Source: Clostridia bacterium (lineage in GTDB: Bacteria > Bacillota > Clostridia > Christensenellales > UBA1242). Taken from it: a stretch of 64,000 nucleotides of DNA. The DNA lies in contig JAZONM010000005.1 in assembly GCA_045654505.1 (NCBI GenBank), positions 162,183 to 226,182 on the forward strand, written 5' to 3'. Both the position numbers and the translations under genes were made by a program. The notes under the pieces were generated by a model, which saw only the letters and a list, made by a program, of their open reading frames with translations, made no database searches and had not been told where the DNA came from. Positions 1-64,000 of this stretch are shown here, one piece after another; positions within the stretch are counted from its first letter, which is position 1; each line of letters opens with the position of its first letter.

Positions 1-3000
1 ATAGCTCTATCAGCAATATAAACGTAAAAGGTAGTGACTATGTAGCAGGTTTTGCTGGTATCAATGGTGGTTATATTAGTTCTTCCTTCTTTAAAGGCGG
101 AAGTGTAATCTCTAATGAGAAAAATACAAAGGCTCAAGCAATTACAGCAGGTTTTGTAGCTCAAAATATGAGCGGTAAAATTCAATACTGCTATGTCCTT
201 GGTGCTGAAAATAGAGATACATTTGATGTGACACAAAAAACTATAAGTTATACCGCAAATGGTAATCCTGCTACTGCGATTGAAGACAACACTACTTATA
301 TCGATAAAAACTCCAATCTACTTTATATCAATAAAAACAGTGACGCTGACAAACTTGAAGTAGATTTGAGTGCGTATGCTGGATACAATTTCTATAAAGA
401 TTATAAAGATAATGACGAGTATAAATACATTTCTCAATTCAGAGCGCTAGGTTCGGTTGTTTATACCAACAACTACGCTTCGGGATTTGTAGGTGAAAAT
501 AAAGCATATATCTCCAATTCCTATTCCAATTTGGTGGTTTATGGAACATATGCCGCAGGCTTTACTATCAATAATAGTGAAGGTAATATCGAACACTGTT
601 ATACAATGTGTAGTATCGAGAATAGCGACAATACTCAATATCCATTTGCACGTGTTTCGGGTAAAATCAATAGTAGTTTTTATCTATTGATGTCAAGAAT
701 AGACAATCTACCATCAAAGGGTGACGTTGAGGACTATTATTTTGACAAATTCTCAAATGCAAGCTCGCAAGACGCAACCCAACTTTCTGCAAATGCCTTC
801 CAAGACTACAATACTTTCACAGCGTGGGCGTTTAATAGTGACTATTCCAACAACGTAAATATCATGGACGGAGTATGGTTTATACCACAAGCGACATATG
901 AAAATGATGAAGCTAAAGAAGCGACTCAAAACACATACAACGAATACTTTAAGGAAGATGACTATACACCTCTTAGACCAGAGCTTGTATCGGCAAATCT
1001 TCAATCTATATCTCTAAAATTCTTCCTTAATACTTCTACTGGTGATTCGGATGATGAGGATCTAGACACTACAGTCATAAATTGGGAATACATTGAAGTA
1101 CCTAAGTGGAAACGTAGCGTAAAAGATATTGAAGGAAATGTATTGGTAAGAGATGTCAATATAGCTCAAGGTTCTATCAATAATCCTCTTCTTGTATCTA
1201 CAGCAGAAGAATTTAACTTAAATTGTGGCGAACCAATAACAGAAACAGGTGTTCCGAATATGTCACGTAAAGATGCTGTACGTATGATACATGATATTTC
1301 ATTCAATAATATCGACCAAACAGCAAATACTTACAATGTGGACTATATCGGTAATTTTGAAGGAAATGGTCTTAGTATCAATAATCTAAGAATAAGTGCG
1401 GATAATGAGGATACTGCAGTACCTGCAGACGAAGTCACACGACTTGGACTATTTAGACGTATTGCAAGCACAACAGAAAAAGATCCTATTACAAACACTG
1501 ATGTTACAATCGTAGGTAATGTACGAAACCTAAACCTAAACATTGTGGAAATCAATGGTAGTAATGTCAATATGGTAGGTGTTTTGGCAGGTTCGATTGA
1601 TAGTGGACGAGTATACAATATTGTTATTGATGATGCCGAAGAAAATGTTAATGTCGAAGGACTTAATGCAGTAGGCGGACTAGCTGGATATATTAGCGGT
1701 GATGCAGAAGTAGTAAATGTAACAAGCAATGTATCTGTAAAAGCAAATGCAATCAATCAATACAATACTTTCTCGTACAAGAATCCTAATAAGCCAAACA
1801 ATCAATTTAAGATGTTTGTGTCAAATGCTAATACAAGGAAGGTTGATATTACAAACGTTTATTCGACTCTTGCAGAGACTATACGAAACACTAGTTATGT
1901 AGGTGCTATCGCAGGTATAATTGACGTAAATACGAATCCGGATACCAATTCGGCTCTTTCAAATATCAATAATATTGATCGTATTCGTCAATGTAATGTA
2001 GATGATGAAGTAAAACTTTCTGCAGAAGTAGTAGGAGGTATTGCTGGATTTGTAGGTAAAGATACATACATGAGTAGCTGTGCTATCAAAATACACGCAA
2101 ACTCTCAATTGAATGCTAGCCGTATAGCTGGTGGAGTAGTGGGACAAAACCAAGGCTTCATCAATAGAATTGCAATCGAGTATTCAAATCAAAAAGAGAT
2201 AGATGCTCAGTTTATACCAAAAACTGACAATACAAAAAATGATGAAACACTTTACAATAAGTATGACAATCCTACAAATAATGACGAGGCAAATGTACTT
2301 AATGTAAAACAAGATACATTTACAAACAATGCTCACTATATTGGTGGTATTGCAGGCGTGAATATTGGTGGTTATATCCACAATTCATATTCTCGTATCA
2401 ATGTAGTCAATGTTTCGGCTCAATATGCAGGTGGTATTATTGGTCTTAATATTGGTGCGCCTACCACAGAAGAAGTGCAATTTGACCAATTGTATTCTAC
2501 TGGTAGTGTGTATGCATTCTATGCATACGGCGGTATCATAGGATACCAACCTTACGTTGAGGTGCTTGAAACTGCTGAGAAATATCGTTTTGTAGACGAA
2601 GTTAGTTTTGAAGGTAAGGGTATAAATAGTTATGCCAATAATGTAAAAGATCTTATAGAAAGTGTTTATGGTATAACCCCTTCAAGTATTTCTGTAAAAA
2701 CTGACACTAAAGGCACAACGAAGACTGTACTTGATATTAAGACTACATATTCAAATATTGTAGGTGCCAATATATGGCGTCGTATTGACCTAAATACAAA
2801 TCGTACTCAATATTACGGAGGACATGCTCCAGCGATTGTAGGTACATTTGTAGGTTATACTACACTGTCGTATGACGGCAGCGATATAAAAGATGTAGAC
2901 TTGTCTATTTCTAAAAACCCAATAAATGAAAGAATGATTCATGAAAATTCGTTCTTCAAACAAACATTCAAATACTCTAGTCCAAATAATCTAGTACCAG

Positions 3001-6000
3001 AAATAGGCAATGCTGAATTGCTGGCAATTGATTATACAGACGTTAGAAAAGAGAGTATAACTAATTTCATTGTATACAAGAATAATACAAAAGAGTATTT
3101 CATTACCGGTGATTATGAAAATGATGGTTTGACTTATCGTTTCTCAAGATTGGCGTACTATGGAAGTATGCGTACTCTTAATGAAATGATACATCGTACA
3201 TATCTTATCGGAGATAATAGGAATGGTGCCAATTCGATATACACAAGATTGGGAACTTCAGTAATTGGTACATCAAGTGGTGGTGAATACGACCTTGACA
3301 AAGACACTGTCACCACAAATATATATCGCAATTGGAATGCCTTTAATTGGAATGGTGTACGTCTAGGAACCAACCAAACAATTTATAATGACATACAAGG
3401 CGTGAGAGATCTTTTCCCATCACTTGTTAATAATATACAGCCGGCTGTAGTGTACGTATATACAGAAGAAGATTTGAAATTGATGCATTCATATCGTAAC
3501 GCAAAATTCATACTTCAAAATGATATAATGTTGACTCAAGCATGGGAGCCAGTAGGAACATATACAAAACCTTTCAATGGCGAACTTTGCAGTAGTATCA
3601 GTAATGGCGCGTATAATGACTTTACAATCCGAAACCTTAATATTGACAGATACAACAATGATTACTTTGGTTTTGTGGCTGTATCAGCAAAATCCAATTT
3701 CCATCATTTCAATATTGAGTATTCGACTATAAAGTGTAATAAAGACAATGATGTCAATTCGACAATAGCAGGAGCGGTTTTACTTGGTTATGCTAAAAAT
3801 GGCCAAAAATCTTCGTCTATTCACAATGTAGATATCTTTGCAGAAAAAGCAGATTCTTATATCAACATCTATAGTACACGTTATGTCGGAGGACTTGTAG
3901 GACTAGCTGAAAATGTTGCTATTTACAATTGTTCGGTTAAAGGATTTGTTGAAATCAAAGAGGAGCCAGCGGCAGAGCCTGGTGCAGAGCCTACAAAAAT
4001 TGAAGTTGTAAATAAAATAAAATTCACTTCTTCAATGGCACTTGATAAAAACAGCAAATTAAGTTATCACTTTGGATTACTTGCTGGTCATATCTCGGTA
4101 TTTAATAATGTTGAGTCGACCACTCCACAAAATACTGTCGATGGAATAAAGATAATAATCGACAATAGTGAAGTCAAAACAGTAAGAGATTACAATGATG
4201 CACCTACTGCAGATGAGGATGCACAAAATCCTGATGAAGTGCCAAACAACACCAATATCAATATCGGTGGTATGTACGGTACTATTCTTGAAAAGACAGG
4301 CGCAGACAAAACAGAACTAGATATCAATATATTGAAAGATTCTTCAATTACTATCAATTTTGTACCATTTGCTGCAAGTGCTGAAAATTCTATCGAAAAT
4401 AATGAAGATCATATCAATATTGGTGGAATGATAGGAAATGTAGTTGATACAACATTAAACAATATTACTATGTCAAACTTTGATATCAATTACACTAATG
4501 AAAATAAGGTAATAGGTGCTATCAATATTGGTGGTGTAGTGGGTTATGGTACTGGAATAGTGACAAATGCCATTACCAGGACAACTTCTGATATTACTGT
4601 GACAAACGCACTTAACCGCACATCTTATAGTTATCGCATTGGTGGAGTATTTGGCTTTATCGTGCATTCGGAAAACATTGATTTAGATAACAATTTCACT
4701 AACAAAAAAGCGATAAAAGTAAATAATTCTAAGATTACTTTGAATGGTTTGACCGAAACCACCCCTGGCGGAGGTTCGTACTATATTGGTGGCTTTGCCG
4801 GTGAGGGAGATAGAAGTGCATTTGGGTATGTAATGGTAGATAATGGCACTACATATAAAAATAATGCTACTGGAGAGGTTGAGGTTACTGGAAAAACCGA
4901 TATTATCGAGTTTTTGACAGCGTCAACACAAAATGCTTATGTCGGTGGTGTGTACGGAAAACTTAATGGCGGAAGTCTTGGTTTTGCATATGCAATAGGT
5001 AATATCTATAGCAATAAAGACGCTAAAAGTACAGCTGCAGGCAGTACAAGCGCAGAACGTTATATCGGTGGAATAATTGGTTATGCAGGTGATATATGGT
5101 CAGGCGCTAACACATCAATCGATAATGTGGCCAGTGATGTGGATATCGTGGACTCGCAATATAATTCTGCTTCATTAGTTAGTAAAGTCGGTGGTGTTGT
5201 CGGTGTGTCTATGGGGGGCACAGCAATAGGCAAAGAAAACGTAATTACCAATGCTCACTCTACAGGTAAAATTTATGTGGAAAACAATATCTTATATACA
5301 AATGCTACAAATACTTCTGCTGGTGGTATTGTCGGATATGCTTCTTGGACCAATATTGACAATACTTATTCTGCTACTCAAATATTGCTGGGCAATGTAA
5401 AAGCTGGATCTTCTAGAAATGCATACTTAGAGAATGCAGCTGCTAAAGGCGGAATTGTAGGATCCATGGTAGGTGCAACAGGATTAGACGTAAACCACTC
5501 CTACTATGTCCAAGACTTCGTGCCATATGGCACTAGTGCTGGTATTGGAGTAGAGTATGACGAAATGATGGTAGAAGCACTATCATTTGGTGTAAATCGT
5601 ACCGAAGATGAGCCTAATCCAAGTAGTGGTCTTATCCTTAAGGACGAAAGGACGGATACAGATATCTTCACTACAGGAGTTGATAGATATCCTACACTTG
5701 CGTGGATTGAAGACATAGAGAATGCTTCAATTTACTGCAATCACACTAATACAGTACCATTTGTACTAAAAAATGATGCTGATATTGAAAAAGAAGGCGT
5801 GGCTGAAGGTACTGACTTATATATGGAAGCCAATCTAAGATACTCCAACAAAACAATATATTTTATTGGAAGTAAAGAAAATCCTGTGAAAATAATGAAG
5901 GATGCAGGTGATAGAAGTATTACAATAAATCCAATGACAACAATTATTGTTGATGGTGGTTTAGAAACAAATGCAACAATATATAATCATGGTACTATTA

Positions 6001-9000
6001 TTGGTAGTAATAACGAATTCTTGTATGATACTTCACAAACACTTGGTAAAAATAGTCATATTACAGGAACTCTACATAATGACAATACCGAAACCACTGA
6101 TTCTGATGGTGGTAATATTATCAATATTCAAGCAGATATCGAGATTCAAAAGGGATATGTATATGCTTCGTACATTACATACAATAAAAAGATTGAATAT
6201 ATCTATAATTCGGTTGTAAATTATGATAAGGCTATAGATATTGTGAATTCAACTGGTGATGTAGGCTGGTCTAATGCTTTACAAACTCTAATCATAGCTA
6301 AAACCGAACAATATATTTATAATTTCTCATCTATGGGCAGTAGTATATTTGATTTAACTTTTGACGAAAGTAAGTATGTAGATAAATTTATGAATACTGC
6401 GTTTGGTACTTCACTAGGAAATGCAGCCGATGTATCAAAATATTGGACTATGATTGCGGATAGTAATTCTGGTCGTCTTGTGCATTCATGGATGTATAAA
6501 GATAAGTATTTTGACACTATACTTGATAATGAGTATAGATATTATGAATATGATGAAGCAAATATAGATGATTTTAGTATTGACTCTATAGATGACCTTG
6601 TCTTATTTAAAGAAAAAGTAAATGCAGGTGAGTTTAGCGGAAATATCCAATTAAACACCGATATTGATCTTGGTGCAAAACTTTGGATGCCAATCGGAAC
6701 TGAAACCAATCCATTTACTGGCACATTTGATGGCAGTGGTCATACAATATCCAATATGCGTGTGATGGGAAATACATACAATGGTCTATTTGGCGTGACT
6801 AAAGATGCAACAATCAAAAATCTACGTATTAAGGACGCACAAGTAGCAGGGTATGGAAATTTGAGTCGAAGTGCAGTACTTATTGGTCAATCCATAGACA
6901 GAATTTCACTTGAAAAAGTAGGTGTGGAAGACGCACATATAGCCGGCAACAATATTGCTGGACTTATAGGTTCTTTGAATAGAAGTGAAGATGAAATAAT
7001 TCCACAAGTTTCTTTCCAACATGTATATGCTGTCGTTGCGGAAGGCGAATCGAGCATGGAAAACCAATATGCAATGCTTGTAGGAGACACTATTGATGCA
7101 ACAATTGATCCAGGTATTGAGATGGGTGAGGTGTATGCTGCAGAGATTAGAGTTGGTAAGGGCAACTCAACCTATGAAATAAATGAATATAGTAGCTACT
7201 TTTTGAGCACGAAGACTATTGACATGGTGAGCAATAATTCGATATATCTATTGACTAGAAATAGTGGACACTTAACAAAAGCAGTTAAAAAATCCAAATA
7301 TGAGATGCAGACCGAAATGCTGGAAGGCTTTAGTTGGTCTGAAGTATGGGTAAGAGAAAGTACCAAAAACTACGGTCTTCCTACTCTAAAATTTGAGATT
7401 GGTTATTGGATTGATGAAGGTAAAATATTGTCTGAGCTTGAAGAAGGTGAAATTTACAAAGGCATGTATGACGGAGCGGAGGTAGAATTGATAGCCCCTT
7501 CGTATGATACAGATACTAAAACATATACGATAATATATCCACATCATCTTGCGTGGGTAGCATATCAAGTAAATGAACTTAGCAAAAACTTTGAAGGCGA
7601 ACGCATTTTGATTACCCAAGCACTTGATCTATCGAGCATGATCTGGTCGCCAATAGGCACTGAAGAGGTACCATTTAAGGGTACGGTGTCAAGTGAATAC
7701 ATGGAAGACACAAAATCCACTCTTAAAATCTCAAATATGACTACATATGGTAATTATATGACTACATTTACAGAAGTGGAAGATTTAAATACTGGTTTTG
7801 TATTTGAAAGTCGTGATGTAAATACTACATATGGTGGTCTATTTGGTAATTTTGAAGGCACGCTAGAAAGCAATCAAATAAAATTTGACAATGCTGTGGT
7901 ACACAATACTGAGTATGCCGGAGTATTGGCGGGTAATATTAGCACAACAAGAGAATCATTGCCTATCACCACATTACAAAGTATTGATATAAAAGGTCAT
8001 GCAAATGTCGGTGGCCTTGTGGGTATGATGGTACAAACAGACGGTAGTAAGATAACAAAAATAACATGCAATGTGATAGATGCAGTAATTGCAGTATACA
8101 CTGCTACTAATGAAGAGCATGGACTATATGTCGGAGGTGTAGTCGGACACGGCACTAGAGTAAAAATACAAAATTCTACAGTACTAAATGCAAGTATTTC
8201 TGCAAAGGTAGACGAAAATGTAGATTATGAAAATGGTATTTTTGCAGGCGGTATTGCAGGATATGTAGATAGTAGCAAGATATTCAATTGCCAATTTGGT
8301 GACGATGCGGCTAGTAGTTATGGTTATGCCACATTGACATCCAATGGCAGTGCTGGCGGTATTGTCGCGGAAATGAAAGATACCGAATTATACGCATGTC
8401 TATCTTTCGGCCGCGTATATGGTAGACAATATGTCGGAGGCATAGTCGGACATATGACTGGAAGCAAGTCAATCGTTCAGAACGTGACAATGCAAGGTGA
8501 AATAGATTCGGATTATCACGAGGATGTGGACACATATACTGGCGGAATTGTCGGATATATGGAAAATGGATACTTGTCAGAGGCTGTATTTATTGGAAGC
8601 CTTCCTTCAGTAGCTGACAATTATATTTATGCTCACGAACTTGGTGGTGTAGTGGGTTATCATAAAGCCGGAAATATTGTAAACATATACAGCGACGTAC
8701 TTGATTTTTCTACGAAATCATATACATACTCCAATATATATGGTTATTTAGTGGGAAAAACAGACGCAATAGGTTCGATTTCTATGGCGGTACTTCAATG
8801 TGACAATAATTGTGCTTTTAATCTTTTAGGACAATGGAGTTGTAAATATACAGGTCTAATTGGAAACAAAGTCGGTGCTGAATATTCGCTTACCAAGCTT
8901 GCAAGTACAATTACTACATCATGCAGGATACATAATCTACATGATAATGATAGAAATTTTGTAGATTACTCTGATGGATATAAGGCATATTTGTATTCAT

Positions 9001-11852
9001 CTTCTTGGCAATATGGATTTGATGGTACTATAGGTACATTATCACTTAAAGAGGCGGAAGGTAGCACTCTTGTAAGTAAGTATCATATCTATAAGACTAA
9101 TGCAGATAGTACGATTGTGCTAGACGCACTTGTGCCTTACGAAATAAACGCTTCGTCTGATCAATATGTATTACAAGTAAAGGATTTGGAATACTATAGC
9201 AAATATGTAAGATACAGATATGGTTATCAATCAGACATAACTATAAATATTGCAAGTGGTTTTAATATGAATGTAGATACTTATGAGCCAATCGGTATCA
9301 ATGAGTATTATCCATTTAAAGGCACAATAAATGGCGGAAATAATACGATATTGTTTACGAAAAAAATAAATCTACAGCATACACTTGCAAATAATTCTAA
9401 GGTGCTTGACAATGTAGGTCTTGTTGGGTATTCAATTGGACTTAAAGCAAGTAATCTAACTCTAAAAGCTGAAGGAAGTGGTGATGGATTTAGGACACTG
9501 GATGATATGTATTCAGCTGAAAATGTGGGTGGACTTGTAGGTTGTCTATCTATTGAAAGCCCTTATAATACGGAAGATAAAAGTATTCCATATGTTATCG
9601 ATAACATAAACATACAAATGTCAATTATGGGCTATGTAAATGTCGGTGGTATGATAGGTAAGGCTGTAATTATAGATGGCAGTGAAGCAAAACTAAAAAT
9701 AACGAAATGTGACTTCGAACATATAATGGAGTATGATACAACTGAGGAATTATATGTTGTTAAGGTGGAGAATGCTGTAGGTACTCAATTTAAAGAAGTG
9801 CCTGAAAATAATGCAAAATTTGTCGGTGGCTTAATAGGTTATGCTTCTGGTTATAAATTGGACACAACTGACTTTGTCGGAACAATCAATTTTGCCCTTA
9901 ACGGCATTACTGGAAATAGTACTCAAGGTACTGTGGGTGGACAGTATAATCTTGGCGGAATTGTAGGATATGCTAAGAACACATATTTTGAAGGCTGTGT
10001 AGTAGAAGCTACAGATGATAATACTCCAAATATCAAATATTCTAATATTACAGACACTCAAGGTACATATGCCGGAGGTATAGCGGGTGAAACGCTTGAT
10101 TCCTGCATAAAAGGATGTAGAATAGATGGCGTGAGAATTCTTGCGAATATAGACGACACAGGAAATGATATTGGCGGAGTCGTAGGTCGTGCTACTAATT
10201 CTGTAATTGAAGATTGTTATATGCCTTACAGTGAAGCGACCAACTCTACTATTGAAGGTACTTCCTTTATAGGTGGTATTGTGGGCAGAGCTTATGAAGG
10301 TACTATAATAAAGTCATGTGGCACCTATGAAAAACTAACTATTATGATGTTTTATAAAGCTTATTATGTTGGAGGAATAGTAGGTTTTTTGGCAGACAAG
10401 AGTAAAGTTACGGGGGCTTTAGACAATCCTACAGTAAGTAGAGGTACAATAAAAGCTGAAGATGAAATAAGATTTATTGAAAATGGCATAGGTGGTATTG
10501 TAGGGTTGTTGAATAAGGATGGAGTGATTGAGTATTGTGATAATGAATTAAACATAAATTGTGAAAATCTATTTGGTGATGGTGGTGTTGGTGGAATACT
10601 TGGTATAGCAAGTAATAGCACTATTGTCACAATTGCAAACTGTAATAATAAAGGTAATGTTTTGATTAAAGATTCTCAAGTTGGTGGTATATTAGGATAT
10701 TCGTACAATAGTTATGTAGATATAAGTAATTCTACCAACTATGGTAACATTACTGGTAATAATTATGTAGGTGGTATTATTGGTAGAGGAACAGATGGAA
10801 AATACTCAATAATCAATTGCGAAGTCTCAGGGGCTACAATCACTGGATATAAATATGTTGGCGGAATCATAGGTGAACTTAATGCAAATGATGGTACTGA
10901 ATTTAAAGCTGTTTTTGGCTCAGATTCTACCGTAAATGGAGAAGAGTATACAGGTGGGCTAATTGGCAGTGCTGTAAAAGTAAAGCTTTTATCTGGCACG
11001 CAAATGAATGGTAAAGCAAACTTGGGTAGACAGACTACTGAAATAACGGATTTGTATTGTGGTGGTCTTATTGGATATGATTCAGATTGTGATTTTAATG
11101 AGATTGAAGATACAAAAGCACTTGGAGATAGTGCAGAAATCTTTGCAGACATTACCGATCCTAAAGGTAAGTTATACGCTTCTGATGGTAGTATAATAAA
11201 AGGAGCTAACGAAACCTTAACAGTAAAAGATTTAGCACTTAGATATTATTTTGCTGCAGACCCACATGGTGCTGATGGTGTATACTCATATACGGGTAAC
11301 ACTGGTGGAACTTTTAGCATTAGATATAATATATTCTCATATTCCAGTAGTACATCTATAGGTACAAATGAACAAGCAAATTACGTTGGGGTGCTAACGA
11401 ATTATACAGATGATTATAAAATAGGCTTTATTACAGGAAATGGCACATATTATGATTTTGCTGAAAGTACTGCAAGTTTTAAACTTAATGATATTTACTA
11501 TGAATATGATTTTATTTGTTGTGGTGAAGATAGTGGTACCATACATGGTACGTATACTATTTCAGAGGATACATGGGGTGATGATGTAGCTACAGCCTCA
11601 TTGGTATTTAAATTCAACGCATACATATATGACGTAACTAGATCTATGTCTTATACTACATGGGCAATGGGTGGTAATACGAATGTGGTTATCAACCGTA
11701 AAGGTGAATATAAATATAGTAATACTCTTTATGGTACTGGTAGTGCGGCGACCAACAACGACACAGCGATAAAAAATGCAATTGCTGATTTGAATAATAA
11801 ATTTGGACCTATTGTAGTAGATATAGACGAGGGTGATTTAAAACCTATCTAA
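1..11852 (+). CDS. Giant GLUG-motif repeat protein (adhesin/surface-like); 5' end lies upstream of the window
   Basis: Frame 3 is open from nt 3, with no stop before the listed ATG at 168. The upstream residues (..YVAGFAGINGGYISSSFF..) already carry the repeat. Stop TAA at 11850-11852. There are dozens of GG[ILV][AVI]G units spaced about 20-30 aa apart, which is GLUG-motif-like. At least five module starts have the form [WY]xP[IV]G-x5-PFxG, at about nt 1344, 3543, 6684, 7644 and 9282. No C-terminal LPXTG or TM segment is seen. Confidence 0.85.
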   Translation, partial: SSISNINVKGSDYVAGFAGINGGYISSSFFKGGSVISNEKNTKAQAITAGFVAQNMSGKIQYCYVLGAENRDTFDVTQKTISYTANGNPATAIEDNTTYIDKNSNLLYINKNSDADKLEVDLSAYAGYNFYKDYKDNDEYKYISQFRALGSVVYTNNYASGFVGENKAYISNSYSNLVVYGTYAAGFTINNSEGNIEHCYTMCSIENSDNTQYPFARVSGKINSSFYLLMSRIDNLPSKGDVEDYYFDKFSNASSQDATQLSANAFQDYNTFTAWAFNSDYSNNVNIMDGVWFIPQATYENDEAKEATQNTYNEYFKEDDYTPLRPELVSANLQSISLKFFLNTSTGDSDDEDLDTTVINWEYIEVPKWKRSVKDIEGNVLVRDVNIAQGSINNPLLVSTAEEFNLNCGEPITETGVPNMSRKDAVRMIHDISFNNIDQTANTYNVDYIGNFEGNGLSINNLRISADNEDTAVPADEVTRLGLFRRIASTTEKDPITNTDVTIVGNVRNLNLNIVEINGSNVNMVGVLAGSIDSGRVYNIVIDDAEENVNVEGLNAVGGLAGYISGDAEVVNVTSNVSVKANAINQYNTFSYKNPNKPNNQFKMFVSNANTRKVDITNVYSTLAETIRNTSYVGAIAGIIDVNTNPDTNSALSNINNIDRIRQCNVDDEVKLSAEVVGGIAGFVGKDTYMSSCAIKIHANSQLNASRIAGGVVGQNQGFINRIAIEYSNQKEIDAQFIPKTDNTKNDETLYNKYDNPTNNDEANVLNVKQDTFTNNAHYIGGIAGVNIGGYIHNSYSRINVVNVSAQYAGGIIGLNIGAPTTEEVQFDQLYSTGSVYAFYAYGGIIGYQPYVEVLETAEKYRFVDEVSFEGKGINSYANNVKDLIESVYGITPSSISVKTDTKGTTKTVLDIKTTYSNIVGANIWRRIDLNTNRTQYYGGHAPAIVGTFVGYTTLSYDGSDIKDVDLSISKNPINERMIHENSFFKQTFKYSSPNNLVPEIGNAELLAIDYTDVRKESITNFIVYKNNTKEYFITGDYENDGLTYRFSRLAYYGSMRTLNEMIHRTYLIGDNRNGANSIYTRLGTSVIGTSSGGEYDLDKDTVTTNIYRNWNAFNWNGVRLGTNQTIYNDIQGVRDLFPSLVNNIQPAVVYVYTEEDLKLMHSYRNAKFILQNDIMLTQAWEPVGTYTKPFNGELCSSISNGAYNDFTIRNLNIDRYNNDYFGFVAVSAKSNFHHFNIEYSTIKCNKDNDVNSTIAGAVLLGYAKNGQKSSSIHNVDIFAEKADSYINIYSTRYVGGLVGLAENVAIYNCSVKGFVEIKEEPAAEPGAEPTKIEVVNKIKFTSSMALDKNSKLSYHFGLLAGHISVFNNVESTTPQNTVDGIKIIIDNSEVKTVRDYNDAPTADEDAQNPDEVPNNTNINIGGMYGTILEKTGADKTELDINILKDSSITINFVPFAASAENSIENNEDHINIGGMIGNVVDTTLNNITMSNFDINYTNENKVIGAINIGGVVGYGTGIVTNAITRTTSDITVTNALNRTSYSYRIGGVFGFIVHSENIDLDNNFTNKKAIKVNNSKITLNGLTETTPGGGSYYIGGFAGEGDRSAFGYVMVDNGTTYKNNATGEVEVTGKTDIIEFLTASTQNAYVGGVYGKLNGGSLGFAYAIGNIYSNKDAKSTAAGSTSAERYIGGIIGYAGDIWSGANTSIDNVASDVDIVDSQYNSASLVSKVGGVVGVSMGGTAIGKENVITNAHSTGKIYVENNILYTNATNTSAGGIVGYASWTNIDNTYSATQILLGNVKAGSSRNAYLENAAAKGGIVGSMVGATGLDVNHSYYVQDFVPYGTSAGIGVEYDEMMVEALSFGVNRTEDEPNPSSGLILKDERTDTDIFTTGVDRYPTLAWIEDIENASIYCNHTNTVPFVLKNDADIEKEGVAEGTDLYMEANLRYSNKTIYFIGSKENPVKIMKDAGDRSITINPMTTIIVDGGLETNATIYNHGTIIGSNNEFLYDTSQTLGKNSHITGTLHNDNTETTDSDGGNIINIQADIEIQKGYVYASYITYNKKIEYIYNSVVNYDKAIDIVNSTGDVGWSNALQTLIIAKTEQYIYNFSSMGSSIFDLTFDESKYVDKFMNTAFGTSLGNAADVSKYWTMIADSNSGRLVHSWMYKDKYFDTILDNEYRYYEYDEANIDDFSIDSIDDLVLFKEKVNAGEFSGNIQLNTDIDLGAKLWMPIGTETNPFTGTFDGSGHTISNMRVMGNTYNGLFGVTKDATIKNLRIKDAQVAGYGNLSRSAVLIGQSIDRISLEKVGVEDAHIAGNNIAGLIGSLNRSEDEIIPQVSFQHVYAVVAEGESSMENQYAMLVGDTIDATIDPGIEMGEVYAAEIRVGKGNSTYEINEYSSYFLSTKTIDMVSNNSIYLLTRNSGHLTKAVKKSKYEMQTEMLEGFSWSEVWVRESTKNYGLPTLKFEIGYWIDEGKILSELEEGEIYKGMYDGAEVELIAPSYDTDTKTYTIIYPHHLAWVAYQVNELSKNFEGERILITQALDLSSMIWSPIGTEEVPFKGTVSSEYMEDTKSTLKISNMTTYGNYMTTFTEVEDLNTGFVFESRDVNTTYGGLFGNFEGTLESNQIKFDNAVVHNTEYAGVLAGNISTTRESLPITTLQSIDIKGHANVGGLVGMMVQTDGSKITKITCNVIDAVIAVYTATNEEHGLYVGGVVGHGTRVKIQNSTVLNASISAKVDENVDYENGIFAGGIAGYVDSSKIFNCQFGDDAASSYGYATLTSNGSAGGIVAEMKDTELYACLSFGRVYGRQYVGGIVGHMTGSKSIVQNVTMQGEIDSDYHEDVDTYTGGIVGYMENGYLSEAVFIGSLPSVADNYIYAHELGGVVGYHKAGNIVNIYSDVLDFSTKSYTYSNIYGYLVGKTDAIGSISMAVLQCDNNCAFNLLGQWSCKYTGLIGNKVGAEYSLTKLASTITTSCRIHNLHDNDRNFVDYSDGYKAYLYSSSWQYGFDGTIGTLSLKEAEGSTLVSKYHIYKTNADSTIVLDALVPYEINASSDQYVLQVKDLEYYSKYVRYRYGYQSDITINIASGFNMNVDTYEPIGINEYYPFKGTINGGNNTILFTKKINLQHTLANNSKVLDNVGLVGYSIGLKASNLTLKAEGSGDGFRTLDDMYSAENVGGLVGCLSIESPYNTEDKSIPYVIDNINIQMSIMGYVNVGGMIGKAVIIDGSEAKLKITKCDFEHIMEYDTTEELYVVKVENAVGTQFKEVPENNAKFVGGLIGYASGYKLDTTDFVGTINFALNGITGNSTQGTVGGQYNLGGIVGYAKNTYFEGCVVEATDDNTPNIKYSNITDTQGTYAGGIAGETLDSCIKGCRIDGVRILANIDDTGNDIGGVVGRATNSVIEDCYMPYSEATNSTIEGTSFIGGIVGRAYEGTIIKSCGTYEKLTIMMFYKAYYVGGIVGFLADKSKVTGALDNPTVSRGTIKAEDEIRFIENGIGGIVGLLNKDGVIEYCDNELNINCENLFGDGGVGGILGIASNSTIVTIANCNNKGNVLIKDSQVGGILGYSYNSYVDISNSTNYGNITGNNYVGGIIGRGTDGKYSIINCEVSGATITGYKYVGGIIGELNANDGTEFKAVFGSDSTVNGEEYTGGLIGSAVKVKLLSGTQMNGKANLGRQTTEITDLYCGGLIGYDSDCDFNEIEDTKALGDSAEIFADITDPKGKLYASDGSIIKGANETLTVKDLALRYYFAADPHGADGVYSYTGNTGGTFSIRYNIFSYSSSTSIGTNEQANYVGVLTNYTDDYKIGFITGNGTYYDFAESTASFKLNDIYYEYDFICCGEDSGTIHGTYTISEDTWGDDVATASLVFKFNAYIYDVTRSMSYTTWAMGGNTNVVINRKGEYKYSNTLYGTGSAATNNDTAIKNAIADLNNKFGPIVVDIDEGDLKPI

Positions 11853-11875
11853 ACAATAAATTTTAATATGATATT

Positions 11876-11907
11876 AAAAAAAGAGACTCATTCGAGTCTC
11901 TTTTTTG
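11876..11907 (+). terminator. Rho-independent terminator of the giant ORF
   Basis: Stem aagagactc (11881-11889), loop attc, stem gagtctctt (11894-11902), then a T-run. Confidence 0.8.
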
Positions 11908-12065
11908 TGGAATTATAGGACATATTTATTAGTTTTCATTCTATAACTTTTTTAAGTGCTTAAACAGGCGGAGTAGTGTATAAAATAATTAGCAAATCTC
12001 GTCGAATAGGTGGAAAGTGGGAGGAAAAACATTTAAAAAAAGTTTTTCAAAGTCTTATTTTAGTG

Positions 12066-12094
12066 TTGACAGGATTTTGGAGGTGTGTTATACT
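12066..12094 (+). promoter_or_regulatory. Sigma-70-type promoter upstream of rpoB
   Basis: TTGACA (12066-12071), 17 nt, TATACT (12089-12094) with a TGt extended -10. About 170 nt of leader precedes rpoB. Confidence 0.55.
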
Positions 12095-12266
12095 CGTAGT
12101 CGCATAGTATTATTTAGAAGTGTGTCTAAATGTTTTTATTGTTTTAGTATAAAAATTTAATAAAATTCCCTGTTGCTGACCAAAAATGCGTAAAATTGGG
12201 CGGTAAGGGGTTTTTTGTGATATACACTTTAATAATGTCTCATACAAATTTATTTTAAGGAGAAAA

Positions 12267-15200
12267 GTGATAGATATGCTAAATATGCAAAATATCAAAA
12301 AAGTGAAGTACGGCAATAATGTAAGGTACAATTTTAGCAAAACCAAAGAAGTTTTGGAAATCCCATACATGCTTGAAGTACAAAAAGATTCTTACTATAA
12401 ATTTTTGAAGGAGGGCATTGGGGAAGCGCTTTACGAATTTTCGCCTATTACCGATTATGCGGGAAAGGCAGAAGTTCATTTCCTAGACTACCATCTTGAT
12501 GACAAACCAAAACTTAGCAAGGCTGAGACCAAACGTAAAGGTGCAAATTACACAATTGCACTTAAAGGAAAGGTGCGTCTTGTAATTAAGGAAACAGGCG
12601 AAGTAATTGAGAGTGAAGTATTCTTGGGTGACGTTCCTTTCATGACAGAAGAAGGTACTTTTATCTTCAATGGTATTGAGAGAGTTGTTGTAAGCCAAAT
12701 TGTAAAAAGTCCAAGCGTATACTACAGCAAGACCGTCGATAAGACTGGCCGCGAACTTTTTGCATCCACTCTTAGTCCAAAACGTGGTAGCTGGCTAGAA
12801 ATCGAGCAAAAAGAGAAAGATCCAAATTTCTTACGTGTAGCACTAGACAAGGGGGGAAAAATTTCTCTTGGTATTTTCTTAAAATGTTTTGGCCTTACTC
12901 GTGAACAAATTTTGGAGGCACTTGGCGATAATGAAATCATGAAAGCGACTCTTGACCATGATGGTTTTGAGACCCAACATGATGCTTTGCTTGAGCTTAG
13001 CCGTAAGACTCGTCCAAGCGAAATTCCAAATGCTGAGGCGACAAAACAATTTATATTCTCACAATTTTTCTCCACACAATACTACAATCTTGGAGAAGTA
13101 GGCAGATACAAAATCGACAAAAAACTTGGTTTTTACAATCGTCTAATCGGTCTTACTGCTGCTGAAGATATCGTAAATAAGAAAAACGTTCTTGTAAAAG
13201 AGGGCGAGGTTATATCTAAAGAAAAAGCACTTGAAATCCAAAGCTCTGGCATCAATGGAGTATGGGTGTATGGCGCTAATGGCAAAAAACACAAAATGTA
13301 CGGTAATAATCGTGTTGTGCTTTCTGAAGTTATTAAATGCAATGAAAAAGAACTTGGAATCAATCACAGCGTATACTATCCAGTGCTTGCTGAGATTTTG
13401 AAAGAGTACAAAACAAAAGAAGAAAGAATTGAGGCTATTAAAAATAATGTTGACAAACTTGTAGGTAGTACGCTTACAATTGATGACATTTTGGCGACTG
13501 TATCATATTTCCTTGACCTTAATGCAGGTATTGGTTATGTAGACAATGTCGATCACCTTTGTAATAGAAGAATCAAAGGTGCCGGTGAGCTATTGCAAGA
13601 TGCGTTCCGTAGCGGTCTTAGCAAATTAAGCAATGCCGTAAAAGAAACTCTTCAATCACACGATCTAAATGAAATCACCCCTGCTCAAGTAGTAAATGCT
13701 CGTCCTATCAATCGTGCATTTAAAGACTTCTTGGCAGGTCACCAATTGTCCCAACTTATGGACGAAATGAATCCGCTTTCATCTCTTGCACAAAAACGTC
13801 GTATTAGTGCGGTAGGTCCAGGCGGTATCAAGAAAGACCGCGCTACTGACGAGGTCAGAGATATTCACCACAGTCACTATGGCCGTATATGTGTTATTGA
13901 GACTCCAGAAGGTGGCAATATCGGTCTTATCAACTCCCTTTCAGGTTATGCACGTGTTGACGAATATGGATTTATCCAAACAGCATATCGTGTAATAAAC
14001 AAGGAGAAGGGTATCGTAACCACTGATGTAGTTTATTTAATGGCGGACGAGGACGAAAACTGTTATATTGCACAAGCGACTGAGCCTCTAAATGCCGATG
14101 GAAGTTTTAAAAACGACCGTATTACATGTCGTTATATGGATACAATCGTCGAAGTATCAAAAGATATGGTTGATTATATGGACGTAGCTCCAAGCCAACT
14201 TATTTCTGTTCCTACTTCACTTATTCCATTCCTTGAAAACGACGATACAGCACGTGCTCTGATGGGTGCCAACATGCAACGCCAAGCTGTGCCTCTAATC
14301 AAAACAGAAGCTCCACTTGTAGGTACAGGTGTTGAGCACCGTATTGCAAAAGACAATGGCGCGATTATTTGTGCTAAAAATGCTGGTACTGTAAAATTTG
14401 CTGACGGAAATCGTATTGAAGTATTGACTGACGACGGCAATGTAGATGAGTACGAACTTATTAAATTTAAAAAGACCAACCAAGACTCTTGTGTAAACCA
14501 AAAGACAATTGTAAAAGTAGGTCAAAAAGTTAAGAAAGGCGAGACCTTGGCAGATGGTTATAGCACCAATGGCGGTGAGCTTGCTCTTGGTAAAAATATG
14601 CTTATCGCATTCATGAACTGGGAAGGTTATAACTACGAGGACGCGATTCTTCTATCCGAGCGACTTGTAAAAGAAGACGTATACACATCTATATCTCTAA
14701 AAGAAGAAGAAGTAAAATGTCGTAGCACAAAATTGGGTGACGAAGAGTTTACTCGCGACATACCAAATCTTGGCGAAGATGTTTTGAAGAATTTGGACGA
14801 AAACGGTATTATCCGCGTAGGTGCTGAGGTAAAACCTGGCGATATCCTAGTAGGTAAAGTTACACCAAAGGGTGAGACCGAGCCTACACCTGAAGAAAGA
14901 CTACTTAGAGCTATCTTTGGTGAGAAAGCTCGTGACGTAAAAGATACATCACTTAGAGTTCCGCACGGAATTAGTGGTGTAGTAGTAGACGTACAAGTAT
15001 TCTCTCGTAAAAACAAAGACGAACTTGAGACTGGCGTAAATCAAATGGTAAAAGTAACCATTGCTCAAAGACGTAAAATCAGCGTCGGCGACAAGATGGC
15101 AGGACGTCACGGAAATAAAGGTATTGTATCACGCATACTACCTGAGGCAGATATGCCATTTATGGCTAATGGCCAACCTATCGATATCGTGCTAAACCCA

Positions 15201-15980
15201 CTTGGTATACCTAGCCGTATGAACGTTGGACAAGTACTAGAAGTTCATTTAGGATTGGTTGCTAAAGCTCTTGGTATTAAGATTGCAACACCAGTATTTG
15301 ATGGTGTAAAAGAGACTGACATTCAAGAACTTCTTTCCCAAAATGGATTCCCTGAGAATGGAAAAATCCAACTTTACGATGGCCGTACTGGTGAGCCTTT
15401 TGAAAATCCAGTTACTGTCGGATATATGTACTATATCAAACTTGAACACATGGTTAATGATAAGATGCACGCGCGTTCGACAGGTCCTTACGCATATGTT
15501 ACCCAACAACCTCTTGGTGGTAAAGCAATGTTTGGTGGCCAAAGATTTGGTGAAATGGAGGTTTGGGCACTAGAGGCGTATGGTGCAAGTAAATTATTGC
15601 AAGAAATGATGACTGTAAAATCAGATGATGTAGAAGGTCGTCTTGCTACTTACAAAGCAATTGTCGAGGGTACACAATTGCCACAACCAAGCATTCCTGA
15701 GTCCTTTAAAGTACTTATTAAGGAATTGCAAGGTCTAGGTCTAGACATTAGACTGCTTACTAAAAATAATCAAGAATTTAATTTGAGTGACCTTAATAAT
15801 GATATGGTCGAGACTTTCGCAAATGTAACAAAAGGCAGAGAGAAAGTAGATGACTTGGCACTTGAATTTGAAGATGATAAAAATGTCGAAGAAGATTACG
15901 AAAGTAATGAAGACTTTGACGGAATATTTGATGAATCTGCGCTATTTGATGATTTTGACGATAGCGACATGGAAGAGTAG
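12267..15980 (+). CDS. rpoB: DNA-directed RNA polymerase subunit beta
   Basis: Full-length beta subunit with conserved blocks such as GRHGNKGIVSRILP and MNVGQVLE. AAGGAG lies at 12257-12262. The start could be GTG 12267 or ATG 12276/12285. The C-terminus carries an acidic tail (..DFDGIFDESALFDDFDDSDMEE). Confidence 0.97.
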   Translation: MIDMLNMQNIKKVKYGNNVRYNFSKTKEVLEIPYMLEVQKDSYYKFLKEGIGEALYEFSPITDYAGKAEVHFLDYHLDDKPKLSKAETKRKGANYTIALKGKVRLVIKETGEVIESEVFLGDVPFMTEEGTFIFNGIERVVVSQIVKSPSVYYSKTVDKTGRELFASTLSPKRGSWLEIEQKEKDPNFLRVALDKGGKISLGIFLKCFGLTREQILEALGDNEIMKATLDHDGFETQHDALLELSRKTRPSEIPNAEATKQFIFSQFFSTQYYNLGEVGRYKIDKKLGFYNRLIGLTAAEDIVNKKNVLVKEGEVISKEKALEIQSSGINGVWVYGANGKKHKMYGNNRVVLSEVIKCNEKELGINHSVYYPVLAEILKEYKTKEERIEAIKNNVDKLVGSTLTIDDILATVSYFLDLNAGIGYVDNVDHLCNRRIKGAGELLQDAFRSGLSKLSNAVKETLQSHDLNEITPAQVVNARPINRAFKDFLAGHQLSQLMDEMNPLSSLAQKRRISAVGPGGIKKDRATDEVRDIHHSHYGRICVIETPEGGNIGLINSLSGYARVDEYGFIQTAYRVINKEKGIVTTDVVYLMADEDENCYIAQATEPLNADGSFKNDRITCRYMDTIVEVSKDMVDYMDVAPSQLISVPTSLIPFLENDDTARALMGANMQRQAVPLIKTEAPLVGTGVEHRIAKDNGAIICAKNAGTVKFADGNRIEVLTDDGNVDEYELIKFKKTNQDSCVNQKTIVKVGQKVKKGETLADGYSTNGGELALGKNMLIAFMNWEGYNYEDAILLSERLVKEDVYTSISLKEEEVKCRSTKLGDEEFTRDIPNLGEDVLKNLDENGIIRVGAEVKPGDILVGKVTPKGETEPTPEERLLRAIFGEKARDVKDTSLRVPHGISGVVVDVQVFSRKNKDELETGVNQMVKVTIAQRRKISVGDKMAGRHGNKGIVSRILPEADMPFMANGQPIDIVLNPLGIPSRMNVGQVLEVHLGLVAKALGIKIATPVFDGVKETDIQELLSQNGFPENGKIQLYDGRTGEPFENPVTVGYMYYIKLEHMVNDKMHARSTGPYAYVTQQPLGGKAMFGGQRFGEMEVWALEAYGASKLLQEMMTVKSDDVEGRLATYKAIVEGTQLPQPSIPESFKVLIKELQGLGLDIRLLTKNNQEFNLSDLNNDMVETFANVTKGREKVDDLALEFEDDKNVEEDYESNEDFDGIFDESALFDDFDDSDMEE

Positions 15981-15992
15981 GAGGTAAAAAAG

Positions 15993-18900
15993 ATGTTTGA
16001 ATTAAATAACTTAGATTCAATTCGTATCGGAATTGCCTCTCCTGAGAAGATAAGAGAGTGGAGTTATGGTGAGGTTACTAAATCCGAAACTATCAATTAC
16101 CGTACTCATAAGCCAGAGATTGGTGGACTTCTTTGCGAAAGAATTTTCGGACCAAAGAAAAACTGGGAATGTCATTGTGGCAAATACAAACGTATTCGCC
16201 ACAAAGGCGTTATTTGTGACAAATGTGGAGTAGAGGTTACTAAATCAAGCGTTAGACGTGAGAGAATGGGACATATCGAATTGGCTACACCTGTAGCACA
16301 CATTTGGTTTATGCAAAGTGTACCAAGCAGAATCGGAACACTTATCAATCTTAATGCAAAACAACTTGAAAAAGTCGTATACTACGTAAGTTATGTAGTA
16401 ATCAATCCTGCAAATTCTGGGTTTCAAAAATACCAAGTTATTACAGATGCTGAGTATCGTGAAACTATGGAAAAATACGGAGATCAAGGCTTTAAAGCAG
16501 GTATGGGTGGAGAAGCTGTAAAAGAGCTTCTTGCTGAAATCGATGTAGAAAAAGAAAGTCAAGAATTGAAGGCGCAATGCGAAAAAGCAAAAGGTCAAAA
16601 GAAAGTAAAACTTACAAAACGTCTTGAGATTTTGGAAAGCCTTCGTCGCAGTGGTAATCGTCCTGAGTGGATGGTTATGGACGTAATTCCAGTTACACCA
16701 CCTGATACTCGTCCTATGATTCAATTGGACGGTGGTCGTTTTGCTACAAGCGACATCAATGACCTATATCGTCGTATCATAAATAGAAACAATCGTCTTA
16801 AAAAATTCATTTCTATCGGTGCTCCAGAAGTTATTGTTAGAAATGAAAAGAGAATGCTTCAAGAAGCAGTAGACGCTTTGATTGAAAACGGTAAACGTGG
16901 AAAAGCTGTTCAAGGACCAAAACAACGTGAATTGAAGAGTCTTACTGCAAGTCTTAAGGGAAAACCTGGACGTTTCCGTCAAAACCTACTTGGAAAACGT
17001 GTTGACTATTCAGGTCGTTCGGTTATTGTCGTAGGACCAGAACTAAAAATGTATCAATGCGGACTTCCTAAAGAAATGGCTCTAGAACTATTTAAGCCAT
17101 TCATTATGCACAAACTTGTTGAGAGAAATCTTTCTCTAAACTTCAAAGCAGCAAAACGTATGATTGACAGTCACAAACCTGTTGTTTGGGATATCTTGGA
17201 AGAGATTATTGTCGATCACCCTGTTATGCTAAACCGTGCGCCATCTCTACACAGACTATCAATCCAAGCATTTGAACCAGTATTGGTAGAGGGTAGAGCG
17301 ATAAAACTTCACCCACTTGTTTGTGGTGGCTTTAATGCGGACTTCGACGGTGACCAAATGTCTGTCCATGTTCCACTTAGCCCAGAAGCAATCGCAGAGG
17401 CACGCGTGCTTATGCTTTCTTCAAACAATATTTTAAAACCAGCTGATGGTTATCCTATCTGTACTCCTACACAAGATATGGTACTTGGTAGTTATTATTT
17501 GACCTATGTCAAAGAAGATGCTAAGGGTGCAGGAAAACACTTTAAAGACGAAGACGAAGCTATCATGGCTTATAAATCAGGTGTTGTTGAGATTCAATCA
17601 CCTATTTATGTAAGACGTCAAGTAGAGTTTGATGGAAAATTGGTAGTTAAAAATGTTCCTACTACTGTAGGTAAAATCATATTCAACTCCAATATCCCTC
17701 AAAACATGGGTTTTGTAGACAGATTGGATGAAAAAACTGTATGTGATTATGAAATTGACTTCCTTGTTACTAAGAAAAAACTTGACGTTATTATCAGATA
17801 CTGCTTTAATGCGCTTGGCACAACAGAAACTGTAAAAATGCTAGACCATATCAAAGAGATGGGTTATAAGTATTCTACAATCGGTGCTATCACAATCAAT
17901 GTGTTTGATATGGAGATTCCAGAAGTTAAGAAAACAATTGTAGCTGATGTTGAGGCACAAGTACTTGAAAATGAAAAATATTTCCGTCGTGGATTTATTA
18001 CAGAAAATGAAAAACTTGACCGTAATATCAAGCTTTGGAAAGATGCTACAAAACAACTTGAGGGTGTGGTATTAAAACAAATGAATCCTCTAAATCCAGT
18101 GCGTATGATGGCTGAGTCTGGTGCGCGTGGTAACGTAGGACAAGTATTGCAGCTTTGCGGTATGCGTGGACTTATGAGTAATACATCTGGTCGTAAAGTT
18201 GATATTCCAGTTAAGAGTAACTTCCGTACTGGTCTTACACCTCTTGAGTACTTCATTTCTTCTCGTGGTGGACGTAAAGGTCTTGCCGATAAGGTATTGA
18301 AGACTGCTGACTCGGGTTATCTTACTCGTCGTCTTGAAGCAGTAGCTCAAGAAGTAATCGTAGTAGAAGAAGATTGTTTCAAAAACAACAATGAAAAAGT
18401 AAAAGGCCTTGTTGTTACAGCAATAGTAAAAGAGGGTACACCTGTTTGCTCGCTAAAACAACGTATTATTGGTCGTTTTACAGTAAAAGATGTGCTTGAT
18501 CCTAAGACTAAGAAAGTAATTATTCCTGCGGACACAATGGTGACTGCTGATATGGCTGACGCTGTGGAAAAAGCAGGTGTAACAGCTGTTGAGATTCGTA
18601 CAGGTCTTACTTGTAGAAGCAAACATGGTATCTGTGCTAAATGTTATGGTAAGAATATGAGTGGAAACTCTATTGTTCCTATGGGTGAAGCAGTAGGTAT
18701 CATTGCTGCTCAATCTATTGGTGAGCCAGGTACTCAGTTGACAATGCGTACATTCCACACTGGTGGTGTTGCGAATGCTGCCGATATTACACAAGGTCTT
18801 CCTCGTGTTGCGGAAATATTCGAAGCTCGTAGACCAAAGGGTGTTGCGACAGTATCCGAAGTTGCGGGTAAGGTCCAACTTAAAGAGATGCAATCTCAAA

Positions 18901-19598
18901 GCAAAGATGGTGGTAAATACTACGAAGTATTTGTTAAAAATCCAGAAGGCGATGGCCACTACATTATCCCTTACGGTGTCCAACTTAAAGTTAAGAATGG
19001 TGACATGGTAGAAGCTGGTAGTGTATTGACTGAGGGTAGTATTTATCCTAGCGACATCTTGCGTACTCGCGGTATTAGAGATGTTCAGAATTACCTACTA
19101 CAAGAGGTGTTGGCTACTTACTCTTCACAAGGTGTTGAGTTGAATACAAAACACGTTGAGATTATTATTCGTCAAATGCTTAGAAATGTAAGAATTGAGG
19201 ATAGTGGTAGTACAAATCTTCTTATGGGTGAAATTGTTGACCACAATACTTATGAAGAAGAAAATGAAAGAGTGTTGCAAGAGGGTGGAGTTCCGGCTAC
19301 TGCAAAACGTATCGTACAAGGTATAACAAAAGCAGCCCTATCCAATCCAAGTTTCCTTGCTGCAGCTGCATTCCAAGAGACTTCAAGAGTATTGACTGAT
19401 GCTGCTATTAAGGGTAAAGTAGACCGCTTAGTAGGTTTGAAAGAAAACTTGATGATTGGTAAACAAATCCCTGCTGGTACTGGTTATCACAATATCAAAA
19501 ACATCACTCCAGTAGACATTGATGAAATCAAAGAAAATGATTTGACTATGGATGAATCCACTGCAAAACTTTTTGATGACGAGTCAGATGTAATTTAA
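15993..19598 (+). CDS. rpoC: DNA-directed RNA polymerase subunit beta'
   Basis: Contains the NADFDGDQM catalytic motif and an N-terminal zinc-binding CxC..CxxC. AGGAGG SD lies 12 nt after the rpoB stop. Confidence 0.98.
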
Positions 19599-19641
19599 TA
19601 ATGATATTTAAGACTTTTATTAGGATATAAATATTAGCAAA

Positions 19642-19676
19642 GGAAAAGGGCAGTAAATGTCCTTTTTCTTTTTTTA
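19642..19676 (+). terminator. Rho-independent terminator after rpoC
   Basis: Imperfect stem ggaaaagggca / tgtcctttttc (includes G-U pairs) followed by a T-run. Confidence 0.6.
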
Positions 19677-19831
19677 TGTTGGGGATTGGTAAGATATAAT
19701 TTCTAAGAAATAGTGTCTTAATAGTGCAATAAAAAAGTCCAAAAATATTATTGAATATTTGAAATAGTTATGATTAAATAACCGCTTTTTAAAGGGATAA
19801 AATAAATATCAAAAAAATTTAAATTTGGGTA

Positions 19832-19860
19832 TTTACAAATGGCAAAATGTGTTGTATAAT
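19832..19860 (+). promoter_or_regulatory. Promoter of orphan gene A
   Basis: TTTACA(AA) at 19832-19837, exactly 17 nt, TATAAT at 19855-19860. Confidence 0.6.
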
Positions 19861-19885
19861 AGGTCAAAGTTAAGTGAGGTGTTTT

Positions 19886-20590
19886 ATGAAAAACGTAAAG
19901 AACGTAAAAAATGAAGGACTAAAACTTAGAGAGTTTGAAATACTACTTCGTATGATTGCTGGTGGTAAATTGGAAGAGCCGTTTGTAGACAATAGTATAC
20001 TTATACTTCCTTCAGATGAAAAAGGAAACATAACAGGTCTTCCATGGTCTGTTTCAGAATTAAAACGCTACAATGCTATAATATTAAACGATTCTCATGT
20101 TAGAAATATTAATATTCTAGAAGATATAATTAGCAAAAATGAAAAAGACGCCATAACAAAAGCAAAAAAACTATATATGAATGGTAAATATGAAGATCTT
20201 TGGAGATTACTTGTAGGTAGAATTGAGTATCAAAATAATCGAATCAAAGGTATATTTAAGGGTGTTGTGAAAAAAGAGCACAAACAAACTTATATAAATT
20301 ATAATAATTTTAAATGGTGTGAAGAACAAGCAAAGAAAACAGGAAATAGATTAGGACACAAAACCAATATTACAATCCTTTCAATGCTCGACGTTTCGGA
20401 AACATGCTTGCTTTTGGCTAAAGAAGCAAATATTGTATTGACTGAAGAAAAAAAATACGACAATTATTCTAGGAATCAAAACAGGTCTAGTGGAAAAGCA
20501 GCAGCAAAAGTTATAGGTGGCGCAAAGAAAGGTTCAGTTGAAAGTGTGAATACTTCTGTAGTAAGAGTATCAGAAGGAAGAGAAAAATAA
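19886..20590 (+). CDS. Hypothetical protein (orphan A, 234 aa)
   Basis: ATG at 19886 follows GTGAGGTG. The listed ORF start 19874 is a GTG inside that SD. It has its own promoter and terminator. No catalytic or nucleotide-binding motif recognised. Confidence 0.7.
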   Translation: MKNVKNVKNEGLKLREFEILLRMIAGGKLEEPFVDNSILILPSDEKGNITGLPWSVSELKRYNAIILNDSHVRNINILEDIISKNEKDAITKAKKLYMNGKYEDLWRLLVGRIEYQNNRIKGIFKGVVKKEHKQTYINYNNFKWCEEQAKKTGNRLGHKTNITILSMLDVSETCLLLAKEANIVLTEEKKYDNYSRNQNRSSGKAAAKVIGGAKKGSVESVNTSVVRVSEGREK

Positions 20591-20617
20591 AAAGTAGGGG
20601 ATCCCTACTTTTTTTTG
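20591..20617 (+). terminator. Terminator of orphan A
   Basis: Stem aaagtaggg / ccctacttt with a short loop, then T7. Confidence 0.8.
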
Positions 20618-20709
20618 TGATATTATGATAGTGGTTTTGTAGGTCGTAAAAAGATAATCGATCTTAAAAAAACCCCTAAAACTTGGGGAAAAATAAATGC
20701 AAATATGTA

Positions 20710-20738
20710 TTTACAAACACTCTAAAATATGGTATAAT
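20710..20738 (+). promoter_or_regulatory. Promoter of orphan gene B
   Basis: TTTACA(AA) at 20710-20715, 17 nt, TATAAT at 20733-20738 (preceded by tgg). Confidence 0.6.
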
Positions 20739-20770
20739 AAACTTGTGAAATAAAGGAGGAATCCTAATTT

Positions 20771-21739
20771 ATGACAACAAATAGAGATTTGTATGAAAAA
20801 AGTTTAAAACGTATATATTCATTATCTACGCGTCAACTTAATATGGCGTATATTACATGGTCATATATGCTTATGGGTTATGAAATTAAAGAGGTTAATG
20901 AAGATCTTCATACTTTTACAATGATAAACAACAGCCTTAAAGGACCGGATGCTATAAGAGTGCTTAATTACAGTGCGTCAAAAACAATTAGTCTTAAAGC
21001 AAATTTAATGACACTTCAAAACGATATTGAAAAGTTTTATATAGGTGAAGTTAATAAAGGTGTAAGTGCTAGACTTCTTGGCGGTTTTGTGAGAAGAACT
21101 TCAATCAATGATGTTACGAAATATAACGATATATTAAAAGAGACTGCAAAGTGGCTTTACACATATAATAAGGCAGTTGCACATTCAAGTGAAGAAACTA
21201 TTACACAATCACTAAAAATTAGGGATGAAATGGATGACAATCTTGTAGGTAGTCGAATTCTTGATCTTATTAGTGATGTGTATAATGTAAATTCAAAACA
21301 CATGGAGACATTGCTTTCACACAATACTAAAGCGCGACCTTGCAATATTATGAAAAATTCAGATACTACATATTCATATATTTATGAAGGAGTTCCGGCT
21401 ATCATTTCTGCTAATAGTGAAGAAGAAGCGGAATATAAAATTAACCAACAATATATTTCTTCTAGCATGAAAAAGTGGGATAGACACAATAGTGTTGTTG
21501 TCTTGGATGAGGATGAAAGTTCTTTAGAAGGAGATGGTGGAATTAAGTCAGATGCTATCGGAAGTAATACTCATTTGCATGGAGAAAAAAACAATACCGA
21601 ACAAAATTTTGGATATAAAATAAAAGTTGAGCCATTCGGTCCAAGTATCAATGAAAAAAATGAAATCGTTTATGACGAAAACAGAGGACAACAATACTTT
21701 GATTTCTTCAGCAATACACATGAAAAAGGTGGGAAATAA
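20771..21739 (+). CDS. Hypothetical protein (orphan B, 322 aa)
   Basis: AAGGAGGA SD lies 8-9 nt upstream of the ATG. It has its own promoter and terminator. No recognisable motif. Confidence 0.75.
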   Translation: MTTNRDLYEKSLKRIYSLSTRQLNMAYITWSYMLMGYEIKEVNEDLHTFTMINNSLKGPDAIRVLNYSASKTISLKANLMTLQNDIEKFYIGEVNKGVSARLLGGFVRRTSINDVTKYNDILKETAKWLYTYNKAVAHSSEETITQSLKIRDEMDDNLVGSRILDLISDVYNVNSKHMETLLSHNTKARPCNIMKNSDTTYSYIYEGVPAIISANSEEEAEYKINQQYISSSMKKWDRHNSVVVLDEDESSLEGDGGIKSDAIGSNTHLHGEKNNTEQNFGYKIKVEPFGPSINEKNEIVYDENRGQQYFDFFSNTHEKGGK

Positions 21740-21741
21740 TA

Positions 21742-21769
21742 AAAAGACGAGGAATACTCGTCTTTTTTT
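21742..21769 (+). terminator. Terminator of orphan B
   Basis: Stem aagacgag, loop gaata, stem ctcgtctt, then T7. Confidence 0.85.
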
Positions 21770-21872
21770 GTTGTTTGAGTGTTGAAACTGGAAAGTGTGC
21801 TGTCAGAATTGGATTGTAATGCAGTTTTAAAAAAAAGATATGAAAAAATAGCAAAATTTTGTCATAGAAAAT

Positions 21873-21901
21873 TTTACAAAAGGTATTTTTTGTGATAAAC
21901 T
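21873..21901 (+). promoter_or_regulatory. Promoter of the HicB-like gene
   Basis: TTTACA(AA) at 21873-21878, 17 nt, TAAACT at 21896-21901 with a TGa extended -10. Confidence 0.5.
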
Positions 21902-21929
21902 ACTAAAAATAATGGGAAATGGAGAAACT

Positions 21930-22190
21930 ATGAGAGCATATGTATATCCCGCAGTTTTGTATAAAGACGAAGAAGTGGGTGGTTTTACAATTGCAATATT
22001 TGATTTGTCCTTGTTTAATGAAGGGGACACCGTAGAAGAGGCACACAAAACCATGCAAAGTATGCTTGTGTCATATGTGGAGACATGTCTAAAATACGGT
22101 ATCGAATTACCGCCTCCAAGTGATTTTAATAAAGTAATAGAGGCCAATCCTAAAAATCTATGTATTTTGGTAGAAGCTCAAGTAAAATAA
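21930..22190 (+). CDS. HicB-like (UPF0150 family) antitoxin-domain protein, stand-alone, 86 aa
   Basis: MRAYVYPAVLYKDEEVGGFTIAIFDL..GDTVEEAHKTMQ..L...G.ELPPPS matches the HicB N-terminal domain pattern as I recall it. GGAG lies 6 nt before ATG 21930; the listed ORF starts at 21912. Confidence 0.6.
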   Translation: MRAYVYPAVLYKDEEVGGFTIAIFDLSLFNEGDTVEEAHKTMQSMLVSYVETCLKYGIELPPPSDFNKVIEANPKNLCILVEAQVK

Positions 22191-22214
22191 AGACCTAAAA
22201 CATGGTCTTTTTTA
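22191..22214 (+). terminator. Terminator of the HicB-like gene
   Basis: Short stem agacc / ggtct followed by T6. Weak but correctly placed. Confidence 0.5.
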
Positions 22215-22233
22215 TTTTATAAAATATTGGGTA

Positions 22234-22262
22234 TTGACACTCAATAATTTTCATTTTATAAT
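22234..22262 (+). promoter_or_regulatory. Promoter of orphan gene D
   Basis: TTGACA at 22234-22239, 17 nt, TATAAT at 22257-22262. Confidence 0.6.
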
Positions 22263-22291
22263 AAAATTAGATAAAAAGAGGGTGGACAAAT

Positions 22292-22957
22292 ATGTTTAAA
22301 AGTAATGAGTATTGGGACTATCTTTGCAAATATACAGAAGAAGAGTTGGGGAAAATAAAATCAATTTATCAAGCAGATATTTATTCTGACAAAATTTCAC
22401 TACCTTTTTCAGTGTGGAAATTTGATAGGAAATTGGATGATATGCTTACAAATGCGACTGTTTTGATTGGTCCTGAGATTGTTGATAAGTTTACTGAAAA
22501 ATATGGTGAGTCGGTATTGAATGTGTACGAATACGGATATCTTATGAAAAAGACATTGGACTACATGACCAAAAGTCATGCAGTTGTGAAAAATGGTGAT
22601 TTAGTAGAGCCATTTTATGTGCATGCTATACGTACGCTTGGTAAGGATTTTAGGCCATTTTTAGATTCCGTAACAGAAACGAGATGCAAATATGTAGACG
22701 CAAATGGCGATATCCTTGCACAAATCATGCTAAAAAGTGATTTGCGTGCAAATAGCATTGCGCTTGATGCAATAAAAAAATATCCTGAAGGCGTATATCA
22801 TGTCAATAAAAGCGGAGAGATGCTTATCAATACTGCACTTAGAGCATTCCGCGAAAAAGATGGTGATGAAGGATATAGATTTGCAAATAAAGTGAACAAA
22901 ATTACACCAATAGTAAGAGTAAATACCCAAGGAGCAAGTAAAACAGCAGGTAAATAA
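22292..22957 (+). CDS. Hypothetical protein (orphan D, 221 aa)
   Basis: GAGGGTGG SD upstream of the ATG. It has its own promoter and terminator. No recognisable motif. Confidence 0.7.
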   Translation: MFKSNEYWDYLCKYTEEELGKIKSIYQADIYSDKISLPFSVWKFDRKLDDMLTNATVLIGPEIVDKFTEKYGESVLNVYEYGYLMKKTLDYMTKSHAVVKNGDLVEPFYVHAIRTLGKDFRPFLDSVTETRCKYVDANGDILAQIMLKSDLRANSIALDAIKKYPEGVYHVNKSGEMLINTALRAFREKDGDEGYRFANKVNKITPIVRVNTQGASKTAGK

Positions 22958-22966
22958 ATATAAAAG

Positions 22967-22988
22967 CCACAGTAGTCTGTGGTTTTTT
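22967..22988 (+). terminator. Terminator of orphan D
   Basis: Stem ccacag, loop tagt, stem ctgtgg, then T6. Confidence 0.7.
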
Positions 22989-23095
22989 GTTTTTGATGAC
23001 AAAGTGCGTTTTAAATGCTCTAATATTCGTGTATTGAATTGGGGTAGTTAATATATGAAATATATTATAATTGCGAAAATAAAAATAAAAAAACG

Positions 23096-23124
23096 TTGAC
23101 ATGGGGATTTTTATTTGATACACT
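23096..23124 (+). promoter_or_regulatory. Promoter of the rpsL-rpsG-fusA-tuf operon
   Basis: TTGACA at 23096-23101, 17 nt, TACACT at 23119-23124 with a TGa extended -10. It is followed by a ~185-nt leader with several hairpins. Confidence 0.55.
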
Positions 23125-23307
23125 ATATGGCGTATTATAGTATGGTGTTTTTTTGTGTGCAATTTTCAAAATTACGCCATTAGAAAACCTCTTTGGTGTG
23201 AAAGGAGATTTTCTAAGCCCTCGTATTATAATGTATTGTGTTAGAGGGTATTTTTGAGGAAAATATGGGTTGATGTTTTTCTCAGTAATAATTTAGGAGG
23301 GTTTAGG

Positions 23308-23679
23308 ATGCCAACAATCAATCAATTAGTAAATCAAGGCAGAAAGAAAATCGCAGTTAAATCTAATGTTCCTATTTTGGAAGAAAACCCACAAAAAAGA
23401 GGTGTTTGCCTAAGCGTAACTACCACTTCTCCTAAAAAACCAAACTCTGCTCTTCGTAAAATCGCGAGAGTTAGACTAAGCAACGGTGAAGAAGGTACTG
23501 TATACATTCCAGGCGAAGGACACAACTTGCAAGAGCACAGCGTAGTGCTTATCCGTGGTGGTAGAGTTAGAGATTTACCAGGTGTACGTTATCACATTAT
23601 CCGTGGTACTCTTGATGCTGCTGGTGTTGCTAAGAGAAAACAATCTCGTAGTAAATACGGTGCTAAAAAAGGTAAATAA
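23308..23679 (+). CDS. rpsL: 30S ribosomal protein S12
   Basis: [23 protein letters not shown] lies 8 nt upstream of ATG 23308. The listed ORF start 23254 is an upstream in-frame extension. Confidence 0.97.
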
Positions 23680-23723
23680 AAAATTTTAAAAACAAATAAT
23701 TAAATATTGAAGGAGATACAATT

Positions 23724-24194
23724 ATGCCAAGAAGAGGTGGCGTACCTAAGAGAGATGTACTTCCTGATCCACGTTATGGTGATAAAGTAGTAACAAAAGT
23801 TATCAATCAAGTAATGTTGGATGGTAAGAAGGCTATCGCTCAAAGAATAGTGTACAATGCATTTGATATTATCAAAGAAAAACTTGGTGTTGAGCCTCAC
23901 GATTACTTTACTCAAGCTCTTAATAATCTAAAACCTATGCTTGAGACTAAAGCTCGCCGTGTAGGTGGAAGCAACTATCAAGTTCCGCTAGAAGTTAGTC
24001 CTGTAAGACAACAAACTCTAGCAATACGTTGGCTAGTAAAATACGCTCGTTTGCGTAGTGAAAAAGATATGGATCAAAAACTAGCTGCAGAAATTATCGA
24101 CGCCTACAATAGTACAGGTGGCGCATATAAAAAGAAAGACGATACGCATAGAATGGCTGAAAGTAATAAGGCATTTGCGCATTATCGTTGGTAG
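23724..24194 (+). CDS. rpsG: 30S ribosomal protein S7
   Basis: [13 protein letters not shown]..; conserved S7 sequence of 156 aa. Confidence 0.97.
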
Positions 24195-24212
24195 AAAAGG
24201 GGAAAAGATATT

Positions 24213-26285
24213 ATGTCTAGAAGCACTCCACTAAACCTACTACGCAACGTAGGTATTATGGCTCACATAGATGCTGGTAAAACAACTACTACTGAACGTA
24301 TTTTGTTTTACACTGGTAAGACTCACAAAATAGGTGAGACTCACGAGGGTACAGCGACTATGGACTGGATGGCACAAGAGCAAGAGAGAGGTATCACAAT
24401 TACTTCTGCTGCTACTACTTGCTACTGGAAAGACCATCAAATCAATATTATCGATACTCCTGGACACGTTGACTTTACAGCAGAGGTAGAGAGAAGTCTT
24501 AAAGTACTAGACGGATCAGTAGCTGTATTTAGTGCACGTGAAGGTGTTCAAGCTCAATCTGAGAAAGTTTGGCGTCAAGCTGACAAATACAACGTTCCTC
24601 GTATGATATTTGTCAATAAAATGGACAGACCAGATGCCAATTTCTTGAGAGTTGTTGAGAAAATTAAAGAAAGACTTGGAAGTAATGCTGTTCCTATCCA
24701 ACTTCCAATCGGTCAAGCAGAAGACTTTAAAGGTATCATTGACCTTGTAGAAAACAAAGCATATATCTACAACAATGACCTTGGTACTGACATTCAAGTT
24801 ACTGATATTCCTGCTGAGTTTAAGGCAGACGCAGAAAAATATCGTAATGCTATGATTGAAGCTGCTGCAGAACAAGATGATGAATTATTGGAGAAATACT
24901 TCTCTGGTGAAGAACTTACAATTGAGGAAATCAAAAGAGGTCTAAGAAAGGGTACACTTTCTATGAATATTTTCCCTGCTACTTGTGGTTCGGCTCTTGC
25001 TAATAAGGGTGTTCAAAAACTTCTTGATGCTGTCGTAGATTTCATGCCGGCACCTACAGATATTCCTGCTATTAAAGGAACAAAACCTGATACAGATATT
25101 GAAATCGAGAGACATCCAAGCGACGACGAGCCATTTGCTGGTCTTGCATTCAAAATCATGACAGACCCATTCGTAGGTCGTTTGACATTCTTCCGTATCT
25201 ATAGTGGTAAGATTACTGCTGGTAGTTATGTATACAACTCAAACAAAGAAAAGAAAGAGAGAGTAGGACGTCTTATCCGTATGCATGCTAATAATCGTCA
25301 AGAGATTGAGGAAGCATATGCGGGCGAAATCGTAGCTATCGTAGGTCTTAAAGATACTACTACTGGTGAGACTCTATGTGACCAAGCCAATCCTGTTGTG
25401 CTTGAAAGTATGGATTTCCCAGAGCCAGTTATTAAAGTAGCTATCGAGCCTAAGACAAAACTTAGCCAAGAGAAAATGATTTTGGCTTTAGTAAAACTAG
25501 CTGAAGAAGACCCTACATTCAAGACTTACACTGACCAAGAAACTGGTCAAACAATTATCGCAGGTATGGGTGAGCTTCACCTTGAGATTATTGTAGATAG
25601 ATTGCTTAGAGAGTTTAAGGTAGAGGCCAATGTTGGTGCTCCACAAGTTGCTTACCGTGAGACTATCAGAAAAGAAGTTGAGGTCGAGGGTAAGTATATC
25701 AAACAATCTGGTGGTCGTGGACAATATGGTCACTGTTGGGTTAGACTTGCACCTCTTCCAGCCGGAACAGGTTATAAGTTTGAAAACAAAATTGTTGGTG
25801 GTGTTATTCCTAAAGAATACATTCCAGCTATCGATAATGGTATTCAAGAAGCATGTCAAAATGGTGTACTTGCTGGATTTGAAACCGTTGACTTTATGGT
25901 AACTGTTTTCGATGGTTCGTATCACGATGTGGACTCATCCGAAATGGCATATAAAATTGCAGGCTCTATGGCATTCAAAGAGGGTGCTAAAAAAGCCGAC
26001 CCAGTTTTGCTTGAACCTATTATGAAGGTACAAGTAGAAATGCCTGACGAATACCTAGGCGATGTTATGGGCAACATCAACCGTCGTCGTGGTATCCTTA
26101 GTGGTACAGAAGTCAGAAACGGTGCGCAAATTATCAATGCTGAGGTTCCTCTAGGAGAGATGTTTGGTTATGCGACAGATCTTCGTGGAATGACCCAAGG
26201 TAGAGGTAATTTCAATATGGAATTCTCTCACTATGCAGAAGTTCCAAGAAATATCGCTGACAAAATTATCGGTGATAGAAAATAG
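24213..26285 (+). CDS. fusA: Elongation factor G
   Basis: GTPase motifs [14 protein letters not shown] and NKMD; 690 aa. Confidence 0.97.
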
Positions 26286-26324
26286 CTAATATTTATAAAA
26301 AATAATTTAGGAGGATAATAAATA

Positions 26325-27527
26325 ATGGCTAAAGCAAAGTTTGAAAGAACAAAACCACACGTTAACGTTGGTACTATCGGACACGTTGACCACGGTAAAA
26401 CAACTCTTACTGCTGCTATTACATTGACCCAAGCTGCTGCTGGTAAAGCTCAAGCTATGGACTACAGTGCAATCGATAAAGCACCAGAAGAGAGACAAAG
26501 AGGTATTACTATCAATACTTCACACGTAGAGTACGAGACAGAAACTCGCCACTACGCTCACGTAGACTGCCCAGGACACGCAGACTATGTTAAAAACATG
26601 ATTACTGGTGCTGCACAAATGGATGGCGCTATCCTAGTTGTTGCTGCAACAGACGGTCCAATGCCTCAAACAAAAGAGCATATTCTTCTTGCTCGTCAAG
26701 TAGGCGTTCCATACATTGTTGTATTCATGAACAAAACTGACCAAGTAGATGACCCAGAGCTTATCGAATTGGTAGAAATGGATATCAGAGAACTTCTTAA
26801 TGAGTATGGTTTCCCAGGAGACACAACTCCAATTATCAAAGGAAGTGCTCTTAAAGCTCTAGAAGCAGCTAAATCAGGTAATGTTGATGGTGCTGATTCT
26901 CAAGCTATTAAAGATCTTCTTGCAGCTCTTGACTCTTATATTCCTGAGCCAGAAAGAGCTACTGACAAACCTTTCTTGATGCCTGTAGAAGACGTATTCA
27001 CAATCACTGGTCGTGGTACTGTTGCTACTGGTAGAGTAGAAAGAGGTACTATTAAAGTTGGTGATACAGTAGAAATCGTAGGTATGGGTAGCAAACTTAC
27101 ATCAGTAGTTACTGGTGTTGAGATGTTTAGAAAACTTCTTGACCAAGCAGTTGCTGGTGACAACGTAGGTCTTCTACTTCGTGGTATTGACCGTACTCAA
27201 ATTGAAAGAGGTCAAGTACTTGCAAAACCTGCTTCTATTCACCCACATACTGAATTTACAGCAGAAGTATACGTATTGAAGAAAGAAGAAGGTGGTCGTC
27301 ATACTCCATTCTTTAATGGTTATCGTCCGCAATTCTACTTCCGTACTACAGACGTTACTGGTAGCATCGAGCTTCAAGAAGGCGTTGAGATGGGTATGCC
27401 TGGTGACAACGTAAGAATGACTATCAAATTGATCACTCCAATCGCAATCGAGCAAGGTCTTCGTTTTGCTATTCGTGAAGGTGGTCGTACAGTTGGTTCT
27501 GGCGTTATTTCTTCAATTATCGCATAG
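26325..27527 (+). CDS. tuf: Elongation factor Tu
   Basis: [34 protein letters not shown] and NKTD; 400 aa. Confidence 0.98.
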
Positions 27528-27540
27528 TAGAGTAAATATA

Positions 27541-27570
27541 AAAATCGTGTCTTTTGACACGATTTTTTTT
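27541..27570 (+). terminator. Terminator after tuf
   Basis: Stem aaaatcgtgtc, loop tttt, stem gacacgatttt, then a T-run. Confidence 0.85.
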
Positions 27571-27690
27571 GCTTTCTATATCTAATTTTCAAAAAAAGTA
27601 CATAAAAAAACTACTAAAAATGTTATGTAAATATAAATAAACATTTAAAAAATATAGAAAAATATAAAAATACTATATTATGCAAATAAT

Positions 27691-27719
27691 TTGTAATTTC
27701 TTGTACTATTTGTTATACT
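27691..27719 (+). promoter_or_regulatory. Promoter of the 484-aa orphan
   Basis: TTGTAA at 27691-27696, 17 nt, TATACT at 27714-27719 with a TGt extended -10. Confidence 0.45.
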
Positions 27720-27748
27720 TTAAGAGTATAAGTGGAGGTTTTGCCTGA

Positions 27749-29203
27749 ATGGACGACAAATTCACAATGCCTAAAGGGGTAGAGGTTGCGCTTGAAAAAG
27801 TTACTGCAACTGGTGCTCCAAGATTGGGCTCATACAATTCTAGAGGCGATTATGTAATCGCACCTGCTATTATTAAAGAACTTTTGAGTGTAAATAAGTA
27901 CAAAAAGACTACTTTCAAAAACTCTGTCTTTTGTACAAGTTTTTTGCCTGTCTATGGCGAACTTACATTTGAAGTTGTGTATGAGAAAAATTCTATCAAT
28001 AATTCTGCTCTCGCAACCATCTATTTGCTCGAAAATGAATATAAGGTGAATGGTTACCTGCAAAACACCATTAAGACCAAAATTGGCCACTATATTGGCG
28101 ATTTAGACGGTTTTATAGAGGAAAGTTATAAGAGATTCAACATTTCAATCTTGCCAGTAGGTGAGAGTAAAGACTATAGAGTATCTGACGACGAAAAACT
28201 TGATGGTTATATTGTCACAAAACAACAATTTAATAATCTTCTTGAAAAAGTATCGAAGGAAGAGTGTGACAAAATATATGAGGACTATTTTACAAAACGT
28301 CTAGAAATCTTAAATTCGCTTAATTCTGCATTCTCAAAGGAAGTTCTTGCGAAATTTAAAAATGAATATGCGAAGATTGAAAAGTACTTTTTAAAAGAAA
28401 AAGATTATCGCGCTCTAAGTGAGCTTCTTGATAAGTGTTTTGAGGATGTTTCGGGTACAAAATTAGAGTATAAAGAGGAAGAAGAGGAGTTTCAAAAAAA
28501 GATTTTGCCTATTCTTACTCTGTTTATTCAAGAAATGGAAAAAGCTACCGAGAAGGCATCAAATAAGGCTAAAAACCTTCTAAATAAGAAGGAAAGAGCA
28601 AAACTTGAGGATATTGTAAAACAAGAAGAGGAAGCATCTCCTTCAAAGTCTAATATTGGAGTAGATAAGTCTCCGCTTGTAGCACTACTTAAGGGTGATA
28701 TGCCTAAGGTGCTAAATCCAAGAGGCACTTCTTCAGAAAAGGGTAAAATAAGTGATGACCTTTACAATAGATTGAATAAAGCCCTTAAAGGCATTGAAGG
28801 TTTAAATAAAATTGATGACACAACTAAAAATATTCCACCTAGTACAAAAGTAGAAAAGCCAACTCATGAAAATCCAAATGGTAAAAGACTTGTTAAGGAA
28901 TTTGAAGAATATACAAATAAAGAATCCCAAAACAACAATCCTCAAACATTCATTGTCGGTGATGATAAGTCTAATAGCATTTTATTTTCTGAAAATGAAT
29001 TTAACAAAATCACACCAAATAATGAAGTGGAAAAAATCAGTAAAAGACCAGATAATACCAAACTACAAATTGAAAACGAGATAGGTGAATTATTTGGTGG
29101 ATTATCAAATGATGAAGTTGAGGTAAGGGGTGAGCCCAAAACTAGTCCAGGTCCAAGGACTCCTCAATCAAGTCATATAGATACAAATGTTAATGAAAGA
29201 TAA
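27749..29203 (+). CDS. Hypothetical protein (484 aa): globular N-terminal part, charged coiled-coil middle, low-complexity C-terminal part
   Basis: GGAGG lies 10 nt upstream. No signal peptide, TM segment or known motif recognised. The K/E-rich central region is predicted helical by eye. Confidence 0.7.
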   Translation: MDDKFTMPKGVEVALEKVTATGAPRLGSYNSRGDYVIAPAIIKELLSVNKYKKTTFKNSVFCTSFLPVYGELTFEVVYEKNSINNSALATIYLLENEYKVNGYLQNTIKTKIGHYIGDLDGFIEESYKRFNISILPVGESKDYRVSDDEKLDGYIVTKQQFNNLLEKVSKEECDKIYEDYFTKRLEILNSLNSAFSKEVLAKFKNEYAKIEKYFLKEKDYRALSELLDKCFEDVSGTKLEYKEEEEEFQKKILPILTLFIQEMEKATEKASNKAKNLLNKKERAKLEDIVKQEEEASPSKSNIGVDKSPLVALLKGDMPKVLNPRGTSSEKGKISDDLYNRLNKALKGIEGLNKIDDTTKNIPPSTKVEKPTHENPNGKRLVKEFEEYTNKESQNNNPQTFIVGDDKSNSILFSENEFNKITPNNEVEKISKRPDNTKLQIENEIGELFGGLSNDEVEVRGEPKTSPGPRTPQSSHIDTNVNER

Positions 29204-29235
29204 AAAAAGAATACGCGGAAGCGTATTCTTTTTTA
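29202..29235. terminator. Bidirectional terminator shared by the convergent orphans
   Basis: A7, stem aaagaatacgc, loop ggaa, stem gcgtattcttt, then T-run. It lies between the stop at 29203 (+) and the stop at 29233 (-). Confidence 0.85.
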
Positions 29236-30174
29236 CCAAGGCTCTTTGCCTGAATTGGAAAAACGACCTGAAGATGGTGGGTTTTTACCAGAAATTCTGT
29301 CGCAAATACTTACTTTCCCGGTATATCCCAAACTTCTTTGACTACCACCAAAGTACAAAACATCTTCTTTAGAGACTGAATTGTTTTTTATATTATTATA
29401 AAAGTTTAGGCAATCCGCTTTAAGTGCCGGTTTTCCTTTAAATGGATCTGGATTGGTCATTGCGCCAAGAACATTGTTTTTTATATCTTTCAAAACTGTT
29501 TGAAATTGTTTGTTTGAATAAGAATCTGATGGTGAGTTTTTGTCCCATGCTTTAAAATAAAGTACAGAGGCGGTGCGGTTTAGCAGCATTATATCATTGA
29601 TTTTCAAAACTTCTTGATAGAATTTGGATGACATCAGTTGTTCTTTTGTCATATTGGATTTAAGAGTGCTGTCAATCAATGGTTTGATTAGTTTTGAATT
29701 GAATGAAAATCCTTGTTTTGTGCTAGACCAAATAAAACCGCCTTGATACTCATCAAACAACCAAGCAAAATTTTCATCAAAATGTTTGCGCCAATTATTT
29801 TTTCCGGCAACTTTCATAGATGCATAAACAAACACCGAATATACATTTTTTTGACATTGTGTAATGTGAGGATGAAATTTATTTATTTCATCGACTTCAT
29901 CTTTAGTGAACTCGTGACCTCTAACATTTGAAAAATCTTGTTTTATTTTGTTCATATGTGAGTCATATGTTATATAAGAGGGTGAAAACACTTCATCGTA
30001 CATTTCTGGAAGAAAATAGTTTGGAAAACTGGCAATCAATGGGTGATTGGACTCAAGATTGTATATATCTTTTCCCCATTTAGCAGCTAAATTTTCGTTG
30101 GAATTGTCACCTTCTCTATATTTATAATAAAGAAAACGTTGACTATGCCAGAAGTCGTTTTGTGGTTTTGCCAT
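29233..30174 (-). CDS. Hypothetical protein (313 aa)
   Basis: Start MAKPQNDFW at 30174 is preceded by GAGGTGA. The listed ORF extends 14 codons further to 30216. No motif recognised. Confidence 0.7.
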   Translation of the reverse strand: MAKPQNDFWHSQRFLYYKYREGDNSNENLAAKWGKDIYNLESNHPLIASFPNYFLPEMYDEVFSPSYITYDSHMNKIKQDFSNVRGHEFTKDEVDEINKFHPHITQCQKNVYSVFVYASMKVAGKNNWRKHFDENFAWLFDEYQGGFIWSSTKQGFSFNSKLIKPLIDSTLKSNMTKEQLMSSKFYQEVLKINDIMLLNRTASVLYFKAWDKNSPSDSYSNKQFQTVLKDIKNNVLGAMTNPDPFKGKPALKADCLNFYNNIKNNSVSKEDVLYFGGSQRSLGYTGKVSICDRISGKNPPSSGRFSNSGKEPW

Positions 30175-30202
30175 AATAATCACCTCGTAATTTTCTTTAA
30201 AT

Positions 30203-30231
30203 ATTATACTATACAATTGGTTGTTTGTAAA
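30203..30231 (-). promoter_or_regulatory. Promoter of the 313-aa orphan
   Basis: On the minus strand: TTTACA(AA), 17 nt, TATAAT. On the plus strand these read tgtaaa (30226-30231) and attata (30203-30208). Confidence 0.6.
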
Positions 30232-30285
30232 TATGTAATAATACTTTTTGTTTGATTTCTTTGAATAAACAGCAAAACTAAGTAC

Positions 30286-30314
30286 TTTACAAATATAACT
30301 AAATCATATATAAT
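30286..30314 (+). promoter_or_regulatory. Promoter of the ABC transporter operon
   Basis: TTTACA(AA) at 30286-30291, 17 nt, TATAAT at 30309-30314. Confidence 0.6.
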
Positions 30315-30336
30315 TTACTATATATGGGGGAGAGAT

Positions 30337-31206
30337 ATGTTACCTTGTGAAGTAATCAATTTGAAAAAATACTATAATCGTAGTGTTGTGGGAGTGGAGG
30401 ACGCTAGTTTTTCACTTAAGGAAGGTGAGATTTTTGGGATAATCGGACCTAATGGAGCAGGAAAGAGTACTACTATTAGGGCAATAATGGGACTTATAAA
30501 ACCCACAGATGGTGAAGTCGCTATTCTTAATCACAATGCTTTTAAAGAAGGACATATTGCACGCGCTGAGGTAGGATATGTAGGTGGAGAGCCAAGTTTT
30601 TATCCTAATCTTACAGTCAAAGAAAATCTAGAGTTTGTAGCAAGAGTCAAAGGTGTAGGAATGGATAGAGTGGACAATCTTGCCACTAGACTAGAACTTA
30701 ATCTTACTCGCAAAGCAAAGGAATTGAGCTTAGGGAATAAAAAGAAATTAAATATTGTTATGGCACTATTATCCTCACCAAAACTAATAGTATTAGATGA
30801 GCCAATGACAGGACTTGACCCGATAGTAAGGAAAGAGTTTTTCAAAATACTTGAGGAAGAAAAGAAGCGTGGAGCATCTATTCTTATAAGCAGTCATGAG
30901 CTTACAGAGATACAAAGGCTTTGTGATAGGGTAGGCATAATTAAGGACGGAAAAGTAGTTGCGGTTGAGCAAATGCAAGACCTAAAAACAAAACGCCTAA
31001 AGACAATTATTATTGAAACTGAGTATTCTACACCTCAAGTGACTTTAAGTGGAGTGAGCAATTTAGAGCAAGATGGCAGAATTACAAAGTTTAATTATAA
31101 TGGCGAAATGAAGCGCTTAATTGAGTATTTGCATAGTATTGATATAGTAAACATTGACATAGAGGAAGCAAGTCTTGAAAATATATTCTTGCACTTCTAT
31201 GAATAA
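30337..31206 (+). CDS. ABC transporter ATP-binding protein
   Basis: Walker A GPNGAGKST, signature-like LSLGNKKK, Walker B LIVLDEP, and H-loop SSHE. Confidence 0.9.
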   Translation: MLPCEVINLKKYYNRSVVGVEDASFSLKEGEIFGIIGPNGAGKSTTIRAIMGLIKPTDGEVAILNHNAFKEGHIARAEVGYVGGEPSFYPNLTVKENLEFVARVKGVGMDRVDNLATRLELNLTRKAKELSLGNKKKLNIVMALLSSPKLIVLDEPMTGLDPIVRKEFFKILEEEKKRGASILISSHELTEIQRLCDRVGIIKDGKVVAVEQMQDLKTKRLKTIIIETEYSTPQVTLSGVSNLEQDGRITKFNYNGEMKRLIEYLHSIDIVNIDIEEASLENIFLHFYE

Positions 31207-31216
31207 AGGAGGAGAT

Positions 31217-32002
31217 ATGAAAAAGAGTTTTATAAACAAACCTTTGTACAAATTGGAACGCAAAGCCAATCTTCTTCCTTTGATTGTATTTACTATTGTT
31301 GTGGCGGCGCTATTGGTAGTAGCGGCAGCAATATTTCCTTACATGAAAGATTCTTTATCTTCACTACCAGAAGAATTGCAAAGCCTTGTAAATTTTAATT
31401 CTGTCACCGAATACTTCAGTGCAGAGGCAGTAGAAATGTGGGTTGTTTTTGGCTCAATTTATGCTACATGGCTTGCACTAAAACTTGTGAATGGTGATTT
31501 TAAAAATGGCAATGCTGAGTTGTTGTATTCGCTAAATATTAGCAGAAATGAAATACTTCGCACAAAACTTCTTCGTCTTTTTGTAAATGTCACAATCTAC
31601 AATGTGGCTTTGTCGGTAGTGGCATTCCTTGCATTGTGGTTGTTGTGTGGTCAGCTTGCAATTGCAGGTATACTTATATTTACATTGTTTGCTTGGCTTA
31701 CTACTTTGATTGTAGGACTATTGATGTTTGGGCTAGGGACTGTTGTGGGTCGTAAGTTTGGACCAGTGGCAGGTATTGTTTTGGTAGTATTGTTCTATTT
31801 GATATCTAGTATTTCTATGTCAGCATCGCAAGTGGAGTGGTTGGGTTATTTGTCACCATTCACTACCATGTTTGGGGATGTGATTTCAAATGGATTTGCA
31901 GGACTTCTAAACTACGGTGCTTCACTTATTATATGGGGTGTTGTGGCAATTTGTACTGCTGTATTTGGAATTTTAAACTTTAAAAATGTCGATTTGGACT
32001 AA
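31217..32002 (+). CDS. ABC-2-type transporter permease (multi-pass membrane protein)
   Basis: AAGGAGGAG SD lies before ATG 31217; the listed ORF starts at 31175 inside the ATPase gene. About six hydrophobic segments. Substrate unknown. Confidence 0.7.
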   Translation: MKKSFINKPLYKLERKANLLPLIVFTIVVAALLVVAAAIFPYMKDSLSSLPEELQSLVNFNSVTEYFSAEAVEMWVVFGSIYATWLALKLVNGDFKNGNAELLYSLNISRNEILRTKLLRLFVNVTIYNVALSVVAFLALWLLCGQLAIAGILIFTLFAWLTTLIVGLLMFGLGTVVGRKFGPVAGIVLVVLFYLISSISMSASQVEWLGYLSPFTTMFGDVISNGFAGLLNYGASLIIWGVVAICTAVFGILNFKNVDLD

Positions 32003-32067
32003 ATATTTTGAATATAATACTTGCATTATTGCAATAATTGTTGTACAATATAATCAGATATATGGAT

Positions 32068-32093
32068 AAATAGAGTTTCGGCTCTATTTTTTC
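32068..32093 (+). terminator. Terminator after the ABC permease
   Basis: Stem aaatagag, loop tttcgg, stem ctctattt, then a T-run. Confidence 0.75.
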
Positions 32094-32104
32094 TTGGAAA
32101 TATA

Positions 32105-32134
32105 TTGACTTTTAGCGGGAGACTATGATACAAT
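32105..32134 (+). promoter_or_regulatory. Promoter of rpmG-secE-nusG
   Basis: TTGACT at 32105-32110, 18 nt, TACAAT at 32129-32134 with a TGa extended -10. Confidence 0.55.
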
Positions 32135-32158
32135 CTACTCGCTATAATGGAGGATAAA

Positions 32159-32308
32159 ATGAGAGAGACTATTATTCTTGCTTGCACAGAATGTAAAAGA
32201 AGAAATTACAACACTGAAAAGAATAAAAAGAACGACCCTGAAAGAAAAGAAATTAAGAAGTTCTGTAAGTTCTGCAACAAACACACAGTGCACAAAGAAA
32301 CAAAATAA
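32159..32308 (+). CDS. rpmG: 50S ribosomal protein L33
   Basis: Not in the ORF track because it is only 49 aa. My translation is [49 protein letters not shown], with the CxxC...CxxC zinc knuckle. GGAGG SD upstream. Confidence 0.9.
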
Positions 32309-32327
32309 TTATTAAGGAATTGTAACT

Positions 32328-32687
32328 ATGGCAAAGAAAGTTGAAGTAAAAACAACTGAAGTAGAGGTTGTTGAGCCGGATACAACTCAAAACGACAAAG
32401 TAGAAGAAAAAACTGTCGTTAAAGAAAAAAAAGCTAAACAAGAAAAAGTGAAGGCAGATAAAAACAGCAAAAACCAAAAGAAAGGTAAAAATGTTAAAGA
32501 AAAACGTGGTCTTGGCAAAAGACTAAAAGAGAGCATGAGTGAGCTTAAAAAAGTAAGCTGGCCTACTTTTGGACACACTGTAAAACAAACAGGTGTTGTA
32601 ATTACTGTTGTGGCTATATGTACACTTGCATTGTTTGGTTTTGACAGACTATTTGGTTGGTTGTATACACTTCTTACCGGTATTTAA
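32328..32687 (+). CDS. secE: Preprotein translocase subunit SecE with a long Lys/Glu-rich N-terminal extension
   Basis: The C-terminal ..ELKKVSWPT.. motif plus a single TM is the SecE core. It is preceded by about 65 aa of K/E/V-rich low complexity. Confidence 0.85.
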   Translation: MAKKVEVKTTEVEVVEPDTTQNDKVEEKTVVKEKKAKQEKVKADKNSKNQKKGKNVKEKRGLGKRLKESMSELKKVSWPTFGHTVKQTGVVITVVAICTLALFGFDRLFGWLYTLLTGI

Positions 32688-32698
32688 GGAGTAATCGT

Positions 32699-33343
32699 AT
32701 GGAAGAATTAGAAACACTTGATATGCAAGCCTCCAAAGTAGAAGAGGCTCAAGAAGTAGCGACTACTGAAACTACCGAAGAAAACCAACCCACAGAGCAA
32801 GAACTACGTATCCGTGCTGCTCGTGAACAAGCTAAATGGTACGTTTTGCACACATATTCGGGTTATGAAAATGTTGCAAAAGAAAACTTAGAGATAGTAA
32901 TCGACAAGTACAGTCTTCAAGAACGTATATTTGATATTATCATTCCTATGGAAGATGTAGTAGAGGACAAGAATGGAAAACGTAAAGTTGTTACTCGCAA
33001 AATCATGCCAGGATATATTATGGTAAAAATGATATACGGCGACGATATTTGGCATGCTATCACTCGTACACGCGGTATTACTGGTTTTGTAGGTCCTAAA
33101 GGACGTCCGCTTCCACTTACTGAAGATGAAATCAGAAAAATGCATCTTGAGAAAGTCGAGGTTGTTGATATTGATATCAAAGTCAATGACAAAGTTGAGG
33201 TTATGGAAGGCGCGCTTAATGGATTTATTGGTACAGTTGTGTCAGTAGATGTAGAAGCTCTAAAATGTAGAGTTGTGGTTGAGATGTTTGGAAGAGAGAC
33301 ACCTGTCGATCTTAATCTTAACCAAGTTAGAAAAGTTGATTAA
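32699..33343 (+). CDS. nusG: Transcription termination/antitermination factor NusG
   Basis: AAGGAG lies before ATG 32699; the listed ORF starts at 32657. NGN domain KWYVLHTYSGYE and a C-terminal KOW domain. There is a ~45-aa acidic N-terminal extension. Confidence 0.93.
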   Translation: MEELETLDMQASKVEEAQEVATTETTEENQPTEQELRIRAAREQAKWYVLHTYSGYENVAKENLEIVIDKYSLQERIFDIIIPMEDVVEDKNGKRKVVTRKIMPGYIMVKMIYGDDIWHAITRTRGITGFVGPKGRPLPLTEDEIRKMHLEKVEVVDIDIKVNDKVEVMEGALNGFIGTVVSVDVEALKCRVVVEMFGRETPVDLNLNQVRKVD

Positions 33344-33418
33344 AATTTTGATAATAACACAATTTACATTGTTTTATTATATGTCAAAGAGATTTGACAT
33401 GACCGAGTTTTCGGTCGA

Positions 33419-33464
33419 AGTGGGAGAAACGTAAATTTGTTATGCGTTTTGATAAGACCACAAG
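33419..33464 (+). promoter_or_regulatory. Putative L1-binding mRNA structure (L11-operon leader type), copy 1
   Basis: aGUGGGAGAaacg-loop-cguuuugauaagaCCACAAG. The outer GUGG/CCAC helix encloses GGGAG and an inner aaacg/cguuu hairpin. It lies 26 nt upstream of the rplK ATG. Confidence 0.5.
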
Positions 33465-33489
33465 CCAAGTATGGCAGGAGGAAAACATA

Positions 33490-33924
33490 ATGGCAGACCC
33501 TAAGAAAAAAGTTAATGCGATTGTTAAATTGCAACTAAACGCAGGTAAGGCAACAGCAGGTCCACCAGTTGGTTCGTCTCTTGGTCCTCACGGAATAAAC
33601 ATTCCTGCATTCACCAAAGAGTTCAACGAAAGAACTGCATCTCAAGAAGGACTTGTAATACCAGTTGTTATTACAATCTATGCTGACCGTTCTTTCTCTT
33701 TCGTGCTTAAGACTCCACCAGCAGCTGTTCTTATAAAGAAAGCTTGCAAAATCGATAGTGGAAGTGCAAACTCTATCAAAAATAAAGTTGCAACAATTAC
33801 AAAAGCACAAGTTAAAGAAATAGCAGAATTGAAAATGCCTGACCTAAACGCATCAAGTGTTGAGACAGCTATGAGCATGATTGAAGGCACTTGCAGAAGT
33901 ATGGGCGTAACAGTTGTTGAGTAA
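33490..33924 (+). CDS. rplK: 50S ribosomal protein L11
   Basis: [28 protein letters not shown].. with AGGAGG SD. The listed ORF start 33442 is an upstream in-frame extension. Confidence 0.96.
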
Positions 33925-33940
33925 TCAATAACTAAAGAAT

Positions 33941-33985
33941 AGTGGGAGAGTAAAAAATCTATAATTTACTTGTTAAAACCACAAG
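33941..33985 (+). promoter_or_regulatory. Putative L1-binding mRNA structure, copy 2 (abuts the rplA SD)
   Basis: aGUGGGAGagtaaa-loop-tttacttgttaaaaCCACAAGGAGG. It has the same AGTGGGAGA...ACCACAAG frame as copy 1 and an inner agtaaa/tttact hairpin. The 3' arm runs directly into the SD. Confidence 0.5.
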
Positions 33986-33994
33986 GAGGAATTT

Positions 33995-34678
33995 ATGAAA
34001 AAAGGTAAAAGATATATTGAAAGTGCAAAACTTGTAGATAGAAGTACTGCATATTCTGTAGATGATGCTATGGAATTGGTACAAAAGACTGCAAGCGCTA
34101 AATTCGATGAAACTGTAGAATTGCACGTAAAACTAGGCGTAGACGGAAGAAACGCTGACCAACAAGTTAGAGGCGTAGTTGTGCTTCCTAATGGTACTGG
34201 TAAAAGCGTTAAGGTATTGGTAATCACTAAAGGTGACAATGCAGATGCTGCTGAAAAAGCAGGTGCTGATTATGTTGGTGCTGAAGAGATGGTTGCTAAG
34301 ATCCAACAAGGATGGATGGATTTTGATGTATGTATCACTACACCAGATATGATGCCAGTTATTAGTCGTGTAGCAAAAATTCTAGGACCAAAGGGCTTGA
34401 TGCCAAATCCTAAGAGCGGCACAGTAACAACTGATGTTGTTAAGGCAATCAATGATACAAAAGCTGGTAAAGTAGAGTATCGTCTTGACAAAACAAACAT
34501 TATCCACGTTCGTATCGGTAAAGTTTCATTCGGCAGTGAAAAACTTATTCAAAACTTCAATACTTTGATGGATGCACTTGTAAAAGCAAAACCAGCAGCT
34601 GCTAAAGGAACATATATCAAAAATGTTACACTAAGTAGCACAATGGGACCTGGAATCAAAGTTGAGTACAGAATCTAG
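33995..34678 (+). CDS. rplA: 50S ribosomal protein L1
   Basis: Conserved L1 sequence (..[10 protein letters not shown]..) of 227 aa. Confidence 0.96.
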
Positions 34679-34693
34679 TAAAAACAAACAAAA

Positions 34694-34718
34694 AGAGGCG
34701 AAAAACGTCTCTTTTTTG
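34694..34718 (+). terminator. Terminator after rplA
   Basis: Stem agaggcg, loop aaaaa, stem cgtctct (one G-U pair), then T6. Confidence 0.7.
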
Positions 34719-34746
34719 TTTTTATGACAAATTATATACAGCAAAT

Positions 34747-34786
34747 AAAAAAATCGCATATCTGCTCAATTTCGAAGATATGCGAT
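34747..34786 (-). terminator. Terminator of the reverse-strand orphan P1
   Basis: 11-bp stem atcgcatatct / agatatgcgat. On the minus strand it is followed by T7, immediately after the TAA at 34789-34791. Confidence 0.8.
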
Positions 34787-34788
34787 TT

Positions 34789-35541
34789 TTAGTTGTTGTA
34801 ATCTCTAAGAATATTGCGTGCAAGATCAGAGGCGATTATTCTATTTGAAGCATAGAAGTCGCGTCTATCAAATCTTAGTGTAACTTCTTTAGCGATTTTG
34901 TATGGTACTTCACGATAAAAATTCTTTTCGCGTTGCATTTGTGGGCTTAAAGCAAACTCTTTTATAAGGCTTGCAAGATATGCATTGAATATAGTGTCTA
35001 GTGCATTCACGACTTCTTTGTATTCAATACATTCGATAAATGCATTGGCAATCATTTTTTCATTACCATTATGTAGATTTGGGCGATTGCTGATAAAATC
35101 ACACATAATCTCAAACATACTTTTCTTATTGTGTCTGCTGTCATTATAGTTAAAGTCTTTTACAATGCTTGCCACTTTAAAATGAGCATCTATATCGTCA
35201 AATACTGTTTCGACTTTATTTATCATCCCCATACAAATACGTGTACGAGCAAGACCTCTAAGATTTAGTCTGCCGTCTTCAAATATGGTGTAAGAATCCT
35301 CATTATTGAAACGAGTAGCCATCTGAATACCTAGATTAGCAGTTTTGAAAGGGGAGCACACATAGTCTATAAAATACTCTTTTACATTGTCTTTATTAAA
35401 GCTTGACACATTTGCTAATTCAATACACTCATTAAAGACATTGGAAACAACATTTGTTTTGCGCACAAAAAAATCTATTTGCTCATTAAGCAAATACCAC
35501 ACGCTGTCTATTGCTAAGCTTTCTAATTTTTTTGTTTCCAT
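34789..35541 (-). CDS. Hypothetical protein P1 (250 aa)
   Basis: Long ORF with its own promoter and terminator. Weak SD (AAGGAAAA). No motif recognised and no TM segment. Confidence 0.65.
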   Translation of the reverse strand: METKKLESLAIDSVWYLLNEQIDFFVRKTNVVSNVFNECIELANVSSFNKDNVKEYFIDYVCSPFKTANLGIQMATRFNNEDSYTIFEDGRLNLRGLARTRICMGMINKVETVFDDIDAHFKVASIVKDFNYNDSRHNKKSMFEIMCDFISNRPNLHNGNEKMIANAFIECIEYKEVVNALDTIFNAYLASLIKEFALSPQMQREKNFYREVPYKIAKEVTLRFDRRDFYASNRIIASDLARNILRDYNN

Positions 35542-35561
35542 TTTTCTTATTTTCCTTTTAT

Positions 35562-35591
35562 ATTATAAAATTTTATGTTTGTGCTTGTCAA
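35562..35591 (-). promoter_or_regulatory. Promoter of P1
   Basis: On the minus strand: TTGACA (plus strand 35586-35591), 17-18 nt, then TTATAAT. Confidence 0.55.
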
Positions 35592-35612
35592 ATTTTTTAA
35601 TGACATATAGAC

Positions 35613-35650
35613 ATAAAAAAAAGAAGGTTTGCACCTTCTTTTTTGTTTTT
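35613..35650. terminator. Terminator of P2 (symmetrical A-run/T-run hairpin)
   Basis: A8, stem aagaaggt, loop ttgc, stem accttctt, then a T-run. It separates the P2 stop (35691) from the P1 promoter. Confidence 0.8.
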
Positions 35651-35690
35651 GATACTATAATAAAAGTCAAACAACATCGGCTTTTTGTAA

Positions 35691-36452
35691 TTACATAACT
35701 TTTTCATTTATTATGCTGCTTCTGATTTTAGTCGCAGTCGTATTTTTGTACTCTTCTGGAGTATAAGCAAGTCCGTGTTTTTTTGTGGAAATTTCAGATA
35801 TTTTCGAATTGAATTCGTGTAGCCAGAATGAAATATTTACTGAGGGATATTGTCTAGCCAATTGTCTACATTGTCTGCGATTCAATTGCTGTTGTTGGGC
35901 ATATGATTCCAGTTGTTGTTTCACAACTTCCTCGCTGCAGTATTCTAGGTCGAAAATATTTATTGTACTGCTTCTTTGTTTGTCTATTCTGGTATATATA
36001 TCTTTTGTGTATTCATTTATGGTAGTGTTTTTCAATTTCTCAAGTTTTACCAAAACAGCATTTGGAGGGAGATTGTCCCAATTGTGTTCGCTTGCTATTG
36101 CGCTTGCAATACGCTTTCTTTCGTTGAGATTGTGTGCAAATTCCAATGAAGTAATGCTATTGATTATACTTTTAATGTCTTTTGTGTAGTATTGACTAAA
36201 TAAAAAAGAACAATCATATTTTAAACCAAACATTCTTTCTACTTTTGTACTTTTATCAATACTTGCTGCTATATCTATCAATTGAGAATGTATTGATGTC
36301 TTGAGAAATTTATCATCGTGTGGTGTGTTTGTAGTGGAGGAAAGAGCCTTTTTGACAATGGCATAAATGTCTTGGGTGTACTTGTGAATATATTCTGATA
36401 TTAAATTGTCGCAAAGTAAAATTGTGTTTTCTACTAGATTATTGTCAGCCAT
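35691..36452 (-). CDS. Hypothetical protein P2 (253 aa)
   Basis: Perfect AAAGGAGGAAAAAATG start context on the minus strand and its own terminator. Contains a Q-rich segment (QQQQLNRRQCRQLARQ). No motif recognised. Confidence 0.7.
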   Translation of the reverse strand: MADNNLVENTILLCDNLISEYIHKYTQDIYAIVKKALSSTTNTPHDDKFLKTSIHSQLIDIAASIDKSTKVERMFGLKYDCSFLFSQYYTKDIKSIINSITSLEFAHNLNERKRIASAIASEHNWDNLPPNAVLVKLEKLKNTTINEYTKDIYTRIDKQRSSTINIFDLEYCSEEVVKQQLESYAQQQQLNRRQCRQLARQYPSVNISFWLHEFNSKISEISTKKHGLAYTPEEYKNTTATKIRSSIINEKVM

Positions 36453-36478
36453 TTTTTCCTCCTTTATTTTTTTGGTAT

Positions 36479-36487
36479 ATTATATCA
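36479..36487 (-). promoter_or_regulatory. Extended -10 element (TGaTATAAT) upstream of P2
   Basis: The minus strand reads atGATATAATata about 30 nt upstream of the SD. No good -35 was found. Confidence 0.35.
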
Positions 36488-36599
36488 TATTGTAAAGTGA
36501 AAATCTAGATGCAATTTGAAAAAATATAACATAAAATTTGTTATATAATTATATAAAATAAAAGAAAAACAAATTTATAAAAAATATATGTAAGAAGTA

Positions 36600-36628
36600 T
36601 TGACAATAGAAGTTAAATAGATTATAAT
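36600..36628 (+). promoter_or_regulatory. Promoter of rplJ-rplL
   Basis: TTGACA at 36600-36605, 17 nt, TATAAT at 36623-36628. Confidence 0.65.
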
Positions 36629-36778
36629 ACACACGTAAATTGAATATTTCGTTTCGCCAAAGACAGCAAGTACAAAGGTAAATCTTGCCGAGGTAAGTAG
36701 TAAGTGATAATTATATCTCTACGCTTATTTGGCGTGGAGATTTTCTTTTTATAATCACATTTAAAAAGGAGAAATATA
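36629..36778 (+). promoter_or_regulatory. Probable ribosomal protein L10 leader (autoregulatory 5' UTR) with a terminator-type attenuator
   Basis: ~150-nt UTR ending in the hairpin atctctacgc / gcgtggagat (36715-36741) plus ttttcttttt, just before the rplJ SD. This is the layout of the Firmicute L10 leader. The covariance model was not run. Confidence 0.55.
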
Positions 36779-37267
36779 GTGAGCGCTAATCAAGAGTTAA
36801 AAAAGAAAGTTGTTGCCGAACTTAAAAGCGAATTTGAAGGCGCAAAGTCAATCATTTTTGTAGACTATCGTGGTATCAATGTATCTGAAGACACAAAACT
36901 TAGAAAGACTTTCCGTGAAGCAAATGTAACTTATAGAGTTTGCAAAAACAACCTACTAAAACTTGCTCTTCAACAACTTGGCGTTACAGGAATTGAGCCT
37001 ACATGGCTTGAAGGTACTACTGCAGTAGCATATTCTACTGATGAAGTTGCACCTGCTAGAGTATTCTGTAAAGCTGCGAAAGAGCTTAACAAAATGAACG
37101 TTAAATTCGGTATTGTTGATGGTAAGTTAATGAACCAAAGCGAAGTTGAAGCATTGGCAAAAATTCCTTCAAAAGAAGTACTTATTGCTATGTTGCTTGG
37201 TCAACTTCAAGCCCCAATTTCTGCTTTTGCAAGGGCTTTAAATCAAATAGCAGAAAAACAAAATTAA
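36779..37267 (+). CDS. rplJ: 50S ribosomal protein L10
   Basis: GTG start 7 nt after AGGAG. ..IIFVDYRGINVSEDTKLRKTFREANV.. is typical L10. Confidence 0.95.
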   Translation: MSANQELKKKVVAELKSEFEGAKSIIFVDYRGINVSEDTKLRKTFREANVTYRVCKNNLLKLALQQLGVTGIEPTWLEGTTAVAYSTDEVAPARVFCKAAKELNKMNVKFGIVDGKLMNQSEVEALAKIPSKEVLIAMLLGQLQAPISAFARALNQIAEKQN

Positions 37268-37292
37268 TTTATATTTATAAGGAGAAATTAAA

Positions 37293-37667
37293 ATGGCAGA
37301 TCTTAATAAATTTGTTGAAGAAATCAAAGGTCTTACTGTACTAGAAGTAAGCGAATTAGTAAAAATGTTGGAAGAAGAGTTTGGCGTAAGCGCAGCTGCT
37401 CCTGTTGCTGTTGCTGGTGCTGCTCAAGCTGATGCTCCTGCTGCTGCAGAAGAGAAAAGCGAATTTACAGTAGTATTGAAGGAAGTAGGCGCTAATAAGA
37501 TTGCAGTTATTAAAGTTGTTAAAGAAATTACTGGTCTTGGTCTTGGCGAAGCAAAAGCTATCGTTGATGGCGCACCTGCTAATGTTAAAGAAAACGTTCC
37601 TACAGACGAAGCAAAAGCAATTGAAGCAAAACTTAAAGAAGCTGGCGCAACTGTAGAACTTAAGTAA
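37293..37667 (+). CDS. rplL: 50S ribosomal protein L7/L12
   Basis: Ala-rich hinge and C-terminal ..[22 protein letters not shown].. Confidence 0.97.
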
Positions 37668-37688
37668 TCCTAATTTAAATGTGAATAA

Positions 37689-37716
37689 AAAAGACCTATT
37701 TTTAGGTCTTTTTTTG
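37689..37716. terminator. Bidirectional terminator between rplL and the DUF1540 gene
   Basis: A-run, stem aaaagaccta / taggtctttt, then a T-run. Confidence 0.8.
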
Positions 37717-37756
37717 TTTTGTGCATAGTACTACTCAAATTGAATAATTTTCAATA

Positions 37757-38083
37757 TCACTCTTTTATTCGTGTTATGCACTCTGCGGTATTGGAGCCGT
37801 GTTGGAGAGTGATGCCATTGCTATAACACTTACGGTCATTATTGAAAAGACAATTGACGCAGTCGCAGTGGATGTCGACTTTTTTGTTGTGTCGATAGGG
37901 ATGGACAGTGGGTTCTTTTTCAAACATATCGCGGCTTACATCTTGTTGTTGGCGAGGAGGGAGTGTGTCATCATATCTCTCATATGATGCACACATTCCG
38001 TCATTAGTGACTGCAATCCCTTTGCATACACAACAGTATGCGTCGTTGTTTTTACAGTTTAGTTGTCTACATTTCAAATCCAT
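37757..38083 (-). CDS. DUF1540-like Cys-rich protein (two Cys-rich half-repeats)
   Basis: C-x4-C-x7-CC-x-C..C in the N-terminal half and C-x-C-x2-C-x8-C..C in the C-terminal half resemble the DUF1540 pattern. 108 aa. Confidence 0.55.
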   Translation of the reverse strand: MDLKCRQLNCKNNDAYCCVCKGIAVTNDGMCASYERYDDTLPPRQQQDVSRDMFEKEPTVHPYRHNKKVDIHCDCVNCLFNNDRKCYSNGITLQHGSNTAECITRIKE

Positions 38084-38112
38084 TTCAGCGCTCCTTTATA
38101 TCACTATTATTA

Positions 38113-38141
38113 TTGACTTTTAAGCGGTGTTTTATTACAAT
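38113..38141 (+). promoter_or_regulatory. Promoter of rplI
   Basis: TTGACT at 38113-38118, 17 nt, TACAAT at 38136-38141. It shares TATTGACTTTTA(A)GCGG with the rpmG promoter. Confidence 0.55.
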
Positions 38142-38164
38142 ATAATTGTAAATATGGAGGAAAT

Positions 38165-38605
38165 ATGAAGGTTGTATTATTGAAAGATTTGAAAGGTAAG
38201 GGTAAGAAAGGTGATGTTATCAATGTAAATGATGGCTATGCTCAAAACTACTTACTTCCAAATGGTTATTGTGTGATTGGTAATGCTAGCAATCTAAACG
38301 AGGCAAAACAAGCAAAAGCGGCTAGTGCTTATCACGAAGAGCAAAACCAAATCAAGGCGCGTGAGCTTGGTGCAAAGCTGAAGAATATTAGTATCGTACT
38401 TGCTGTAAAGTGTGGAGCAAATGGTAAAATATTTGGCAGTGTAACAAACAAAGAAGTGTCAGCGGAACTTGAAAAACAAGGTTTTGATATTGACAAAAAG
38501 AAAATCGAGATGCCGCTTATAAAAAACACTGGCGAATATACCGCAAAAATAAAATTATACGCAAATATTTCTACTGATATAAAAGTCCAAGTAGTGGAAG
38601 GATAA
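38165..38605 (+). CDS. rplI: 50S ribosomal protein L9
   Basis: MKVVLLKDLKGKGKKGDVINVNDGYAQNYLLP.. with GGAGG SD. Confidence 0.95.
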   Translation: MKVVLLKDLKGKGKKGDVINVNDGYAQNYLLPNGYCVIGNASNLNEAKQAKAASAYHEEQNQIKARELGAKLKNISIVLAVKCGANGKIFGSVTNKEVSAELEKQGFDIDKKKIEMPLIKNTGEYTAKIKLYANISTDIKVQVVEG

Positions 38606-38616
38606 TACGAAAAGAT

Positions 38617-39132
38617 ATGTTTAAGTTTAAAAATGTGAGGGGGGGGGGTAACCTCCTAGAAAAAAATACTTACAATAGAATGATTGATGAAATAAAATTT
38701 GATTCTAGTGTAGTAATAGGTGATAAGCAATATAAGGTGCTATCAAAAACCTTCTATTCTAATTTAAATAATCGTCAATTAAAGTATGTAAAATTTGTAT
38801 TAAATAACGATAAAATATTGGTTGTTAATCCTGAAAGAGAATCAATATTTCTTGGGGAAGTGGTAGATGACTTCTATAAAGACGAATACTTCCCAAAAAG
38901 TTTTGAATATGAAGGCAAAACATTTGTAGAGTTTGAAAAAGATATCCAAATCGTAAATAAAATTGAGTTTGGCGAACCAGCTGAATGTGAAGGTGAGTGT
39001 GTTTGGGTAGATTATGTATGTCAAGAAGACAAAACTATATGTATTGACATGGCGTATATCTATAGAGATAAAAAACGTGCTGATATTTTGGCAAAATGGA
39101 TTGATATAAAAACAATAAAAGTAAAGAATTAA
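38617..39132 (+). CDS. Hypothetical protein, tentatively DUF4178-like, with a G10 tract in codons 8-11
   Basis: 171-aa ORF starting 11 nt after rplI. Repeated F.Y.GK.F...W.DY-type beta-rich pattern and an acidic Cys-rich stretch, EPAECEGECVWVDYVCQEDKTIC. No obvious SD. The family assignment is from memory only. Confidence 0.5.
   Translation: MFKFKNVRGGGNLLEKNTYNRMIDEIKFDSSVVIGDKQYKVLSKTFYSNLNNRQLKYVKFVLNNDKILVVNPERESIFLGEVVDDFYKDEYFPKSFEYEGKTFVEFEKDIQIVNKIEFGEPAECEGECVWVDYVCQEDKTICIDMAYIYRDKKRADILAKWIDIKTIKVKN
38638..38647 (+). repeat. Homopolymeric G10 tract inside the coding sequence
   Basis: gtgaGGGGGGGGGGtaacc. It encodes R-G-G-G. It is the longest G/C run I saw in the window. Confidence 0.95.
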
Positions 39133-39159
39133 GATAGTGTAAGAAGAGGGGTTGTGGAT

Positions 39160-39543
39160 ATGACAAAATTAACATTAAAACAAGTAGAATATATCAAATT
39201 GGCAGAAAAATTGGTATTTACTACTGCAAGTAAAGATGCAAAACCTCGTAGTATCTATGTGATGCCTAGCAGAATTGAAGAGGACAGGATTATCTTATCA
39301 AACATTCAAATGGATAAGTCTCTGACAAATATATTGGAAAACAATAATTGCTTTTTAAATGTTTATCTTCCCGATGAGGACGATTTGCAAATAAAAATCG
39401 AGGGCAAAGCAGAAGTGGTAGATAATGGCTCTTTGTATGAAGAAATAAAGGAATATGAGGAAAGTGAAAATTTGCCACCTGAGCTTAAGGTAAATTCGAT
39501 TATTATAGTAAAAGTAGTCAGTGTCGAAGAGACAAATGGTTGA
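39160..39543 (+). CDS. Pyridoxamine 5'-phosphate oxidase-fold (flavin-binding split-barrel) family protein
   Basis: ..KLVFTTASKDAKPRSIYVMP..DRIILSN.....SLTNILENNNCFLNVY.. resembles small PNPOx-like proteins. ATG 39160 lies 8 nt after GAGGGG; GTG 39154 is also possible. Confidence 0.6.
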   Translation: MTKLTLKQVEYIKLAEKLVFTTASKDAKPRSIYVMPSRIEEDRIILSNIQMDKSLTNILENNNCFLNVYLPDEDDLQIKIEGKAEVVDNGSLYEEIKEYEESENLPPELKVNSIIIVKVVSVEETNG

Positions 39544-39552
39544 TAATTTATT

Positions 39553-40653
39553 ATGGAGGGGTATATGACAGACAATTTGAATACGATAGCTTTTCACATA
39601 ACAGATAATTGCAATGCTCATTGCCCGATGTGTTATGAAAATGCTCAGCAAAATTTGGACCTTAATGGCGAATTGGACACATTGAAAAAGATTGCACATA
39701 ATGCGATTAGATATGGAAAAGTGGAAAATTTTTTAATGGTAGGTGGCGACCCATGTGCATTTCCACACCTTATTGAATTGATGCGATATATCAAGGATGA
39801 GGGTGAGAGGTATGGTGTAGATACTTTTATTGAAGTTTTGTCCAATACGCATGATTACAGAGAAAACGGTAAAATTGTGCCAATGGAAGAGGTTGTAAAG
39901 TTGGTGGACAAAATGAATATTACTGTTCATGGTTCTACGCCTTTACTTCATGATATATTTAATGGTGTGCCAGGATCGTATAATCATATGATAGAGAATG
40001 TGAGAAAGTATATTGAATGTAAAGGGGACGATCAGTCTGTCGGACTTACTTTAAATATAATGCCACACACTATATATTCTTTAGAGAACATTATTCTTAA
40101 TACAAACAGGGATTTGGGTGGAAATATTGTTGATTTGTGCATACAAAGAATTGCACCAGTAGGAAGAGCTGAAGGAAATCTTGAGTTTTTGATTGAAAAA
40201 CCCGATGTAAATGTTTTTATGCCGGTATTGGAAAAAGCGTATCAATCGGGAATGGGTATCGATATCTGTGATTGTTTTCCGTATTGCTCAGTAAAAGATG
40301 AATATCGTCATTTGCTTCCTAAAGGCGGTTGTCAATGGGGAAGAAATATTTTATCTGTGCAAAGAAATGGTGATATGACGCGTTGTGCGCTGTCTTCTAG
40401 AGTTATTGGAAATATGGTAAAACTTGACAGCGAAGAAAAGTATTTTGATTGGTGGGAAAACTGTCCAGAATTGGAGTCTTTTAGAAGAGGTGCTCATTTG
40501 AATGAAGCCTGCAAACAATGCAAACAAGTAGATGAATGCGGCGGAGGGTGTTTGATGGCTCGAGATACAGGTGACCCATACAGATTTGGTGCTGAAAATG
40601 TCACTACAGGAAGAGATTATTTAGCTACTACAGATTATAAAGACGGAAAATAA
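39553..40653 (+). CDS. Radical SAM enzyme with a C-terminal SPASM/twitch-like Cys cluster
   Basis: CNAHCPMC (CxxxCxxC) at nt 39610-39633. C-terminal cysteines are CDCFPYC, GGCQWG, RCAL and ACKQCKQVDECGGGC. The start is more likely ATG 39565, which follows GGAGGGG. Confidence 0.85.
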   Translation: MEGYMTDNLNTIAFHITDNCNAHCPMCYENAQQNLDLNGELDTLKKIAHNAIRYGKVENFLMVGGDPCAFPHLIELMRYIKDEGERYGVDTFIEVLSNTHDYRENGKIVPMEEVVKLVDKMNITVHGSTPLLHDIFNGVPGSYNHMIENVRKYIECKGDDQSVGLTLNIMPHTIYSLENIILNTNRDLGGNIVDLCIQRIAPVGRAEGNLEFLIEKPDVNVFMPVLEKAYQSGMGIDICDCFPYCSVKDEYRHLLPKGGCQWGRNILSVQRNGDMTRCALSSRVIGNMVKLDSEEKYFDWWENCPELESFRRGAHLNEACKQCKQVDECGGGCLMARDTGDPYRFGAENVTTGRDYLATTDYKDGK

Positions 40654-40682
40654 AAAGATTGCCTAAAGCAATCTTTTTTTTA
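40652..40682. terminator. Terminator after the radical SAM gene
   Basis: Stem aaagattgc, loop ctaaa, stem gcaatcttt, then T9. The upstream A-run gives partial bidirectionality. Confidence 0.85.
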
Positions 40683-40739
40683 TTATTTGTTTTTATCATA
40701 GTGATATTATTTACACTGCACTAAATGTCATTGTTTATG

Positions 40740-41477
40740 TTAGTCGTTGTTTCGATGTACAAATACTATGAAAAAACGAAGAAGTTCTAAAATGCTTACT
40801 ACAAATGATGCTAGATAAGTAAGAGCTGCTGCACTTAGCATCTTTTTACATTCTGCAGTTTCTTCAGTATTTAATATACCACTTGATTGAAGTATTTTTG
40901 TAGCGCGTCGACTTGCATTGTATTCTACTGGAAGAGTGACTAAATTGACCAAAACAGACAAACCGAAGAATATTAGACCTGCCCATACAAAATAATTGCC
41001 AATTGCGCCATTCATGCTTCCAAAACCGAATATAAATCCAAGTATTACAAGAGGCCAAAGCAATTTTGATGATATATTACTGCAAGTGATAGCAAATGTA
41101 CGAAGTTTGATTGGGGCATAATTGGATTTGTATTGTAATGCATGTCCTACTTCATGAATTGCGATTCCAAGGGCTGCTACTGTGTCATTTGAAAAAGAGT
41201 TTTTTGATAGAGATATTACTTTATTCTTATGGTCATAGTAGTCGGACATATTGTCGCCTTGGACTTGTATGGTTATGTCTTGCAGACCTGCGGTATCAAG
41301 CAACATACGTGCGACTTCGCCACCTGTTTTGCCTGATTGTACTTTTATCTTGTTGCATCTGGCAAATGTCATTGAGACTCTTGATTGAGCATATATGGCA
41401 AGCAGCACTCCCGGAATAAGTATTATACCCATTAGGTAATATTCGAAATAAGTGCCTGCAAGTAACAAATTAAACAT
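40740..41477 (-). CDS. YugP-family membrane zinc metallopeptidase (copy 1)
   Basis: HEVGHALQ (HExxH) plus N- and C-terminal TM segments. GGGAG SD. Confidence 0.8.
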   Translation of the reverse strand: MFNLLLAGTYFEYYLMGIILIPGVLLAIYAQSRVSMTFARCNKIKVQSGKTGGEVARMLLDTAGLQDITIQVQGDNMSDYYDHKNKVISLSKNSFSNDTVAALGIAIHEVGHALQYKSNYAPIKLRTFAITCSNISSKLLWPLVILGFIFGFGSMNGAIGNYFVWAGLIFFGLSVLVNLVTLPVEYNASRRATKILQSSGILNTEETAECKKMLSAAALTYLASFVVSILELLRFFIVFVHRNND

Positions 41478-41486
41478 TTTATCTCC

Positions 41487-42182
41487 CTATCTAAAAATTC
41501 TGAAAAGTTTTCTGGCGGTAATAGTAAAATCGTCAAATAAACCAACAATATATGTTTGTGCTGCGATTTTTAAAAATCTTTTTACTTTCGGAACTTCATT
41601 TTTATTGATTATTTTGGCATTGGTAAGAAAACGTATTGCGCGTTTGCTTGCGTCAATTTCTACTGGTATTGTAAGTAGTTTGAATAGCGCATGAAGTGCA
41701 AATAAGATACCTGATGAAATGACCATGTTGAGACCAATAGTTTCGGTTGGCCATTTAAATATCATAAAAGCAAGTCCAAAGATTAGCAGTGGTATGATAA
41801 ATCTATTTGTAAAATGTGTGAATACATTAAGCAGATGATTCAATCTGAAAAGAGGCATATTTTCTTTGTCTTGCATAGCGTGTCCAAGCTCATGAGCTAC
41901 TACTGCGCAGCTTGCTATAGATTCGCTTTCGCAGATGTCTTTACTAAGATACAACATCTTTTTTCTACTGCTGTATGCATCAGTAAGGGTGCCACTTACT
42001 AAAGCAAACTCTATATTAAGATTCATATGTTGTTTGCCGTATGCAGCAATGCGTTCACCACTTATACCATTGTCATTTGGTGTTCTTATATATTTTTTGT
42101 AGGCGCTCATTATTCTTCTTCTGGCGCTAAATAACCAAATAAGGAAAAATAAAACAACCCCACCTATTATTAAGTATGTCAT
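41487..42182 (-). CDS. YugP-family membrane zinc metallopeptidase (copy 2)
   Basis: HELGHAMQ and the same TM layout as copy 1. It lies 9 nt upstream of copy 1. AGGGAG SD. Confidence 0.8.
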   Translation of the reverse strand: MTYLIIGGVVLFFLIWLFSARRRIMSAYKKYIRTPNDNGISGERIAAYGKQHMNLNIEFALVSGTLTDAYSSRKKMLYLSKDICESESIASCAVVAHELGHAMQDKENMPLFRLNHLLNVFTHFTNRFIIPLLIFGLAFMIFKWPTETIGLNMVISSGILFALHALFKLLTIPVEIDASKRAIRFLTNAKIINKNEVPKVKRFLKIAAQTYIVGLFDDFTITARKLFRIFR

Positions 42183-42335
42183 ATCAATACTCCCTTTATA
42201 CTTTAAGATATTATACTTTAAAATACCGATATAAACAAATAATATTGCGAAGTTGTTTTATGAAAAAACTTGAAGTGATTGGTAATAAACTTGCAGTGTG
42301 CACTTGGTTTGTATGAGAGTTGGGATAATGTACAG

Positions 42336-43256
42336 CTAGTCAAGCAATTGGATTTCTTCAATGTCTTTTATTTTGCTATTTTCAATTTCGAAGGTGTAAG
42401 ATTTGTACCCTTCAGTTGTTAGAATAGTGTAATTGTTTTCTCTGGTATATGGATTTGGGAATATTTCTTTTACTTCACCAAAGTAAGATTTTAGGTGGTC
42501 GTTTGATACGAAAGCATCTTGAAGATAACTCTTTGCTAAGTTGAAATCATTAAGTTTTATGGCTTCTATAAATGCATATGGTATTGCTTTGATAATATTT
42601 GTCGTTCTGGGAGTTTCGTCAATATATATTGAATAATTGTCAACAAAACCCGTCTTAATGTCATATTCATACACTATACCATGTTTTGCGATGTTTTGTG
42701 TATTTTTCATGAGTTTTATTTTGTCCTTGTCTTTTTCCACTATTTCAAACTCATCATCAATTATTGGTTTATTGTTTTCTAAGTCAAATATTAGATAGTA
42801 CAAATTGTTGTTTTTTAGTTTTCCATATAGTATCAAATGATTTTCTATTGTTGTGTTGCATGACGTAAGTCGCTGGATTTTCTTTGTATAGCTATATTTC
42901 TCGTTTGTTATATTTATGTATGTAAGACTATTTGAAAAAACCTTGATATAATGTTGGCCATATCTTTTATCAATAAGTATTGTGTCTTCCATTTTTTCCA
43001 TTTTTAATGTTGGGATAAAATAGATGTCAGTATGATTGTTGTGAAACGGAATTTTTAAAATATTGTCGTTATTTTTTATATCTATCAAAGAAAATGAGTA
43101 GGGGAGAAACTCGTCGTTGGTTGGCATGCATGATACATAGCAATTTTTCTTGACTGTGATGTCAAGAGTGTTGCTTGGAGAAACTATATATGTTTTTATT
43201 CCGTTGATTGAAATTCTTGCTTTTTCGTTGCATTTTATATGTATATATTTTTCCAT
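42336..43256 (-). CDS. Hypothetical protein (306 aa, N/K/I-rich, beta-rich by eye)
   Basis: AAGGTGA SD upstream of the ATG at 43256. No motif recognised. Confidence 0.6.
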   Translation of the reverse strand: MEKYIHIKCNEKARISINGIKTYIVSPSNTLDITVKKNCYVSCMPTNDEFLPYSFSLIDIKNNDNILKIPFHNNHTDIYFIPTLKMEKMEDTILIDKRYGQHYIKVFSNSLTYINITNEKYSYTKKIQRLTSCNTTIENHLILYGKLKNNNLYYLIFDLENNKPIIDDEFEIVEKDKDKIKLMKNTQNIAKHGIVYEYDIKTGFVDNYSIYIDETPRTTNIIKAIPYAFIEAIKLNDFNLAKSYLQDAFVSNDHLKSYFGEVKEIFPNPYTRENNYTILTTEGYKSYTFEIENSKIKDIEEIQLLD

Positions 43257-43340
43257 GATTATTCACCTTGATATATACATATGTTTGTTTTCCTGTGATT
43301 ATGATGAGTATATGTTTTGTATTTTTGGACATGCTTTACT

Positions 43341-43592
43341 ATGGAAAAAAGTAATATGAATTGTGAGATGTCAAAAAATGAAACGGTTGGCAAGATACTA
43401 AAAATCCCGTGTCCTTCTCTTGTGAAAGATGAAGATCTATATAATCTTTTTATGGGGCTTCTAAAACTTGTTCAGCGGAATTCTGAGTATAAGTCCGAGA
43501 GAAAATATAAAGGAATAATTGAGAAACTTAAAAAAGAAATAAATTATCTAAAACTAGAAAATAAGTTTTTGAAAGAAAACAATGATAAGTGA
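43341..43592 (+). CDS. Small hypothetical protein (~83 aa) with a C-terminal heptad-like tail
   Basis: The listed ORF starts at TTG 43317; the first ATG is at 43341. No convincing SD. The C-terminal sequence is ..IIEKLKKEINYLKLENKFLKENN. Confidence 0.3.
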   Translation: MEKSNMNCEMSKNETVGKILKIPCPSLVKDEDLYNLFMGLLKLVQRNSEYKSERKYKGIIEKLKKEINYLKLENKFLKENNDK

Positions 43593-43649
43593 TTTAATTA
43601 TAAAATAATATTGTAAGTGTTGTGAGTTTTGTGCTAAAATATAATTGAT

Positions 43650-46600
43650 ATGTTAAAAATCATTTATTCAAGGACCAATAAGGACAGTGCTGAATACTTG
43701 CTAAAGAGTCTTAAAGGTCGTGACAAAACTCAAAAACATATTGTTTTTACTCCTGATAGAGCGAATCTTATATATCAAAACCGTATATTTGATTTGATAA
43801 ATGAGGAGTGCCTTTTTGATGTCGATGTGACTACTATTAGTAGATTTGCATCCCGTTTTGCGAATGATGAAAAAGTTTTGTCAAAACAAGGTGGAGTAGC
43901 CATTGTCAAGAAGATTTTGATTGAAAAACAGAATGAATTTTTGAGTTTTGGTAAAAGTGTGAAATATAAGGGTTTTGCGTTAAGCTTATTTGAAACCCTA
44001 TGTATGTTTAAGTCGTGTAGAATAGCTCCTGAAAATATTTTGGAAACAAAAAATGGTGTGCTAAACAATAAATTACACGATATTAAGATTGTTTATCAAG
44101 AATATGAAAAGTTTTTACAAAGTGATTATACTGATGCATTTAATATATTGACTTTGTGTGCTAGCAAGATAAATAAATCCTTTAGTGATACCAATTTTTA
44201 TTTTTTGGGTTTTGAGGATTTTACAAAACAAGGATTTTTCCTTATAGAAAAAATGATGAAGTATGCCAATAATGTTTTTGTTGGGACTGCTTATGGTAAG
44301 AAAGGGCTAAACAACAATTTTAATATATATGATAATGCGATTGTTTCTGCTTTGATTGACATTGCAAAAACAAATGGTGTTAAGTATGATATGGTGGTTG
44401 CAAAGTGCAATGATGGTGGTTTGCAAAATGTTTTGAAAAACAATCTATTCGCATTTGCTTTAAAACACGGAAATGAAAGTCAGGATATTAAAGTTTTTTC
44501 GTATGATAATAGAATCGATGAAGTGAGAAATACTATCAATTATATACGTTATCAAGTTCAGAAAAACAACCTAAGGTATAGCGATTTTACCATACTTGTT
44601 CCGTCTATAAAATCGTACAAAACGCAATTAAAACAAGTGTTTTCAGAATTTAATATGCCTTTTTATCTCGATGAAAGTCAAAATTTTGGAGATAATCTGC
44701 TTGCAAGATATGTAATGAGTATTGTCAAAATTGTTGATGATTATAGTGAGATATTTAATATAATAAAGACTCCGTTTGTTGATATAGAAGAAAGCAAGAT
44801 AAATGATTATCTTGATCGTGTTGAAAAGTTTGGTTTGATTGGTAAGTCTCTTTTAGATTGTGATGAGATACAATGTGAGCGTCTAAAACTTCTAAAAGAA
44901 TATATTGATAAGAGTCGAAAAGTAAAGACTATAGGTGGCTATATTGATGTTTTGAGAGACGCTATAGAAAACTTTGCGTTTTCTGGCTTGGATGCTTATC
45001 AAAATGCTTTATATGATAGAGGTTTGATTGAGGAATATAAAAAAGTACCGCAATGTATTAATATTTTGACAAGGACCTTAGACCAGGTTGATAATATTTT
45101 GCATGATTATGAGTGCACGCATAAAAACTTTGTTGAGATTATTGAGAATTATGTTGAAAATATCAATTTGACACTGCCTCCAGTTGTTGTGGATAGTGTT
45201 TTTGTCGGAGAAATCGAAACGTCTTTCGTTCAAGACACAAAATATCTTTTTGTTCTGGGGTGTAATGAGGGTGTAGTGCCAGCTTATTCTTCGGAGTTGG
45301 GCCTTATTAGTGATAAGGAAATAGGCCAAATGCCTCAAAATTATCGTCTTAATCCTACTATTGCAGAAATCAATAAAAGAAAGAAATTTAAGGTTTTTGA
45401 AAATCTTGTTTCGTTTGAAAATAAGATATATTTATCTTTTCTTACCACATCTGATGGTGGTAAAGCTTTTCCGTCGTCTTTTATAGAGGATGTGCAAATA
45501 TTGTTTGACGCAAACATAATTGATGGGAGTCTTTGGCTACATAATACATATTCCAATCTTGATGGCTTAAATGAGTCCTTGGTTGAGTTTGATAATTTGA
45601 GCCAAACTTGTGTGGATTATATTTTTGCAAAACAATTGAAAAATTATGATTTTCTTAAAGAAAATAAAGGGTATATTGAATATTTAAGTTTACTTAGCAA
45701 ACTTGCGGATAAGTCTGTGCTTGAAGGACACAATTTCAAAAACGATATCAAGAACATTTCAGAAGAGTTGTTTTTGACTTCAGGACAAATCGGTGTTAGT
45801 GAAATTGAAAGATATAATAGCTGTCCGTACAAACATTTTGTCGAATATGGCTTGAAATTAAGAAACAAAACACGTAGCAATTTTGAAGCAGTGGATAACG
45901 GACAAATTATACATGAATTCTTAAAACTCATAGTACCAAAAATCACTAAAAAACAAGATGTGAATATAAATGAAATGACTCAAAGCATATTGAGTGAAGT
46001 ATTGAATCGTTCAGAATATCAACATTTGGTAAACAATGAAATCAATAAAGTTAATGTCAAGGCTCTTTACAATGAGTGTGTACGCATAGTCGAGGGTGTA
46101 AAGTATCAATTGGACAATAGTAGTTTTTCACCTGTTCGTTTTGAGCAACCTTTCAAGTATTCTGTTGGCGGAGTATCGGTGGGCAATAAAGATATTGTAC
46201 TTGTGGGAGTTGTGGATAGAATTGATGCTTATAAAGACCGATTTACAATCATTGACTACAAAACTGGTTCGACTAAGATGGAAAGTTTTGATGAGGTACA
46301 AAGTGGTGAAAAGTGGCAATTGATTGTCTATATGTATGTTGTGGGAAAAGGTGATTTAAAACCTGCAGGTTGTTATTATATGCCTATCAAAAATGATTTC
46401 ACAACAAAAGAAAAATACTCTTATCAGTTGCAAGGCATAACTAATAAAGACAGAAATGTTATATCTGCGCTTGATAATAATTTGGACAAGCAAAATCACT
46501 CAAGCAAACTATTAAAACTTGAAACAAGCGACAAAGGATTGAAGGAAAACTCATACTATAAAAACATGTGTCTAAACGATGATGAGATGTCGGCACTTAA

Positions 46601-46811
46601 TTTGTGGGTGATGGATAATGTGCAAATTAAAATAAAAGAGATACTGTCTGGAAATGTAAAACCTTATCCTTTGATGAGTGGTGGAAGGTGTGCATGTGAC
46701 TATTGCAAATATATCGGACTTTGCAATTTTAATAAAGCATATGGTAATGCATTTAATATATCTAAAAAATGCAAAAATTTGTCAGAACTTTTGTCGGAGG
46801 TGGATGAATGA
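43650..46811 (+). CDS. addB: Helicase-nuclease AddAB, subunit AddB (RexB-like, no Walker A)
   Basis: C-terminal nuclease with Fe-S cysteines (SCPYKHF ... CACDYCKYIGLC) and DYKTG. It overlaps addA by 4 nt (ATGA). Confidence 0.88.
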   Translation: MLKIIYSRTNKDSAEYLLKSLKGRDKTQKHIVFTPDRANLIYQNRIFDLINEECLFDVDVTTISRFASRFANDEKVLSKQGGVAIVKKILIEKQNEFLSFGKSVKYKGFALSLFETLCMFKSCRIAPENILETKNGVLNNKLHDIKIVYQEYEKFLQSDYTDAFNILTLCASKINKSFSDTNFYFLGFEDFTKQGFFLIEKMMKYANNVFVGTAYGKKGLNNNFNIYDNAIVSALIDIAKTNGVKYDMVVAKCNDGGLQNVLKNNLFAFALKHGNESQDIKVFSYDNRIDEVRNTINYIRYQVQKNNLRYSDFTILVPSIKSYKTQLKQVFSEFNMPFYLDESQNFGDNLLARYVMSIVKIVDDYSEIFNIIKTPFVDIEESKINDYLDRVEKFGLIGKSLLDCDEIQCERLKLLKEYIDKSRKVKTIGGYIDVLRDAIENFAFSGLDAYQNALYDRGLIEEYKKVPQCINILTRTLDQVDNILHDYECTHKNFVEIIENYVENINLTLPPVVVDSVFVGEIETSFVQDTKYLFVLGCNEGVVPAYSSELGLISDKEIGQMPQNYRLNPTIAEINKRKKFKVFENLVSFENKIYLSFLTTSDGGKAFPSSFIEDVQILFDANIIDGSLWLHNTYSNLDGLNESLVEFDNLSQTCVDYIFAKQLKNYDFLKENKGYIEYLSLLSKLADKSVLEGHNFKNDIKNISEELFLTSGQIGVSEIERYNSCPYKHFVEYGLKLRNKTRSNFEAVDNGQIIHEFLKLIVPKITKKQDVNINEMTQSILSEVLNRSEYQHLVNNEINKVNVKALYNECVRIVEGVKYQLDNSSFSPVRFEQPFKYSVGGVSVGNKDIVLVGVVDRIDAYKDRFTIIDYKTGSTKMESFDEVQSGEKWQLIVYMYVVGKGDLKPAGCYYMPIKNDFTTKEKYSYQLQGITNKDRNVISALDNNLDKQNHSSKLLKLETSDKGLKENSYYKNMCLNDDEMSALNLWVMDNVQIKIKEILSGNVKPYPLMSGGRCACDYCKYIGLCNFNKAYGNAFNISKKCKNLSELLSEVDE

Positions 46812-49800
46812 GTAAGTTCAAACCAAATGAAGAACAACTTGAATTTATAAAAACCTTAGACAAAAACATTCTTGTATCCGCAAGTGCAGGTAGCGGGAAA
46901 ACCTCGACAATGGTCGAAAAGGTGTTACAAATTGTCAAAAACGGCACAAATATTGACAATTTACTCATTATCACATATACAGTTGCGTCTGCAAATGAAA
47001 TGCGTCAAAGACTTTATCATTCTATTGTTGATGAGATAAGAGAGTGTGAAGATGAAACGCAAATAGCGTACTTATACTCACAATTGGATAGTCTTAGCAA
47101 TTGTGATATTGGCACGATACACTCTGTTTGTAAAAAAATAATTTCTAAGTATTTTTATGTGATAGATCAAGATACAAATTTTAGTATTGCTGAGCAAAGT
47201 GATTATTTATATTTAAGTGCTATTAAAAATGTTTTTAGGAAATATATTGTATCTGAAGACGATAATTTCTTTCAATTGTATGAGAGCTATAATAAGAAAA
47301 GAAATGAAAAAGCCTTGGTAGAGATAATAAAAACATTACATAACTTTTTCAATAGTAAGGTAAATGTGAGTGATTGGAAAAATCATGTACTTGAAAAGTG
47401 TTATGATTTGAATGTAAAGACCAATATTTGTGCTTGTTATGTTTTGGAAAAATCTAAAAATATTGCACATGAATTGATTAAAGAATTTAAAAACTTGCTT
47501 GAAATTGATATTGATGTTAAATATATCAAGCTTATAAATAATCGGTTGGATTTTCTTAATTCAATTTCGACCGCATCCGACTATAATCACTTATTGAAAG
47601 TAATAGGGGATGCTTCTTTCATGACGAAAGTGGCTACCACTAAATTGGGCGGTGAGTATTGTGATTGGGTTGAGAAGTATGAGAAAGCAAACGCGAATTT
47701 CAAAACTTTTAAAGATGAAATGCAGGCACTTTCAAAACTTCAATGGAATATTGATGAAATGTCTGTGGTTAGGGATATGACTAAGACATTGTTTGAAATT
47801 GTTGATGATATAGAAGTGGAATATAAGAGACTAAAACAAGACAAAAATCTTCTTGATTTTAGTGATTTGGAGCATAAAACTTTAGAAATATTAAATGCAA
47901 GCGAAGATGTTTGTAAAGAATTGAGAGAAAAGTACGCTTATATTTTTGTAGATGAATATCAAGATATAAATGAATTACAAGAAGCCATAATAGACAAAAT
48001 AAAGGATACTGGCAATCTCAATCTTATTGGTGATGTAAAGCAAAGTATTTTTGCTTTCAGACTTGCAACTCCAAAGCTTTTTATAGAAAAATATAACAGC
48101 TATCCAAATAGTGGATGTGATAGGGTGATTAAGTTTAATCAAAACTTCCGCAGTAAAAACAATATATTACAGTTTGTTAATTGGGTGTGTAATGAGGTCA
48201 TTACAAAAAACACTATTGGGATTGATTATAGGAAAGATGCTCAATTGGTTTTTCCTGAAGTGAAAGGTGAAGATAGGGATAGTGTAGTAGAAATTAGTAT
48301 AATAGATAAGAAAAAAGATGGAGACGATGATCTTGAGAGCGATGAAAAAGAAGCCCTTCTTATTGTCAAGAAAATAAAAGAAATTCTTCAAAAGACGTAT
48401 ACTACAACAGCTGGTGACCACTACTATACATACAAAGACATTGCAATAATCTCTAGGAGCAAAACTGCTCTTGTTGGTAAGATTATTTCTGCATTAAAAC
48501 AATATAATATTCCGTGCAATGTTAAATACAAAAAAGATATATTTAATTCGAATGGAGTGCAAGTTGTTTATTCATTCTTGAAACTTCTATACAATACTAA
48601 TGATGGATTGTCGTTGTCGATACTATTGAAAAACTTATTTGGTTTGAATGAAAATGATCTTGCAAAAATAAAGAAAATCTCGAATGAGGATTTTGCTACA
48701 TGTTGCGTTTTGTATGGAGAAAGTGGCGATGATTTGAGAGTGAAAGAAAGTGTGCTAAAAATGTATGATTTAATTAAAGAAAACACTTTTAAAATGTCAT
48801 ATCTTTCCCTTTATGAAGTATTAAGAAGTTTTGCTGACAATATAAAGATTAAATATTTGTCGTATACTGATGGAATCGACAATATATCACAAATTGACGA
48901 GTTTTTGCGACTTATTGACAATAAATTATACGAACACGACATAAAGTCTTGTATTGAATACTTGAGTGAAATTGAAGGTAGTAAGACAGAGATTGGTGAT
49001 TGTGAAGGAAATGATGCTGTTACTATTACTACAATTCATAGCAGTAAAGGACTAGAATACAAAGCCGTTATTTTCTGTGGTCTTGGTGGGAATTTAGGAA
49101 TAAATAAAAATACTAGCGATATTGTCGTGTCAGACACTTTTGGTGTTGGATTGCAATATCTTGATGTTGTTCATAGAATAAAAAGCGACACTATTGTAAA
49201 ACAAGCTTGTCTTTATGCAAATGAGAGAGAGCAAGTGAATGAAGAACTAAGACTTTTGTATGTTGCGCTTACACGTGGTATGCAGTATTTGGTTTTGACG
49301 GGCGTATATAATGTAGAAAATATTTTGCATCCATCTACTAAAGGGATTTATAGTGGAAGAAAATATTTTGATTGGATTTTTAGAGGGCTTTCTTCGCTTG
49401 ATAGATCAAAATTTGGTAATCTTAAAAATTTCACAATCTATGAAAACAAACTTTCATCGGCTAAAGTTGAGATAGATGCTCTCGAAAGTGAGATTGTCAT
49501 GGAGCCAAGTAAAATTGAATTTTCTACAGTATCTGATAGTCTTCTTGAAAGAGTGTCTAAAAATCTAGCATGGTCATATCCTTACGAAAATCAAATATCT
49601 CTTCCGATTAAAAACAGTGTGAGTAGTATTTTGAAAGATGATAAGGATTATGAGAATAGTGTAGATGCTTTTAAAGAATTGTCTTTGAGTGAAAGGATAT
49701 CTCCAAGTGAGAGTATAGAGAAGGGTAATGCATACCATCGAGTAATGCAAGAAGTGGATTTTATTAAAGACAATGATTTGGAACAAATTCTGTCAGAGTT

Positions 49801-50185
49801 TGATAAAAATAAATATGTCGATAAAAAGAAAGTCAAAATATGTATAGATACAATAAAATGTCTTGCAAGTAATTGTATTGTAGAGAAAGAAAAACAATTT
49901 TTGATGAAAGTTAGACACTCAGATATTGTGGATGGTGGACAAGAGCAAAAAATTTTGGTGCAAGGAATTGTGGATTTGTTTCTGATAGATGATGAAGGCA
50001 TAACACTTATCGACTACAAAACAAATAAAGTAAGCACGCTTGAGAATCTCGCAAAAATGTATGCGACTCAGATGAGACTCTATGCTCTAGCTCTGGAAAA
50101 AGGCTATGGTAAAAAGGTAAAAAATATATACCTTTACTCCTTTGATAAAGATTGTCTAGTAGATATGAAAAATTACATAAAATAG
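46808..50185 (+). CDS. addA: Helicase-nuclease AddAB, subunit AddA
   Basis: UvrD-type motifs ASAGSGKT and DEYQD. C-terminal RecB-type nuclease (GIVDLF..IDYKT). Confidence 0.93.
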   Translation: MSKFKPNEEQLEFIKTLDKNILVSASAGSGKTSTMVEKVLQIVKNGTNIDNLLIITYTVASANEMRQRLYHSIVDEIRECEDETQIAYLYSQLDSLSNCDIGTIHSVCKKIISKYFYVIDQDTNFSIAEQSDYLYLSAIKNVFRKYIVSEDDNFFQLYESYNKKRNEKALVEIIKTLHNFFNSKVNVSDWKNHVLEKCYDLNVKTNICACYVLEKSKNIAHELIKEFKNLLEIDIDVKYIKLINNRLDFLNSISTASDYNHLLKVIGDASFMTKVATTKLGGEYCDWVEKYEKANANFKTFKDEMQALSKLQWNIDEMSVVRDMTKTLFEIVDDIEVEYKRLKQDKNLLDFSDLEHKTLEILNASEDVCKELREKYAYIFVDEYQDINELQEAIIDKIKDTGNLNLIGDVKQSIFAFRLATPKLFIEKYNSYPNSGCDRVIKFNQNFRSKNNILQFVNWVCNEVITKNTIGIDYRKDAQLVFPEVKGEDRDSVVEISIIDKKKDGDDDLESDEKEALLIVKKIKEILQKTYTTTAGDHYYTYKDIAIISRSKTALVGKIISALKQYNIPCNVKYKKDIFNSNGVQVVYSFLKLLYNTNDGLSLSILLKNLFGLNENDLAKIKKISNEDFATCCVLYGESGDDLRVKESVLKMYDLIKENTFKMSYLSLYEVLRSFADNIKIKYLSYTDGIDNISQIDEFLRLIDNKLYEHDIKSCIEYLSEIEGSKTEIGDCEGNDAVTITTIHSSKGLEYKAVIFCGLGGNLGINKNTSDIVVSDTFGVGLQYLDVVHRIKSDTIVKQACLYANEREQVNEELRLLYVALTRGMQYLVLTGVYNVENILHPSTKGIYSGRKYFDWIFRGLSSLDRSKFGNLKNFTIYENKLSSAKVEIDALESEIVMEPSKIEFSTVSDSLLERVSKNLAWSYPYENQISLPIKNSVSSILKDDKDYENSVDAFKELSLSERISPSESIEKGNAYHRVMQEVDFIKDNDLEQILSEFDKNKYVDKKKVKICIDTIKCLASNCIVEKEKQFLMKVRHSDIVDGGQEQKILVQGIVDLFLIDDEGITLIDYKTNKVSTLENLAKMYATQMRLYALALEKGYGKKVKNIYLYSFDKDCLVDMKNYIK

Positions 50186-50270
50186 AAAAAGTTGTACAAA
50201 TTATTAGTACAATTTTTTCTCTTGTGATATACTACAATATATATATGTGTATTAGTAAAAGGAGAACAAT

Positions 50271-52241
50271 ATGTTTAGACTTTTAGCCGAGACTGGCATT
50301 AATGTTTTCGAGTCTCTTTTGAGTTATATTGAGGAGATTGGAAAGATAATTGAATTTGAATATTTACTTTTGGGTGGGGTTGGACTTACAATAGTCACTA
50401 TTTTATTAACATTGCTTAGGTCCTCATATACTTACGAAGTAAAAATGCTTAGGACCCTAAATCGTTTTAATAGGTACTTTAGACAAAACCCTTATATCAA
50501 TAATGACAATCTTGTACAAGTAAACGATAATTTTAAAAGAGTGCCTAAAAATCTTCGTTATGCATGGCAACAATATATGCTAAATCGCGACAAATTGCCT
50601 AGTGAGTATATGAATACTGTGACCTGTCTTGACCAACCATTGAAGGCAAGTTCGCACTCTAATGCGTCCAAGATTTTGCAAATTGTAACAAATATTTTTA
50701 CTTTATTGACATTTGTTATTGGATTTTCAAAAAATGCATTCTTTGAGGGAATGAGCGTACTTACAGCTTTGATTCAATCTTTGATTGTCCCTGTGATTGT
50801 TTTCGTGCTAGGTAGTGTGTTTGTAGCGATACTAAAAGCACGATATGTAGCCATCATTGCGGACAATTATACTCGTTTTCATGAGTTTGAGTCTTACATA
50901 AATAAGGCATGCACAACACTTCCTCCATTTATTGATTATGAAATTTTGTTTACTAGAAAAGAAATAAAAGAAGGTATTCCTGTGCTTCAAGAATATCTTG
51001 AAAAACGCGCTCTTCAAGAACAAAAAGAAAGAGAAGAGCAAGAGATGTTTGCGGCTGGATTTGAGTCGTACAATTTTGATGAACTTGGCGTAGAAAACTC
51101 TCTTCTTATCGAGCGTGCGATGCATGAAAGTGAAAAATTCTTTACAATTAAAACTACCATGACAGATCGTATCAATAATAAAGAACAAGAGATGTACAAT
51201 TATCAAAAGAATTTTGATGAAGTAACAAAAGAATTTGAGAGAAAAGCTCAAGCTATAAGAGAAAACTTAAAACAACTTAACGAACAACTAAACAATACTA
51301 GTGTAAATATTGAAGCCAATTATATTAGAAAACGTTATAAAGAAGATCAACAAAAACTTCAACAACTTGAAAAAGACTATGAAGTAGCATCTATTCGTTT
51401 TAACAAACAACAAAATGAAATGCAAGCTGAAGTTGATTCGTATAGAAAAGAAATTGAAAGTAAAAAAGCGATTTTGGAAAAAGCAATGTCAGAGGAAGGA
51501 AAAACTTATGCAAATAAGATTTTCGGACTTATCAATACAAAAGTTACTGAGCAAAATCGTCCTATTTTAGAGCAACAACAAAATGAGCTTGACATACTTA
51601 AAGAGCAAGTAGATGCTTATAATGTTACAGTAAGAGAAAGAGAAAACTCCATAGCTGACTTGGAGGCTCGTCTTGAAGAAGTGAATAGAGAACTTACTTC
51701 TAAGAAAGCAGAGATTGAAGGAATCAAAAACTTGAAAGAATACTTCAATAGCGCCGAATTTAGACAAAGAGTTAGTGATAAGAAAAAACGCAGACCTGAT
51801 GAAGATGGGGAAGTCTTTGATAATATGGAATTGGAGACATTGCGTTCGCGTGCAGAACTTGCTGAGCAACAACTTAAGCAAAGTGAAGAACAACGTCAAA
51901 AACTTCAAGTTCAAGAAAGTTCACTTGTTACAAAACTTAAAGCTTTGGAAGAAAATGAGCAAAGATTGCGTAGTGAAAATGCAAAACTTCAACAAGATAT
52001 TTCTCAAGCTCAAAATGACAAGATAAGTCAAGTACAATCTGAATTAGAACAACTAAACAAAAAGATTGGCGCTGAAAATGATCGTCTTGTACAAAAGCAA
52101 GAAGAACTTAAGGACAAACTTCAAAAAACATTGGATAATGTAGATAAGAAGCCTGCACCTAAAAAACGTGCCAACTTTAATGACTTAATCAAGAAAGCTG
52201 AGAAGGTTTCGACTACTAGAAAAACAACTAAAAAAGATTAG
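50271..52241 (+). CDS. Membrane-anchored long coiled-coil protein (656 aa)
   Basis: AAGGAG SD. About three hydrophobic segments lie in the first ~200 aa. They are followed by ~400 aa of Q/E/K-rich heptad-like sequence and a basic tail. Confidence 0.7.
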   Translation: MFRLLAETGINVFESLLSYIEEIGKIIEFEYLLLGGVGLTIVTILLTLLRSSYTYEVKMLRTLNRFNRYFRQNPYINNDNLVQVNDNFKRVPKNLRYAWQQYMLNRDKLPSEYMNTVTCLDQPLKASSHSNASKILQIVTNIFTLLTFVIGFSKNAFFEGMSVLTALIQSLIVPVIVFVLGSVFVAILKARYVAIIADNYTRFHEFESYINKACTTLPPFIDYEILFTRKEIKEGIPVLQEYLEKRALQEQKEREEQEMFAAGFESYNFDELGVENSLLIERAMHESEKFFTIKTTMTDRINNKEQEMYNYQKNFDEVTKEFERKAQAIRENLKQLNEQLNNTSVNIEANYIRKRYKEDQQKLQQLEKDYEVASIRFNKQQNEMQAEVDSYRKEIESKKAILEKAMSEEGKTYANKIFGLINTKVTEQNRPILEQQQNELDILKEQVDAYNVTVRERENSIADLEARLEEVNRELTSKKAEIEGIKNLKEYFNSAEFRQRVSDKKKRRPDEDGEVFDNMELETLRSRAELAEQQLKQSEEQRQKLQVQESSLVTKLKALEENEQRLRSENAKLQQDISQAQNDKISQVQSELEQLNKKIGAENDRLVQKQEELKDKLQKTLDNVDKKPAPKKRANFNDLIKKAEKVSTTRKTTKKD

Positions 52242-52270
52242 AAAAAATGCCTATAATTAGGCATTTTTTA
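52242..52270. terminator. Bidirectional terminator between convergent genes
   Basis: A6, stem aaaatgccta, loop taat, stem taggcatttt, then a T-run. Confidence 0.85.
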
Positions 52271-52278
52271 TTTGTATG

Positions 52279-52962
52279 CTACTTACTATGCAAAGTCAGT
52301 TCTTTTAGCTTTCCGCTGTACTTCACTCGATTGAGAATTTTGTTTGTTATGATACTGCCTGAGCGCACAATAATTTCATTATTTAGCCCGACAATATCTT
52401 GAGTTGTTTTGCGACCTATTAGTATATTGTTGTTTACAATTTCGCGCAAAGGTGCGACGGGGTTTTGTGCTACAACTTTGCTTTCTGTCTCACTTTTAAA
52501 TGTTGGTTTTTTAATTCTGAAATTTGACAATTTTTCATTTTCTTTTTCTTTTACAATTGTTACTTCTTTTCCTAGACATAGTATTTTTTCAAATGGTAGG
52601 GTATAGTCTGCGACAATTTCTATTGCTTGATTATTTTCAAATATTACGTCTTTTACTTTTCCATAGGTTTTGCCTGCAGTACTTATGAGTGAGCTATTTA
52701 TTGGATTGATAAGACATGCAATATTTTTTTCTTCGTTGTCCATAAGTATTGTTGATTGAATATTTCTTATTGTGATGGCTTGATGTGTTTTGCCATATAT
52801 TTTATTAGGGCTTAGTAGATATTTGATATTGTTGTCTTCGTCATACACAACATAATACTTTATTTTATTATTACACAGCAATACATTTTCTACGCTGCCT
52901 ATTTTTTTTCTGTCATTTATGCTGTAGACGGGCAGAGAGATGGTTTCGGACAATTGAGCCAT
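52279..52962 (-). CDS. PRC-barrel domain protein (two PRC-like repeats)
   Basis: AGGAGG lies before ATG 52962; the listed ORF starts at 52983. ..IGSVENVLL.. and ..YGKVKDVIFEN.. match PRC-barrel signatures. Confidence 0.5.
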   Translation of the reverse strand: MAQLSETISLPVYSINDRKKIGSVENVLLCNNKIKYYVVYDEDNNIKYLLSPNKIYGKTHQAITIRNIQSTILMDNEEKNIACLINPINSSLISTAGKTYGKVKDVIFENNQAIEIVADYTLPFEKILCLGKEVTIVKEKENEKLSNFRIKKPTFKSETESKVVAQNPVAPLREIVNNNILIGRKTTQDIVGLNNEIIVRSGSIITNKILNRVKYSGKLKELTLHSK

Positions 52963-53094
52963 AAGACCTCCTAAAATCTTCAAAACTTAATAATATTTTA
53001 TTTGTTTGAGTGAGTATATATTCTAAATTTGGGCTTTATTTTTTTGTATATTTTTGTTGGCTGTGTTATAATTTTTCAAAGAAACTGGTGAGAA

Positions 53095-54063
53095 ATGGGG
53101 CTTTTAGCAAAACTTAAAAGTATGTTTAATAAAAATATAGACTGCTCTAAAGATTTGGACGGTGTATTTTTTCACGTGCTTCCCATGTCTAAGCCTATCC
53201 CGATTGGGTGCAATATTATAGTCAAAGAGGGATATCAAGCCATTTTCGTATGTAAAAATAAAGTTACTGATATTTTGCAAGAAGGTAAACACAAACTTGA
53301 TAATAATACAATTCCGTACACATTTAGAAGACTGAAATTATATAAGATTGACAAACATGGAAATATGCCAAAAAAATTTAAGTGCGACATATATTTCATT
53401 GAGAAAGGTAAGATACAAAACTTTGGATTTTCTTCTGCTCAGCCATATATTGAAAAGAGCGAACGTTTTGGAAAAGTGTTTGCGTATTGTGAGGGCATAT
53501 GTGATTTCACGATAGAGAATGCACAAAAATTGCTTGAGTATCTATTGCTCGAACATGCGTATGTAAAGGATAAAAAGGCAATCTTGGACATCTCGTCGAT
53601 TATCGGAAATGGTGTTAATGAAATACTTGAAGAAAGCCCAATGACTTTTGAAAAAATACTTACAGATAACGAAGATGTTTATATGTACATAAATACAAAT
53701 ATTGAGAAAAAACTTGGTTTTTGTGGGCTTAAGTGTGAAAAAGTAAGGCTAAACAGTATGGAAGTAAGCTCGAAAGTGCAAAAAAAGATTGATGAATATC
53801 TAAAAATGCATAATGAGTATAAGCGCCAATTTTCTAGTTCTAATGAATTTCAGTTGAAGGAAGTATACAGGACGCTTGAAGTACAGGAGAATGATGAGAT
53901 ATCAATGTCTCTCGCACATGATGAGGAGGTTCCGTCATATCTAAATAGGGAAGATTTGGTCAAACATCCAAAAAAACAATGTTTGTATTGTGGAAATTAC
54001 ATAAATCAAAGGGCAAAATTTTGTGAATTTTGCGGATTTGAGCAAGATTTGAATAAAAATTGA
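53095..54063 (+). CDS. SPFH-like (YdjI / virion-core-like) protein with a C-terminal zinc ribbon
   Basis: The N-terminal MGLLAKLKSMF.. and the overall layout resemble YdjI-type SPFH proteins. The C-terminus is CLYCGNYINQRAKFCEFCG. Confidence 0.5.
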   Translation: MGLLAKLKSMFNKNIDCSKDLDGVFFHVLPMSKPIPIGCNIIVKEGYQAIFVCKNKVTDILQEGKHKLDNNTIPYTFRRLKLYKIDKHGNMPKKFKCDIYFIEKGKIQNFGFSSAQPYIEKSERFGKVFAYCEGICDFTIENAQKLLEYLLLEHAYVKDKKAILDISSIIGNGVNEILEESPMTFEKILTDNEDVYMYINTNIEKKLGFCGLKCEKVRLNSMEVSSKVQKKIDEYLKMHNEYKRQFSSSNEFQLKEVYRTLEVQENDEISMSLAHDEEVPSYLNREDLVKHPKKQCLYCGNYINQRAKFCEFCGFEQDLNKN

Positions 54064-54112
54064 TTTGTTTAATGACGATATTTAGTTATAATAATATAAA
54101 GAGGTAATGAAA

Positions 54113-55003
54113 ATGAAATTTGGTTTTGTTGTGCCGGTGCTTAGCGAGTGTGATATCCAACAACGTTATGCGGCAATCGAAGAGGCTTGTAAGGCTTGCA
54201 ATGTGGATTTTGAAGTGATTTTTGCTTTTAATGCAAAGCTTAATGCTCAGTTTTCTCGCGTTAGAACTCTATATATTGATAATAAAAAAGTACGTGCTTT
54301 TAAGGTTAATACCAATGTAAATGAGCACAAATTGATTACTATTGCAATGGGTTATTGCGAGGATTATGACGCGACAATAATTTACTCTGCAAAAGAGACA
54401 ATAAATGTCGAAGTATTAAAGACTTTTATTTTCTCATGGCAAGCGGGCAATAAAGTTGTTTATTTGAAAAAAGAGTATGCTCACCCTAAGAAAATATGGG
54501 TTAAATTCAAGACATGGCTGTATAATATCGGCATGAAACTCCTTGGTGTATTTAAAGATTTTGGTGGAGAGACAGATATCCAAATGCTTGATAAGGATGT
54601 TGTAATAACAATCAATCAATTGCCGACCAAAAATAGACAATTACGTGTCTTGGATAGTTTTATAGGTTATAATTACGACATTATAAAGATGGAAGTAGAT
54701 AGTAAGGTTAAGGATAGCAAGCTGTATATTGAAAAGACTAAAGGTGTAAAACTTAGTGCACTTGGTATGGGTATTTCGTACTTCTTGTCGATTGTGTTTT
54801 TGACATTCGCCTTGCTTACTGCATTTAATGTTATACGACTAGGTGTTGTGTGGCATATTGTATTGTGGTTTTTGGTGGCTTGTACATGGGTTCTTTCGCT
54901 CATATTCTACACTAAATATCAATTGGGTTTGCGTGTCGGTGGTAATGTAGATGAAAAAGAATTGATTGCGCTAGCTTCCAATCTAGAAAAATATAATTTT
55001 TAA
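54113..55003 (+). CDS. Membrane protein with a GT2-like N-terminal domain and two C-terminal TM helices (tentative)
   Basis: FGFVVPV.. start and GtrB-like architecture, but I cannot see a clear DxD motif. ATG 54113 has better SD spacing than 54107. Confidence 0.35.
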   Translation: MKFGFVVPVLSECDIQQRYAAIEEACKACNVDFEVIFAFNAKLNAQFSRVRTLYIDNKKVRAFKVNTNVNEHKLITIAMGYCEDYDATIIYSAKETINVEVLKTFIFSWQAGNKVVYLKKEYAHPKKIWVKFKTWLYNIGMKLLGVFKDFGGETDIQMLDKDVVITINQLPTKNRQLRVLDSFIGYNYDIIKMEVDSKVKDSKLYIEKTKGVKLSALGMGISYFLSIVFLTFALLTAFNVIRLGVVWHIVLWFLVACTWVLSLIFYTKYQLGLRVGGNVDEKELIALASNLEKYNF

Positions 55004-55008
55004 TAATT

Positions 55009-55034
55009 AAAGATAGGTTTTTTCCTATCTTTTT
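55009..55034 (+). terminator. Terminator
   Basis: Stem aaagatagg, loop tttttt, stem cctatcttt, then a T-run. Confidence 0.75.
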
Positions 55035-55065
55035 GTGTCAATAATAAAAACAATTTGGAGGACTT

Positions 55066-56175
55066 ATGGATTATAGAGATAACGAACTTGCAAAAAAGAT
55101 AGTCAATTATTCTTGTGAAGTAAAGAAAGGGGAGAAAGTGCTGATTGAGTGTAGTGAGGCCTCTACTTACTTTCAAAAATGTTTGATCGAAGAAATCTAT
55201 AATGCAGGCGGAATGCCTTTTGTAAGGTCTTTTGATAAGAAGGTGAAAAAAGCTATTATTATGGGGTCAAATGAAGACTTTATGAAAGCGTGGGCTGAAT
55301 GGGACGAAAAATTTATGGATGACATGGATGCCGTAATTTTAATCTCTGGAGACGACAATATCTTTGAATATAGCGACATTCCACGTGATAAAATGGAACT
55401 ATATGAAAATATATATGTAAAGCGTGTTCATCTTGATGTAAGAGTAAAGAAAAAATGGGTGCTTCTTCGTTATCCGACCCCATCATTTGCGCAAAACAGT
55501 AAAATGAGTACTGAAAAATTTACTGATTATTTCTATAAGGTGTGCAATCTTGATTATGCACATATGTGCAAGTGTATGGATCCGCTTAAAAATTTGATGG
55601 AAAAAACTGACCAAGTGAAAATAATCGCAAAAGATACAAAATTGACATTCTCAATAAAAGGGATACCAGCTGTAAAATGTTGTGGTGAATGCAATATCCC
55701 GGATGGTGAGTTGTATACTGCACCTGTAAAGGACTCCATCAATGGTTATATAACATTCAATATCCCTACAATATATAATGGAATAGAGCATAGAGATATA
55801 AAATTTACTTTTAAAAATGGTAAGATAGTTGAAGCGTCAAGTAATAATAGTGACAGACTTCTTGAAGTATTGGAAACTGACGAAGGTTCGAGATATATTG
55901 GCGAATTTTCCTTTGGGCTAAATCCATATATCAATACACCAATCTTGGATATATTGTTTGACGAGAAAATGTGTGATTCTATTCATATGGCTGTGGGTGG
56001 TTGTTATGATGATGCATATAATGGCAATAAAAGTGCTGTGCATTGGGACTTGATACAGAGCCATAGTCCAGAGTTTGGCGGTGGCGAAATTTACTTTGAT
56101 GACGTTTTAATTAGAAAAAATGGTCGTTTTATCCCAAATGAATTAGTTGCGTTGAATAAAGAGAATTTGATATAA
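55066..56175 (+). CDS. M29-family aminopeptidase (AmpS/PepS-like)
   Basis: ..LAKKIVNYSCEVKKGEKVLIE.. at the N-terminus, and the length (369 aa) is typical of thermophilic-metalloprotease M29 enzymes. Confidence 0.8.
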   Translation: MDYRDNELAKKIVNYSCEVKKGEKVLIECSEASTYFQKCLIEEIYNAGGMPFVRSFDKKVKKAIIMGSNEDFMKAWAEWDEKFMDDMDAVILISGDDNIFEYSDIPRDKMELYENIYVKRVHLDVRVKKKWVLLRYPTPSFAQNSKMSTEKFTDYFYKVCNLDYAHMCKCMDPLKNLMEKTDQVKIIAKDTKLTFSIKGIPAVKCCGECNIPDGELYTAPVKDSINGYITFNIPTIYNGIEHRDIKFTFKNGKIVEASSNNSDRLLEVLETDEGSRYIGEFSFGLNPYINTPILDILFDEKMCDSIHMAVGGCYDDAYNGNKSAVHWDLIQSHSPEFGGGEIYFDDVLIRKNGRFIPNELVALNKENLI

Positions 56176-56195
56176 TCATAGTATATAAAGATTAA

Positions 56196-57224
<1,029 letters not shown>

Positions 57225-57242
57225 TAATGATATTTAAATTAA

Positions 57243-57272
57243 AAAACAGCCAATAAATATTGGTTGTTTTTT
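57243..57272 (+). terminator. Terminator after gap
   Basis: Stem aaacagccaat / attggttgttt (one G-U pair), then a T-run. Confidence 0.7.
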
Positions 57273-57352
57273 ATTTGATTGTAAAACTATTTTCCTATAA
57301 GTTGTTGCTTTTGGTGGGGGAGATTTGGTATACTAATATGGGAGAGAAAAGT

Positions 57353-58943
<1,591 letters not shown>

Positions 58944-58944
<1 letters not shown>

Positions 58945-59387
58945 TGGGAAAACCTCAATTTAAAGAAATACTTTCGTCTACTTTTGATAATATGGTTTCT
59001 ATGTATTCGTTAAAGGAGGAGAGAGATTTAAGGAAGAGTTTGCCTGCTGATATTACAATAAATGAAGTAAAAATTTTGTATGCAATTGTTTCGTCAAAAT
59101 CTCGACCTACTCCGACTATTGTTGCGAAAAAGCTAAATGTTACTAAAGGTACGCTTACTACGAATATTGACAAACTAGTTAATAAAGGGTATGTTGTGCG
59201 CATGGTGTCTGGTAGTGATGCTAGAGTGACATACCTTATTCTTACCAAAGATGGTAAAGAAGCTGTAGCGATTTATCAAGAATTTCACGATTCTTTCATT
59301 GATGCTGTAGATAAAAAACTTGACCCTTATGAGAAGAGTCTATTACTTATTGCTTTATCAAAAATTGAAGATGTCTTGTATGAGTAG
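58944..59387 (+). CDS. MarR-family transcriptional regulator
   Basis: Winged HTH ..IVAKKLNVTKGTLTTNIDKLVNKGYV.R. TAATG overlap with mnmA. Confidence 0.8.
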
Positions 59388-59392
59388 TTTTT

Positions 59393-59418
59393 AAGTCACA
59401 TTTCATGTGACTTTTTTC
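59393..59418 (+). terminator. Terminator after marR
   Basis: Stem aagtcacat, loop ttc, stem atgtgactt, then T6. Confidence 0.8.
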
Positions 59419-59472
59419 TTTGTGTGCATCAAAAACTTTGTTTTCGTGTCGTTGTTTTGATATAATTATAGT

Positions 59473-60066
59473 ATGGAAATAAAAGACTGTGAAGAAATAC
59501 TGTATGAGATAAATAAAAGTAAATTTATTGGCTATGCGTATTCGGTAGAAAATGTAGACAAAATCAGTGAAATGATTGAAAAAGTGAAAAAAATACATGA
59601 AAAAGCAACGCATGTTTGCTATGCATATGTATTATCTTCACCTCACATGGAAAAATGCAGTGATGATGGTGAGCCAGATGGTACTGCTGGAAGGCCGATC
59701 CTTGAAGTGATTAAGAAAAACGGAATTACTAATACACTTTTGATTGTTGTGCGTTATTTTGGTGGGATAAAACTTGGCGCTGGTGGACTTGTGAGGGCTT
59801 ATTCTACTTGTGCAAAGAATACAATTGATGTTGCTGAAAAAGTGGAGTATTGCAATTATTTTGAATACAATGTTTCCACTGCTATTGATAATAAAAAGGT
59901 GCTAGATAGACTTCAAGGAAAACTTGGTTTTGAAATTTTGTCAAAACAATTTTCAAGTGAATATCTCGTAAAACTTATAATTAAAGATGAGGTTGACGAA
60001 TATTTCATCAAAAACAATATAAAGATTTTGAATAAAAAGATGGTAAAACAAGCAAAGAGAAATTGA
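59473..60066 (+). CDS. yigZ: YigZ / IMPACT-family (UPF0029) protein
   Basis: ..KSKFIGYAY...ATHVCYAY....DDGEPDGTAGRPIL...VVRYFGGIKLGAGGLVRAY. Confidence 0.85.
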   Translation: MEIKDCEEILYEINKSKFIGYAYSVENVDKISEMIEKVKKIHEKATHVCYAYVLSSPHMEKCSDDGEPDGTAGRPILEVIKKNGITNTLLIVVRYFGGIKLGAGGLVRAYSTCAKNTIDVAEKVEYCNYFEYNVSTAIDNKKVLDRLQGKLGFEILSKQFSSEYLVKLIIKDEVDEYFIKNNIKILNKKMVKQAKRN

Positions 60067-60071
60067 AGCGT

Positions 60072-60692
60072 ATGGCAAAAATAACAAAACTCGAAACTCA
60101 AAAAAAAGATAAAAGTCGTGTAAATTTGTATTTAGATGATGAGTTTTTTTGTGGGCTTAGTATGGACACTGTGGTGAAGTATTCACTAAGGGTGGGACTT
60201 GAAGTAGAAGATGAATATCTCAATGGTGTGATATATGAAAGTGAGAAAATTACAGTCTTTAATAAGTGTTTGGATTATATTGGATCATCTTACAAAACTT
60301 CAAAACAAGTAAGAGATTATTTGAAAAGAAAAGAGTATGCTGACGACTTAATAAAATGCACTATTGAAAAGTTAAAAGAATATAGAGTTCTTGATGATGA
60401 TAATTTTGCGGAAATATATATCAATACATATAAAAACAAATACGGAAATGGTATTTTGAGGAAAAAATTGTTTGAAAAAGGTGTTTCTAGAGAGATAGTA
60501 GACAAATATCTTGAGGATAATGTGCCGGATGAAGAAATTGTATATAATCTCGCAATTAAAAAACTAGGTCAAAAACCTGCTACATATGAGAACATGTCTA
60601 AAATAATGAGGTTTTTGGCATCAAGAGGGTGGGATTTTGACATAAACAATAAAATTGTAAAACAAATCATGAAAGAAAGGGGTGAAGAATAA
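60072..60692 (+). CDS. recX: Recombination regulator RecX
   Basis: Three-repeat helical pattern (..YLKRKEY..; ..LDDDNFAEIY..; ..LRKKLFEKGVSREI..). ATG 60072; the listed start 60063 is a TTG. Confidence 0.8.
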   Translation: MAKITKLETQKKDKSRVNLYLDDEFFCGLSMDTVVKYSLRVGLEVEDEYLNGVIYESEKITVFNKCLDYIGSSYKTSKQVRDYLKRKEYADDLIKCTIEKLKEYRVLDDDNFAEIYINTYKNKYGNGILRKKLFEKGVSREIVDKYLEDNVPDEEIVYNLAIKKLGQKPATYENMSKIMRFLASRGWDFDINNKIVKQIMKERGEE

Positions 60693-61054
60693 TGCTTGTT
60701 GGGATAGATAATCTTGATATTGTAAGAATGGAAAAATTTACGCAAAATCAAAGACATTTGGGTAAAATTTTTACTCCATATGAGGCAATGTATATTAGTA
60801 AAACCAATAAGAGTACTCAAAGAATGGCGGGTATTTATTGTGCTAAAGAAGCTTTTCTTAAGGCGCTAGGTGTTGGGGTCAGAAATGGTGTAGATTTTTG
60901 CGAGATTGAGGTAAAACATGAAGAGAATGGTAAGCCTTATCTTGTTGTGTCAGACAAATTGAAAATTCTTATGTTTACTAAAGGTGTGAAAGAGATACAA
61001 ATCTCAATTGCACATACTGATGATTTGTGTACTGCAATTTGTGTACTTTCGTAG
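60692..61054 (+). CDS. acpS: Holo-[acyl-carrier-protein] synthase
   Basis: 120 aa with ..GIYCAKEAFLKALG.. and ..ISIAHTDD... TAATG overlap with recX. Confidence 0.85.
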   Translation: MLVGIDNLDIVRMEKFTQNQRHLGKIFTPYEAMYISKTNKSTQRMAGIYCAKEAFLKALGVGVRNGVDFCEIEVKHEENGKPYLVVSDKLKILMFTKGVKEIQISIAHTDDLCTAICVLS

Positions 61055-61070
61055 TTTTTTTGTATAAGTG

Positions 61071-61098
61071 AAAGTCTTGGGTGACCAAGACTTTTTTA
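61071..61098 (+). terminator. Terminator after acpS
   Basis: Stem aaagtcttgg, loop gtga, stem ccaagacttt, then a T-run. Confidence 0.85.
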
Positions 61099-61190
61099 TT
61101 TTGTGTCTAGTGTGGTGGAAAAATTTCTTTGTCGTATATCGGTGGGCTTTTAAAAAAATGCAAATTGAAGTTTGCTAAAAATATTTTATA

Positions 61191-61229
61191 TGGAAAAATT
61201 TTCCAAAGATGTAAATATGATTTTAATAT
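61191..61229 (+). promoter_or_regulatory. Putative mazEF promoter with an overlapping 15-nt palindrome (candidate operator)
   Basis: TGGAAAAATTTTCCA at 61191-61205 overlaps TTCCAA at 61201-61206. Then 17 nt, then TAATAT at 61224-61229. Confidence 0.4.
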
Positions 61230-61268
61230 TTGCACAATCTAATTCAAAAGAGGTACGGGTGACTTAAT

Positions 61269-61583
61269 ATGGATCTTTCAAAAATAAGAATCGTTAAAAA
61301 ACCGAACATGTCCAAAATGATTTTTTTCAAAGATGATATTTGTGCTTATAGTATAGCGCTAAACCAACTTGTCAATACTTATTCTATTCACAAAGGACAA
61401 GCACCTTTTCATACAATGAGTAAAGACCAAGATTTTGTTTTGGATGAAAAAACTAAGTCGGTCTTGATAAATATTAGTCGAGAGTTTGATGGGGTAGAAG
61501 ATGATTTAGTATTTTATGAAAGATGGTTGGTGAATAGTGATAGAAGTGATAAAAAGAGGAGATATTTTTTTCGCCGACCTTAG
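61269..61583 (+). CDS. Putative MazE/EndoAI-like antitoxin (atypical, 104 aa)
   Basis: It sits directly upstream of and overlapping mazF. ..[20 protein letters not shown].. could be an RHH strand-helix. The tail ..YERWLVNS resembles the EndoAI C-terminus as I recall it. The start is uncertain (61269 or 61308). Confidence 0.4.
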
Positions 61584-61890
61584 CCCTGTGATTGGAAGTG
61601 AGCAAGGAGGGCTAAGGCCTGTTCTTGTTGTTCAAAATAATGTAGGCAATAAATATTCTCCCACAGTGATTGTTGCCGCAATCACAAGTCAAATCAACAA
61701 GGCAAAAATACCTACACATATCGAGTTGTCCACGAATTATGGACTTTCTAAAGATTCTGTTGCATTGCTGGAACAACTTCGTACAATTGATAAGCGAAGA
61801 CTTAGAGACAAGATTGGATGCGTGGATAATGACAAGATGAGATCAGTCAATAATGCTCTTCTTATTAGTCTTGGTTTTGGTACTACATAG
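61537..61890 (+). CDS. mazF: Type II toxin, MazF/EndoA (PemK-family) mRNA interferase
   Basis: ..[59 protein letters not shown] is near-collinear with B. subtilis EndoA. The start is GTG 61537 or GTG 61546. Confidence 0.92.
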
Positions 61891-62051
61891 ACGAAAGTCG
61901 AATATGTAATCATATGTGCATATATCAAAACGAGATGATGGTGAGATTATTTTGTTATATTTGATGTTTGTGTTAAGTTTGTTGGAAGTATTTGGTTATT
62001 GACAGCATTCGTCGTAAAAACCTATAAAATAATAACATATTTTTGGTGTTT

Positions 62052-62075
62052 TTGATTACTTATATAAGTAATCAA
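62052..62075. repeat. Perfect 24-bp palindrome followed by a T-run
   Basis: TTGATTACTTAT|ATAAGTAATCAA, then a(t)8 a(t)6. It lies about 40 nt upstream of the -35 of the next gene. Confidence 0.9.
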
Positions 62076-62115
62076 TTTTTTTATTTTTTCATACATTTTT
62101 TTATAAAAAGGGGTA

Positions 62116-62144
62116 TTGACAAGAAAGACAAAACATAGTATACT
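62116..62144 (+). promoter_or_regulatory. Promoter of the 3'-terminal surface-protein gene
   Basis: TTGACA at 62116-62121, 17 nt, TATACT at 62139-62144. Confidence 0.6.
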
Positions 62145-62181
62145 ATGTGTGTTGAAAAAATCTCTATCTTGGAGGTGTACT

Positions 62182-64000
62182 ATGGCAAACGAACAAAAAT
62201 ATAATACTCTTAATAAAAAACAAAGCAATTTTCTAAAGACTGCTTTAGAAAAACTTTTAAAAAATCCTGATGCAAATTATGACCATTTGGTAAGATGGCT
62301 TATGTTTGGGGAGATGCCAAAAGAAGTAGTTGAGGAATATATAGCTACCAATTCTGCGGTATCTACAAGCAACATTAAGGCTTTGGGTATAAAATCTCTT
62401 ATTACAAATCTTAAAAATAAGGGTCTTGGTACTGACTTCACTGTATTTAAAAACCTTGCTTTCAAAGCAGGAGATGAGGTTTCTCTAAATAATGTGATTA
62501 TCAATCCAAACTTGATATTGCCTGAGCATGCCGAAAAACTTCAAAATGCAGGAGTTAGGGTAGAAGATCTTGTGAAAATCATGGCTGATGAAAAAGTGCC
62601 TTTTACTTCTAGATCTAAGAAAAATTATGTAGAAAGATTGGTTTTGGAATACAACAAAACTGTTAAGCCTGAGGAAAAAATAGATCTTGGAGTGGTGTCT
62701 CCAATTTTAAAAACTATTGTAATCAATCAATTGAGTGATTTTAGAAATGAATTGACAGAGACAGAGACTGTAAGAATTGGGTATAGTCAAAATTACGACT
62801 GTAATATTGTTATTGAAAGATTGAAGCTGTCTTTTACTACAGCCCCTTCTTCTTCCTCGACTTTGAATAATAAAGACATAGTTATTGCTGGAAAAGCACC
62901 AAAAGGAAATTTTACAATTGCAAAGAAAATTGACGATATTTCGGAAAAATACTTGGGTGACAAATCAGAAAAACTTCTTTCTTTTGATTCGAAAAAATAT
63001 TCATACAATAGCAAATATTTTGTTGACAACAATAATGGCACATTGTATGTAAACAACAACTATGACACATTGCGCAAGATTATTGCAATCAATGGACTTA
63101 TCGCAAATCAAGAAACATTAATTAATAAATTTGTCGATGACATGGAAAACAATAAATTGCTTATTTCGGGCTGGATTGAAGCAAATAAAAGCAAGTATAC
63201 TAGTGAAGAGGCATTGAAAAAAGATGCAATTGCGTATGCTAAAAGTTTTGTACCTGAAAAACTTTTTGAATCGGTAGAAGATGTACATGGTGTAAGATAT
63301 AAAGTTCCTGTTTGCAAAATTTTGAAAGATGAAATATTGACACATACTCAAATTAAGGTGCCTACACCAAAGGCGACTTCGCTTTGGACCTTGGAAACAG
63401 CAATGGGAAAATATCTTAATGAAATCAATAGCAAACGATATGAGAGTTATCAAGAATTGCTTTCTTTCACTAATGAAAAAGTGGTAGAAAGTTATAATAA
63501 AAATGAGCCTGTCGAGGCTCCAAAAGAAGAGCCTAAAGAGGCTCCTAAGGAAGAGCCAAAAGTTGAGCCAAAACCTGTTGAAAAACCAGTAGATACAGAC
63601 AAAGGAGGAAGTGAGGAAGTGAAGACTAAAGTTGCGTTCGTACTTGTAGATAAAGACAACAACATAATTAAACCAGGCGAAGACCTTGATGCATATCTAG
63701 CAAGCCTTAGCGAAACTAAACGTCAAGAAGTCATTGACAAGACTGTATCTTATGTTATCCTTGGTGTGACTGACGAGGCTGGAAATCCTGTGCCTGTTAC
63801 AAGAGAAATTGTTGACAAGGTGCCTGCTCCTCATGTTCAATTGTCCAATAATATTACGAAGATAGCAGCAGGAGCTTTTGTAGGAAATCCTGTAGAGCAA
63901 GTTTCATTCCACGAAGCATACAATCCATTCAACACACAAATTGAAGAAGGTGCTTTTGATCCAAATATTAGAATTTTCGCTTGTGGAAAACAAGAAAACA
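62182..64000 (+). CDS. Large hypothetical protein (3'-truncated by the window edge): PK/PE-rich linker, then BspA-type leucine-rich-repeat-like sequence
   Basis: Absent from the ORF track because no stop is reached. I translated frame 1 by hand from ATG 62182 (GGAGGTG SD) to nt 64000 and found no stop in 606 codons. Linker EAPKEEPKEAPKEEPKVEPKPVEKP at ~63505-63590. The end ..ITKIAAGAFVGNPVEQVSF....IEEGAF.. looks like LRR_5/BspA repeats. Confidence 0.75.
   Translation, partial: MANEQKYNTLNKKQSNFLKTALEKLLKNPDANYDHLVRWLMFGEMPKEVVEEYIATNSAVSTSNIKALGIKSLITNLKNKGLGTDFTVFKNLAFKAGDEVSLNNVIINPNLILPEHAEKLQNAGVRVEDLVKIMADEKVPFTSRSKKNYVERLVLEYNKTVKPEEKIDLGVVSPILKTIVINQLSDFRNELTETETVRIGYSQNYDCNIVIERLKLSFTTAPSSSSTLNNKDIVIAGKAPKGNFTIAKKIDDISEKYLGDKSEKLLSFDSKKYSYNSKYFVDNNNGTLYVNNNYDTLRKIIAINGLIANQETLINKFVDDMENNKLLISGWIEANKSKYTSEEALKKDAIAYAKSFVPEKLFESVEDVHGVRYKVPVCKILKDEILTHTQIKVPTPKATSLWTLETAMGKYLNEINSKRYESYQELLSFTNEKVVESYNKNEPVEAPKEEPKEAPKEEPKVEPKPVEKPVDTDKGGSEEVKTKVAFVLVDKDNNIIKPGEDLDAYLASLSETKRQEVIDKTVSYVILGVTDEAGNPVPVTREIVDKVPAPHVQLSNNITKIAAGAFVGNPVEQVSFHEAYNPFNTQIEEGAFDPNIRIFACGKQEN

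Follow-up and report, generated by a model that had tools for sequence, protein, structure and literature searches.

A Candidate Variable Gene Slot Centred on a Conserved Lone HicB-Domain Gene Between rpoC and rpsL in a Christensenellales-Like Clostridia Bacterium

Layout and Signals of the rpoC-rpsL Interval

The interval between rpoC and rpsL of an uncultured gut-associated Christensenellales-like Clostridia bacterium holds four intact ORFs of 234, 322, 86, and 221 aa, each equipped with its own promoter-like site with a 17-nt spacer and hairpin/T-run terminator, as a first, sequence-only reading of this DNA had reported, and with its own ribosome-binding site. The features are listed below with positions in the window, i.e., the whole stretch of 64,000 nucleotides that was analysed.

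19639..19671, + strand: predicted intrinsic terminator of rpoC (rpoBC operon), upstream boundary of the slot; 14-bp stem then T-run, -18 kcal/mol, z -4.6
19832..19860, + strand: predicted ORF1 promoter, TTTACA, 17-nt spacer, TATAAT (11/12)
19886..20590, + strand: ORF1, 234 aa, pI 9.6 (basic), soluble, tail rich in Lys; orphan family whose alleles are hypervariable at strain level
19960..20560, no strand: divergent block A, putatively replaced allele over most of ORF1; 35-62% nucleotide identity versus 96-100% in the flanks
20589..20613, + strand: predicted ORF1 terminator, 11-bp stem then T-run, z -2.8
20710..20738, + strand: predicted ORF2 promoter, TTTACA, 17-nt spacer, TGgTATAAT (11/12, TG extension)
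20771..21739, + strand: ORF2, 322 aa, acidic, soluble; orphan family
21741..21767, + strand: predicted ORF2 terminator, 11-bp stem then T-run, z -5.6; conserved across variants
21873..21901, + strand: predicted ORF3 promoter, TTTACA, 17-nt spacer, TGtgaTAAACT (9/12, TG extension)
21930..22190, + strand: ORF3, 86 aa, acidic, HicB N-terminal domain (HicB_lk/UPF0150 type) standing alone; conserved gene that anchors the slot
22180..22760, no strand: divergent block B, putatively replaced allele; 63-75% nucleotide identity versus 97-100% in the flanks
22189..22210, + strand: predicted ORF3 terminator, 7-bp stem then T-run, z -4.5
22234..22262, + strand: predicted ORF4 promoter, TTGACA, 17-nt spacer, TATAAT (12/12)
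22292..22957, + strand: ORF4, 221 aa, pI 8.3 (basic), soluble; orphan family
22962..22987, + strand: predicted ORF4 terminator, 11-bp stem then T-run, z -4.6
23096..23124, + strand: promoter-like site for the str operon, closing the slot downstream; TTGACA, 17-nt spacer, TACACT, TG-extended (10/12)
23308-23679: rpsL (str operon)

The ORF1 start is taken as the ATG behind GTGAGGTG, while the mechanical ORF begins at GTG 19874, and an alternative ATG at 21912 would extend ORF3 to 92 aa. A general promoter scan gave 30 sites versus 25 expected, i.e., no enrichment; sites of at least 11/12 are rare (14 versus 4.1 expected in the window on both strands), and three of them lie inside the 3.5-kb island, 26-33 nt 5' of an ORF start, where about 0.1 is expected by our own scaling of the 64-kb figure. 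Hairpin/T-run sites number 11 in the island region versus 2.3 expected, with terminator folding z-scores from -2.8 to -5.6. Diverged variants of the island (L001, L089, L091, L094, and L009) retain the hexamers, ribosome-binding sites, and hairpins with altered spacers, loops, and stem sequences. The ORF1 promoter (GGTATTTACA...TGTATAAT) recurs in L001, L089, L009, and both copies present in L091, that of ORF2 in L001, L089, L091, and L009, and that of ORF4 (TATTGACA...TATAAT) in L001, L089, L091, and L094 despite a differing spacer. Upstream of ORF3 homologues, the TTTACA -35 and a TG-extended TAAAAT/TAAACT-type -10 are found in most of about 49 species-level loci. The ORF1 terminator hairpin persists in L089 and L091 with altered loop and stem, the ORF4 terminator is replaced in L091 and L094 by a different hairpin at the same place, and so is the ORF3 terminator in other species, most of which have a hairpin/T-run there. 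As far as such signals can be read from sequence, the four genes appear to form separate monocistronic units that are kept across diverged variants.

The island is more AT-rich than rpoBC (GC about 0.30 versus 0.40) and lies inside the range of ordinary genes of the window (0.29-0.40; window mean 0.345). The island contains no hydrophobic stretch of membrane-spanning length, and a pattern search of it for catalytic motifs (Walker A, HExxH, nuclease, NTPase, and others) found none. Neither a tRNA gene nor flanking repeats were seen at the island, and no recombinase family was found among 20 neighbouring proteins scanned. Downstream, positions 22946-23345 are 99-100% identical among strains.

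ORF3, a Lone HicB Domain Beside rpsL

The HicB-like character that had been proposed for the third ORF is borne out by PF15919 (HicB_lk_antitox/UPF0150), which matched 14 of 14 sampled family members, and by the best PDB profile matches, the HicB antitoxins 9svk_B and 5yrz_A. With HicB antitoxins of type II HicAB toxin-antitoxin systems (also 6g1c) the family shares the N-terminal domain, and its motif YPAV...(F/P)D(L/I)...G.T.EEA...(I/L)P.P falls in the toxin-binding half of HicB. However, while the nearest outside relatives (L127-L132) encode hicA directly upstream of a hicB of 127 aa, ORF3 has no adjoining hicA, and with 86-97 aa its family therefore lacks the RHH/HTH DNA-binding tail; no hicA was found next to ORF3 in more than 50 loci, nor anywhere in the 64-kb window, beyond which a HicA or another partner may still be encoded. 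ORF3 also appears to be monocistronic, unlike HicAB.

ORF3 adjoins rpsL in every locus showing both genes, in over 45 species-level genomes of the Christensenellales-like clade, usually with a gap of 345-490 nt. About 27 species representatives have it between rpoC and rpsL, and in five of them (L023, L024, L025, L027, and L032) no other gene is present there. A second scan yielded 39 ORF3 loci, 33 of them from Clostridia (L095 to L126), with rpsL beside ORF3 in 32; six of these 32 were without rpoC (L115, L116, L118, L119, L121, and L123). The gene evolves as slowly as rpoC (dN/dS 0.02-0.07). Both this strong purifying selection and the fixed position beside rpsL across a family-level clade are unusual for a mobile toxin-antitoxin gene. 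The earlier description of four orphan cassettes thus holds for ORF1, ORF2, and ORF4 and fails for ORF3, a gene kept at this position throughout the lineage, though with no housekeeping role that could be assigned to it.

The rpoC-rpsL interval of Bacillus-like Bacillota holds a YbxF/L7Ae-family gene (rplGB), which shares with ORF3 the chromosomal position and the coding of a small, separately encoded protein 5' of rpsL. However, ORF3 has no L7Ae match, its domain being HicB_lk instead, and more distant Christensenellales relatives with rpsL in reach of rpoC mostly have a gene-free interval of 145-630 bp at this position, while ORF3 occupies it across the clade.

Orphan Genes, Slot Content and Allele Replacement

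Searches of Pfam, PDB, PHROG, PADLOC, and fold databases agreed with the claim that the other three products belong to no recognisable family: ORF1, ORF2, and ORF4 gave no family, PDB, defence-model, or phage match, and the two that were modelled, ORF2 and ORF4, gave no fold match, their models being limited by shallow alignments of 3-8 sequences. The ORF1 family comprises only 4 clusters among 5.8 billion proteins, and ORF1 itself had no Pfam, PHROG, NCBIfam, or PADLOC match. ORF2 forms a family of 3 clusters, and a profile search found 5 relatives among 1.84 billion representative proteins. Its AlphaFold2 model (pLDDT 67.5, pTM 0.65) is confident over residues 1-240, a predicted alpha/beta domain, whereas residues 242-322 are modelled as disordered, and Foldseek searches of PDB and BFVD with this model gave nothing at E<=1e-3. 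ORF4 (7 clusters, 46-97% identity; AlphaFold2 pLDDT 62; no PDB or Pfam match) combines a variable N-terminal helical part with a conserved C-terminal part. With dN/dS of 0.25-0.5 for ORF1, 0.23-0.44 for ORF2, and 0.16-0.40 for ORF4, purifying selection is seen on these genes as on ORF3, and judged from sequence all three are real protein-coding genes under relaxed purifying selection (dN/dS 0.16-0.5). Their distribution is restricted to this species group, and their rate of evolution is 5-20 times that of ORF3.

The gaps on either side of the ORF3 homologue, i.e., from the rpoC terminator to ORF3 and from ORF3 to the rpsL promoter, contain unrelated genes or none, depending on the species. This species group carries ORF1 and ORF2 in the upstream gap and ORF4 in the downstream gap; other species have a family of 327-349 aa whose N-terminal part includes a hydrophobic stretch (16 species), smaller families (90-134 aa), or, in a few, BspA-type LRR proteins of 755-1042 aa, and a pyrophosphatase fragment occurs among ORF3 neighbours in sister species. 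Profile-profile comparison linked neither these families nor the BspA-type proteins to ORF1, ORF2, or ORF4. L009, the nearest species, retains the order ORF1-ORF2-ORF3, perhaps because the genes are functionally linked; ORF4 is absent from L009 and the sister clade.

Moreover, two segments of the window strain differ sharply from those of close relatives. Strains with 99.75% identity in rpoC carry an ORF1 allele of 48% amino-acid identity to that of the window, and L091 has two copies of the whole ORF1 unit, promoter and terminator included. Block B takes in the terminator of ORF3 together with the promoter and the first two thirds of ORF4 (codons 1 to about 155). Synonymous divergence (dS) from L001 is 0.035 for rpoC, 0.041 for ORF2, and 0.038 for ORF3 versus 0.94 for ORF1 and 0.57 for ORF4 (range for ORF4 0.57-0.67, versus 0.03-0.04 for rpoC, ORF2, and ORF3), so that synonymous divergence is about 15-25 times as high in the two blocks as in the sequence flanking them. 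Mismatch is about 40% within blocks A and B versus 1.8% outside, with sharp boundaries. Both segments were probably imported by homologous recombination via the conserved flanks.

Discussion

We favour, with a probability of roughly 0.6, the interpretation that this island is a lineage-specific, recombination-fed variable gene slot built round one conserved lone HicB-domain gene, and the best reading is that it represents neither a set of phage morons nor a recognisable defence system. Like chromosomal variable-gene hotspots and defence islands, it has core flanks (rpoC, rpsL), species-variable content, and allele swapping within species. It differs from them in its very small size (0-4 kb, 0-4 genes) and in having one resident gene, ORF3, fixed in its middle; none of the four window proteins matched a known defence family, and the slot showed no integrase, transposase, or tRNA anchor.

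Function in conflict, i.e., anti-phage defence, anti-mobile-element activity, or inter-strain competition, with ORF1, ORF2, and ORF4 as novel effectors or sensors diversified by arms-race or frequency-dependent selection and ORF3 as resident neutraliser or regulator, is possible and rather unlikely. Varying content between conserved core genes, the swapping of deeply diverged alleles by near-identical strains, the cassette duplication in L091, and the antitoxin-type domain at the centre would fit it, as would one ORF1 homologue of L091 (210 aa), which scores 28.8 bits against PF09563 (RE_LlaJI; cutoff 23.6 bits). However, that match is confined to one of eight ORF1 family members, with no support added by NCBIfam and plasmid tblastn, PADLOC matched none of the four proteins, the pattern search gave no catalytic motif, gene-wide dN/dS is below 1 everywhere, and the ORF3 neighbours listed above for sister species include no defence genes. 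The suggestion that the island serves defence or the modulation of ribosomes is neither borne out nor refuted by these results.

More doubtful still is a rewired toxin-antitoxin-like module with ORF3 as antitoxin and ORF2 or the basic ORF4 as a novel toxin replacing HicA. ORF2 holds the canonical position of hicA directly upstream of hicB, ORF3 is acidic while ORF1 and ORF4 are basic, and ORF2 residues 20-95 are modelled with an alpha-beta-beta-beta-alpha unit; dsRBD proteins recur in the ORF2 Foldseek lists, and HicA has a dsRBD-like fold and a catalytic histidine. However, every dsRBD match is non-significant (probability <=0.38), and H47 in the beta-strand region of ORF2 is not conserved across its family. 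With separate promoters and terminators, the four genes would form no operon, and the DNA-binding domain through which toxin-antitoxin operons are autoregulated is missing from ORF3. ORF3 stands alone in 5 species and beside unrelated neighbours in about 30 more, and its conserved role therefore needs no local partner.

An origin as phage morons, units of promoter, ORF, and terminator inserted among phage genes, or as the remnant of a prophage or mobile element that has since decayed, is highly improbable. The analogy to morons holds for architecture, as all four genes are self-contained units of promoter, ribosome-binding site, ORF, and terminator set between two unrelated operons; PHROG 497, matched by ORF3 (phrog_497, E 6e-11), belongs to the category "moron, auxiliary metabolic gene and host takeover", and GC3 of ORF1 and ORF2 (0.20-0.22) is slightly below that of the window's other genes. 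However, the analogy ends there, because the site is chromosomal (rpoBC/str operon) and has no prophage context, i.e., no phage structural, integrase, or repressor genes, overall GC is within the host range, tblastn of ORF1, ORF2, and ORF4 against 50,697 GenBank phage records gave 0 matches, IMG/VR pattern scans with all four families gave 0 relatives, the ORF2 model had no viral counterpart in BFVD, and ORF3 is vertically inherited with rpsL across the clade. There is a negligible probability that the three orphan ORFs are spurious frames, or decaying ones, within AT-rich spacer DNA. Their want of known homologues or domains might speak for this reading (chance long ORFs are easier only in AT-poor-stop contexts, a weak argument here), but it is already contradicted by intact frames that keep a similar length even where allele identity falls to 30-50%, by the dN/dS values, by the promoter, ribosome-binding site, and terminator retained for every copy, and by the confident part of the ORF2 model.

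For the variable slot built round ORF3, the promoters and terminators would insulate the four genes from the neighbouring operons, rpoBC and str, and ORF1, ORF2, and ORF4 would be independent accessory genes rather than subunits of one machine, which is partly an argument from absence. ORF3 may serve outside any local toxin-antitoxin pair as a protein-binding or neutralising module acting in trans, by analogy to the toxin-binding half of HicB. A lone HicB domain that has long been held beside rpsL under strong purifying selection suggests a specific role for this protein.

Organization of the Interval Between rpoC and rpsL

The genes follow one another in the order 3,894-aa ORF, rpoB, rpoC, four ORFs, rpsL, rpsG, fusA and tuf, and the presence of four ORFs between rpoC and rpsL, first described in a sequence-only reading of the window, is confirmed and well supported. 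The island and its flanks comprise:

12267-15980, rpoB
15993-19598, rpoC
19886-20590, + strand, ORF1, 234 aa, its ATG preceded by the ribosome-binding site GTGAGGTG
20771-21739, + strand, ORF2, 322 aa
21930-22190, + strand, ORF3, 86 aa, ribosome-binding site GGAGAA; an alternative upstream ATG would give 92 aa
22292-22957, + strand, ORF4, 221 aa
23308-23679, rpsL, downstream of the four ORFs

The four promoters with 17-nt spacing that the sequence-only reading had placed before these ORFs reappear in a consensus scan as promoter-like sites at identical positions, and the terminators it had described are recovered as hairpin/T-run sites 3' of each of the four ORFs and also 3' of rpoC. Taken together, the promoter-like sites of the consensus scan show no enrichment (30 observed vs 25±5 expected); those scoring 11/12 or better exceed expectation (14 vs 4.1±2.1 over 64 kb, both strands), and three of these 14 fall within the 3.5 kb of the island, 26-33 nt 5' of ORF starts, where our scaling of the 64-kb figure gives about 0.1 expected sites. 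Terminator-like sites are enriched as well (11 vs 2.3 expected), and the five relevant hairpins, belonging to rpoC and the four ORFs, have folding z-scores of -2.8 to -5.6. The regions up- and downstream of each gene were aligned between the window and five loci of other genomes or contigs (L001, L089, L091, L094, and L009). Across these variants the -35/-10 hexamers and the ribosome-binding sites are kept while the spacers diverge, and a hairpin with T-run is present for every gene while its loop or the whole stem changes. The ORF3 promoter has the lowest consensus score (9/12) yet the broadest comparative support, as a TTTACA -35 element with a TG-extended -10 element of the TAAAAT/TAAACT type recurs, in the majority of approximately 49 species-level loci, 5' of the ORF3 homologue; a hairpin/T-run is also usually present 3' of the gene. 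This comparative evidence points to four predicted monocistronic units. An Rfam search of positions 19000-24000 returned sub-threshold sRNA matches only, which lie on two of the terminators. An antisense ORF of 106 aa overlapping ORF3 (21827-22147, - strand) is regarded as spurious, its apparent "conservation" being the shadow of ORF3.

Several observations were made in the neighborhood of the island. Directly 5' of rpoB, a position held in many bacteria by rplK-rplA-rplJ-rplL, lies the 3,894-aa ORF (168-11852, + strand), which probably encodes a giant surface or adhesin-like protein and in which Pfam detects nothing beyond a GLUG motif just short of the cutoff (20.1 vs 20.5 bits). The C-terminus of rpoB (15850-15980) forms a long, strongly acidic tail (...EDDKNVEEDYESNEDFDGIFDESALFDDFDDSDMEE). 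No S10 operon follows 3' of tuf; instead, 27749-30216 carries a 484-aa ORF and then a 327-aa ORF on the opposite strand, and no Pfam hit is on record for the counterparts of these ORFs in L001/L002 (484 and 313 aa). Orphan genes seem to be frequent near the core operons of this organism.

Occurrence in Uncultured Gut Clostridia

The organism is known solely from metagenome-assembled genomes. The four island proteins and rpoC were found verbatim in a public protein collection, placed on a 234-kb NCBI contig, where the public clusters of the proteins are tiny and unnamed (1, 4, 10, and 2 members), and look-ups of the exact proteins uncovered the same island on further metagenome contigs. When 185,579 species-representative genomes were scanned with the C-terminus of rpoC, the hits were exclusively metagenome assemblies labeled as uncultured Clostridia or "Christensenella", the closest being 89% identical; the gut samples named in their titles are from human, chicken, goat, yak, and deer. 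Three further, more diverged variants of the island were obtained (L089/L090, L091/L092, and L094), and a JGI metagenome scan with ORF3 added no additional ones.

ORF3 Is a Conserved HicB-Domain Gene Without an Adjacent hicA

The third ORF had been called HicB-like from the sequence, and profile searches support this assignment to the N-terminal HicB (HicB_lk/UPF0150) domain. The match of ORF3 to PF15919 (HicB_lk_antitox) is at the gathering threshold (27.4-27.7 bits, cutoff 27 bits), the same family is matched by 14 of 14 sampled members of the ORF3 family (best E 2.4e-7), ORF3 matches PHROG 497 with an E of 6e-11, and in a search of the PDB with the family profile HicB antitoxin chains rank first (9svk_B, 5yrz_A, and 6g1c). 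ORF3 thus shares the toxin-binding domain of HicB, but HicAB systems combine it with an adjacent toxin, normally encoded immediately 5', a DNA-binding domain and an operon, and ORF3 has none of the three. No HicA was detected by tblastn in the window or at any ORF3-bearing Clostridia locus with two HicA queries verified by PF07927 (E 1e-13 and 1e-23), and as a positive control the same search detected the neighbors of relatives from outside the clade (L127-L132). Members of the ORF3 family have 86-97 aa and end soon after the last strand, the PF15919 match of ORF3 spanning profile positions 1-67 of 123, while canonical HicB relatives have 127 aa; ORF3 therefore lacks the DNA-binding (RHH/HTH) tail. 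Moreover, whereas HicAB is a two-gene operon, the sequence signals give ORF3 its own predicted promoter and terminator. The six non-clade hits of the ORF3-family scan (three Thermoguttaceae, one Oceanispirochaeta, and two other Clostridia) all have a hicA match directly upstream, and for L127 and L131, which were examined more closely, the neighbor is a Pfam-verified HicA and the HicB has 127 aa. No L7Ae/YbxF ribosomal-protein-like gene was recognized in the island, none of its four ORFs matching an L7Ae family of Pfam at E≤1.

The sequence-only reading had counted ORF3 among four orphans, which does not hold: ORF3 is a conserved resident of the slot between the rpoC terminator and the rpsL promoter, with its family standing beside rpsL across the clade. 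Homologues occupy the rpoC-rpsL interval of approximately 27 species representatives whose rpoC C-termini are 60-100% identical to that of the window, and in five species (L023, L024, L025, L027, and L032) the homologue is the sole gene of a 1.16-1.54-kb interval. A second scan with the ORF3 family as query gave 39 loci, and among the 33 Clostridia loci (L095 to L126) rpsL lies beside the ORF3 homologue in 32, usually at a distance of 345-490 nt. This includes loci in which rpsL is adjacent and rpoC is not (L115, L116, L118, L119, L121, and L123); in L122, L124, and L126 the homologue is oriented opposite to rpsL. With a dN/dS of 0.02-0.07, vs approximately 0.03 for rpoC, purifying selection on ORF3 is as strong as on rpoC. 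A lone HicB-domain gene is tied to rpsL throughout this family-level clade, and our literature search found nothing on this interval or on a HicB domain standing alone next to rpsL.

Gene Turnover and Allele Replacement Around ORF3

The remaining content of the slot differs between species. In the nearest species (L009) an ORF1-like gene (261 aa, marginal similarity), an ORF2-like gene (29% identity) and ORF3 (68%) follow in this order, and ORF4 is missing. In 16 sister species a family of 327-349 aa is placed directly 5' of the ORF3 homologue (L015 3017-4027 and 15 further loci); in its members the N-terminus includes a hydrophobic stretch and G, Y, W, and D residues are invariant at many positions, neither Pfam (one member scanned) nor the PDB (family profile) gave a match, and it is a further uncharacterized clade-specific family. 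Elsewhere in the sister lineages the gaps on either side of ORF3 hold families of 90-134 aa, a pyrophosphatase fragment or nothing, and in some species BspA-type LRR/Listeria-Bacteroides-repeat proteins of 755-1042 aa; such large LRR proteins, here of 755-1015 aa, were seen immediately 3' of either rpoC or the ORF3 homologue in L010 (12098-14362), L028 (10345-13389), and L030. By hhalign and iterated HMM searches the interval genes of sister species could not be linked to ORF1, ORF2, or ORF4 (probability <14%). In distant relatives with 55-58% identical rpoC C-termini and rpsL within reach of rpoC, the gap is mostly 145-630 bp, and in many others rpsL is not adjacent to rpoC. One distant relative (L088, rpoC C-terminus 56% identical) carries a RimK-like ATP-grasp gene in the interval (10334-11224; PF08443, E 4e-42); RimK of E. 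coli modifies the ribosomal protein S6.

Variation is also found within the species. Between the window strain and six other contigs the nucleotide identity is 96-100% outside two sharply bounded blocks, with a mismatch of approximately 40% within the blocks vs 1.8% outside:

19960-20560, divergent block A, covering most of ORF1
22180-22760, divergent block B, covering the terminator of ORF3 along with the promoter and approximately the first 155 codons of ORF4

In the comparison of the window with L001, dS is 0.94 for ORF1 and 0.57 for ORF4, and 0.035, 0.041, and 0.038 for rpoC, ORF2, and ORF3, respectively. This split argues for imported old alleles in blocks A and B rather than for local acceleration, and the import may have proceeded by homologous recombination via the conserved flanks. 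The allele breakpoints lie inside coding sequence and not at cassette edges. In L091 the ORF1 unit is tandemly duplicated (4952-6350) into copies of 210 and 220 aa, each with promoter and terminator, and both copies share a GGTATTTACA promoter and a AAAGTAGGG...CCCTACTTT terminator.

ORF1, ORF2, and ORF4 Are New Orphan Families

The products of the other three ORFs had been left unrecognized by the sequence-only reading, and remote-homology and structure searches gave them no named family either. No family was found in Pfam, PHROGs, NCBIfam, or PADLOC and no match in PDB profile searches; a word-indexed search of 5.8 billion proteins returned four (ORF1), three (ORF2), and seven (ORF4) unnamed clusters, and an ORF2 HMMER profile run against 1.84 billion representatives returned five proteins, all of the same narrow lineage. 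As had been noted, Walker A and HExxH motifs are absent, here from all four island proteins, and none of the four contains a hydrophobic segment of membrane-spanning length. ORF1 and ORF4 are basic (pI 9.6 and 8.3), and ORF2 and ORF3 are acidic. Even in alleles diverged to 30-50% identity the reading frames of ORF1, ORF2, and ORF4 remain intact and of comparable length. Their dN/dS values are 0.25-0.5, 0.23-0.44, and 0.16-0.40, respectively, and the three are real, fast-evolving, lineage-restricted genes. They are new orphan families.

In the AlphaFold2 model of ORF4 (pLDDT 62) the N-terminal half is helical and of moderate confidence, and in that of ORF2 (pLDDT 67.5, pTM 0.65) residues 1-240 form an alpha/beta domain of fair confidence, followed by a disordered tail; at E≤1e-3 Foldseek found no PDB match for either model and no BFVD match for ORF2. 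Residues 20-95 of the ORF2 model (window 20830-21055) form a predicted alpha-beta-beta-beta-alpha unit. Among the 50 best Foldseek hits of the ORF2 model in the PDB several are dsRBD proteins, as is one hit in BFVD, and none of these is significant (probability ≤0.38). The HicA fold is dsRBD-like, and ORF2 occupies the hicA position relative to ORF3; H47 in the beta-strand region of ORF2 is not conserved within the family. The sole functional hint for ORF1 comes from its 210-aa homologue in L091, 30-41% identical to the ORF1 alleles, which matches positions 190-310 of the 365-position profile PF09563 (RE_LlaJI) at an E of 9e-7, its 28.8 bits exceeding the cutoff of 23.6. The other seven ORF1 family members, window ORF1 included, have no match to this profile at E≤1, and neither NCBIfam nor a plasmid tblastn supports a link to LlaJI; we treat the match as a lead rather than a finding.

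A LuxR-like "REFEILLRMIAGG" helix in ORF1 was dropped as Pfam shows no HTH match. Low-complexity Lys/Gly-rich C-termini were observed in ORF1 (20480-20587), ORF2 (21700-21736), and ORF4 (22890-22954), most variants of the three proteins end in G-K or G-R, and ORF1 and ORF4 have a "(V/I)VRV" motif in common. A shared C-terminal tag composed of these elements (G-K/G-R ends, "VRV") is seen only in this species group and too weak to interpret.

Interpretation and Significance

The best-supported reading is that of a small variable slot that is fed by recombination and surrounds a conserved lone HicB-domain gene, itself predicted to be transcribed separately. Both parts are of kinds already known, the slot being a core-flanked variable hotspot and ORF3 an orphan antitoxin domain.

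A conflict or defense role of the island, or a rewired toxin-antitoxin arrangement, is less likely. At the level of pattern it is favored by the gene turnover in the slot, the swapping of alleles and the antitoxin-type domain of ORF3, to which the one marginal nuclease-family match (RE_LlaJI, L091) can be added; none of the four proteins hit a PADLOC-DB defense family at E≤1. In the most far-reaching form of this idea, ORF3 might act on translation or mRNA turnover by binding a partner that is RNase-like or associated with the ribosome, and the adjacent fast-evolving ORFs would supply novel partners, toxins or effectors for ORF3 to neutralize or sense. We consider it improbable that this whole chain holds, in which a clade-specific lone HicB factor tied to the str operon and recruited fast-evolving ORFs would make up an undescribed modular, HicB-centered conflict system in the chromosome core. 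The likeness to phage morons proposed in the sequence-only reading stands for the architecture, since the island units share the autonomous promoter-ORF-terminator arrangement in their predicted signals, but not for the ancestry: a moron sits in a phage genome or has phage relatives, whereas the island is flanked by rpoC and rpsL, tblastn of ORF1, ORF2, and ORF4 against 50,697 GenBank phage records gave no match, IMG/VR scans with all four ORF families found no relatives, and the BFVD comparison of the ORF2 model was negative. Integrons and mobile gene cassettes have an integrase or recombinase and flanking recombination sites, which were not found at the island: there is no tRNA gene, repeats are short and at chance level, and no recombinase family occurs among the 20 neighboring proteins scanned; a plasmid tblastn gave no match supporting a plasmid origin. 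The GC3 of ORF1 and ORF2 is slightly low, but a foreign origin based on composition was rejected, the island GC of 0.31-0.36 being inside the range of the ordinary genes of the window (0.29-0.40).

For the variable slot with its fixed HicB-domain gene, neither the ORF3 point nor the orphan-family point alters current understanding unless a function is found. The three families, with near-zero relatives among billions of proteins, coding constraint and strain-level allele replacement, are defined orphan-gene targets. What orphan antitoxin domains do can be asked cleanly with ORF3, a HicB toxin-binding domain maintained on its own next to rpsL under strong purifying selection. Few stretches of bacterial chromosomes are as conserved as the rpoBC-str interval, and this uncultured gut Clostridia clade has made it a small slot that gains and swaps genes around one fixed resident.

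What the first reader, a model, noticed from the sequence alone, without database searches (positions are those of the whole stretch)
34719..36599. Two reverse-strand orphan genes split the rplK-rplA / rplJ-rplL cluster
rplKAJL is contiguous in almost all bacteria. Here 1.9 kb carrying two minus-strand ORFs (250 and 253 aa) sits between the rplA terminator (34694-34718) and the rplJ promoter and L10 leader (36600-36778).

Each ORF has its own terminator (34747-34786 and 35613-35650). Each also has its own promoter-like element, and P2 has a perfect AAAGGAGG SD.

The two proteins are similar in size but not obviously paralogous, and neither matches any family I can recognise. Because they run antisense to the flanking operons, any read-through from rplA or from P2 would create transcriptional interference with ribosomal protein genes.
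Basis: partly seen in the sequence, partly recalled or inferred. Interest (0 to 1): 0.68.

Follow-up and report, generated by a model that had tools for sequence, protein, structure and literature searches.

The report
Clade-specific orphan genes splitting rplKA/rplJL
Two real protein-coding genes with no known relatives sit between the ribosomal-protein operons rplKA and rplJL in a small group of uncultured gut Clostridia; one is an old, stable resident with a conserved strong promoter, the other varies strongly between strains, and neither has a known function.

Summary
rplA (33995-34678) and rplJ (36779-37267) are separated by two minus-strand genes, OrfA (34789-35541, 250 aa) and OrfB (35691-36452, 253 aa). 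Each has its own promoter and intrinsic terminator. The L10 leader is intact (Rfam, 63.9 bits). Three independent assemblies show the same layout.

Both genes are under purifying selection, and both lack any Pfam, NCBIfam, PADLOC, PHROG, PDB, phage or plasmid match. They are not a matched pair.

**OrfA:**
- It belongs to a very small family: 9 representatives among 1.84 billion.
- The family is always found in this gap, down to 21% identity, and in the outgroups it sits there alone.
- It evolves at the rate of ordinary neighbouring genes.
- It keeps an invariant TTGACA/TATAAT promoter preceded by a terminator.

**OrfB:**
- It occupies a variable slot between OrfA and the rplJ promoter.
- It has five allele classes, 36-75% identical to the window copy, in strains whose neighbouring proteins are 91-100% identical.
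- Sister species carry two other orphan genes (X and Y) in this slot, plus HelD or a Rho paralogue elsewhere in the gap.
- Its promoter carries an invariant palindromic element, CATCTAGATTTT.

Bidirectional terminators make transcriptional interference unlikely. Function remains unknown. Orphan genes are common in this genome, so interest is moderate.

The parts
33995..34678 (+). rplA (L1), last gene of the rplKA unit
   Evidence: 81-97% identical to L1 of the related loci
34690..34716 (+). rplA intrinsic terminator (11-bp stem plus T-run)
   Evidence: -15.9 kcal/mol, z = -5.0
34749..34790 (-). OrfA intrinsic terminator: perfect 15-bp stem, 12-nt loop, U-run. A-run and T-run flank it, so it can act on both strands
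   Evidence: I13; -18.6 kcal/mol, z = -4.5
34789..35541 (-). OrfA, 250 aa. Cytoplasmic all-alpha protein of a clade-restricted family
35562..35591 (-). OrfA promoter TTGACA-N18-TATAAT. Both hexamers are invariant in 9 loci while the spacer varies
35617..35644 (.). Bidirectional intrinsic terminator. It ends OrfB on the minus strand and would stop plus-strand antisense transcripts
35691..36452 (-). OrfB, 253 aa. Hypervariable orphan gene in the variable slot
36458..36465 (-). OrfB Shine-Dalgarno sequence AAAGGAGG, 5 nt before the ATG
   Evidence: read; conserved as GGAGG in all alleles
36479..36489 (-). OrfB extended -10 element TATGATATAAT, invariant as TATGnTATAAT in 5 allele classes
36500..36511 (-). 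Invariant CATCTAGATTTT element over the -35 position of the OrfB promoter. It contains the 8-bp palindrome ATCTAGAT and is a candidate operator
36600..36628 (+). rplJ promoter TTGACA-N17-TATAAT
36639..36755 (+). L10 leader (RF00557), including the hairpin at 36715-36741
36779..37667 (+). rplJ (36779-37267) and rplL (37293-37667)
   Evidence: Pfam annotations of the orthologues

Best explanation
The rplA-rplJ gap of this uncultured, low-GC gut Clostridia lineage holds two separate, independently transcribed, clade-restricted protein genes. The public records label related genomes 'uncultured Clostridia' or 'Christensenella sp.'.

Shown:
- OrfA is the ancestral resident of the gap. It is a soluble, all-helical protein of about 29 kDa and is inherited vertically.
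- OrfA is under strong purifying selection and evolves at the pace of ordinary neighbouring genes.
- In every close-family locus OrfA is a monocistronic unit, with a terminator upstream, an invariant consensus sigma-A-type promoter, a short 5' UTR and its own terminator.
- OrfB is a later arrival in a variable slot between the OrfA promoter and the rplJ promoter.
- OrfB stays intact and collinear at 251-257 aa, but its protein sequence changes about 10-15 times faster than its neighbours. It exists as at least five allele classes in near-identical genomic backgrounds.
- Sister species hold two other orphan genes, X and Y, in this slot. Outgroups hold nothing there.

Inferred, with low confidence:
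- OrfA is a constitutively and probably highly expressed clade-specific factor. It is co-regulated with, or acts on, the transcription-translation machinery whose genes surround it.
- OrfB is a fast-evolving cytoplasmic accessory or regulatory protein. Its transcription is controlled through the invariant palindromic ATCTAGAT element in its promoter.
- The flanking ribosomal-protein operons are insulated from both genes by bidirectional terminators, so the arrangement is transcriptionally neutral for them.
For: Real genes:
- OrfA has 11 clusters at 61-100% identity and OrfB has 4.
- omega is 0.03-0.05 for OrfA and about 0.075 for the closest OrfB pair.

Narrow family:
- An OrfA profile search against 1.84 billion representatives returned 9 hits.
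- Two of 185,579 GTDB species carry the family.
- There were no hits in JGI metagenomes.

Fixed locus:
- OrfA lies in the gap in L001, L004, L009, L012, L015 and L018, and next to rplA in L010.
- The 36%-identical homologue sits alone in the gap on a 382-kb contig (L013).
- The 21-25%-identical homologues sit directly upstream of rplJ, transcribed divergently from it, with nothing between (L014 and L020).
- Contigs found through the identical L12 protein, a look-up that does not depend on OrfA, show the same layout.

Ordinary rate for OrfA:
- OrfA is 61-68% identical to the L004 and L001 copies. The neighbouring Zn-peptidases are 61-66%, the ABC permease 43-44% and the 306-aa neighbour 50%.

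Promoter and terminator conservation for OrfA.

OrfB hypervariability:
- OrfB is 38% identical to the L026 copy by global alignment, while Cys108, L9, ZnPep1 and L10 are 93%, 92%, 91% and 99%.
- dN is 0.58 against a neighbour dS of 1.0-1.8.
- Nucleotide identity falls from 92-98% to 50-60% exactly at the rplJ -35 element.

Other points:
- The conserved OrfB promoter element is present once in each of 11 OrfB loci and in none of the other 19 loci.
- The transcription context recurs. HelD (416 bits) and a Rho paralogue (92 bits) were inserted in the same gap in sister species.
- GC and GC3 match the host.
Against: - No biochemical function can be assigned. OrfA has a fairly confident model (pLDDT 80, pTM 0.79), but it matches nothing in the PDB or BFVD (best E = 0.3-0.4).
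- The OrfB model is unreliable (pLDDT 52).
- OrfA is mildly acidic (pI 6.0) and has no recognisable nucleic-acid-binding domain. That does not favour ribosome or RNA binding.
- Synteny of the whole 16-kb neighbourhood is conserved. The fixed position of OrfA may therefore reflect low rearrangement rather than functional coupling.
- Insertion of OrfB or X-Y between OrfA and rplJ shows that adjacency of the two promoters is not required.
- Expression has not been observed.
- Orphan genes are frequent in this genome. Eight of 10 other ORFs tested had no Pfam hit, so location next to ribosomal genes may mean little.
Confidence: 0.55

Rival explanations
1. The slot genes (OrfB here, X-Y in sister species), possibly together with OrfA, form a conflict system. 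This could be an unrecognised anti-phage defence, abortive-infection or similar arms-race module, and that would explain why OrfB diversifies so quickly.
For: - OrfB has five allele classes, 36-75% identical to the window copy, in backgrounds that are 91-100% identical.
- The content of the slot turns over: none, OrfB, or X-Y.
- Metagenome contigs often break at OrfB.
- There is a possible shared 57-residue module between OrfB and X (hhalign E = 8.5e-5, probability 60%).
Against: - No consistent PADLOC hit for OrfA, OrfB, X or Y.
- No enzymatic or NTPase domain.
- No relatives on viral contigs, phages or plasmids.
- OrfA is a stable, vertically inherited gene with an ordinary rate and is transcribed separately.
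- Pairwise omega stays below 1.
- The slot holds only one or two small genes, with no neighbouring defence genes.
Confidence: 0.2
2. OrfA is a transcriptional regulator paired with its divergently transcribed target, rplJL, or is autoregulated from the shared intergenic region. This would be the classic conserved divergent regulator-target pair.
For: - The divergent OrfA-rplJ adjacency, with a 260-300 bp intergenic region, is the ancestral state. It is retained down to 21% OrfA identity.
- From established knowledge (Korbel et al. 2004, Nat Biotechnol; not checked here), conserved divergent pairs are enriched for regulator-target relations.
Against: - No helix-turn-helix or other DNA-binding family was detected by Pfam, NCBIfam, PDB profile search or Foldseek.
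- rplJL already carries its own L10 leader autoregulation.
- In the window and in sister species 0.9-2.3 kb of other genes plus a terminator separate OrfA from the rplJ promoter. The rplJ promoter and leader remain 91-98% conserved regardless.
Confidence: 0.1
3. The 1.9 kb is a remnant of a mobile element (prophage, IS or integrative island) that landed between the two operons.
For: - Opposite strand to all neighbours.
- AT-rich intergenic DNA.
- No known families.
Against: - No integrase or transposase.
- No flanking direct or inverted repeats beyond low-complexity AT runs.
- No tRNA gene and no other RNA family in the gap.
- GC and GC3 are the same as the host.
- No phage, plasmid or viral-contig homologues.
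- OrfA has been present at the same site since before a divergence of 21-36% protein identity.
Confidence: 0.04
4. The ORFs are spurious, or the arrangement is a mis-assembly of the metagenome-assembled genome.
For: None beyond the lack of annotation.
Against: - Independent contigs from several studies reproduce the arrangement.
- Full-length homologues exist, with pN far below pS.
- Promoter, Shine-Dalgarno and terminator signals are conserved.
Confidence: 0.01

Closest known systems
Non-ribosomal genes embedded in the Firmicute secE-nusG-rplKAJL-rpoBC-rpsLG cluster, for example Bacillus subtilis ybxB between rplL and rpoB and ybxF/rpL7Ae between rpoC and rpsL (from my own knowledge, not tested here)
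   Same: Extra genes that are stably inherited inside the otherwise highly conserved transcription-translation gene cluster of a lineage.
   Different: - The Bacillus genes are on the same strand and belong to recognisable families (a methyltransferase and an L7Ae-like protein).
- OrfA and OrfB are antisense to the cluster and have their own promoters and terminators.
- They have no detectable sequence or structural relatives.
- They split rplA from rplJ, a junction that is normally contiguous.
Taxonomically restricted (orphan) genes and strain-variable hotspots between conserved core genes
   Same: - Homologues exist only in a narrow clade.
- The slot has a fixed position flanked by core genes.
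- Its content differs between close relatives: OrfB alleles, X-Y, or empty.
   Different: - The slot lies inside a ribosomal-protein cluster.
- It holds only one or two small genes.
- There are no mobility genes and no known defence genes.
- OrfB alleles are collinear homologues rather than unrelated cargo.
RNA-polymerase accessory factors HelD and Rho
   Same: Sister species inserted a HelD gene (NF041464, 416 bits) or a Rho paralogue (TIGR00767, 92 bits) into the same rplA-rplJ gap. The gap therefore repeatedly houses transcription-linked genes.
   Different: OrfA and OrfB share no sequence or fold with HelD, Rho, Gre/DksA-type factors or sigma factors. The link is by location only.

Membership tests
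Known anti-phage defence systems (PADLOC-DB) | Significant match of the proteins to a defence-protein model | tested here: not met
   - OrfA has one 12.8-bit hit, and each of six families is matched by only 1 of the 15 OrfA-family members.
- OrfB has no hit.
- Among X and Y proteins there is a single weak hit.
Known anti-phage defence systems (PADLOC-DB) | Patchy, horizontally transferred distribution, often in islands with other defence or mobility genes | tested here: not met
   OrfA is vertically inherited at one locus. There are no defence or mobility neighbours. OrfB turnover alone fits this feature.
Type II toxin-antitoxin pair | Two adjacent co-transcribed genes that strictly co-occur | tested here: not met
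   OrfA occurs without OrfB (L013, L014, L020) and with X-Y instead. A terminator and a separate promoter lie between OrfB and OrfA. Both proteins are about 250 aa.
Mobile element or prophage remnant | Integrase or transposase, terminal repeats, deviant composition, and relatives on phages or plasmids | tested here: not met
rplKAJL operon member or ribosomal protein | Co-directional and co-transcribed with the ribosomal-protein genes, with a match to a ribosomal-protein family | tested here: not met
   The genes are on the opposite strand with their own promoters and terminators. There is no Pfam or NCBIfam match.
Sigma-70-type or helix-turn-helix transcription regulators | Recognisable DNA-binding domain by sequence profile or fold | tested here: not met
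   - Pfam and NCBIfam gave none.
- The PDB profile search gave a best E of 0.3.
- Foldseek against the PDB gave a best E of 0.31.
- The OrfB model was too poor to test.
Taxonomically restricted (orphan) gene | No homologue outside a narrow lineage despite exhaustive search | tested here: met
   - OrfA: 9 representatives among 1.84 billion.
- OrfB: 4 clusters among 5.8 billion.
- 2 of 185,579 GTDB species carry OrfA.
- None in JGI metagenomes or IMG/VR.
Taxonomically restricted (orphan) gene | Evidence that the ORF is a functional gene: purifying selection and conserved expression signals | tested here: met
   Transcription itself could not be tested with the runs available.

The most novel reading that the evidence does not exclude
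OrfA is a clade-specific, highly expressed accessory factor of the transcription-translation machinery, binding for example RNA polymerase or the L10/L12 stalk. The adjacent slot (OrfB here, X-Y elsewhere) would encode rapidly co-evolving modulators of it, diversifying under pressure from phage proteins that target the same machinery. The invariant ATCTAGAT operator would serve as the control point.
Probability: 0.1. Interest if true: 0.7.

Novelty: new variant of a known kind. Interest (0 to 1): 0.36.

Why it matters
The rplKA-rplJL junction is among the most conserved gene adjacencies in bacteria. This work shows a lineage in which it has been stably interrupted for a long time. The interrupting gene has a fairly confident predicted fold that matches nothing known, and a perfectly conserved strong promoter. 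Beside it is a slot that holds one of the fastest-evolving genes in the neighbourhood.

If OrfA proved to work with RNA polymerase or the ribosome, it would be a new lineage-specific component of core machinery in a poorly known group of gut bacteria. If OrfB proved to be a conflict gene, it would define a new family.

As it stands, the result is a well-documented pair of new orphan families in a genome where orphans are common.

Tried and rejected
**Family searches**
- Pfam, NCBIfam, PADLOC and PHROGs scans of OrfA and OrfB gave only sub-threshold, inconsistent hits. Pfam and PADLOC scans of all 15 OrfA-family members did no better.
- PADLOC scans of the X and Y proteins and two further OrfB alleles gave one weak hit. 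One X and one Y protein scanned against NCBIfam gave nothing significant.

**Structure**
- The OrfA AF2 model was searched with Foldseek against the PDB and BFVD. Nothing scored better than E = 0.3.
- An OrfA profile searched against PDB sequences found nothing.
- The OrfB AF2 model had pLDDT 52, so no fold search was run on it.

**Paralogy**
- OrfA against OrfB, X and Y, and OrfB against Y, gave nothing.
- There are no paralogues among 43 window ORFs.
- The only positive is a local 57-residue similarity between OrfB and X (E = 4e-4, improving to 8.5e-5 with four OrfB sequences). It lies at different positions in the two proteins, so I treat it as a lead and not as proof.

**Mobile origin**
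- Scans of viral contigs, phage records and plasmids, a repeat search and composition analysis were all negative.

**Recombination**
- I considered recombination or allele replacement as the reason for the sharp identity drop at 36600.
- I rejected it as a necessary explanation. Unconstrained intergenic DNA and a fast gene next to a highly constrained promoter and leader produce the same picture. Synonymous sites are saturated in ordinary neighbours too (dS 1.0-1.8).

**RNA evidence**
- Only two runs of unknown type hold the sequence, as fragmentary low-depth contigs with no excess over the ribosomal-protein genes. They were uninformative.
- Odd 'joints' that skip about 2.1-2.2 kb have only 21-32 nt on one side and start inside rplA. 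I read them as cross-matches of other organisms' conserved genes, not as deletion forms.

**Literature and metagenomes**
- A literature search for insertions between rplA and rplJ found nothing relevant.
- The JGI metagenome scan was empty.
Full report
**1. The observation**

The window carries, on the + strand (starts of nusG and rplK adjusted to the orthologues):
- rpmG (32147-32308)
- secE (32328-32687)
- nusG (about 32699-33343)
- rplK (about 33490-33924)
- rplA (33995-34678)

Two minus-strand ORFs follow. I call them OrfA (34789-35541, 250 aa) and OrfB (35691-36452, 253 aa). rplJ (36779-37267) and rplL (37293-37667) then follow on the + strand.

Rfam finds a complete L10 leader at 36639-36755 (63.9 bits, gathering score 44).

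The consensus scan finds:
- the rplA terminator at 34690-34716
- a bidirectional terminator at 35617-35644
- a 12/12 consensus promoter for OrfA (35591..35562, minus strand)
- a 12/12 consensus promoter for rplJ (36600-36628)

The OrfA terminator is a perfect 15-bp hairpin at 34749-34790 (I13). All four hairpins tested fold far better than shuffled sequence (z = -4.2 to -5.0).

The arrangement is not an assembly artefact. An 8006-nt contig from a bovine gut metagenome covers 33400-37800 with 44 mismatches. A 2933-nt contig from another study and a 316-kb ENA contig show the same order.

**2. Both ORFs are genes, and both are orphans**

OrfA has 11 clusters of full-length homologues at 61-100% identity. 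OrfB has 4.

Selection estimates:

| Comparison | Gene | dN | dS | omega |
|---|---|---|---|---|
| Window vs L015 | OrfA | 0.089 | 1.8 | about 0.05 |
| Window vs L018 | OrfA (partial) | 0.026 | 0.97 | 0.027 |
| Window vs L018 | OrfB | 0.14 | 1.9 | 0.075 |

- Neither protein matches Pfam, NCBIfam, PADLOC or PHROGs above noise. Scanning all 15 OrfA-family members against Pfam and PADLOC gave no recurrent family.
- The two proteins are unrelated to each other.
- Both are soluble, with no hydrophobic segment. OrfA has pI 6.0 and OrfB pI 8.5. Their GC and GC3 match the host.
- The OrfA AlphaFold model is fairly confident (pLDDT 80.4, pTM 0.79). It is all-alpha and begins with a long helical hairpin.
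- That model has no Foldseek match better than E = 0.3 in the PDB or among viral proteins, and no profile match to PDB sequences.
- The OrfB model is unreliable (pLDDT 52), so it was not searched.

**3. OrfA is an old, fixed resident of the gap**

A profile of the OrfA family searched against 1.84 billion representative proteins returned only 9 hits. Two of 185,579 GTDB species carry the family. Their records are titled 'uncultured Clostridia bacterium' and 'uncultured Christensenella sp.'. JGI metagenomes and IMG/VR have none. Runs that hold the window sequence are bovine, sheep and other gut metagenomes.

Every homologue whose context could be read lies in the same gap:
- **L001, L004, L009, L012:** rplJ, then X, then Y, then OrfA, then rplA.
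- **L006, L015, L018:** rplJ, then an OrfB allele, then OrfA; L015 also reaches rplA, while the L006 and L018 contigs end inside OrfA.
- **L013:** the 36%-identical homologue, alone in the gap on a 382-kb contig.
- **L014 and L020:** the 21-25%-identical homologues. OrfA lies directly upstream of rplJ and its leader, transcribed divergently from them.
- **L010:** the cassette is inverted next to rplA.

By parsimony, the ancestral state is OrfA alone, back to back with the rplJ promoter.

A look-up seeded with the identical L12 protein does not depend on OrfA. It returned only contigs with the same layout, or contigs that break just upstream of rplJ.

OrfA is not unusually fast. The table gives identity to the window copy:

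| Protein | L004 | L001 | L013 |
|---|---|---|---|
| OrfA | 61% | 68% | 36% |
| Zn-peptidases | 61-63% | 66% | 51-53% |
| ABC permease | 43% | 44% | 44% |
| 306-aa neighbour | 50% | not present in the locus | 39% |

Against the more distant L013 genome OrfA is thus slightly faster than these neighbours.

The whole 16-kb neighbourhood is syntenic in these genomes. The fixed position alone is therefore weak evidence of functional coupling.

**4. OrfA is its own transcription unit with a conserved strong promoter**

I aligned the 160 nt upstream of OrfA from nine loci. Each shows, in order:
- an intrinsic terminator ending the upstream gene (OrfB or Y)
- an invariant TTTGACA
- a variable 17-18-nt spacer
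- an invariant TATAATATA
- a UTR of about 20 nt with a GGA/GTGG ribosome-binding site
- the ATG

The outgroups keep near-consensus promoters at the same distance (L014 TTGACT-N18-TATAAT; L013 TTGCAA-N17-TATAAT).

Invariant hexamers around a drifting spacer are the signature of a promoter under selection. I infer constitutive sigma-A-type expression. This is an inference, since no RNA data could be obtained.

**5. OrfB occupies a variable slot and is hypervariable**

Between the OrfA promoter and the rplJ promoter:
- outgroups have nothing
- the window's group has OrfB
- the sister group has two other orphan genes, X (253-287 aa) and Y (367-412 aa; split into 100 and 274 aa in L009)

Sources.

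Among strains whose L12 is identical and whose L10 is 96-100% identical, OrfB falls into five classes. By MAFFT alignment they are 98-100%, 75%, 53%, 45% and 36% identical to the window copy. Global pairwise alignment gives 38% for the most distant class.

For the most distant class (L026), the ordinary neighbours Cys108, L9 and Zn-peptidase are 93%, 92% and 91% identical. OrfB dN is 0.58, against neighbour dN of 0.04-0.06 and neighbour dS of 1.0-1.8. OrfB is therefore about 10-15 times faster at the protein level, with an effective omega of roughly 0.3-0.6 at that distance.

The alleles stay collinear, intact and 251-257 aa long, with conserved blocks such as T[IL]LLCDNLIS[EQ]Y near the N terminus.

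Nucleotide identity between the window and L015 or L006 is:
- 92-98% across the rplJ promoter and leader
- 50-60% from 36600 leftwards across OrfB
- 70-90% across OrfA

Source.

I do not need recombination to explain this step. A very constrained promoter and leader next to unconstrained DNA and a fast gene is sufficient.

OrfB and X share one local 57-residue similarity (OrfB 48-104 against X 185-241; hhalign E = 8.5e-5, probability 60%). It may mean the slot genes have a common origin. It is not conclusive.

**6. A conserved control element in the OrfB promoter**

The DNA upstream of OrfB is otherwise unalignable between allele classes. All five classes nevertheless keep CATCTAGATTTT, then 10-11 variable bases, then TATGnTATAAT, then a GGAGG ribosome-binding site.

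- The 12-mer covers the -35 position and contains the perfect 8-bp palindrome ATCTAGAT (window 36503-36510).
- It occurs once in the window.
- It occurs exactly once in each of the 11 OrfB-bearing loci and in none of the other 19 loci fetched.

I read this as an extended -10 promoter with an operator-like site. What binds it is unknown.

**7. Transcriptional interference**

Only rplA and OrfA converge. Their 3' ends are separated by two strong hairpins, 33 nt apart, each flanked by A-runs and T-runs. OrfB and OrfA are separated by a bidirectional terminator. OrfB and rplJ diverge, with about 90 bp between the OrfB promoter element (36500-36511) and the rplJ -35 hexamer (36600).

The anatomy argues for insulation, not interference. 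A direct measurement was not possible.

**8. What the genes might do**

Known defence, toxin-antitoxin, mobile-element and regulator families all fail their membership tests (see the membership table).

Two context clues exist:
1. The gap lies inside the transcription-translation gene cluster. Sister species independently placed a HelD gene (NF041464, 416 bits against a cut-off of 419) and a Rho paralogue (TIGR00767, 92 bits) in the same gap.
2. OrfA has the expression signals and evolutionary behaviour of a core gene. OrfB behaves like a conflict or accessory gene.

My best reading is as follows. OrfA is a constitutively expressed clade-specific factor linked to the surrounding machinery. OrfB is a fast-evolving accessory or regulatory protein under operator control. 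The evolutionary description is well supported. The functional part is inference, and I give it about one chance in four or five.

**9. Calibration**

This genome is rich in orphans. Eight of ten other ORFs tested in the window have no Pfam hit. These include three that separate rpoC from rpsL and two between tuf and the ABC transporter genes.

The gene order of the whole cluster is also rearranged, with rpoBC lying upstream of rpsLG-fusA-tuf and of secE-nusG-rplKA.

Against that background, two more orphans in a conserved cluster are less surprising than they first look.

Three things remain unusual:
- the age and fixity of OrfA at the rplA-rplJ junction
- its fairly confidently predicted fold with no known match
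- the extreme variability of OrfB beside a highly conserved promoter and leader

**10. Verdict**

The finding is real and the description is correct. The 'orphan pair' should be re-read as one ancient core orphan plus one hypervariable slot gene. The interference idea is unsupported, and function is unknown. Novelty: two new protein families in a known type of situation, namely lineage-specific genes embedded in the ribosomal/RNAP cluster. Interest is moderate, at 0.36.

Noticed in passing
window 12267-27527: The usual Firmicute order is rearranged. rpoB (12267-15980) and rpoC (15993-19598) lie upstream of rpsL-rpsG-fusA-tuf (23254-27527), which in turn lies upstream of rpmG-secE-nusG-rplKA. 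Three ORFs with no Pfam match (19874-20590, 20771-21739, 22292-22957) separate rpoC from rpsL.
   Followed up: partly
window 38617-40653: A three-gene cassette lies between rplI and the Zn-peptidase genes: a 171-aa orphan, a 129-aa PNPOx-like protein and a 366-aa radical-SAM protein. It is present in the window and in L023-L025 but absent in L021, L022 and L026, strains with the identical L12. It is a strain-variable insertion.
   Followed up: partly
window 37757-38083 (-): A Cys-rich 108-aa protein (weak DUF1540 hit, E = 0.0015) is encoded antisense between rplL and rplI. It is conserved at 58-100% identity at the same place in all relatives examined. It is another lineage-specific gene inside the ribosomal-protein cluster.
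   Followed up: partly
L001 8969-10999; L010 4614-5741; L001 2041-4221: Sister species carry extra genes in or near the same gap. There is a HelD-type RNA-polymerase recycling helicase (416 bits), a 375-aa Rho paralogue, and a 726-aa LRR protein between rplL and the Cys-rich gene.
   Followed up: partly
L009 6704-7901: The Y gene of the X-Y-OrfA cassette is split into 100-aa and 274-aa ORFs in one relative. It is probably a frameshifted or decaying copy, while OrfA next to it is intact.
   Followed up: no
L023, L025, L029, L030 (contig ends 180-250 bp upstream of rplJ): Several metagenome contigs carrying the identical L12 gene end just upstream of the rplJ promoter, at the edge of OrfB. This fits assembly breaks caused by co-existing OrfB alleles within samples.
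   Followed up: no
window 168-11852 (+): A giant ORF of 3894 aa occupies the first 12 kb of the window. It was not analysed.
   Followed up: no
window 27749-29203 (+), 29233-30216 (-), 42336-43256 (-), 50271-52241 (+): Further sizeable ORFs (484, 327, 306 and 656 aa) have no Pfam match. Orphan genes are common in this genome, which lowers the surprise value of any single one.
   Followed up: partly

Follow-up and report, generated by a model that had tools for sequence, protein, structure and literature searches.

A radical SAM/SPASM enzyme (rSAM) encoded in the window, a 64,000-nucleotide stretch of a Clostridia bacterium contig, recurs beside a small split-barrel protein in distantly placed genomes, and we hold with moderate confidence that the functional unit consists of these two genes, rSAM/SPASM and a partner of ~125 to 135 aa, coupled through a cofactor. 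Among the 18 distinct loci found through rSAM itself, a split-barrel gene is adjacent to or fused with rSAM in 12 (retrieval was pattern based, so that these counts are lower bounds, and the loci are not phylogenetically independent), which strongly bears out the importance that the original prediction attached to the PNPOx-fold protein. The partner is PNPOx-A, as in the window, in 8 of the 18 loci, where it lies divergently, upstream, downstream or one gene away, or is fused, and it is a second type, PNPOx-B, in 4 of them. Paired loci come from Bacilli, Clostridia, Alphaproteobacteria and Saccharibacteria, in varying orientation and from distant gut and rumen taxa, and the hosts of the rSAM family are uncultured gut and rumen bacteria with reduced genomes. 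The fusion, P0026 (523 aa), was seen in two samples and carries a PNPOx-A domain at the C-terminal end of an rSAM/SPASM enzyme. Furthermore, retrieval through PNPOx-B yielded a further 12 loci in which an rSAM-family gene is the immediate neighbor, in both gene orders; three of these re-find L009, L010 and L019. In a neighbor-joining tree of rSAM, drawn without support values, A-linked and B-linked members are interleaved and gene order flips repeatedly, so that the pairing looks ancestral and not like one inherited block.

The linkage is asymmetric: of 25 genome loci with PNPOx-A just 2 have rSAM nearby, and of 76 with PNPOx-B just 13 (L017 and 12 of the 75 newly retrieved), indicating that the partner has an independent role and could be a general protein. 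Seen from rSAM, 6 of the 18 loci have no adjacent split-barrel gene, and in five of these six the neighbors are instead PaaK-like ligases, a second, RaSEA-like rSAM and, in most cases, a GNAT. The genes that flank the pair differ in every lineage. Nucleotide-handling genes are occasional neighbors: in L007 a cytidylyl/adenylyl-transferase separates the two genes, in L022 a CobC-like phosphatase follows the fusion, and in L020 NUDIX hydrolases surround a distant homolog.

In the window, four ORFs lie head to tail on the + strand: rplI (ribosomal protein L9, 146 aa; 38165..38605), ORF171 (171 aa, a divergent all-beta protein placed in the DUF4178 family by transitive homology; 38617..39132), PNPOx-A (39154..39543) and rSAM (39553..40653). 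A sigma-70-like promoter site (TTGACT-17-TACAAT, 38113..38141, + strand, 10 of 12 consensus positions) stands upstream of rplI, and a bidirectional intrinsic terminator (40652..40678), with a stem of 11 to 12 bp and a T-run after the stem on both strands, is common to the array and a convergent Zn-peptidase gene. Database gene calls favor later starts for PNPOx-A (ATG 39160, 127 aa) and rSAM (ATG 39565, 362 aa), which give gaps of 11, 27 and 21 nt. The gaps of 11, 21 to 27 and 9 to 21 nt in the original prediction are correct, and the four-ORF arrangement and the quoted motifs were found where it had placed them, including CNAHCPMC at nt 39610 to 39633, the C-terminal Cys cluster of rSAM and the ORF171 string EPAECEGECVWVDYVCQEDKTIC. 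Its one promoter and one terminator are likewise present, and a consensus scan from the promoter-like site to the 40652 hairpin gave no further + strand terminator-like site; each consensus match alone is near chance (28 promoter-like sites observed versus 23.2 +/- 5.2 expected, and 5 terminator-like sites versus 2.4 +/- 1.8). Both elements are kept in L127, a relative whose DNA is 85% identical, which has the same promoter hexamers in place and a homologous hairpin directly 3' of its PNPOx gene. Judged by these sites, their conservation and the short gaps, all four genes are probably read as one transcript from the rplI promoter. The layout recurs in four independent same-species assemblies from other samples (L129 to L132) and is therefore not an assembly artifact.

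With respect to rSAM, profile searches place the protein in the radical SAM superfamily (PF04055, 52.1 bits versus a cutoff of 29.5) and among SPASM domain proteins (TIGR04085, 28.7 bits versus 27), with PF13186 falling slightly short (20.9 bits versus 21.5). Of the radical SAM cluster motif CxxxCxxC (C20, C24 and C27; 39610..39633, + strand), C27 is invariant and the other two are kept in at least 90% of 22 homologs. All seven SPASM auxiliary-cluster cysteines (C245, C260, C278, C320, C323, C329 and C333; 40285..40551, + strand) are invariant in homolog alignment A1, which gives the patterns C260-X12-G-X4-C278 and C320-X2-C323-X5-C329-X3-C333. No conserved Cys lies downstream of C333 in this alignment, so the full eight-Cys SPASM form known from anSME is not present; non-Cys ligands could be supplied by the conserved GDPY (340-342) and D355.

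A word-index search of 5.8e9 proteins gave 34 homolog clusters of rSAM, and no NCBIfam equivalog cutoff is reached. The best equivalog is GeoRSP, at 61.2 bits versus a cutoff of 400, while PqqE, MftC, AhbC/D, NirJ, HxsC, ScmE/F, StsB, PapB, SbtM and the tungsten-cofactor maturase score 22 to 51 bits versus cutoffs of 265 to 650, and the sactipeptide and ranthipeptide maturase models are also far from being reached. In PADLOC, a pVip match of 35 bits covers only residues 11 to 86, a generic cluster-binding segment, and does not make rSAM part of a defense system. The sole solved structure matched by sequence is PqqE (PDB 6c8v; E = 2.9e-7), and this match is limited to the SPASM region at residues 245 to 334; TIGR02109 is at 44.8 bits versus a cutoff of 381, and there is no PqqA, PqqD, PqqB or PqqC. 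By its sequence, rSAM is a genuine SPASM-type enzyme of no characterized family, as had been predicted.

In its architecture rSAM resembles anSME/AtsB and other non-RiPP SPASM enzymes, which have a radical SAM core followed by a SPASM domain, two auxiliary clusters and no N-terminal RRE. An anSME needs an external redox partner for the electrons that pass through its auxiliary clusters. The differences are that no anSME model is among the NCBIfam matches of rSAM, that no sulfatase gene lies nearby, that the final Cys ligating anSME auxiliary cluster II has no conserved counterpart after C333, and that the partner in the rSAM family is a dedicated, sometimes fused split-barrel protein.

PNPOx-A has the PNPOx split-barrel fold (PF01243/SSF50475), as the original prediction had it for the middle protein. 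The PF01243 (PNPOx_N) match is borderline (27.4 bits versus a cutoff of 28.1; E = 4.7e-6), and the AF2 model (pLDDT 93.4) and Foldseek agree on the fold, with 127 PDB matches at E <= 1e-3, of which the top ones listed are all split-barrel or PNPOx-related. The best of them are HupZ (TM 0.81/0.87), which is also the second-best PDB sequence match (E = 0.016), FMN-bound YviC and the Desulfovibrio vulgaris FMN-binding protein. PNPOx-A shares fold and size with the latter, with Lactococcus lactis YviC and with Streptococcus pyogenes HupZ (~120 aa; TM 0.75 to 0.87), but is only 14 to 18% identical to them; to our knowledge, none of the three is a radical SAM partner. It is not PdxH, scoring 12.9 bits versus 180 with TIGR00558 and having 127 to 129 aa versus ~200 to 215 in solved PNP oxidase chains. 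The structural neighbors include both FMN-bound and heme-binding members, and membership in the split-barrel group is no proof of FMN binding (PMC11602992). Mean column identity in the PNPOx-A family is 68%, and its alignment has no invariant His or Cys-His pair that could serve as axial ligand. PNPOx-B, a 134-aa protein with a PF01243 match, shows no BLAST similarity to PNPOx-A. The genes on either side of PNPOx-A in L024 and L050, for a NifS-like desulfurase and a 196-aa ferredoxin-like protein, link it loosely to Fe-S and redox functions.

For the pair as a unit, we propose that the split-barrel protein binds a redox cofactor, FMN being the likeliest and heme the main alternative, and that it would dock near the C-terminal SPASM domain of rSAM. 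Once there, it may relay electrons to or from the auxiliary Fe-S clusters, or it may deliver or receive a small-molecule ligand that rSAM transforms by 5'-deoxyadenosyl radical chemistry. An electron relay or redox step is our tentative choice for its role; that of a ligand carrier, or of an enzyme catalyzing a consecutive step on a flavin or tetrapyrrole, is possible but doubtful, and some other role is to be judged equally doubtful. TYW1, in which a flavodoxin domain fused to a radical SAM enzyme is a built-in electron donor, offers an analogy to P0026 as a flavin-domain fusion; it differs in having a flavodoxin and not a split barrel, in having the fusion N-terminally and not C-terminally, in its rSAM class, and in its substrate, which is tRNA.

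The substrate of rSAM is unlikely to be ORF171, L9 or a ribosomally made peptide. It does not appear to be encoded in the cassette, and a small molecule, a cofactor or a trans-encoded macromolecule is more likely than a ribosomal precursor peptide. A bolder and rather improbable version is that rSAM acts on the very cofactor held by the split barrel, in an anaerobic radical remodeling or cleavage of a flavin or tetrapyrrole that is carried as a mobile two-gene module. The product would be a new cofactor derivative, or the reaction an O2-independent salvage or degradation step; the nucleotide-handling genes of L007, L022 and L020 would then be part of that small-molecule pathway, and the module would have spread among gut and rumen bacteria with reduced genomes, Saccharibacteria among them.

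Most known radical SAM/SPASM enzymes are maturases of peptides or proteins, and a few belong to cofactor pathways. The rSAM family, with a small split-barrel protein as its sole conserved companion, once as a fusion, would point either to a dedicated flavin or heme redox wire to the SPASM clusters or to radical chemistry that acts on a cofactor bound to a protein. Neither arrangement is covered by a curated family, and we found no description of one in the literature searched. Since dedicated accessory genes are few in reduced-genome hosts such as Saccharibacteria, the rSAM family likely serves a specific metabolic need. The focus thus moves from L9 and ORF171 as substrates to the rSAM/split-barrel pair, for which the natural fusion P0026 is a convenient single-polypeptide target.

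The alternative that survives best, unlikely as we consider it, is a tetrapyrrole system in which a HupZ/HutZ-like heme chaperone works with a SPASM enzyme for the anaerobic modification or breakdown of heme; the pair would be the SPASM-type equivalent of the hutW-hutX-hutZ and chuW loci, or else of AhbD and NirJ. Operons that join an rSAM with a split-barrel heme protein are an established pattern, for which hutWXZ is the precedent, and the tetrapyrrole-modifying SPASM-type enzymes AhbC, AhbD and NirJ have a cofactor and not a peptide as their target. Related context is given in PMC10404700 and PMC11602992. HupZ being the top structural match of PNPOx-A is in line with such a system, as are the presence of NirJ2, AhbD, NirJ1 and AhbC among the best, if sub-threshold, NCBIfam scores of rSAM and the hosts being anaerobic gut bacteria exposed to host heme. 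However, the scores with AhbC, AhbD and NirJ (44 to 49 bits versus cutoffs of 500 to 650) amount to generic SPASM similarity, HutW/ChuW is HemN-like and not SPASM, and FMN-binding proteins score nearly as high as HupZ in the structural comparison. The missing axial His or Cys-His pair also argues against heme, and so does the genomic context, with no recurrent heme or iron uptake gene (TonB receptor, HtaA, Isd or FecCD-type) in ~27 rSAM loci, no heme or iron genes in the neighborhood, and a PaaK/RaSEA/GNAT context in one clade that is not heme-like.

That rSAM is a RiPP maturase whose precursor gene lies elsewhere in the genome, or escapes detection by its shortness or divergence, with the split-barrel protein as tailoring oxidoreductase, we regard as quite improbable. 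The peptide substrates of most characterized SPASM enzymes would favor it, as would the best sub-threshold NCBIfam scores, which include GeoRSP, HxsC, ScmF, StsB and WgkB, and a 36-aa ORF directly upstream of rSAM in L005 and L006. This ORF, however, is limited to one lineage, and no small ORF is conserved in the intergenic regions of the 18 rSAM loci, and in the window and L001 the gaps between genes are too small for a precursor gene. No other N-terminal domain precedes the radical SAM domain, which begins at residue 16, so that rSAM lacks an RRE (peptide-recognition domain), and neither a PqqD/RRE partner nor a peptidase or exporter is associated with it. The original prediction, which had noted the lack of a precursor ORF, PqqD-like partner, peptidase and exporter, is in this respect upheld.

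Adjacency and fusion would equally fit an enzyme-substrate pair, in which rSAM installs a cross-link, modified residue or cofactor in the split-barrel protein, as activases and maturases do, and the unusually high conservation of PNPOx-A agrees with this. We nevertheless consider it very unlikely: most PNPOx-A and PNPOx-B genes have no rSAM, indicating that the split-barrel protein works unmodified in most genomes, two mutually unalignable subfamilies would both need the modification, and maturases do not usually have their substrate fused to them. Still less probable is the absence of any functional link, with rSAM tending to land beside split-barrel genes or the pairing being inherited synteny; the asymmetric linkage and the six partnerless rSAM loci speak for it, but the pairing involves two unrelated partner subfamilies, all orientations, a fusion protein and four phyla, and the flanking genes change from lineage to lineage.

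Least credible is the model from which the analysis started, a four-gene rplI-linked cassette in which the target of post-translational modification by rSAM would be ORF171, in its Cys-rich C-terminal region, or else L9 or some other component of translation: tight spacing, a single promoter-like site and terminator, a stable arrangement in four assemblies of the species, four invariant Cys in the ORF171 subfamily and an ORF171 homolog beside a PNPOx-A gene also in L024 suggest it, but comparative genomics largely refutes it. The L9 assignment itself is firm (TIGR00158, 134.2 bits versus 58.6, with both the N and C Pfam L9 domains matching). Cross-genome comparison shows rplI and ORF171 adjoining rSAM only in the window's own species (1 of 18 distinct rSAM loci), so the trio or quartet proposed as a conserved cassette does not hold as such, and ORF171 homologs occur without rSAM in all three of their other contexts. 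At the same site, the nearest relative, 85% identical in DNA, keeps rplI, PNPOx and the terminator but lacks both ORF171 and rSAM; segments 38617 to 39158 (ORF171) and 39547 to about 40650 (rSAM) are missing from relatives L127 and L128 as separate indels. An older rplI-PNPOx pair in this lineage would carry two variable extra genes, ORF171 lying between rplI and PNPOx, and rSAM between the PNPOx stop codon and the terminator. We conclude that rplI and ORF171 are very probably incidental neighbors of the rSAM/split-barrel pair; the link of rSAM to L9 would therefore be positional and not functional, with transcription from the rplI promoter probable.

ORF171 had been described as DUF4178-like, which stands by transitive homology, 29 of the 51 extended-family members from a profile search matching PF13785 (best 6e-7); the window protein itself has no Pfam match, PF13785 included, at E <= 1. 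Its CxxxC-x6-C-x6-C motif (C124, C128, C135 and C142) is specific to a subfamily of five closest homologs, where the Cys are invariant, and is absent from the wider DUF4178-like family. Given this lack of conservation and the absence of rplI and ORF171 from other rSAM loci, neither L9 nor ORF171, including its Cys-rich stretch, has comparative support as a substrate of rSAM. The AF2 model of ORF171 (pLDDT 93.3) has no fold match in the PDB. The conserved core begins near Met22 (ATG 38680), and the nonconserved 5' end before it contains a G10 homopolymer (38639..38648, + strand). Runs of at least eight G occur nowhere else in the window (0.15 expected), and other assemblies of the same species read GAAGGGG at this place, 3 nt shorter and in frame.

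The radical SAM gene of the window (rSAM) lies last in a run of four plus-strand genes: rplI, encoding ribosomal protein L9 (38165-38605; TIGR00158, 134 bits against a cutoff of 58.6), ORF171, encoding a 171-aa protein (38617-39132; no match in NCBIfam and Pfam profile searches), a 129-aa PNPOx-like ORF (39154-39543; PNPOx_N, 27.4 bits against 28.1) and the 366-aa rSAM ORF itself (39553-40653; PF04055, 52.1 against 29.5; TIGR04085, SPASM, 28.7 against 27), with the plus-strand cluster motif CNAHCPMC at 39610-39633. The original prediction had placed the ORFs and the motif correctly, its C-terminal Cys cluster and ORF171 string EPAECEGECVWVDYVCQEDKTIC proved exact on re-reading, and profile searches bear out its labels, with L9, radical SAM and SPASM above their cutoffs and PNPOx_N borderline. 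Database gene calls favor second ATGs for the PNPOx gene (39160, 127 aa) and rSAM (39565, 362 aa), each preceded by a GGAGG-like site, which gives intergenic gaps of 11, 27, and 21 nt. The single promoter and single terminator described earlier were also found, as a plus-strand promoter-like site at 38113-38141 (10 of 12 consensus positions) and a bidirectional terminator hairpin at 40652-40678, common to rSAM and a convergent Zn-peptidase gene, with no plus-strand terminator-like site between the two. Such consensus matches occur in numbers near shuffle expectation; both sites are kept in a relative at 85% DNA identity. Co-transcription of the four genes is a prediction from these sequence features. 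The rplI-ORF171 spacer folds no better than shuffles (z = −1.06), leaving no case for an attenuator or terminator there, and GC and skew over 38-41 kb equal those of the surroundings, giving no compositional signal of horizontal transfer. The four-gene layout is seen again in independent assemblies of the same species from other samples (L129-L132), which rules out an assembly artefact.

Attempts to name the rSAM family through NCBIfam, Pfam and PADLOC returned superfamily or domain matches only. No NCBIfam equivalog was reached (best, GeoRSP at 61 bits against 400), the PqqE, MftC, AhbC/D, NirJ, HxsC, Scm, StsB and PapB models scored 22-51 bits against cutoffs of 265-650, and PADLOC matches to viperins were confined to the generic first 75 residues. 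An rSAM profile run against PDB sequences gave a sole match, of the SPASM segment to PqqE (E = 2.9e-7), and among 5.8 billion proteins searched by word index, homologs fell into 34 clusters, nearly all metagenomic and unnamed. Across an alignment of 22 sequences, full invariance is seen for C27, for C68 (in GGDPC) and for the cysteines of the SPASM domain (C245, C260, C278, C320, C323, C329 and C333), which match CX12GX4C ... CX2CX5CX3C; C20 and C24 are retained in 90% or more of the sequences. No cysteine is conserved beyond C333 in this alignment; conserved there instead are GDPY (340-342) and D355. The radical SAM domain begins at residue 16, so that there is no N-terminal peptide-recognition (RRE) domain; three cluster sites are predicted in the window enzyme, which on its sequence belongs to the rSAM/SPASM proteins. 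One homolog, P0033 (L007, 6001-7281), carries a C-terminal Cys-Gly repeat tail, SCGGNCGGKCGGNCGGKC, that is missing in other members.

Context retrieval based on rSAM, from metagenome contigs and GTDB representative genomes, yielded 18 distinct loci, hosted by Bacilli, Clostridia, Christensenella, Candidatus Enterousia (Alphaproteobacteria) and Saccharibacteria. When these loci were searched with the window's proteins and the neighbor proteins were clustered, three patterns emerged. In pattern A (8/18), a homolog of the window's small split-barrel protein, hereafter PNPOx-A, adjoins rSAM, lies one gene away or is fused to it: it is upstream in the window and L008, on the downstream side with an overlap in L005 and L016, divergently oriented in L001 and L004, and separated from rSAM by a cytidylyl/adenylyl-transferase gene in L007. 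The fusion (L022; P0026, 523 aa, from two samples) places the PNPOx-A domain C-terminal to the SPASM domain. In pattern B (4/18), a 134-aa protein, PNPOx-B, is encoded directly downstream; it has no BLAST similarity to PNPOx-A and is PNPOx-fold by Pfam (E = 1.8e-5). Pattern C (L011, L013, L014, L015 and L018) has no adjacent split-barrel gene, and rSAM is followed by one or two PaaK/F390-synthetase-like adenylating enzymes and then by another radical SAM protein that resembles RaSEA (TIGR01210, 208 bits; cutoff 212), with a GNAT gene in three of the five loci (L014, L015, L018). These loci represent one clade of the rSAM family, in which rSAM heads the operon (1695-7299 in L011), and pattern C looks like an uncharacterized small-molecule or nucleoside-modification cluster. 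The remaining locus, L012, has none of the three arrangements.

The sole conserved companion of rSAM is a split-barrel protein, drawn from either of two subfamilies and fused once. No third gene accompanies the pair across ~27 loci, among which deaminase, SPOUT methyltransferase and YgjV-like genes recur in two to three loci each. No precursor peptide ORF is conserved within 2.5 kb of rSAM in the 18 loci, where the recurrent small ORFs are alternate-frame shadows within PNPOx or PaaK-like genes, and no peptidase or exporter is conserved with rSAM, in agreement with the absences noted in the window originally.

Searching from the partner, we find rSAM within 6 kb at 2 of 25 PNPOx-A genome loci and at 13 of 76 PNPOx-B loci (12 of 75 newly retrieved, including re-finds of L009, L010 and L019, plus L017). 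Split-barrel proteins are thus widespread alone and the linkage is asymmetric: rSAM, where present, usually adjoins a split-barrel gene. The PNPOx-B pairs show both gene orders, and some of their rSAMs are divergent or frameshifted and were missed by the first scan. A rough neighbor-joining tree of rSAM places B-linked members at the base and mixes A-linked with B-linked members in the crown; the PaaK/RaSEA clade nests within them, and gene order flips repeatedly. This suggests that the pairing is ancestral and was re-established or rearranged several times.

The AlphaFold2 model of PNPOx-A (35-sequence alignment) is a confident split barrel (pLDDT 93.4), whose best Foldseek matches in the PDB are minimal members of ~120 residues, namely HupZ (TM 0.81/0.87), a PNPOx-related protein from Psychrobacter, FMN-bound YviC, the Swol_0183 FMN-binding protein and the Desulfovibrio vulgaris FMN-binding protein (TM 0.75/0.79). 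Sequence searching of the PDB returned only 3in6 (FMN-binding, E = 0.0035) and HupZ (E = 0.016), and assignment as PdxH was rejected (12.9 bits against 180). Split-barrel proteins bind FMN, FAD, F420 or heme, and the fold name by itself is no proof of FMN (PMC11602992). Since the PNPOx-A family has no invariant His for axial ligation and no heme or iron uptake genes recur near rSAM across ~27 loci, flavin is somewhat more likely than heme as the putative cofactor. A loose tie to Fe-S/redox genes is seen in L024 and L050, where PNPOx-A is flanked by a NifS-like cysteine desulfurase on one side and a 196-aa ferredoxin-like protein on the other.

We propose that the partner would carry a redox cofactor and work at the SPASM end of rSAM, where the natural fusion puts the PNPOx-A domain straight after the SPASM domain. 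There it might either supply electrons to the auxiliary clusters or draw electrons from them, a role ascribed to an external flavodoxin in the case of anSME-type enzymes, or it might deliver or receive a small ligand. A redox relay or redox step is a plausible role that we advance tentatively; a ligand carrier, or a consecutive enzyme whose substrate is a flavin or tetrapyrrole, is possible if rather doubtful, and other roles take up what probability remains. As to the substrate, the clade with PaaK, RaSEA and GNAT genes argues mildly for a small-molecule or nucleotide-like compound rather than a peptide, which is also mildly favored by scattered nucleotide-handling neighbors (the L007 nucleotidyltransferase, the CobC-like phosphatase of L022 and the NUDIX genes flanking a distant homolog in L020); conservation of all these genes is too low to name it. 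Among the closest functional analogues are the non-RiPP SPASM enzymes anSME, AhbD and NirJ, the rSAM/flavin-domain fusion TYW1, and the hutW-hutX-hutZ type, in which an rSAM is paired with a split-barrel heme protein; tests of membership placed the window enzyme in none of these families. A literature search found no description of an rSAM/SPASM and PNPOx/split-barrel pairing, and we rate the window rSAM as belonging to an uncharacterized SPASM family defined by its split-barrel partner. The pair offers a clean target for testing, with the natural fusion as an attractive construct.

The original prediction had instead joined rSAM to L9 in a four-gene cassette, with ORF171 or L9 as candidate substrate. 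Checked across genomes, rplI and ORF171 stand beside rSAM in the window's species only (18 loci); neither the L9 linkage nor ORF171 or L9 as substrate is supported. In the closest relative of the window's organism (L127 and L128; PNPOx 75% identical in protein, flanks 72-85% in DNA), the order is rplJ, rplL, a Cys-rich minus-strand ORF, rplI, PNPOx, terminator and two Zn-peptidase genes, and blastn resolves the window-specific DNA into two separate blocks, 38617-39158 (ORF171) and 39547 to ~40650 (rSAM), the latter lying exactly between the PNPOx stop codon and the hairpin homologous to the L127 terminator. Adjacency of rplI and PNPOx thus reflects synteny local to the lineage, and ORF171 and rSAM are independently variable accessory genes. 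They may have been gained in the window or lost in the relative; in either case the location of rSAM goes with the PNPOx gene, and its connection to L9 is one of position.

ORF171 as a substrate or conserved partner fares no better, its homologs elsewhere never being found beside rSAM: they occur with NifS-like and ferredoxin-like genes (L024, L026) or glycosyltransferases (L025), and in L001 rSAM is followed by an unrelated 172-aa ORF without a Pfam match. In L024 the homolog follows the PNPOx-A gene, a second ORF171-PNPOx adjacency (n = 2). A HMMER scan of 1.84 billion representatives gives a family of 95 proteins of ~150 aa, and DUF4178 is matched by 29 of 51 aligned members, upholding the DUF4178-like label; a literature search for DUF4178 function found no relevant report. 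The four cysteines are absent outside a close subfamily of five sequences, and an Fe-S or zinc site was rejected as a family feature. The AlphaFold2 model is confident (pLDDT 93.3) and all-beta, and no fold in the PDB matches it (best E = 0.07, TM ~0.2), so the fold yields no functional lead. The five close homologs start at about window residue 18-22, and the 17-21 codons before this are not conserved. Within these codons falls a G10 homopolymer (38639-38648), the sole run of at least eight G in the window (~33% GC; 0.15 expected), which reads GAAGGGG, 3 nt shorter and in frame, in three other same-species assemblies; possible explanations are genuine variation between strains, a tract prone to slippage, or a poly-G artefact of sequencing.

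Several observations concern the split-barrel and rSAM families elsewhere. In L054 (6368-7458) and L098 (6416-7312), the rSAM-family gene beside PNPOx-B is broken across two or three reading-frame segments, possibly as pseudogenes or assembly frameshifts. Upstream of rSAM in L054, L055 and L056, a larger protein of 287-312 aa resembling PNPOx-B precedes the 134-aa PNPOx-B (L054, L055) or rSAM directly (L056), suggesting a duplicated or extended partner. A NifS-like desulfurase, PNPOx-A, a Cys-containing DUF4178 protein homologous to ORF171 and a 196-aa 2x[4Fe-4S] ferredoxin-like protein form, in this order, a recurrent module of overlapping or closely spaced genes in L024 (1025-3770), L026 (365-2563) and L050 (~6001), with the PNPOx-A or DUF4178 member absent from some copies. 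A distant rSAM/SPASM homolog (31% identity; L020, 252-5227, and L021) neighbors methyltransferase, two NUDIX-domain, ElyC/SanA-like and CYTH/class IV adenylate-cyclase-like proteins, and its MAG, MGBC127997, encodes PNPOx-B on a separate contig, L057.

Within the window, a Cys-rich 108-aa minus-strand ORF (37757-38083; weak DUF1540 match, E = 0.0015) lies between rplL and rplI, and an ORF is called at its position in L127, L128 and L129-L131 (108 aa; 143 aa in L127). Convergent with rSAM are two tandem paralogous minus-strand Zn_peptidase_2 (PF04298) genes (40740-41477 and 41487-42182), which stand outside the module because the pair is kept in relatives without rSAM. Three minus-strand ORFs of 250-306 aa (34789-35541, 35691-36452 and 42336-43256) have no Pfam match at E ≤ 0.001. 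A 3894-aa giant plus-strand ORF (168-11852), with a sub-threshold GLUG motif as its sole Pfam signal, is probably a surface or adhesin-like protein. An L10 leader (RF00557, 63.9 bits; 36639-36755) precedes rplJ-rplL, and further downstream are helicase-nuclease genes of AddB-like (1053 aa) and AddA-like (1125 aa) type (43650-50185).

What the first reader, a model, noticed from the sequence alone, without database searches (positions are those of the whole stretch)
38638..38647. G10 homopolymer in codons 8-11 of the first cassette gene: candidate slipped-strand ON/OFF switch
The run gtgaGGGGGGGGGGtaacctcctag is the longest G/C homopolymer I found in this AT-rich window. The next longest are 5-6 nt.

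As written, the G10 run keeps the 171-aa ORF in frame (..NVRGGGNLLEK..). With G9 the frame reads ..gta acc tcc TAG. With G11 it reads ..ggg TAA. Both single-nucleotide slippages therefore stop translation within 1-4 codons, which is the layout of a contingency locus.

The ORF heads the non-ribosomal part of the rplI operon, so OFF states could also affect the downstream PNPOx and rSAM genes through loss of coupling. L9 is known to restrain ribosomal frameshifting and hopping, so its position immediately upstream is a curious coincidence. I attach no mechanistic claim to that.
Basis: seen in the sequence. Interest (0 to 1): 0.65.

Follow-up and report, generated by a model that had tools for sequence, protein, structure and literature searches.

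The report
Poly-G on/off switch heading gene cassette
A run of ten G's near the start of an accessory gene behind ribosomal gene rplI is real, differs in length between near-identical gut-bacterial strains (9, 10 or 12 G's) and recurs at the same spot in two other species, so it most likely acts as a classic slippage-driven on/off switch, here in an uncultured ruminant-gut bacterium.

Summary
The tract is real. It is G10 at 38639-38648, one base right of the reported coordinates, and it is the only G/C run longer than 6 in the window. Three assemblies carry it.

It lies in codons 8-11 of a short, disordered N-terminal leader of about 17-21 codons. The leader is specific to this lineage and is fused to a DUF4178-like protein of about 150 aa. 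That gene is the first of an accessory cassette (DUF4178-like, PNPOx-like, radical-SAM/SPASM) predicted to be co-transcribed with rplI.

Near-identical strains in other metagenomes carry:
- G9 and G12, both out of frame, stopping after 13-14 codons;
- interrupted in-frame versions (GAAGGGG, G4);
- a 352-nt deletion;
- no cassette at all.

Two other species have a similar leader (for L004 the DNA similarity exceeds shuffles) with G11 (OFF) or G9 (ON). It begins 22-26 nt after the ATG of the first cassette gene, which there is the PNPOx gene. These leader tracts are the only G/C runs of 7 or more in about 107 kb examined.

The slipped-strand ON/OFF reading is therefore well supported by comparison. 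Three things were not tested because no raw reads were available: length heterogeneity within one population, reversibility, and any phenotype. Polar effects on the downstream genes are doubtful, because both have strong ribosome-binding sites of their own. This is a new member of a known kind.

The parts
38113..38141 (+). Promoter-like site (TTGACT-17-TACAAT) upstream of rplI; predicted start of the transcription unit
   Evidence: a consensus match only
38165..38605 (+). rplI (ribosomal protein L9); its stop codon lies 11 nt before the leader ATG
   Evidence: Pfam Ribosomal_L9_N and Ribosomal_L9_C
38617..38679 (+). N-terminal leader, codons 1-21 (MFKFKNVRGGGNLLEKNTYNR). It is lineage-specific, predicted disordered, and contains the tract
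   Evidence: pLDDT below 50 for residues 1-15. Family members start at about residue 18. Its DNA is similar to the L004 leader beyond shuffles
38639..38648 (+). G10 homopolymer, the hypermutable tract. It is G9 or G12 in other strains and replaced by GAAGGGG or G4 in others
38649..38651 (+). TAA read as a stop when the tract is G8, G11 or G14
38657..38659 (+). TAG read as a stop when the tract is G9 or G12
38680..38682 (+). In-frame ATG (M22). It is the only possible downstream re-start and has no Shine-Dalgarno site
38617..39132 (+). First cassette gene: an all-beta protein distantly related to DUF4178, 171 aa including the leader
38632..38638 (+). AATGTGA, left copy of the 7-nt microhomology, directly abutting the tract. 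The right copy is at 38984-38990. The 352 nt between them are deleted in runs X3, X5, X7, X17, X25 and X26
39160..39543 (+). Second cassette gene: PNPOx-like split-barrel protein with its own SD (AGAGGGG) and no leader
39565..40653 (+). Third cassette gene: radical-SAM/SPASM enzyme with its own SD (GGAGGGG)
40652..40678 (.). Terminator-like hairpin, readable on both strands. It is the first terminator-like site downstream of rplI

Best explanation
The G10 run is a selectively maintained, slippage-prone homopolymer. It sits 7 codons into a short leader that supplies the start codon for the first gene of an accessory cassette: a DUF4178-like protein, then a PNPOx-like flavoprotein, then a radical-SAM/SPASM enzyme. 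The cassette rides on the rplI transcript.

Replication slippage changes the number of G's. Lengths of 10 (and 7 or 13) keep the leader ATG at 38617 in frame with the protein, which is the ON state. Any other length ends translation at TAA (38649) or TAG (38657) after 10-14 codons, which is the OFF state. In OFF, at most a weak re-start without a ribosome-binding site is possible at M22.

The result is a heritable, presumably reversible translational ON/OFF switch of the contingency-locus type. Strains can lose the switch in two ways: by interrupting the tract in frame (locked ON) or by deleting the gene.

Shown here: the tract is real, it is exceptional for this sequence, its length differs between strains, the frame consequences are as stated, and the tract recurs in the leaders of two other species.

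Inferred: that ATG 38617 is the start used, that switching happens within a population and is reversible, and that the switch has any adaptive value.
For: 1. The tract is unique in the window, with a chance expectation of about 0.006.
2. Exactly G10 appears in three assemblies and two haplotypes.
3. G12 is found in X8 and G9 in X13, on flanks differing by only a few SNPs. The rest of the ORF in the G12 strain has 4 synonymous and 2 non-synonymous changes and no stops.
4. Both independent non-homopolymer alleles differ by multiples of three: -3 (GAAGGGG) in X1, X2, X4 and L007, and -6 (G4) in X10. This preserves the frame through the leader.
5. ATG 38617 is the only plausible start. M22 and V7 have no SD (about 0 kcal/mol), whereas most of the other genes checked in the window score -8 to -12. 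M1 scores -6.1 and lies 11 nt after the rplI stop. Starting at M22 would cut into the first conserved helix, residues 18-25.
6. L004, a different species, has ATG with a strong SD, 8 codons, then G11 and a stop. G9 or G12 would fuse the leader to PNPOx, whose conserved N-terminus has no other start codon.
7. L009, a third species, has ATG with a strong SD, 8 codons, then G9, in frame with PNPOx.
8. The window and L004 leaders align at the DNA level with score 54 against 20.7 +/- 3.4 for shuffles. Without the tract the score is 39 against 22.9 +/- 3.9.
9. In about 43 kb of fetched loci plus the 64-kb window, the only G/C runs of 7 or more are these leader tracts.
Against: - The G9 and G12 alleles each rest on one short Logan contig of low depth (2.8x and 3.5x). 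No raw reads were available, so library or sequencing slippage cannot be fully excluded for G9, and mixtures within one sample were not seen directly.
- Every contig long enough for gene calling is in the ON or locked-ON state.
- The leader is poorly conserved (4 non-synonymous changes to 1 synonymous) and disordered, and its ATG has a weak, poorly spaced SD.
- The cassette is absent or decayed in many strains, so OFF lengths could simply be early pseudogenisation.
- Only one such tract occurs in 64 kb, whereas organisms with classic contingency loci carry many.
- The product looks cytoplasmic and is of unknown function, not the usual surface or restriction-modification target.
Confidence: 0.62

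Rival explanations
1. The tract is hypermutable but has no function. It mutates quickly, and the out-of-frame lengths are simply first steps in the neutral decay of a dispensable accessory cassette, not states of an adaptive reversible switch.
For: - The cassette is absent in X9, X11, X12 and X18.
- It carries a 352-nt frameshifting deletion in X3, X5, X7, X17, X25 and X26, plus a second 1341-nt deletion in X3.
- The leader evolves without visible constraint.
- Another homopolymer, T8 at 40674-40681, also varies between strains.
Against: - A neutral G9-G11 run should not persist at the same leader position in three species whose proteins are only about 40-62% identical. Within this one species it has already been interrupted twice.
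- The G12 allele is otherwise intact, with mostly synonymous changes.
- G10, the in-frame length, is the commonest length seen.
Confidence: 0.22
2. The tract lies in a 5' untranslated leader or a small upstream ORF. The real start of the DUF4178-like gene is M22 (38680), so length changes do not switch the protein off. At most they alter a short upstream peptide or the coupling to rplI.
For: - All orthologues and about 95 family representatives start at the position of residue 18 or so, without any extension.
- Residues 1-15 are predicted disordered.
- The SD for ATG 38617 is weak and 15-21 nt away.
Against: - M22 has no SD at all, in a genome where nearly every gene has a strong one.
- Starting at M22 removes 3-4 residues of the conserved first helix.
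- All indel alleles preserve the frame.
- In L004 and L009 the leader ATG has a strong, well-spaced SD, and in L004 the conserved PNPOx N-terminus has no other start.
Confidence: 0.09
3. The run acts at the RNA level. RNA-polymerase slippage or ribosomal frameshifting on the G run produces a mix of frames from any allele, so expression is tuned rather than switched by DNA length.
For: Only general knowledge that long homopolymers can cause transcriptional slippage. The assembled OFF length in L004 would be tolerable if decoding were leaky.
Against: - No RNA data could be obtained. The single RNA-type run found showed no contig across the junction.
- The RNA fold of the region is no better than shuffles, z = -0.65.
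- By general knowledge, slippage is best documented on A/T runs rather than G runs.
- DNA-level length differences are observed directly.
Confidence: 0.05
4. Sequencing or assembly artefact, such as a poly-G dark-cycle artefact or a homopolymer miscount.
For: Homopolymers are error-prone. Several Logan contigs break at or next to the tract (X19, X22, X23, X8, X13).
Against: - Identical G10 appears in three assemblies built with different assemblers and on two haplotypes.
- The tract is internal to contigs and flanked on both sides by matching sequence.
- The length is in frame.
- Related tracts occur in other species.
Confidence: 0.02

Closest known systems
Intragenic poly-G contingency loci of Campylobacter jejuni
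   Same: An AT-rich genome with G runs of about 8-13 inside the 5' part of coding sequences. A change of one G truncates the product, and ON and OFF lengths differ between near-identical isolates.
   Different: C. jejuni carries dozens of such tracts, mostly in surface-glycan, flagellar or restriction-modification genes. Here there is a single tract in 64 kb, in what is probably an uncultured ruminant-gut Clostridia-type bacterium. It sits in a grafted leader on a cytoplasmic-looking redox cassette of unknown function. Switching rates are unknown.
Simple-sequence-repeat phase variation in Neisseria meningitidis (PMC5084427) and the contingency-locus concept in Haemophilus and Neisseria
   Same: Stochastic, reversible repeat-length changes that alter the reading frame. 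Prediction rests on tract length, position and polymorphism between strains.
   Different: In those organisms deep sequencing has validated heterogeneity within populations. That step could not be done here.
Homopolymeric-tract phase variation and microevolution in Bordetella pertussis (PMC1891110) and in the Mycobacterium tuberculosis complex (PMC10334774)
   Same: Homopolymer length polymorphism among otherwise very similar strains, used as evidence of phase variation. The targets include non-surface genes.
   Different: Different phyla and GC contents. Those studies rest on hundreds to thousands of genomes, whereas here there are only 5 tract-bearing sequences.
Hypermutable homopolymer hotspot in a flagellar gene of Paenibacillus glucanolyticus (PMC9941203)
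   Same: A member of the Firmicutes in which a reversible mutation in an intragenic hotspot toggles a function.
   Different: That case was demonstrated experimentally with a clear phenotype. Here the phenotype and reversibility are unknown.
DUF4178 (Pfam PF13785) protein family
   Same: An all-beta protein of about 150 aa. Distant relatives of the window protein match DUF4178 at or near the threshold.
   Different: The window protein itself gives no Pfam hit, there is no structural match in the PDB, and the function of DUF4178 is unknown.

Membership tests
SSR-mediated phase-variable (contingency) locus, intragenic homopolymer type | A homopolymer long enough to slip (G/C of about 8 or more) and over-represented relative to base composition | tested here: met
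   G10 is the only G/C run longer than 6 in 64 kb, with 0.006 expected
SSR-mediated phase-variable (contingency) locus, intragenic homopolymer type | The tract lies inside the translated region (or the promoter), so that length changes alter expression | tested here: inconclusive
   It lies in codons 8-11 of the only ORF start with any SD. The in-frame indel alleles and the leaders in L004 and L009 support translation. There is no direct evidence of initiation at 38617.
SSR-mediated phase-variable (contingency) locus, intragenic homopolymer type | Changes of one repeat unit cause premature termination | tested here: met
   G9 and G12 give ..VTS*, and G8 and G11 give ..GG(G)*
SSR-mediated phase-variable (contingency) locus, intragenic homopolymer type | Tract length is polymorphic among closely related strains | tested here: met
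   G9 (X13), G10 (window, L001, L008) and G12 (X8). Caveat: the G9 and G12 contigs have a depth of about 3x.
SSR-mediated phase-variable (contingency) locus, intragenic homopolymer type | Length heterogeneity within a single population or clone, at a high rate and reversible | not testable with these tools
   Every run that holds the locus is kept only as Logan contigs, with no raw reads
SSR-mediated phase-variable (contingency) locus, intragenic homopolymer type | The tract is maintained by selection, i.e. conserved across diverged lineages despite being mutable | tested here: met
   G11 in L004 and G9 in L009 lie at the same leader position, 22-26 nt after the ATG. The window and L004 leaders resemble each other beyond shuffles.
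SSR-mediated phase-variable (contingency) locus, intragenic homopolymer type | A phenotypic switch in expression of the product | not testable with these tools
   This needs reporters, proteomics or culture
DUF4178 (PF13785) | A match to the Pfam model at or above the gathering score | tested here: not met
   The window protein has no hit at E <= 0.01. Among remote relatives, only P0020 reaches 25.7 bits against the 25-bit cut-off; the others fall below it. The protein is treated as a distant relative, not a member.
RiPP-type radical-SAM/SPASM maturase cassette | A radical-SAM/SPASM enzyme next to a short precursor peptide, or an equivalog match to a known maturase | tested here: not met
   The rSAM and SPASM domains are present, but all NCBIfam equivalog scores are far below their cut-offs, and no precursor-like small ORF was identified

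The most novel reading that the evidence does not exclude
The start codon, about 7-8 codons, a G9-12 run and an immediately following frame-dependent stop together form a portable switch module. This module has been maintained, and grafted by recombination, onto different first genes of small accessory redox operons in several uncultured gut Clostridia. In the window it is fused to the DUF4178-like gene. In two other species it is fused to the PNPOx gene, in L004 demonstrably in a different reading frame relative to the shared post-tract sequence. Under this reading it phase-varies a cytoplasmic flavoprotein, Fe-S and radical-SAM module that hitch-hikes on a ribosomal-protein promoter, rather than a surface structure.
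Probability: 0.3. Interest if true: 0.65.

Novelty: new member of a known kind. Interest (0 to 1): 0.5.

Why it matters
Repeat-driven phase variation is documented mostly in a few cultured pathogens and mostly for surface or restriction-modification genes.

Here metagenome data alone give a fairly complete series of alleles in an uncultured ruminant-gut bacterium: ON, OFF, locked-ON, deleted and absent. The same poly-G leader also recurs in two other species.

If confirmed, this would show that commensal anaerobes use the same bet-hedging device for an intracellular redox and radical-SAM module. It would also show that a small switch leader can be shared between different genes.

It provides a concrete, cheap test case: amplicon counting of one tract in rumen and faecal samples. 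It is also a warning for annotation. In L004 the gene caller truncated the PNPOx gene because the assembled tract is in the OFF length.

Tried and rejected
- **RNA structure or terminator at the tract.** The fold energy is no better than shuffles (z = -0.65). No terminator-like site lies between rplI and the end of the rSAM gene.
- **The G run as a ribosome-binding site for a downstream start.** No ATG, GTG or TTG follows within range.
- **Raw-read pileups.** All four run searches returned only Logan contigs.
- **RNA evidence.** The only RNA-type run, X11, has no contig across the rplI-ORF junction.
- **JGI metagenomes.** An exact flank pattern with a variable gap found nothing, and a protein-based scan found nothing.
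- **GTDB genomes.** Only one distant orthologue without a tract was found, L006.
- **Structure.** The AlphaFold model is confident for the core (pLDDT 80), but Foldseek found no significant PDB match.
- **NCBIfam.** There was no hit for the ORF or the PNPOx-like protein, and only sub-threshold rSAM hits.
- **Mobile-element repeats flanking the cassette.** None were found.
- **Taxonomic placement through EF-Tu against PDB sequences.** This was uninformative. Some PNPOx relatives are named 'Clostridia bacterium' MAG proteins.
- **Other long-N-terminus members of the DUF4178-like and PNPOx families.** None has a Gly-run leader.
- **Look-up of the window's own protein (P0102).** It is not on record.

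Full report
**Observation**

The window contains gtgaGGGGGGGGGGtaacctcctag. The run of ten G's occupies 38639-38648, one base to the right of the reported coordinates. The window is 34.5% GC. The next-longest G runs are two of 6 and four of 5, and no C run exceeds 4. An order-0 model expects about 0.006 G runs of 10 or more in 64 kb.

The ORF at 38617-39132 (171 aa) reads MFKFKNVRGGGNLLEK.., with the tract in codons 8-11. G9 or G12 gives ..GG(G)VTS*, and G8 or G11 gives ..GG(G)*.

The tract is not an assembly artefact. Two other assemblies carry exactly G10 on a haplotype that differs from the window by several SNPs: L001, a 668-nt MEGAHIT contig, and L008, a 651-nt scaffold.

**Gene context**

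- rplI occupies 38165-38605 (Pfam L9 N- and C-terminal domains).
- The 171-aa ORF starts 11 nt after the rplI stop.
- A PNPOx-like protein follows, best start 39160.
- A radical-SAM/SPASM enzyme follows that, best start 39565.

A promoter-like site lies upstream of rplI (38113-38141). The first terminator-like hairpin is at 40652-40678, directly after the rSAM gene. The four genes are therefore predicted to form one transcription unit. This is a prediction only. The same gene order is present in a related strain, L007.

**What the ORF is**

The word-indexed protein search found only five relatives. An exhaustive HMMER profile search found 95 cluster representatives, almost all about 150 aa long. 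Several of them match Pfam DUF4178 weakly, and one reaches the gathering score. The window protein itself has no Pfam or NCBIfam hit.

AlphaFold gives a confident all-beta core (mean pLDDT 80), but residues 1-15 score below 50. No PDB fold match is significant.

In alignments, the close orthologues and 38 of 39 wider family members begin at the position of window residue 15-20. The first 17 or so residues, including the Gly run, are therefore a lineage-specific leader and not part of the conserved protein.

**Which start codon is used**

Most of the other genes checked in the window have a strong Shine-Dalgarno site (-8 to -12 kcal/mol).

- ATG 38617 has a weaker, distant one: GGAAGGA inside the last rplI codons, -6.1 kcal/mol.
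- The in-frame ATG at 38680 (M22) and the GTG at codon 7 have none.
- Starting at M22 would also remove part of the first conserved helix, residues 18-25.

ATG 38617 is therefore the best-supported start, probably helped by ribosomes terminating on rplI. This step is inferred, not shown.

**Strain-level variation**

These data come from Logan contigs of public metagenomes, mostly ruminant or other gut samples.

| Allele | Where seen | Consequence |
|---|---|---|
| G10 | window, L001, L008 | in frame |
| G12 | X8 (363-nt contig, depth 3.5) | out of frame |
| G9 | X13 (169-nt contig, depth 2.8) | out of frame |
| GAAGGGG (-3 nt) | X1, X2, X4, L007; protein P0100 found on 5 contigs | in frame |
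| G4 (-6 nt) | X10 | in frame |
| 352-nt deletion | X3, X5, X7, X17, X25, X26 | frameshifted remnant |
| Sequence diverges at the rplI stop (no cassette) | X9, X11, X12, X18 | no cassette on that contig |

- The 352-nt deletion lies between two AATGTGA copies, at 38632-38638 (abutting the tract) and 38984-38990. X3 carries a second deletion of 1341 nt that removes the PNPOx gene and most of the rSAM gene.
- X11 also holds contigs of the rSAM gene, so it may be a mixture of strains.
- In the G12 strain the rest of the ORF has 4 synonymous and 2 non-synonymous changes and no stops. The G9 sample still holds the downstream genes.
- Both independent non-homopolymer alleles preserve the frame. This is modest evidence (chance about 1 in 9) that the leader is translated.

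Caveats: the G9 and G12 calls each rest on one low-depth contig. For G9, library slippage cannot be fully excluded. A 2-nt error for G12 is much less likely. No raw reads were available, so mixtures within one sample were not observed.

**Comparative evidence**

This was the most informative result. While checking homopolymers in the fetched loci, I found that L004 carries G11 at L004:2181-2191. L004 is a different species whose DUF4178-like protein, P0005, is 62% identical to the window's.

- The L004 tract follows an ATG with a strong, well-spaced SD (AAAGGAG) and 8 codons. The ATG sits one base after the stop of an Aminotran_5 gene.
- As assembled it reads MNKSIKNLGGGG*.
- With G9 or G12 it runs straight into the PNPOx gene. 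The conserved N-terminus of that gene (SFTDKQLK, aligned to the window's KLTLKQVE) lies upstream of the TTG start that the gene caller chose, and has no other start codon in frame.
- The assembled L004 state is therefore OFF.

A third species, L009 (PNPOx protein 61% identical to L004's), has ATG with the same SD, 8 codons, then G9 in frame with PNPOx. This is ON; G8 and G10 stop quickly.

In all three species the tract begins 22-26 nt after the ATG and is followed at once, or one base later in L004, by TAA or TAG.

The window and L004 leaders are similar at the DNA level. The local alignment score is 54 against 20.7 +/- 3.4 for shuffles. With the tracts removed it is 39 against 22.9 +/- 3.9, with a maximum of 41 in 500 shuffles. 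Both even encode NLLEK after the tract, though in L004 that lies in the non-productive frame.

PNPOx genes without the leader also exist, namely the window's own and L010. Other family members with long N-termini have no Gly run.

Across about 43 kb of fetched loci plus the window, the only G/C runs of 7 or more are these leader tracts. A mutable run that has already been interrupted twice within one species would not be expected to persist at the same place in three species unless selection maintains it.

**Interpretation**

The most likely mechanism is classic slipped-strand mispairing in an intragenic poly-G run, giving a heritable translational ON/OFF switch for the first cassette gene. 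Locked-ON and deleted alleles represent evolutionary exits from switching. I put this at about 0.6.

The main rival, at about 0.2, is that the tract mutates quickly but the OFF lengths are only neutral decay of a dispensable cassette. The frequent deletion and absence alleles fit that view. The cross-species conservation of the tract argues against it.

Less likely readings:
- The tract sits in an untranslated leader, with the true start at M22 (about 0.09).
- Slippage at the RNA level (about 0.05).
- Artefact (about 0.02).

Both genes have strong ribosome-binding sites of their own. Rho-type polarity across about 480 untranslated nucleotides is possible but untested. Nothing links the phenomenon to L9 function.

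**Comparison with known systems**

In how it works, this matches homopolymer contingency loci: the poly-G tracts of Campylobacter (my own knowledge), and those of Neisseria (PMC5084427), Bordetella (PMC1891110), the M. tuberculosis complex (PMC10334774) and a Paenibacillus hotspot (PMC9941203), all found.

Of the defining features:
- Met: tract length and over-representation, frame consequences, polymorphism between strains, and conservation across lineages.
- Supported but not proven: translation of the tract.
- Not testable here: heterogeneity within a population, reversibility and phenotype.

It differs from the textbook cases in host, in target and in the tract's position. The host is probably an uncultured gut Clostridia-type bacterium, since PNPOx relatives are named as Clostridia MAG proteins. 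The target is a cytoplasmic-looking redox and radical-SAM module of unknown function. The tract lies in a short grafted leader that appears on different genes in different species.

I rate it a new member of a known kind. There is a less certain but more interesting possibility that the leader is a portable switch module.

Noticed in passing
L004:2157-2260 (Logan SRR25904991 contig): The PNPOx gene was called from a TTG at 2252, with no SD. Its conserved N-terminus lies upstream and is reachable only from ATG 2157 if the G11 tract were G9 or G12. The public gene call is therefore truncated by an OFF-length homopolymer.
   Followed up: yes
window 38632-38990 and 39142-40482: Some strains carry two microhomology-mediated deletions. 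One removes 352 nt between AATGTGA copies, the left copy abutting the G tract. The other removes 1341 nt (8-nt microhomology), taking out the PNPOx gene and most of the rSAM gene. Other strains diverge exactly at the rplI stop codon and lack the cassette. The cassette is therefore an accessory, frequently lost insertion behind rplI.
   Followed up: partly
window 40652-40720: The terminator and T8 run (40674-40681) after the rSAM gene shows 1-5 nt indels between strains. This serves as an internal control: other, non-coding homopolymers also vary in length among these strains.
   Followed up: no
L003, L004, L005, L009 (gene neighbourhoods): In other species the DUF4178-like and/or PNPOx-like genes sit between a cysteine-desulfurase-like Aminotran_5 gene and a 196-aa 2x[4Fe-4S] ferredoxin-like gene. 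This hints at a flavin and Fe-S redox role for the module. One distant family member, P0035, is fused to a SUKH/SMI1-KNR4 immunity-type domain.
   Followed up: partly
window 38617-39132, residues 124-142: A Cys pattern, CEGEC-x6-C-x6-C, is invariant in the close orthologues. In the wider family it is replaced by xEGEV..., so any metal or disulfide site would be specific to this subfamily.
   Followed up: no
window 168-11852: A giant 3894-aa ORF with only a sub-threshold GLUG-motif Pfam hit, possibly a large surface or adhesin-like protein.
   Followed up: partly
window 34789-36452 (minus strand): Two adjacent ORFs of about 250 aa with no Pfam match. They lie between the rpsL-fusA-tuf block and the L10 leader with rplJ-rplL.
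   Followed up: no
window 36639-38605: Unusual ribosomal gene layout. The L10 leader (Rfam RF00557), rplJ and rplL lie far downstream of rpoB and rpoC instead of in front of them. They are followed by a Cys-rich DUF1540-like gene on the minus strand and then rplI with its own promoter-like site.
   Followed up: no
window 40740-42182 (minus strand): Two tandem paralogous Zn_peptidase_2 genes (putative neutral zinc metallopeptidases).
   Followed up: no
L008:1-130 and 597-651: This ENA scaffold matches the window only in its middle part, and both ends are unrelated sequence. It is probably a chimeric assembly, and the 119-aa protein called from it (P0101) has an artefactual C-terminus.
   Followed up: partly
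window 39553-39567: The longest ORF of the rSAM gene starts at 39553. The ATG at 39565 follows a GGAGGGG site at good spacing and is the more likely start. Likewise the PNPOx gene probably starts at ATG 39160, not GTG 39154.
   Followed up: partly
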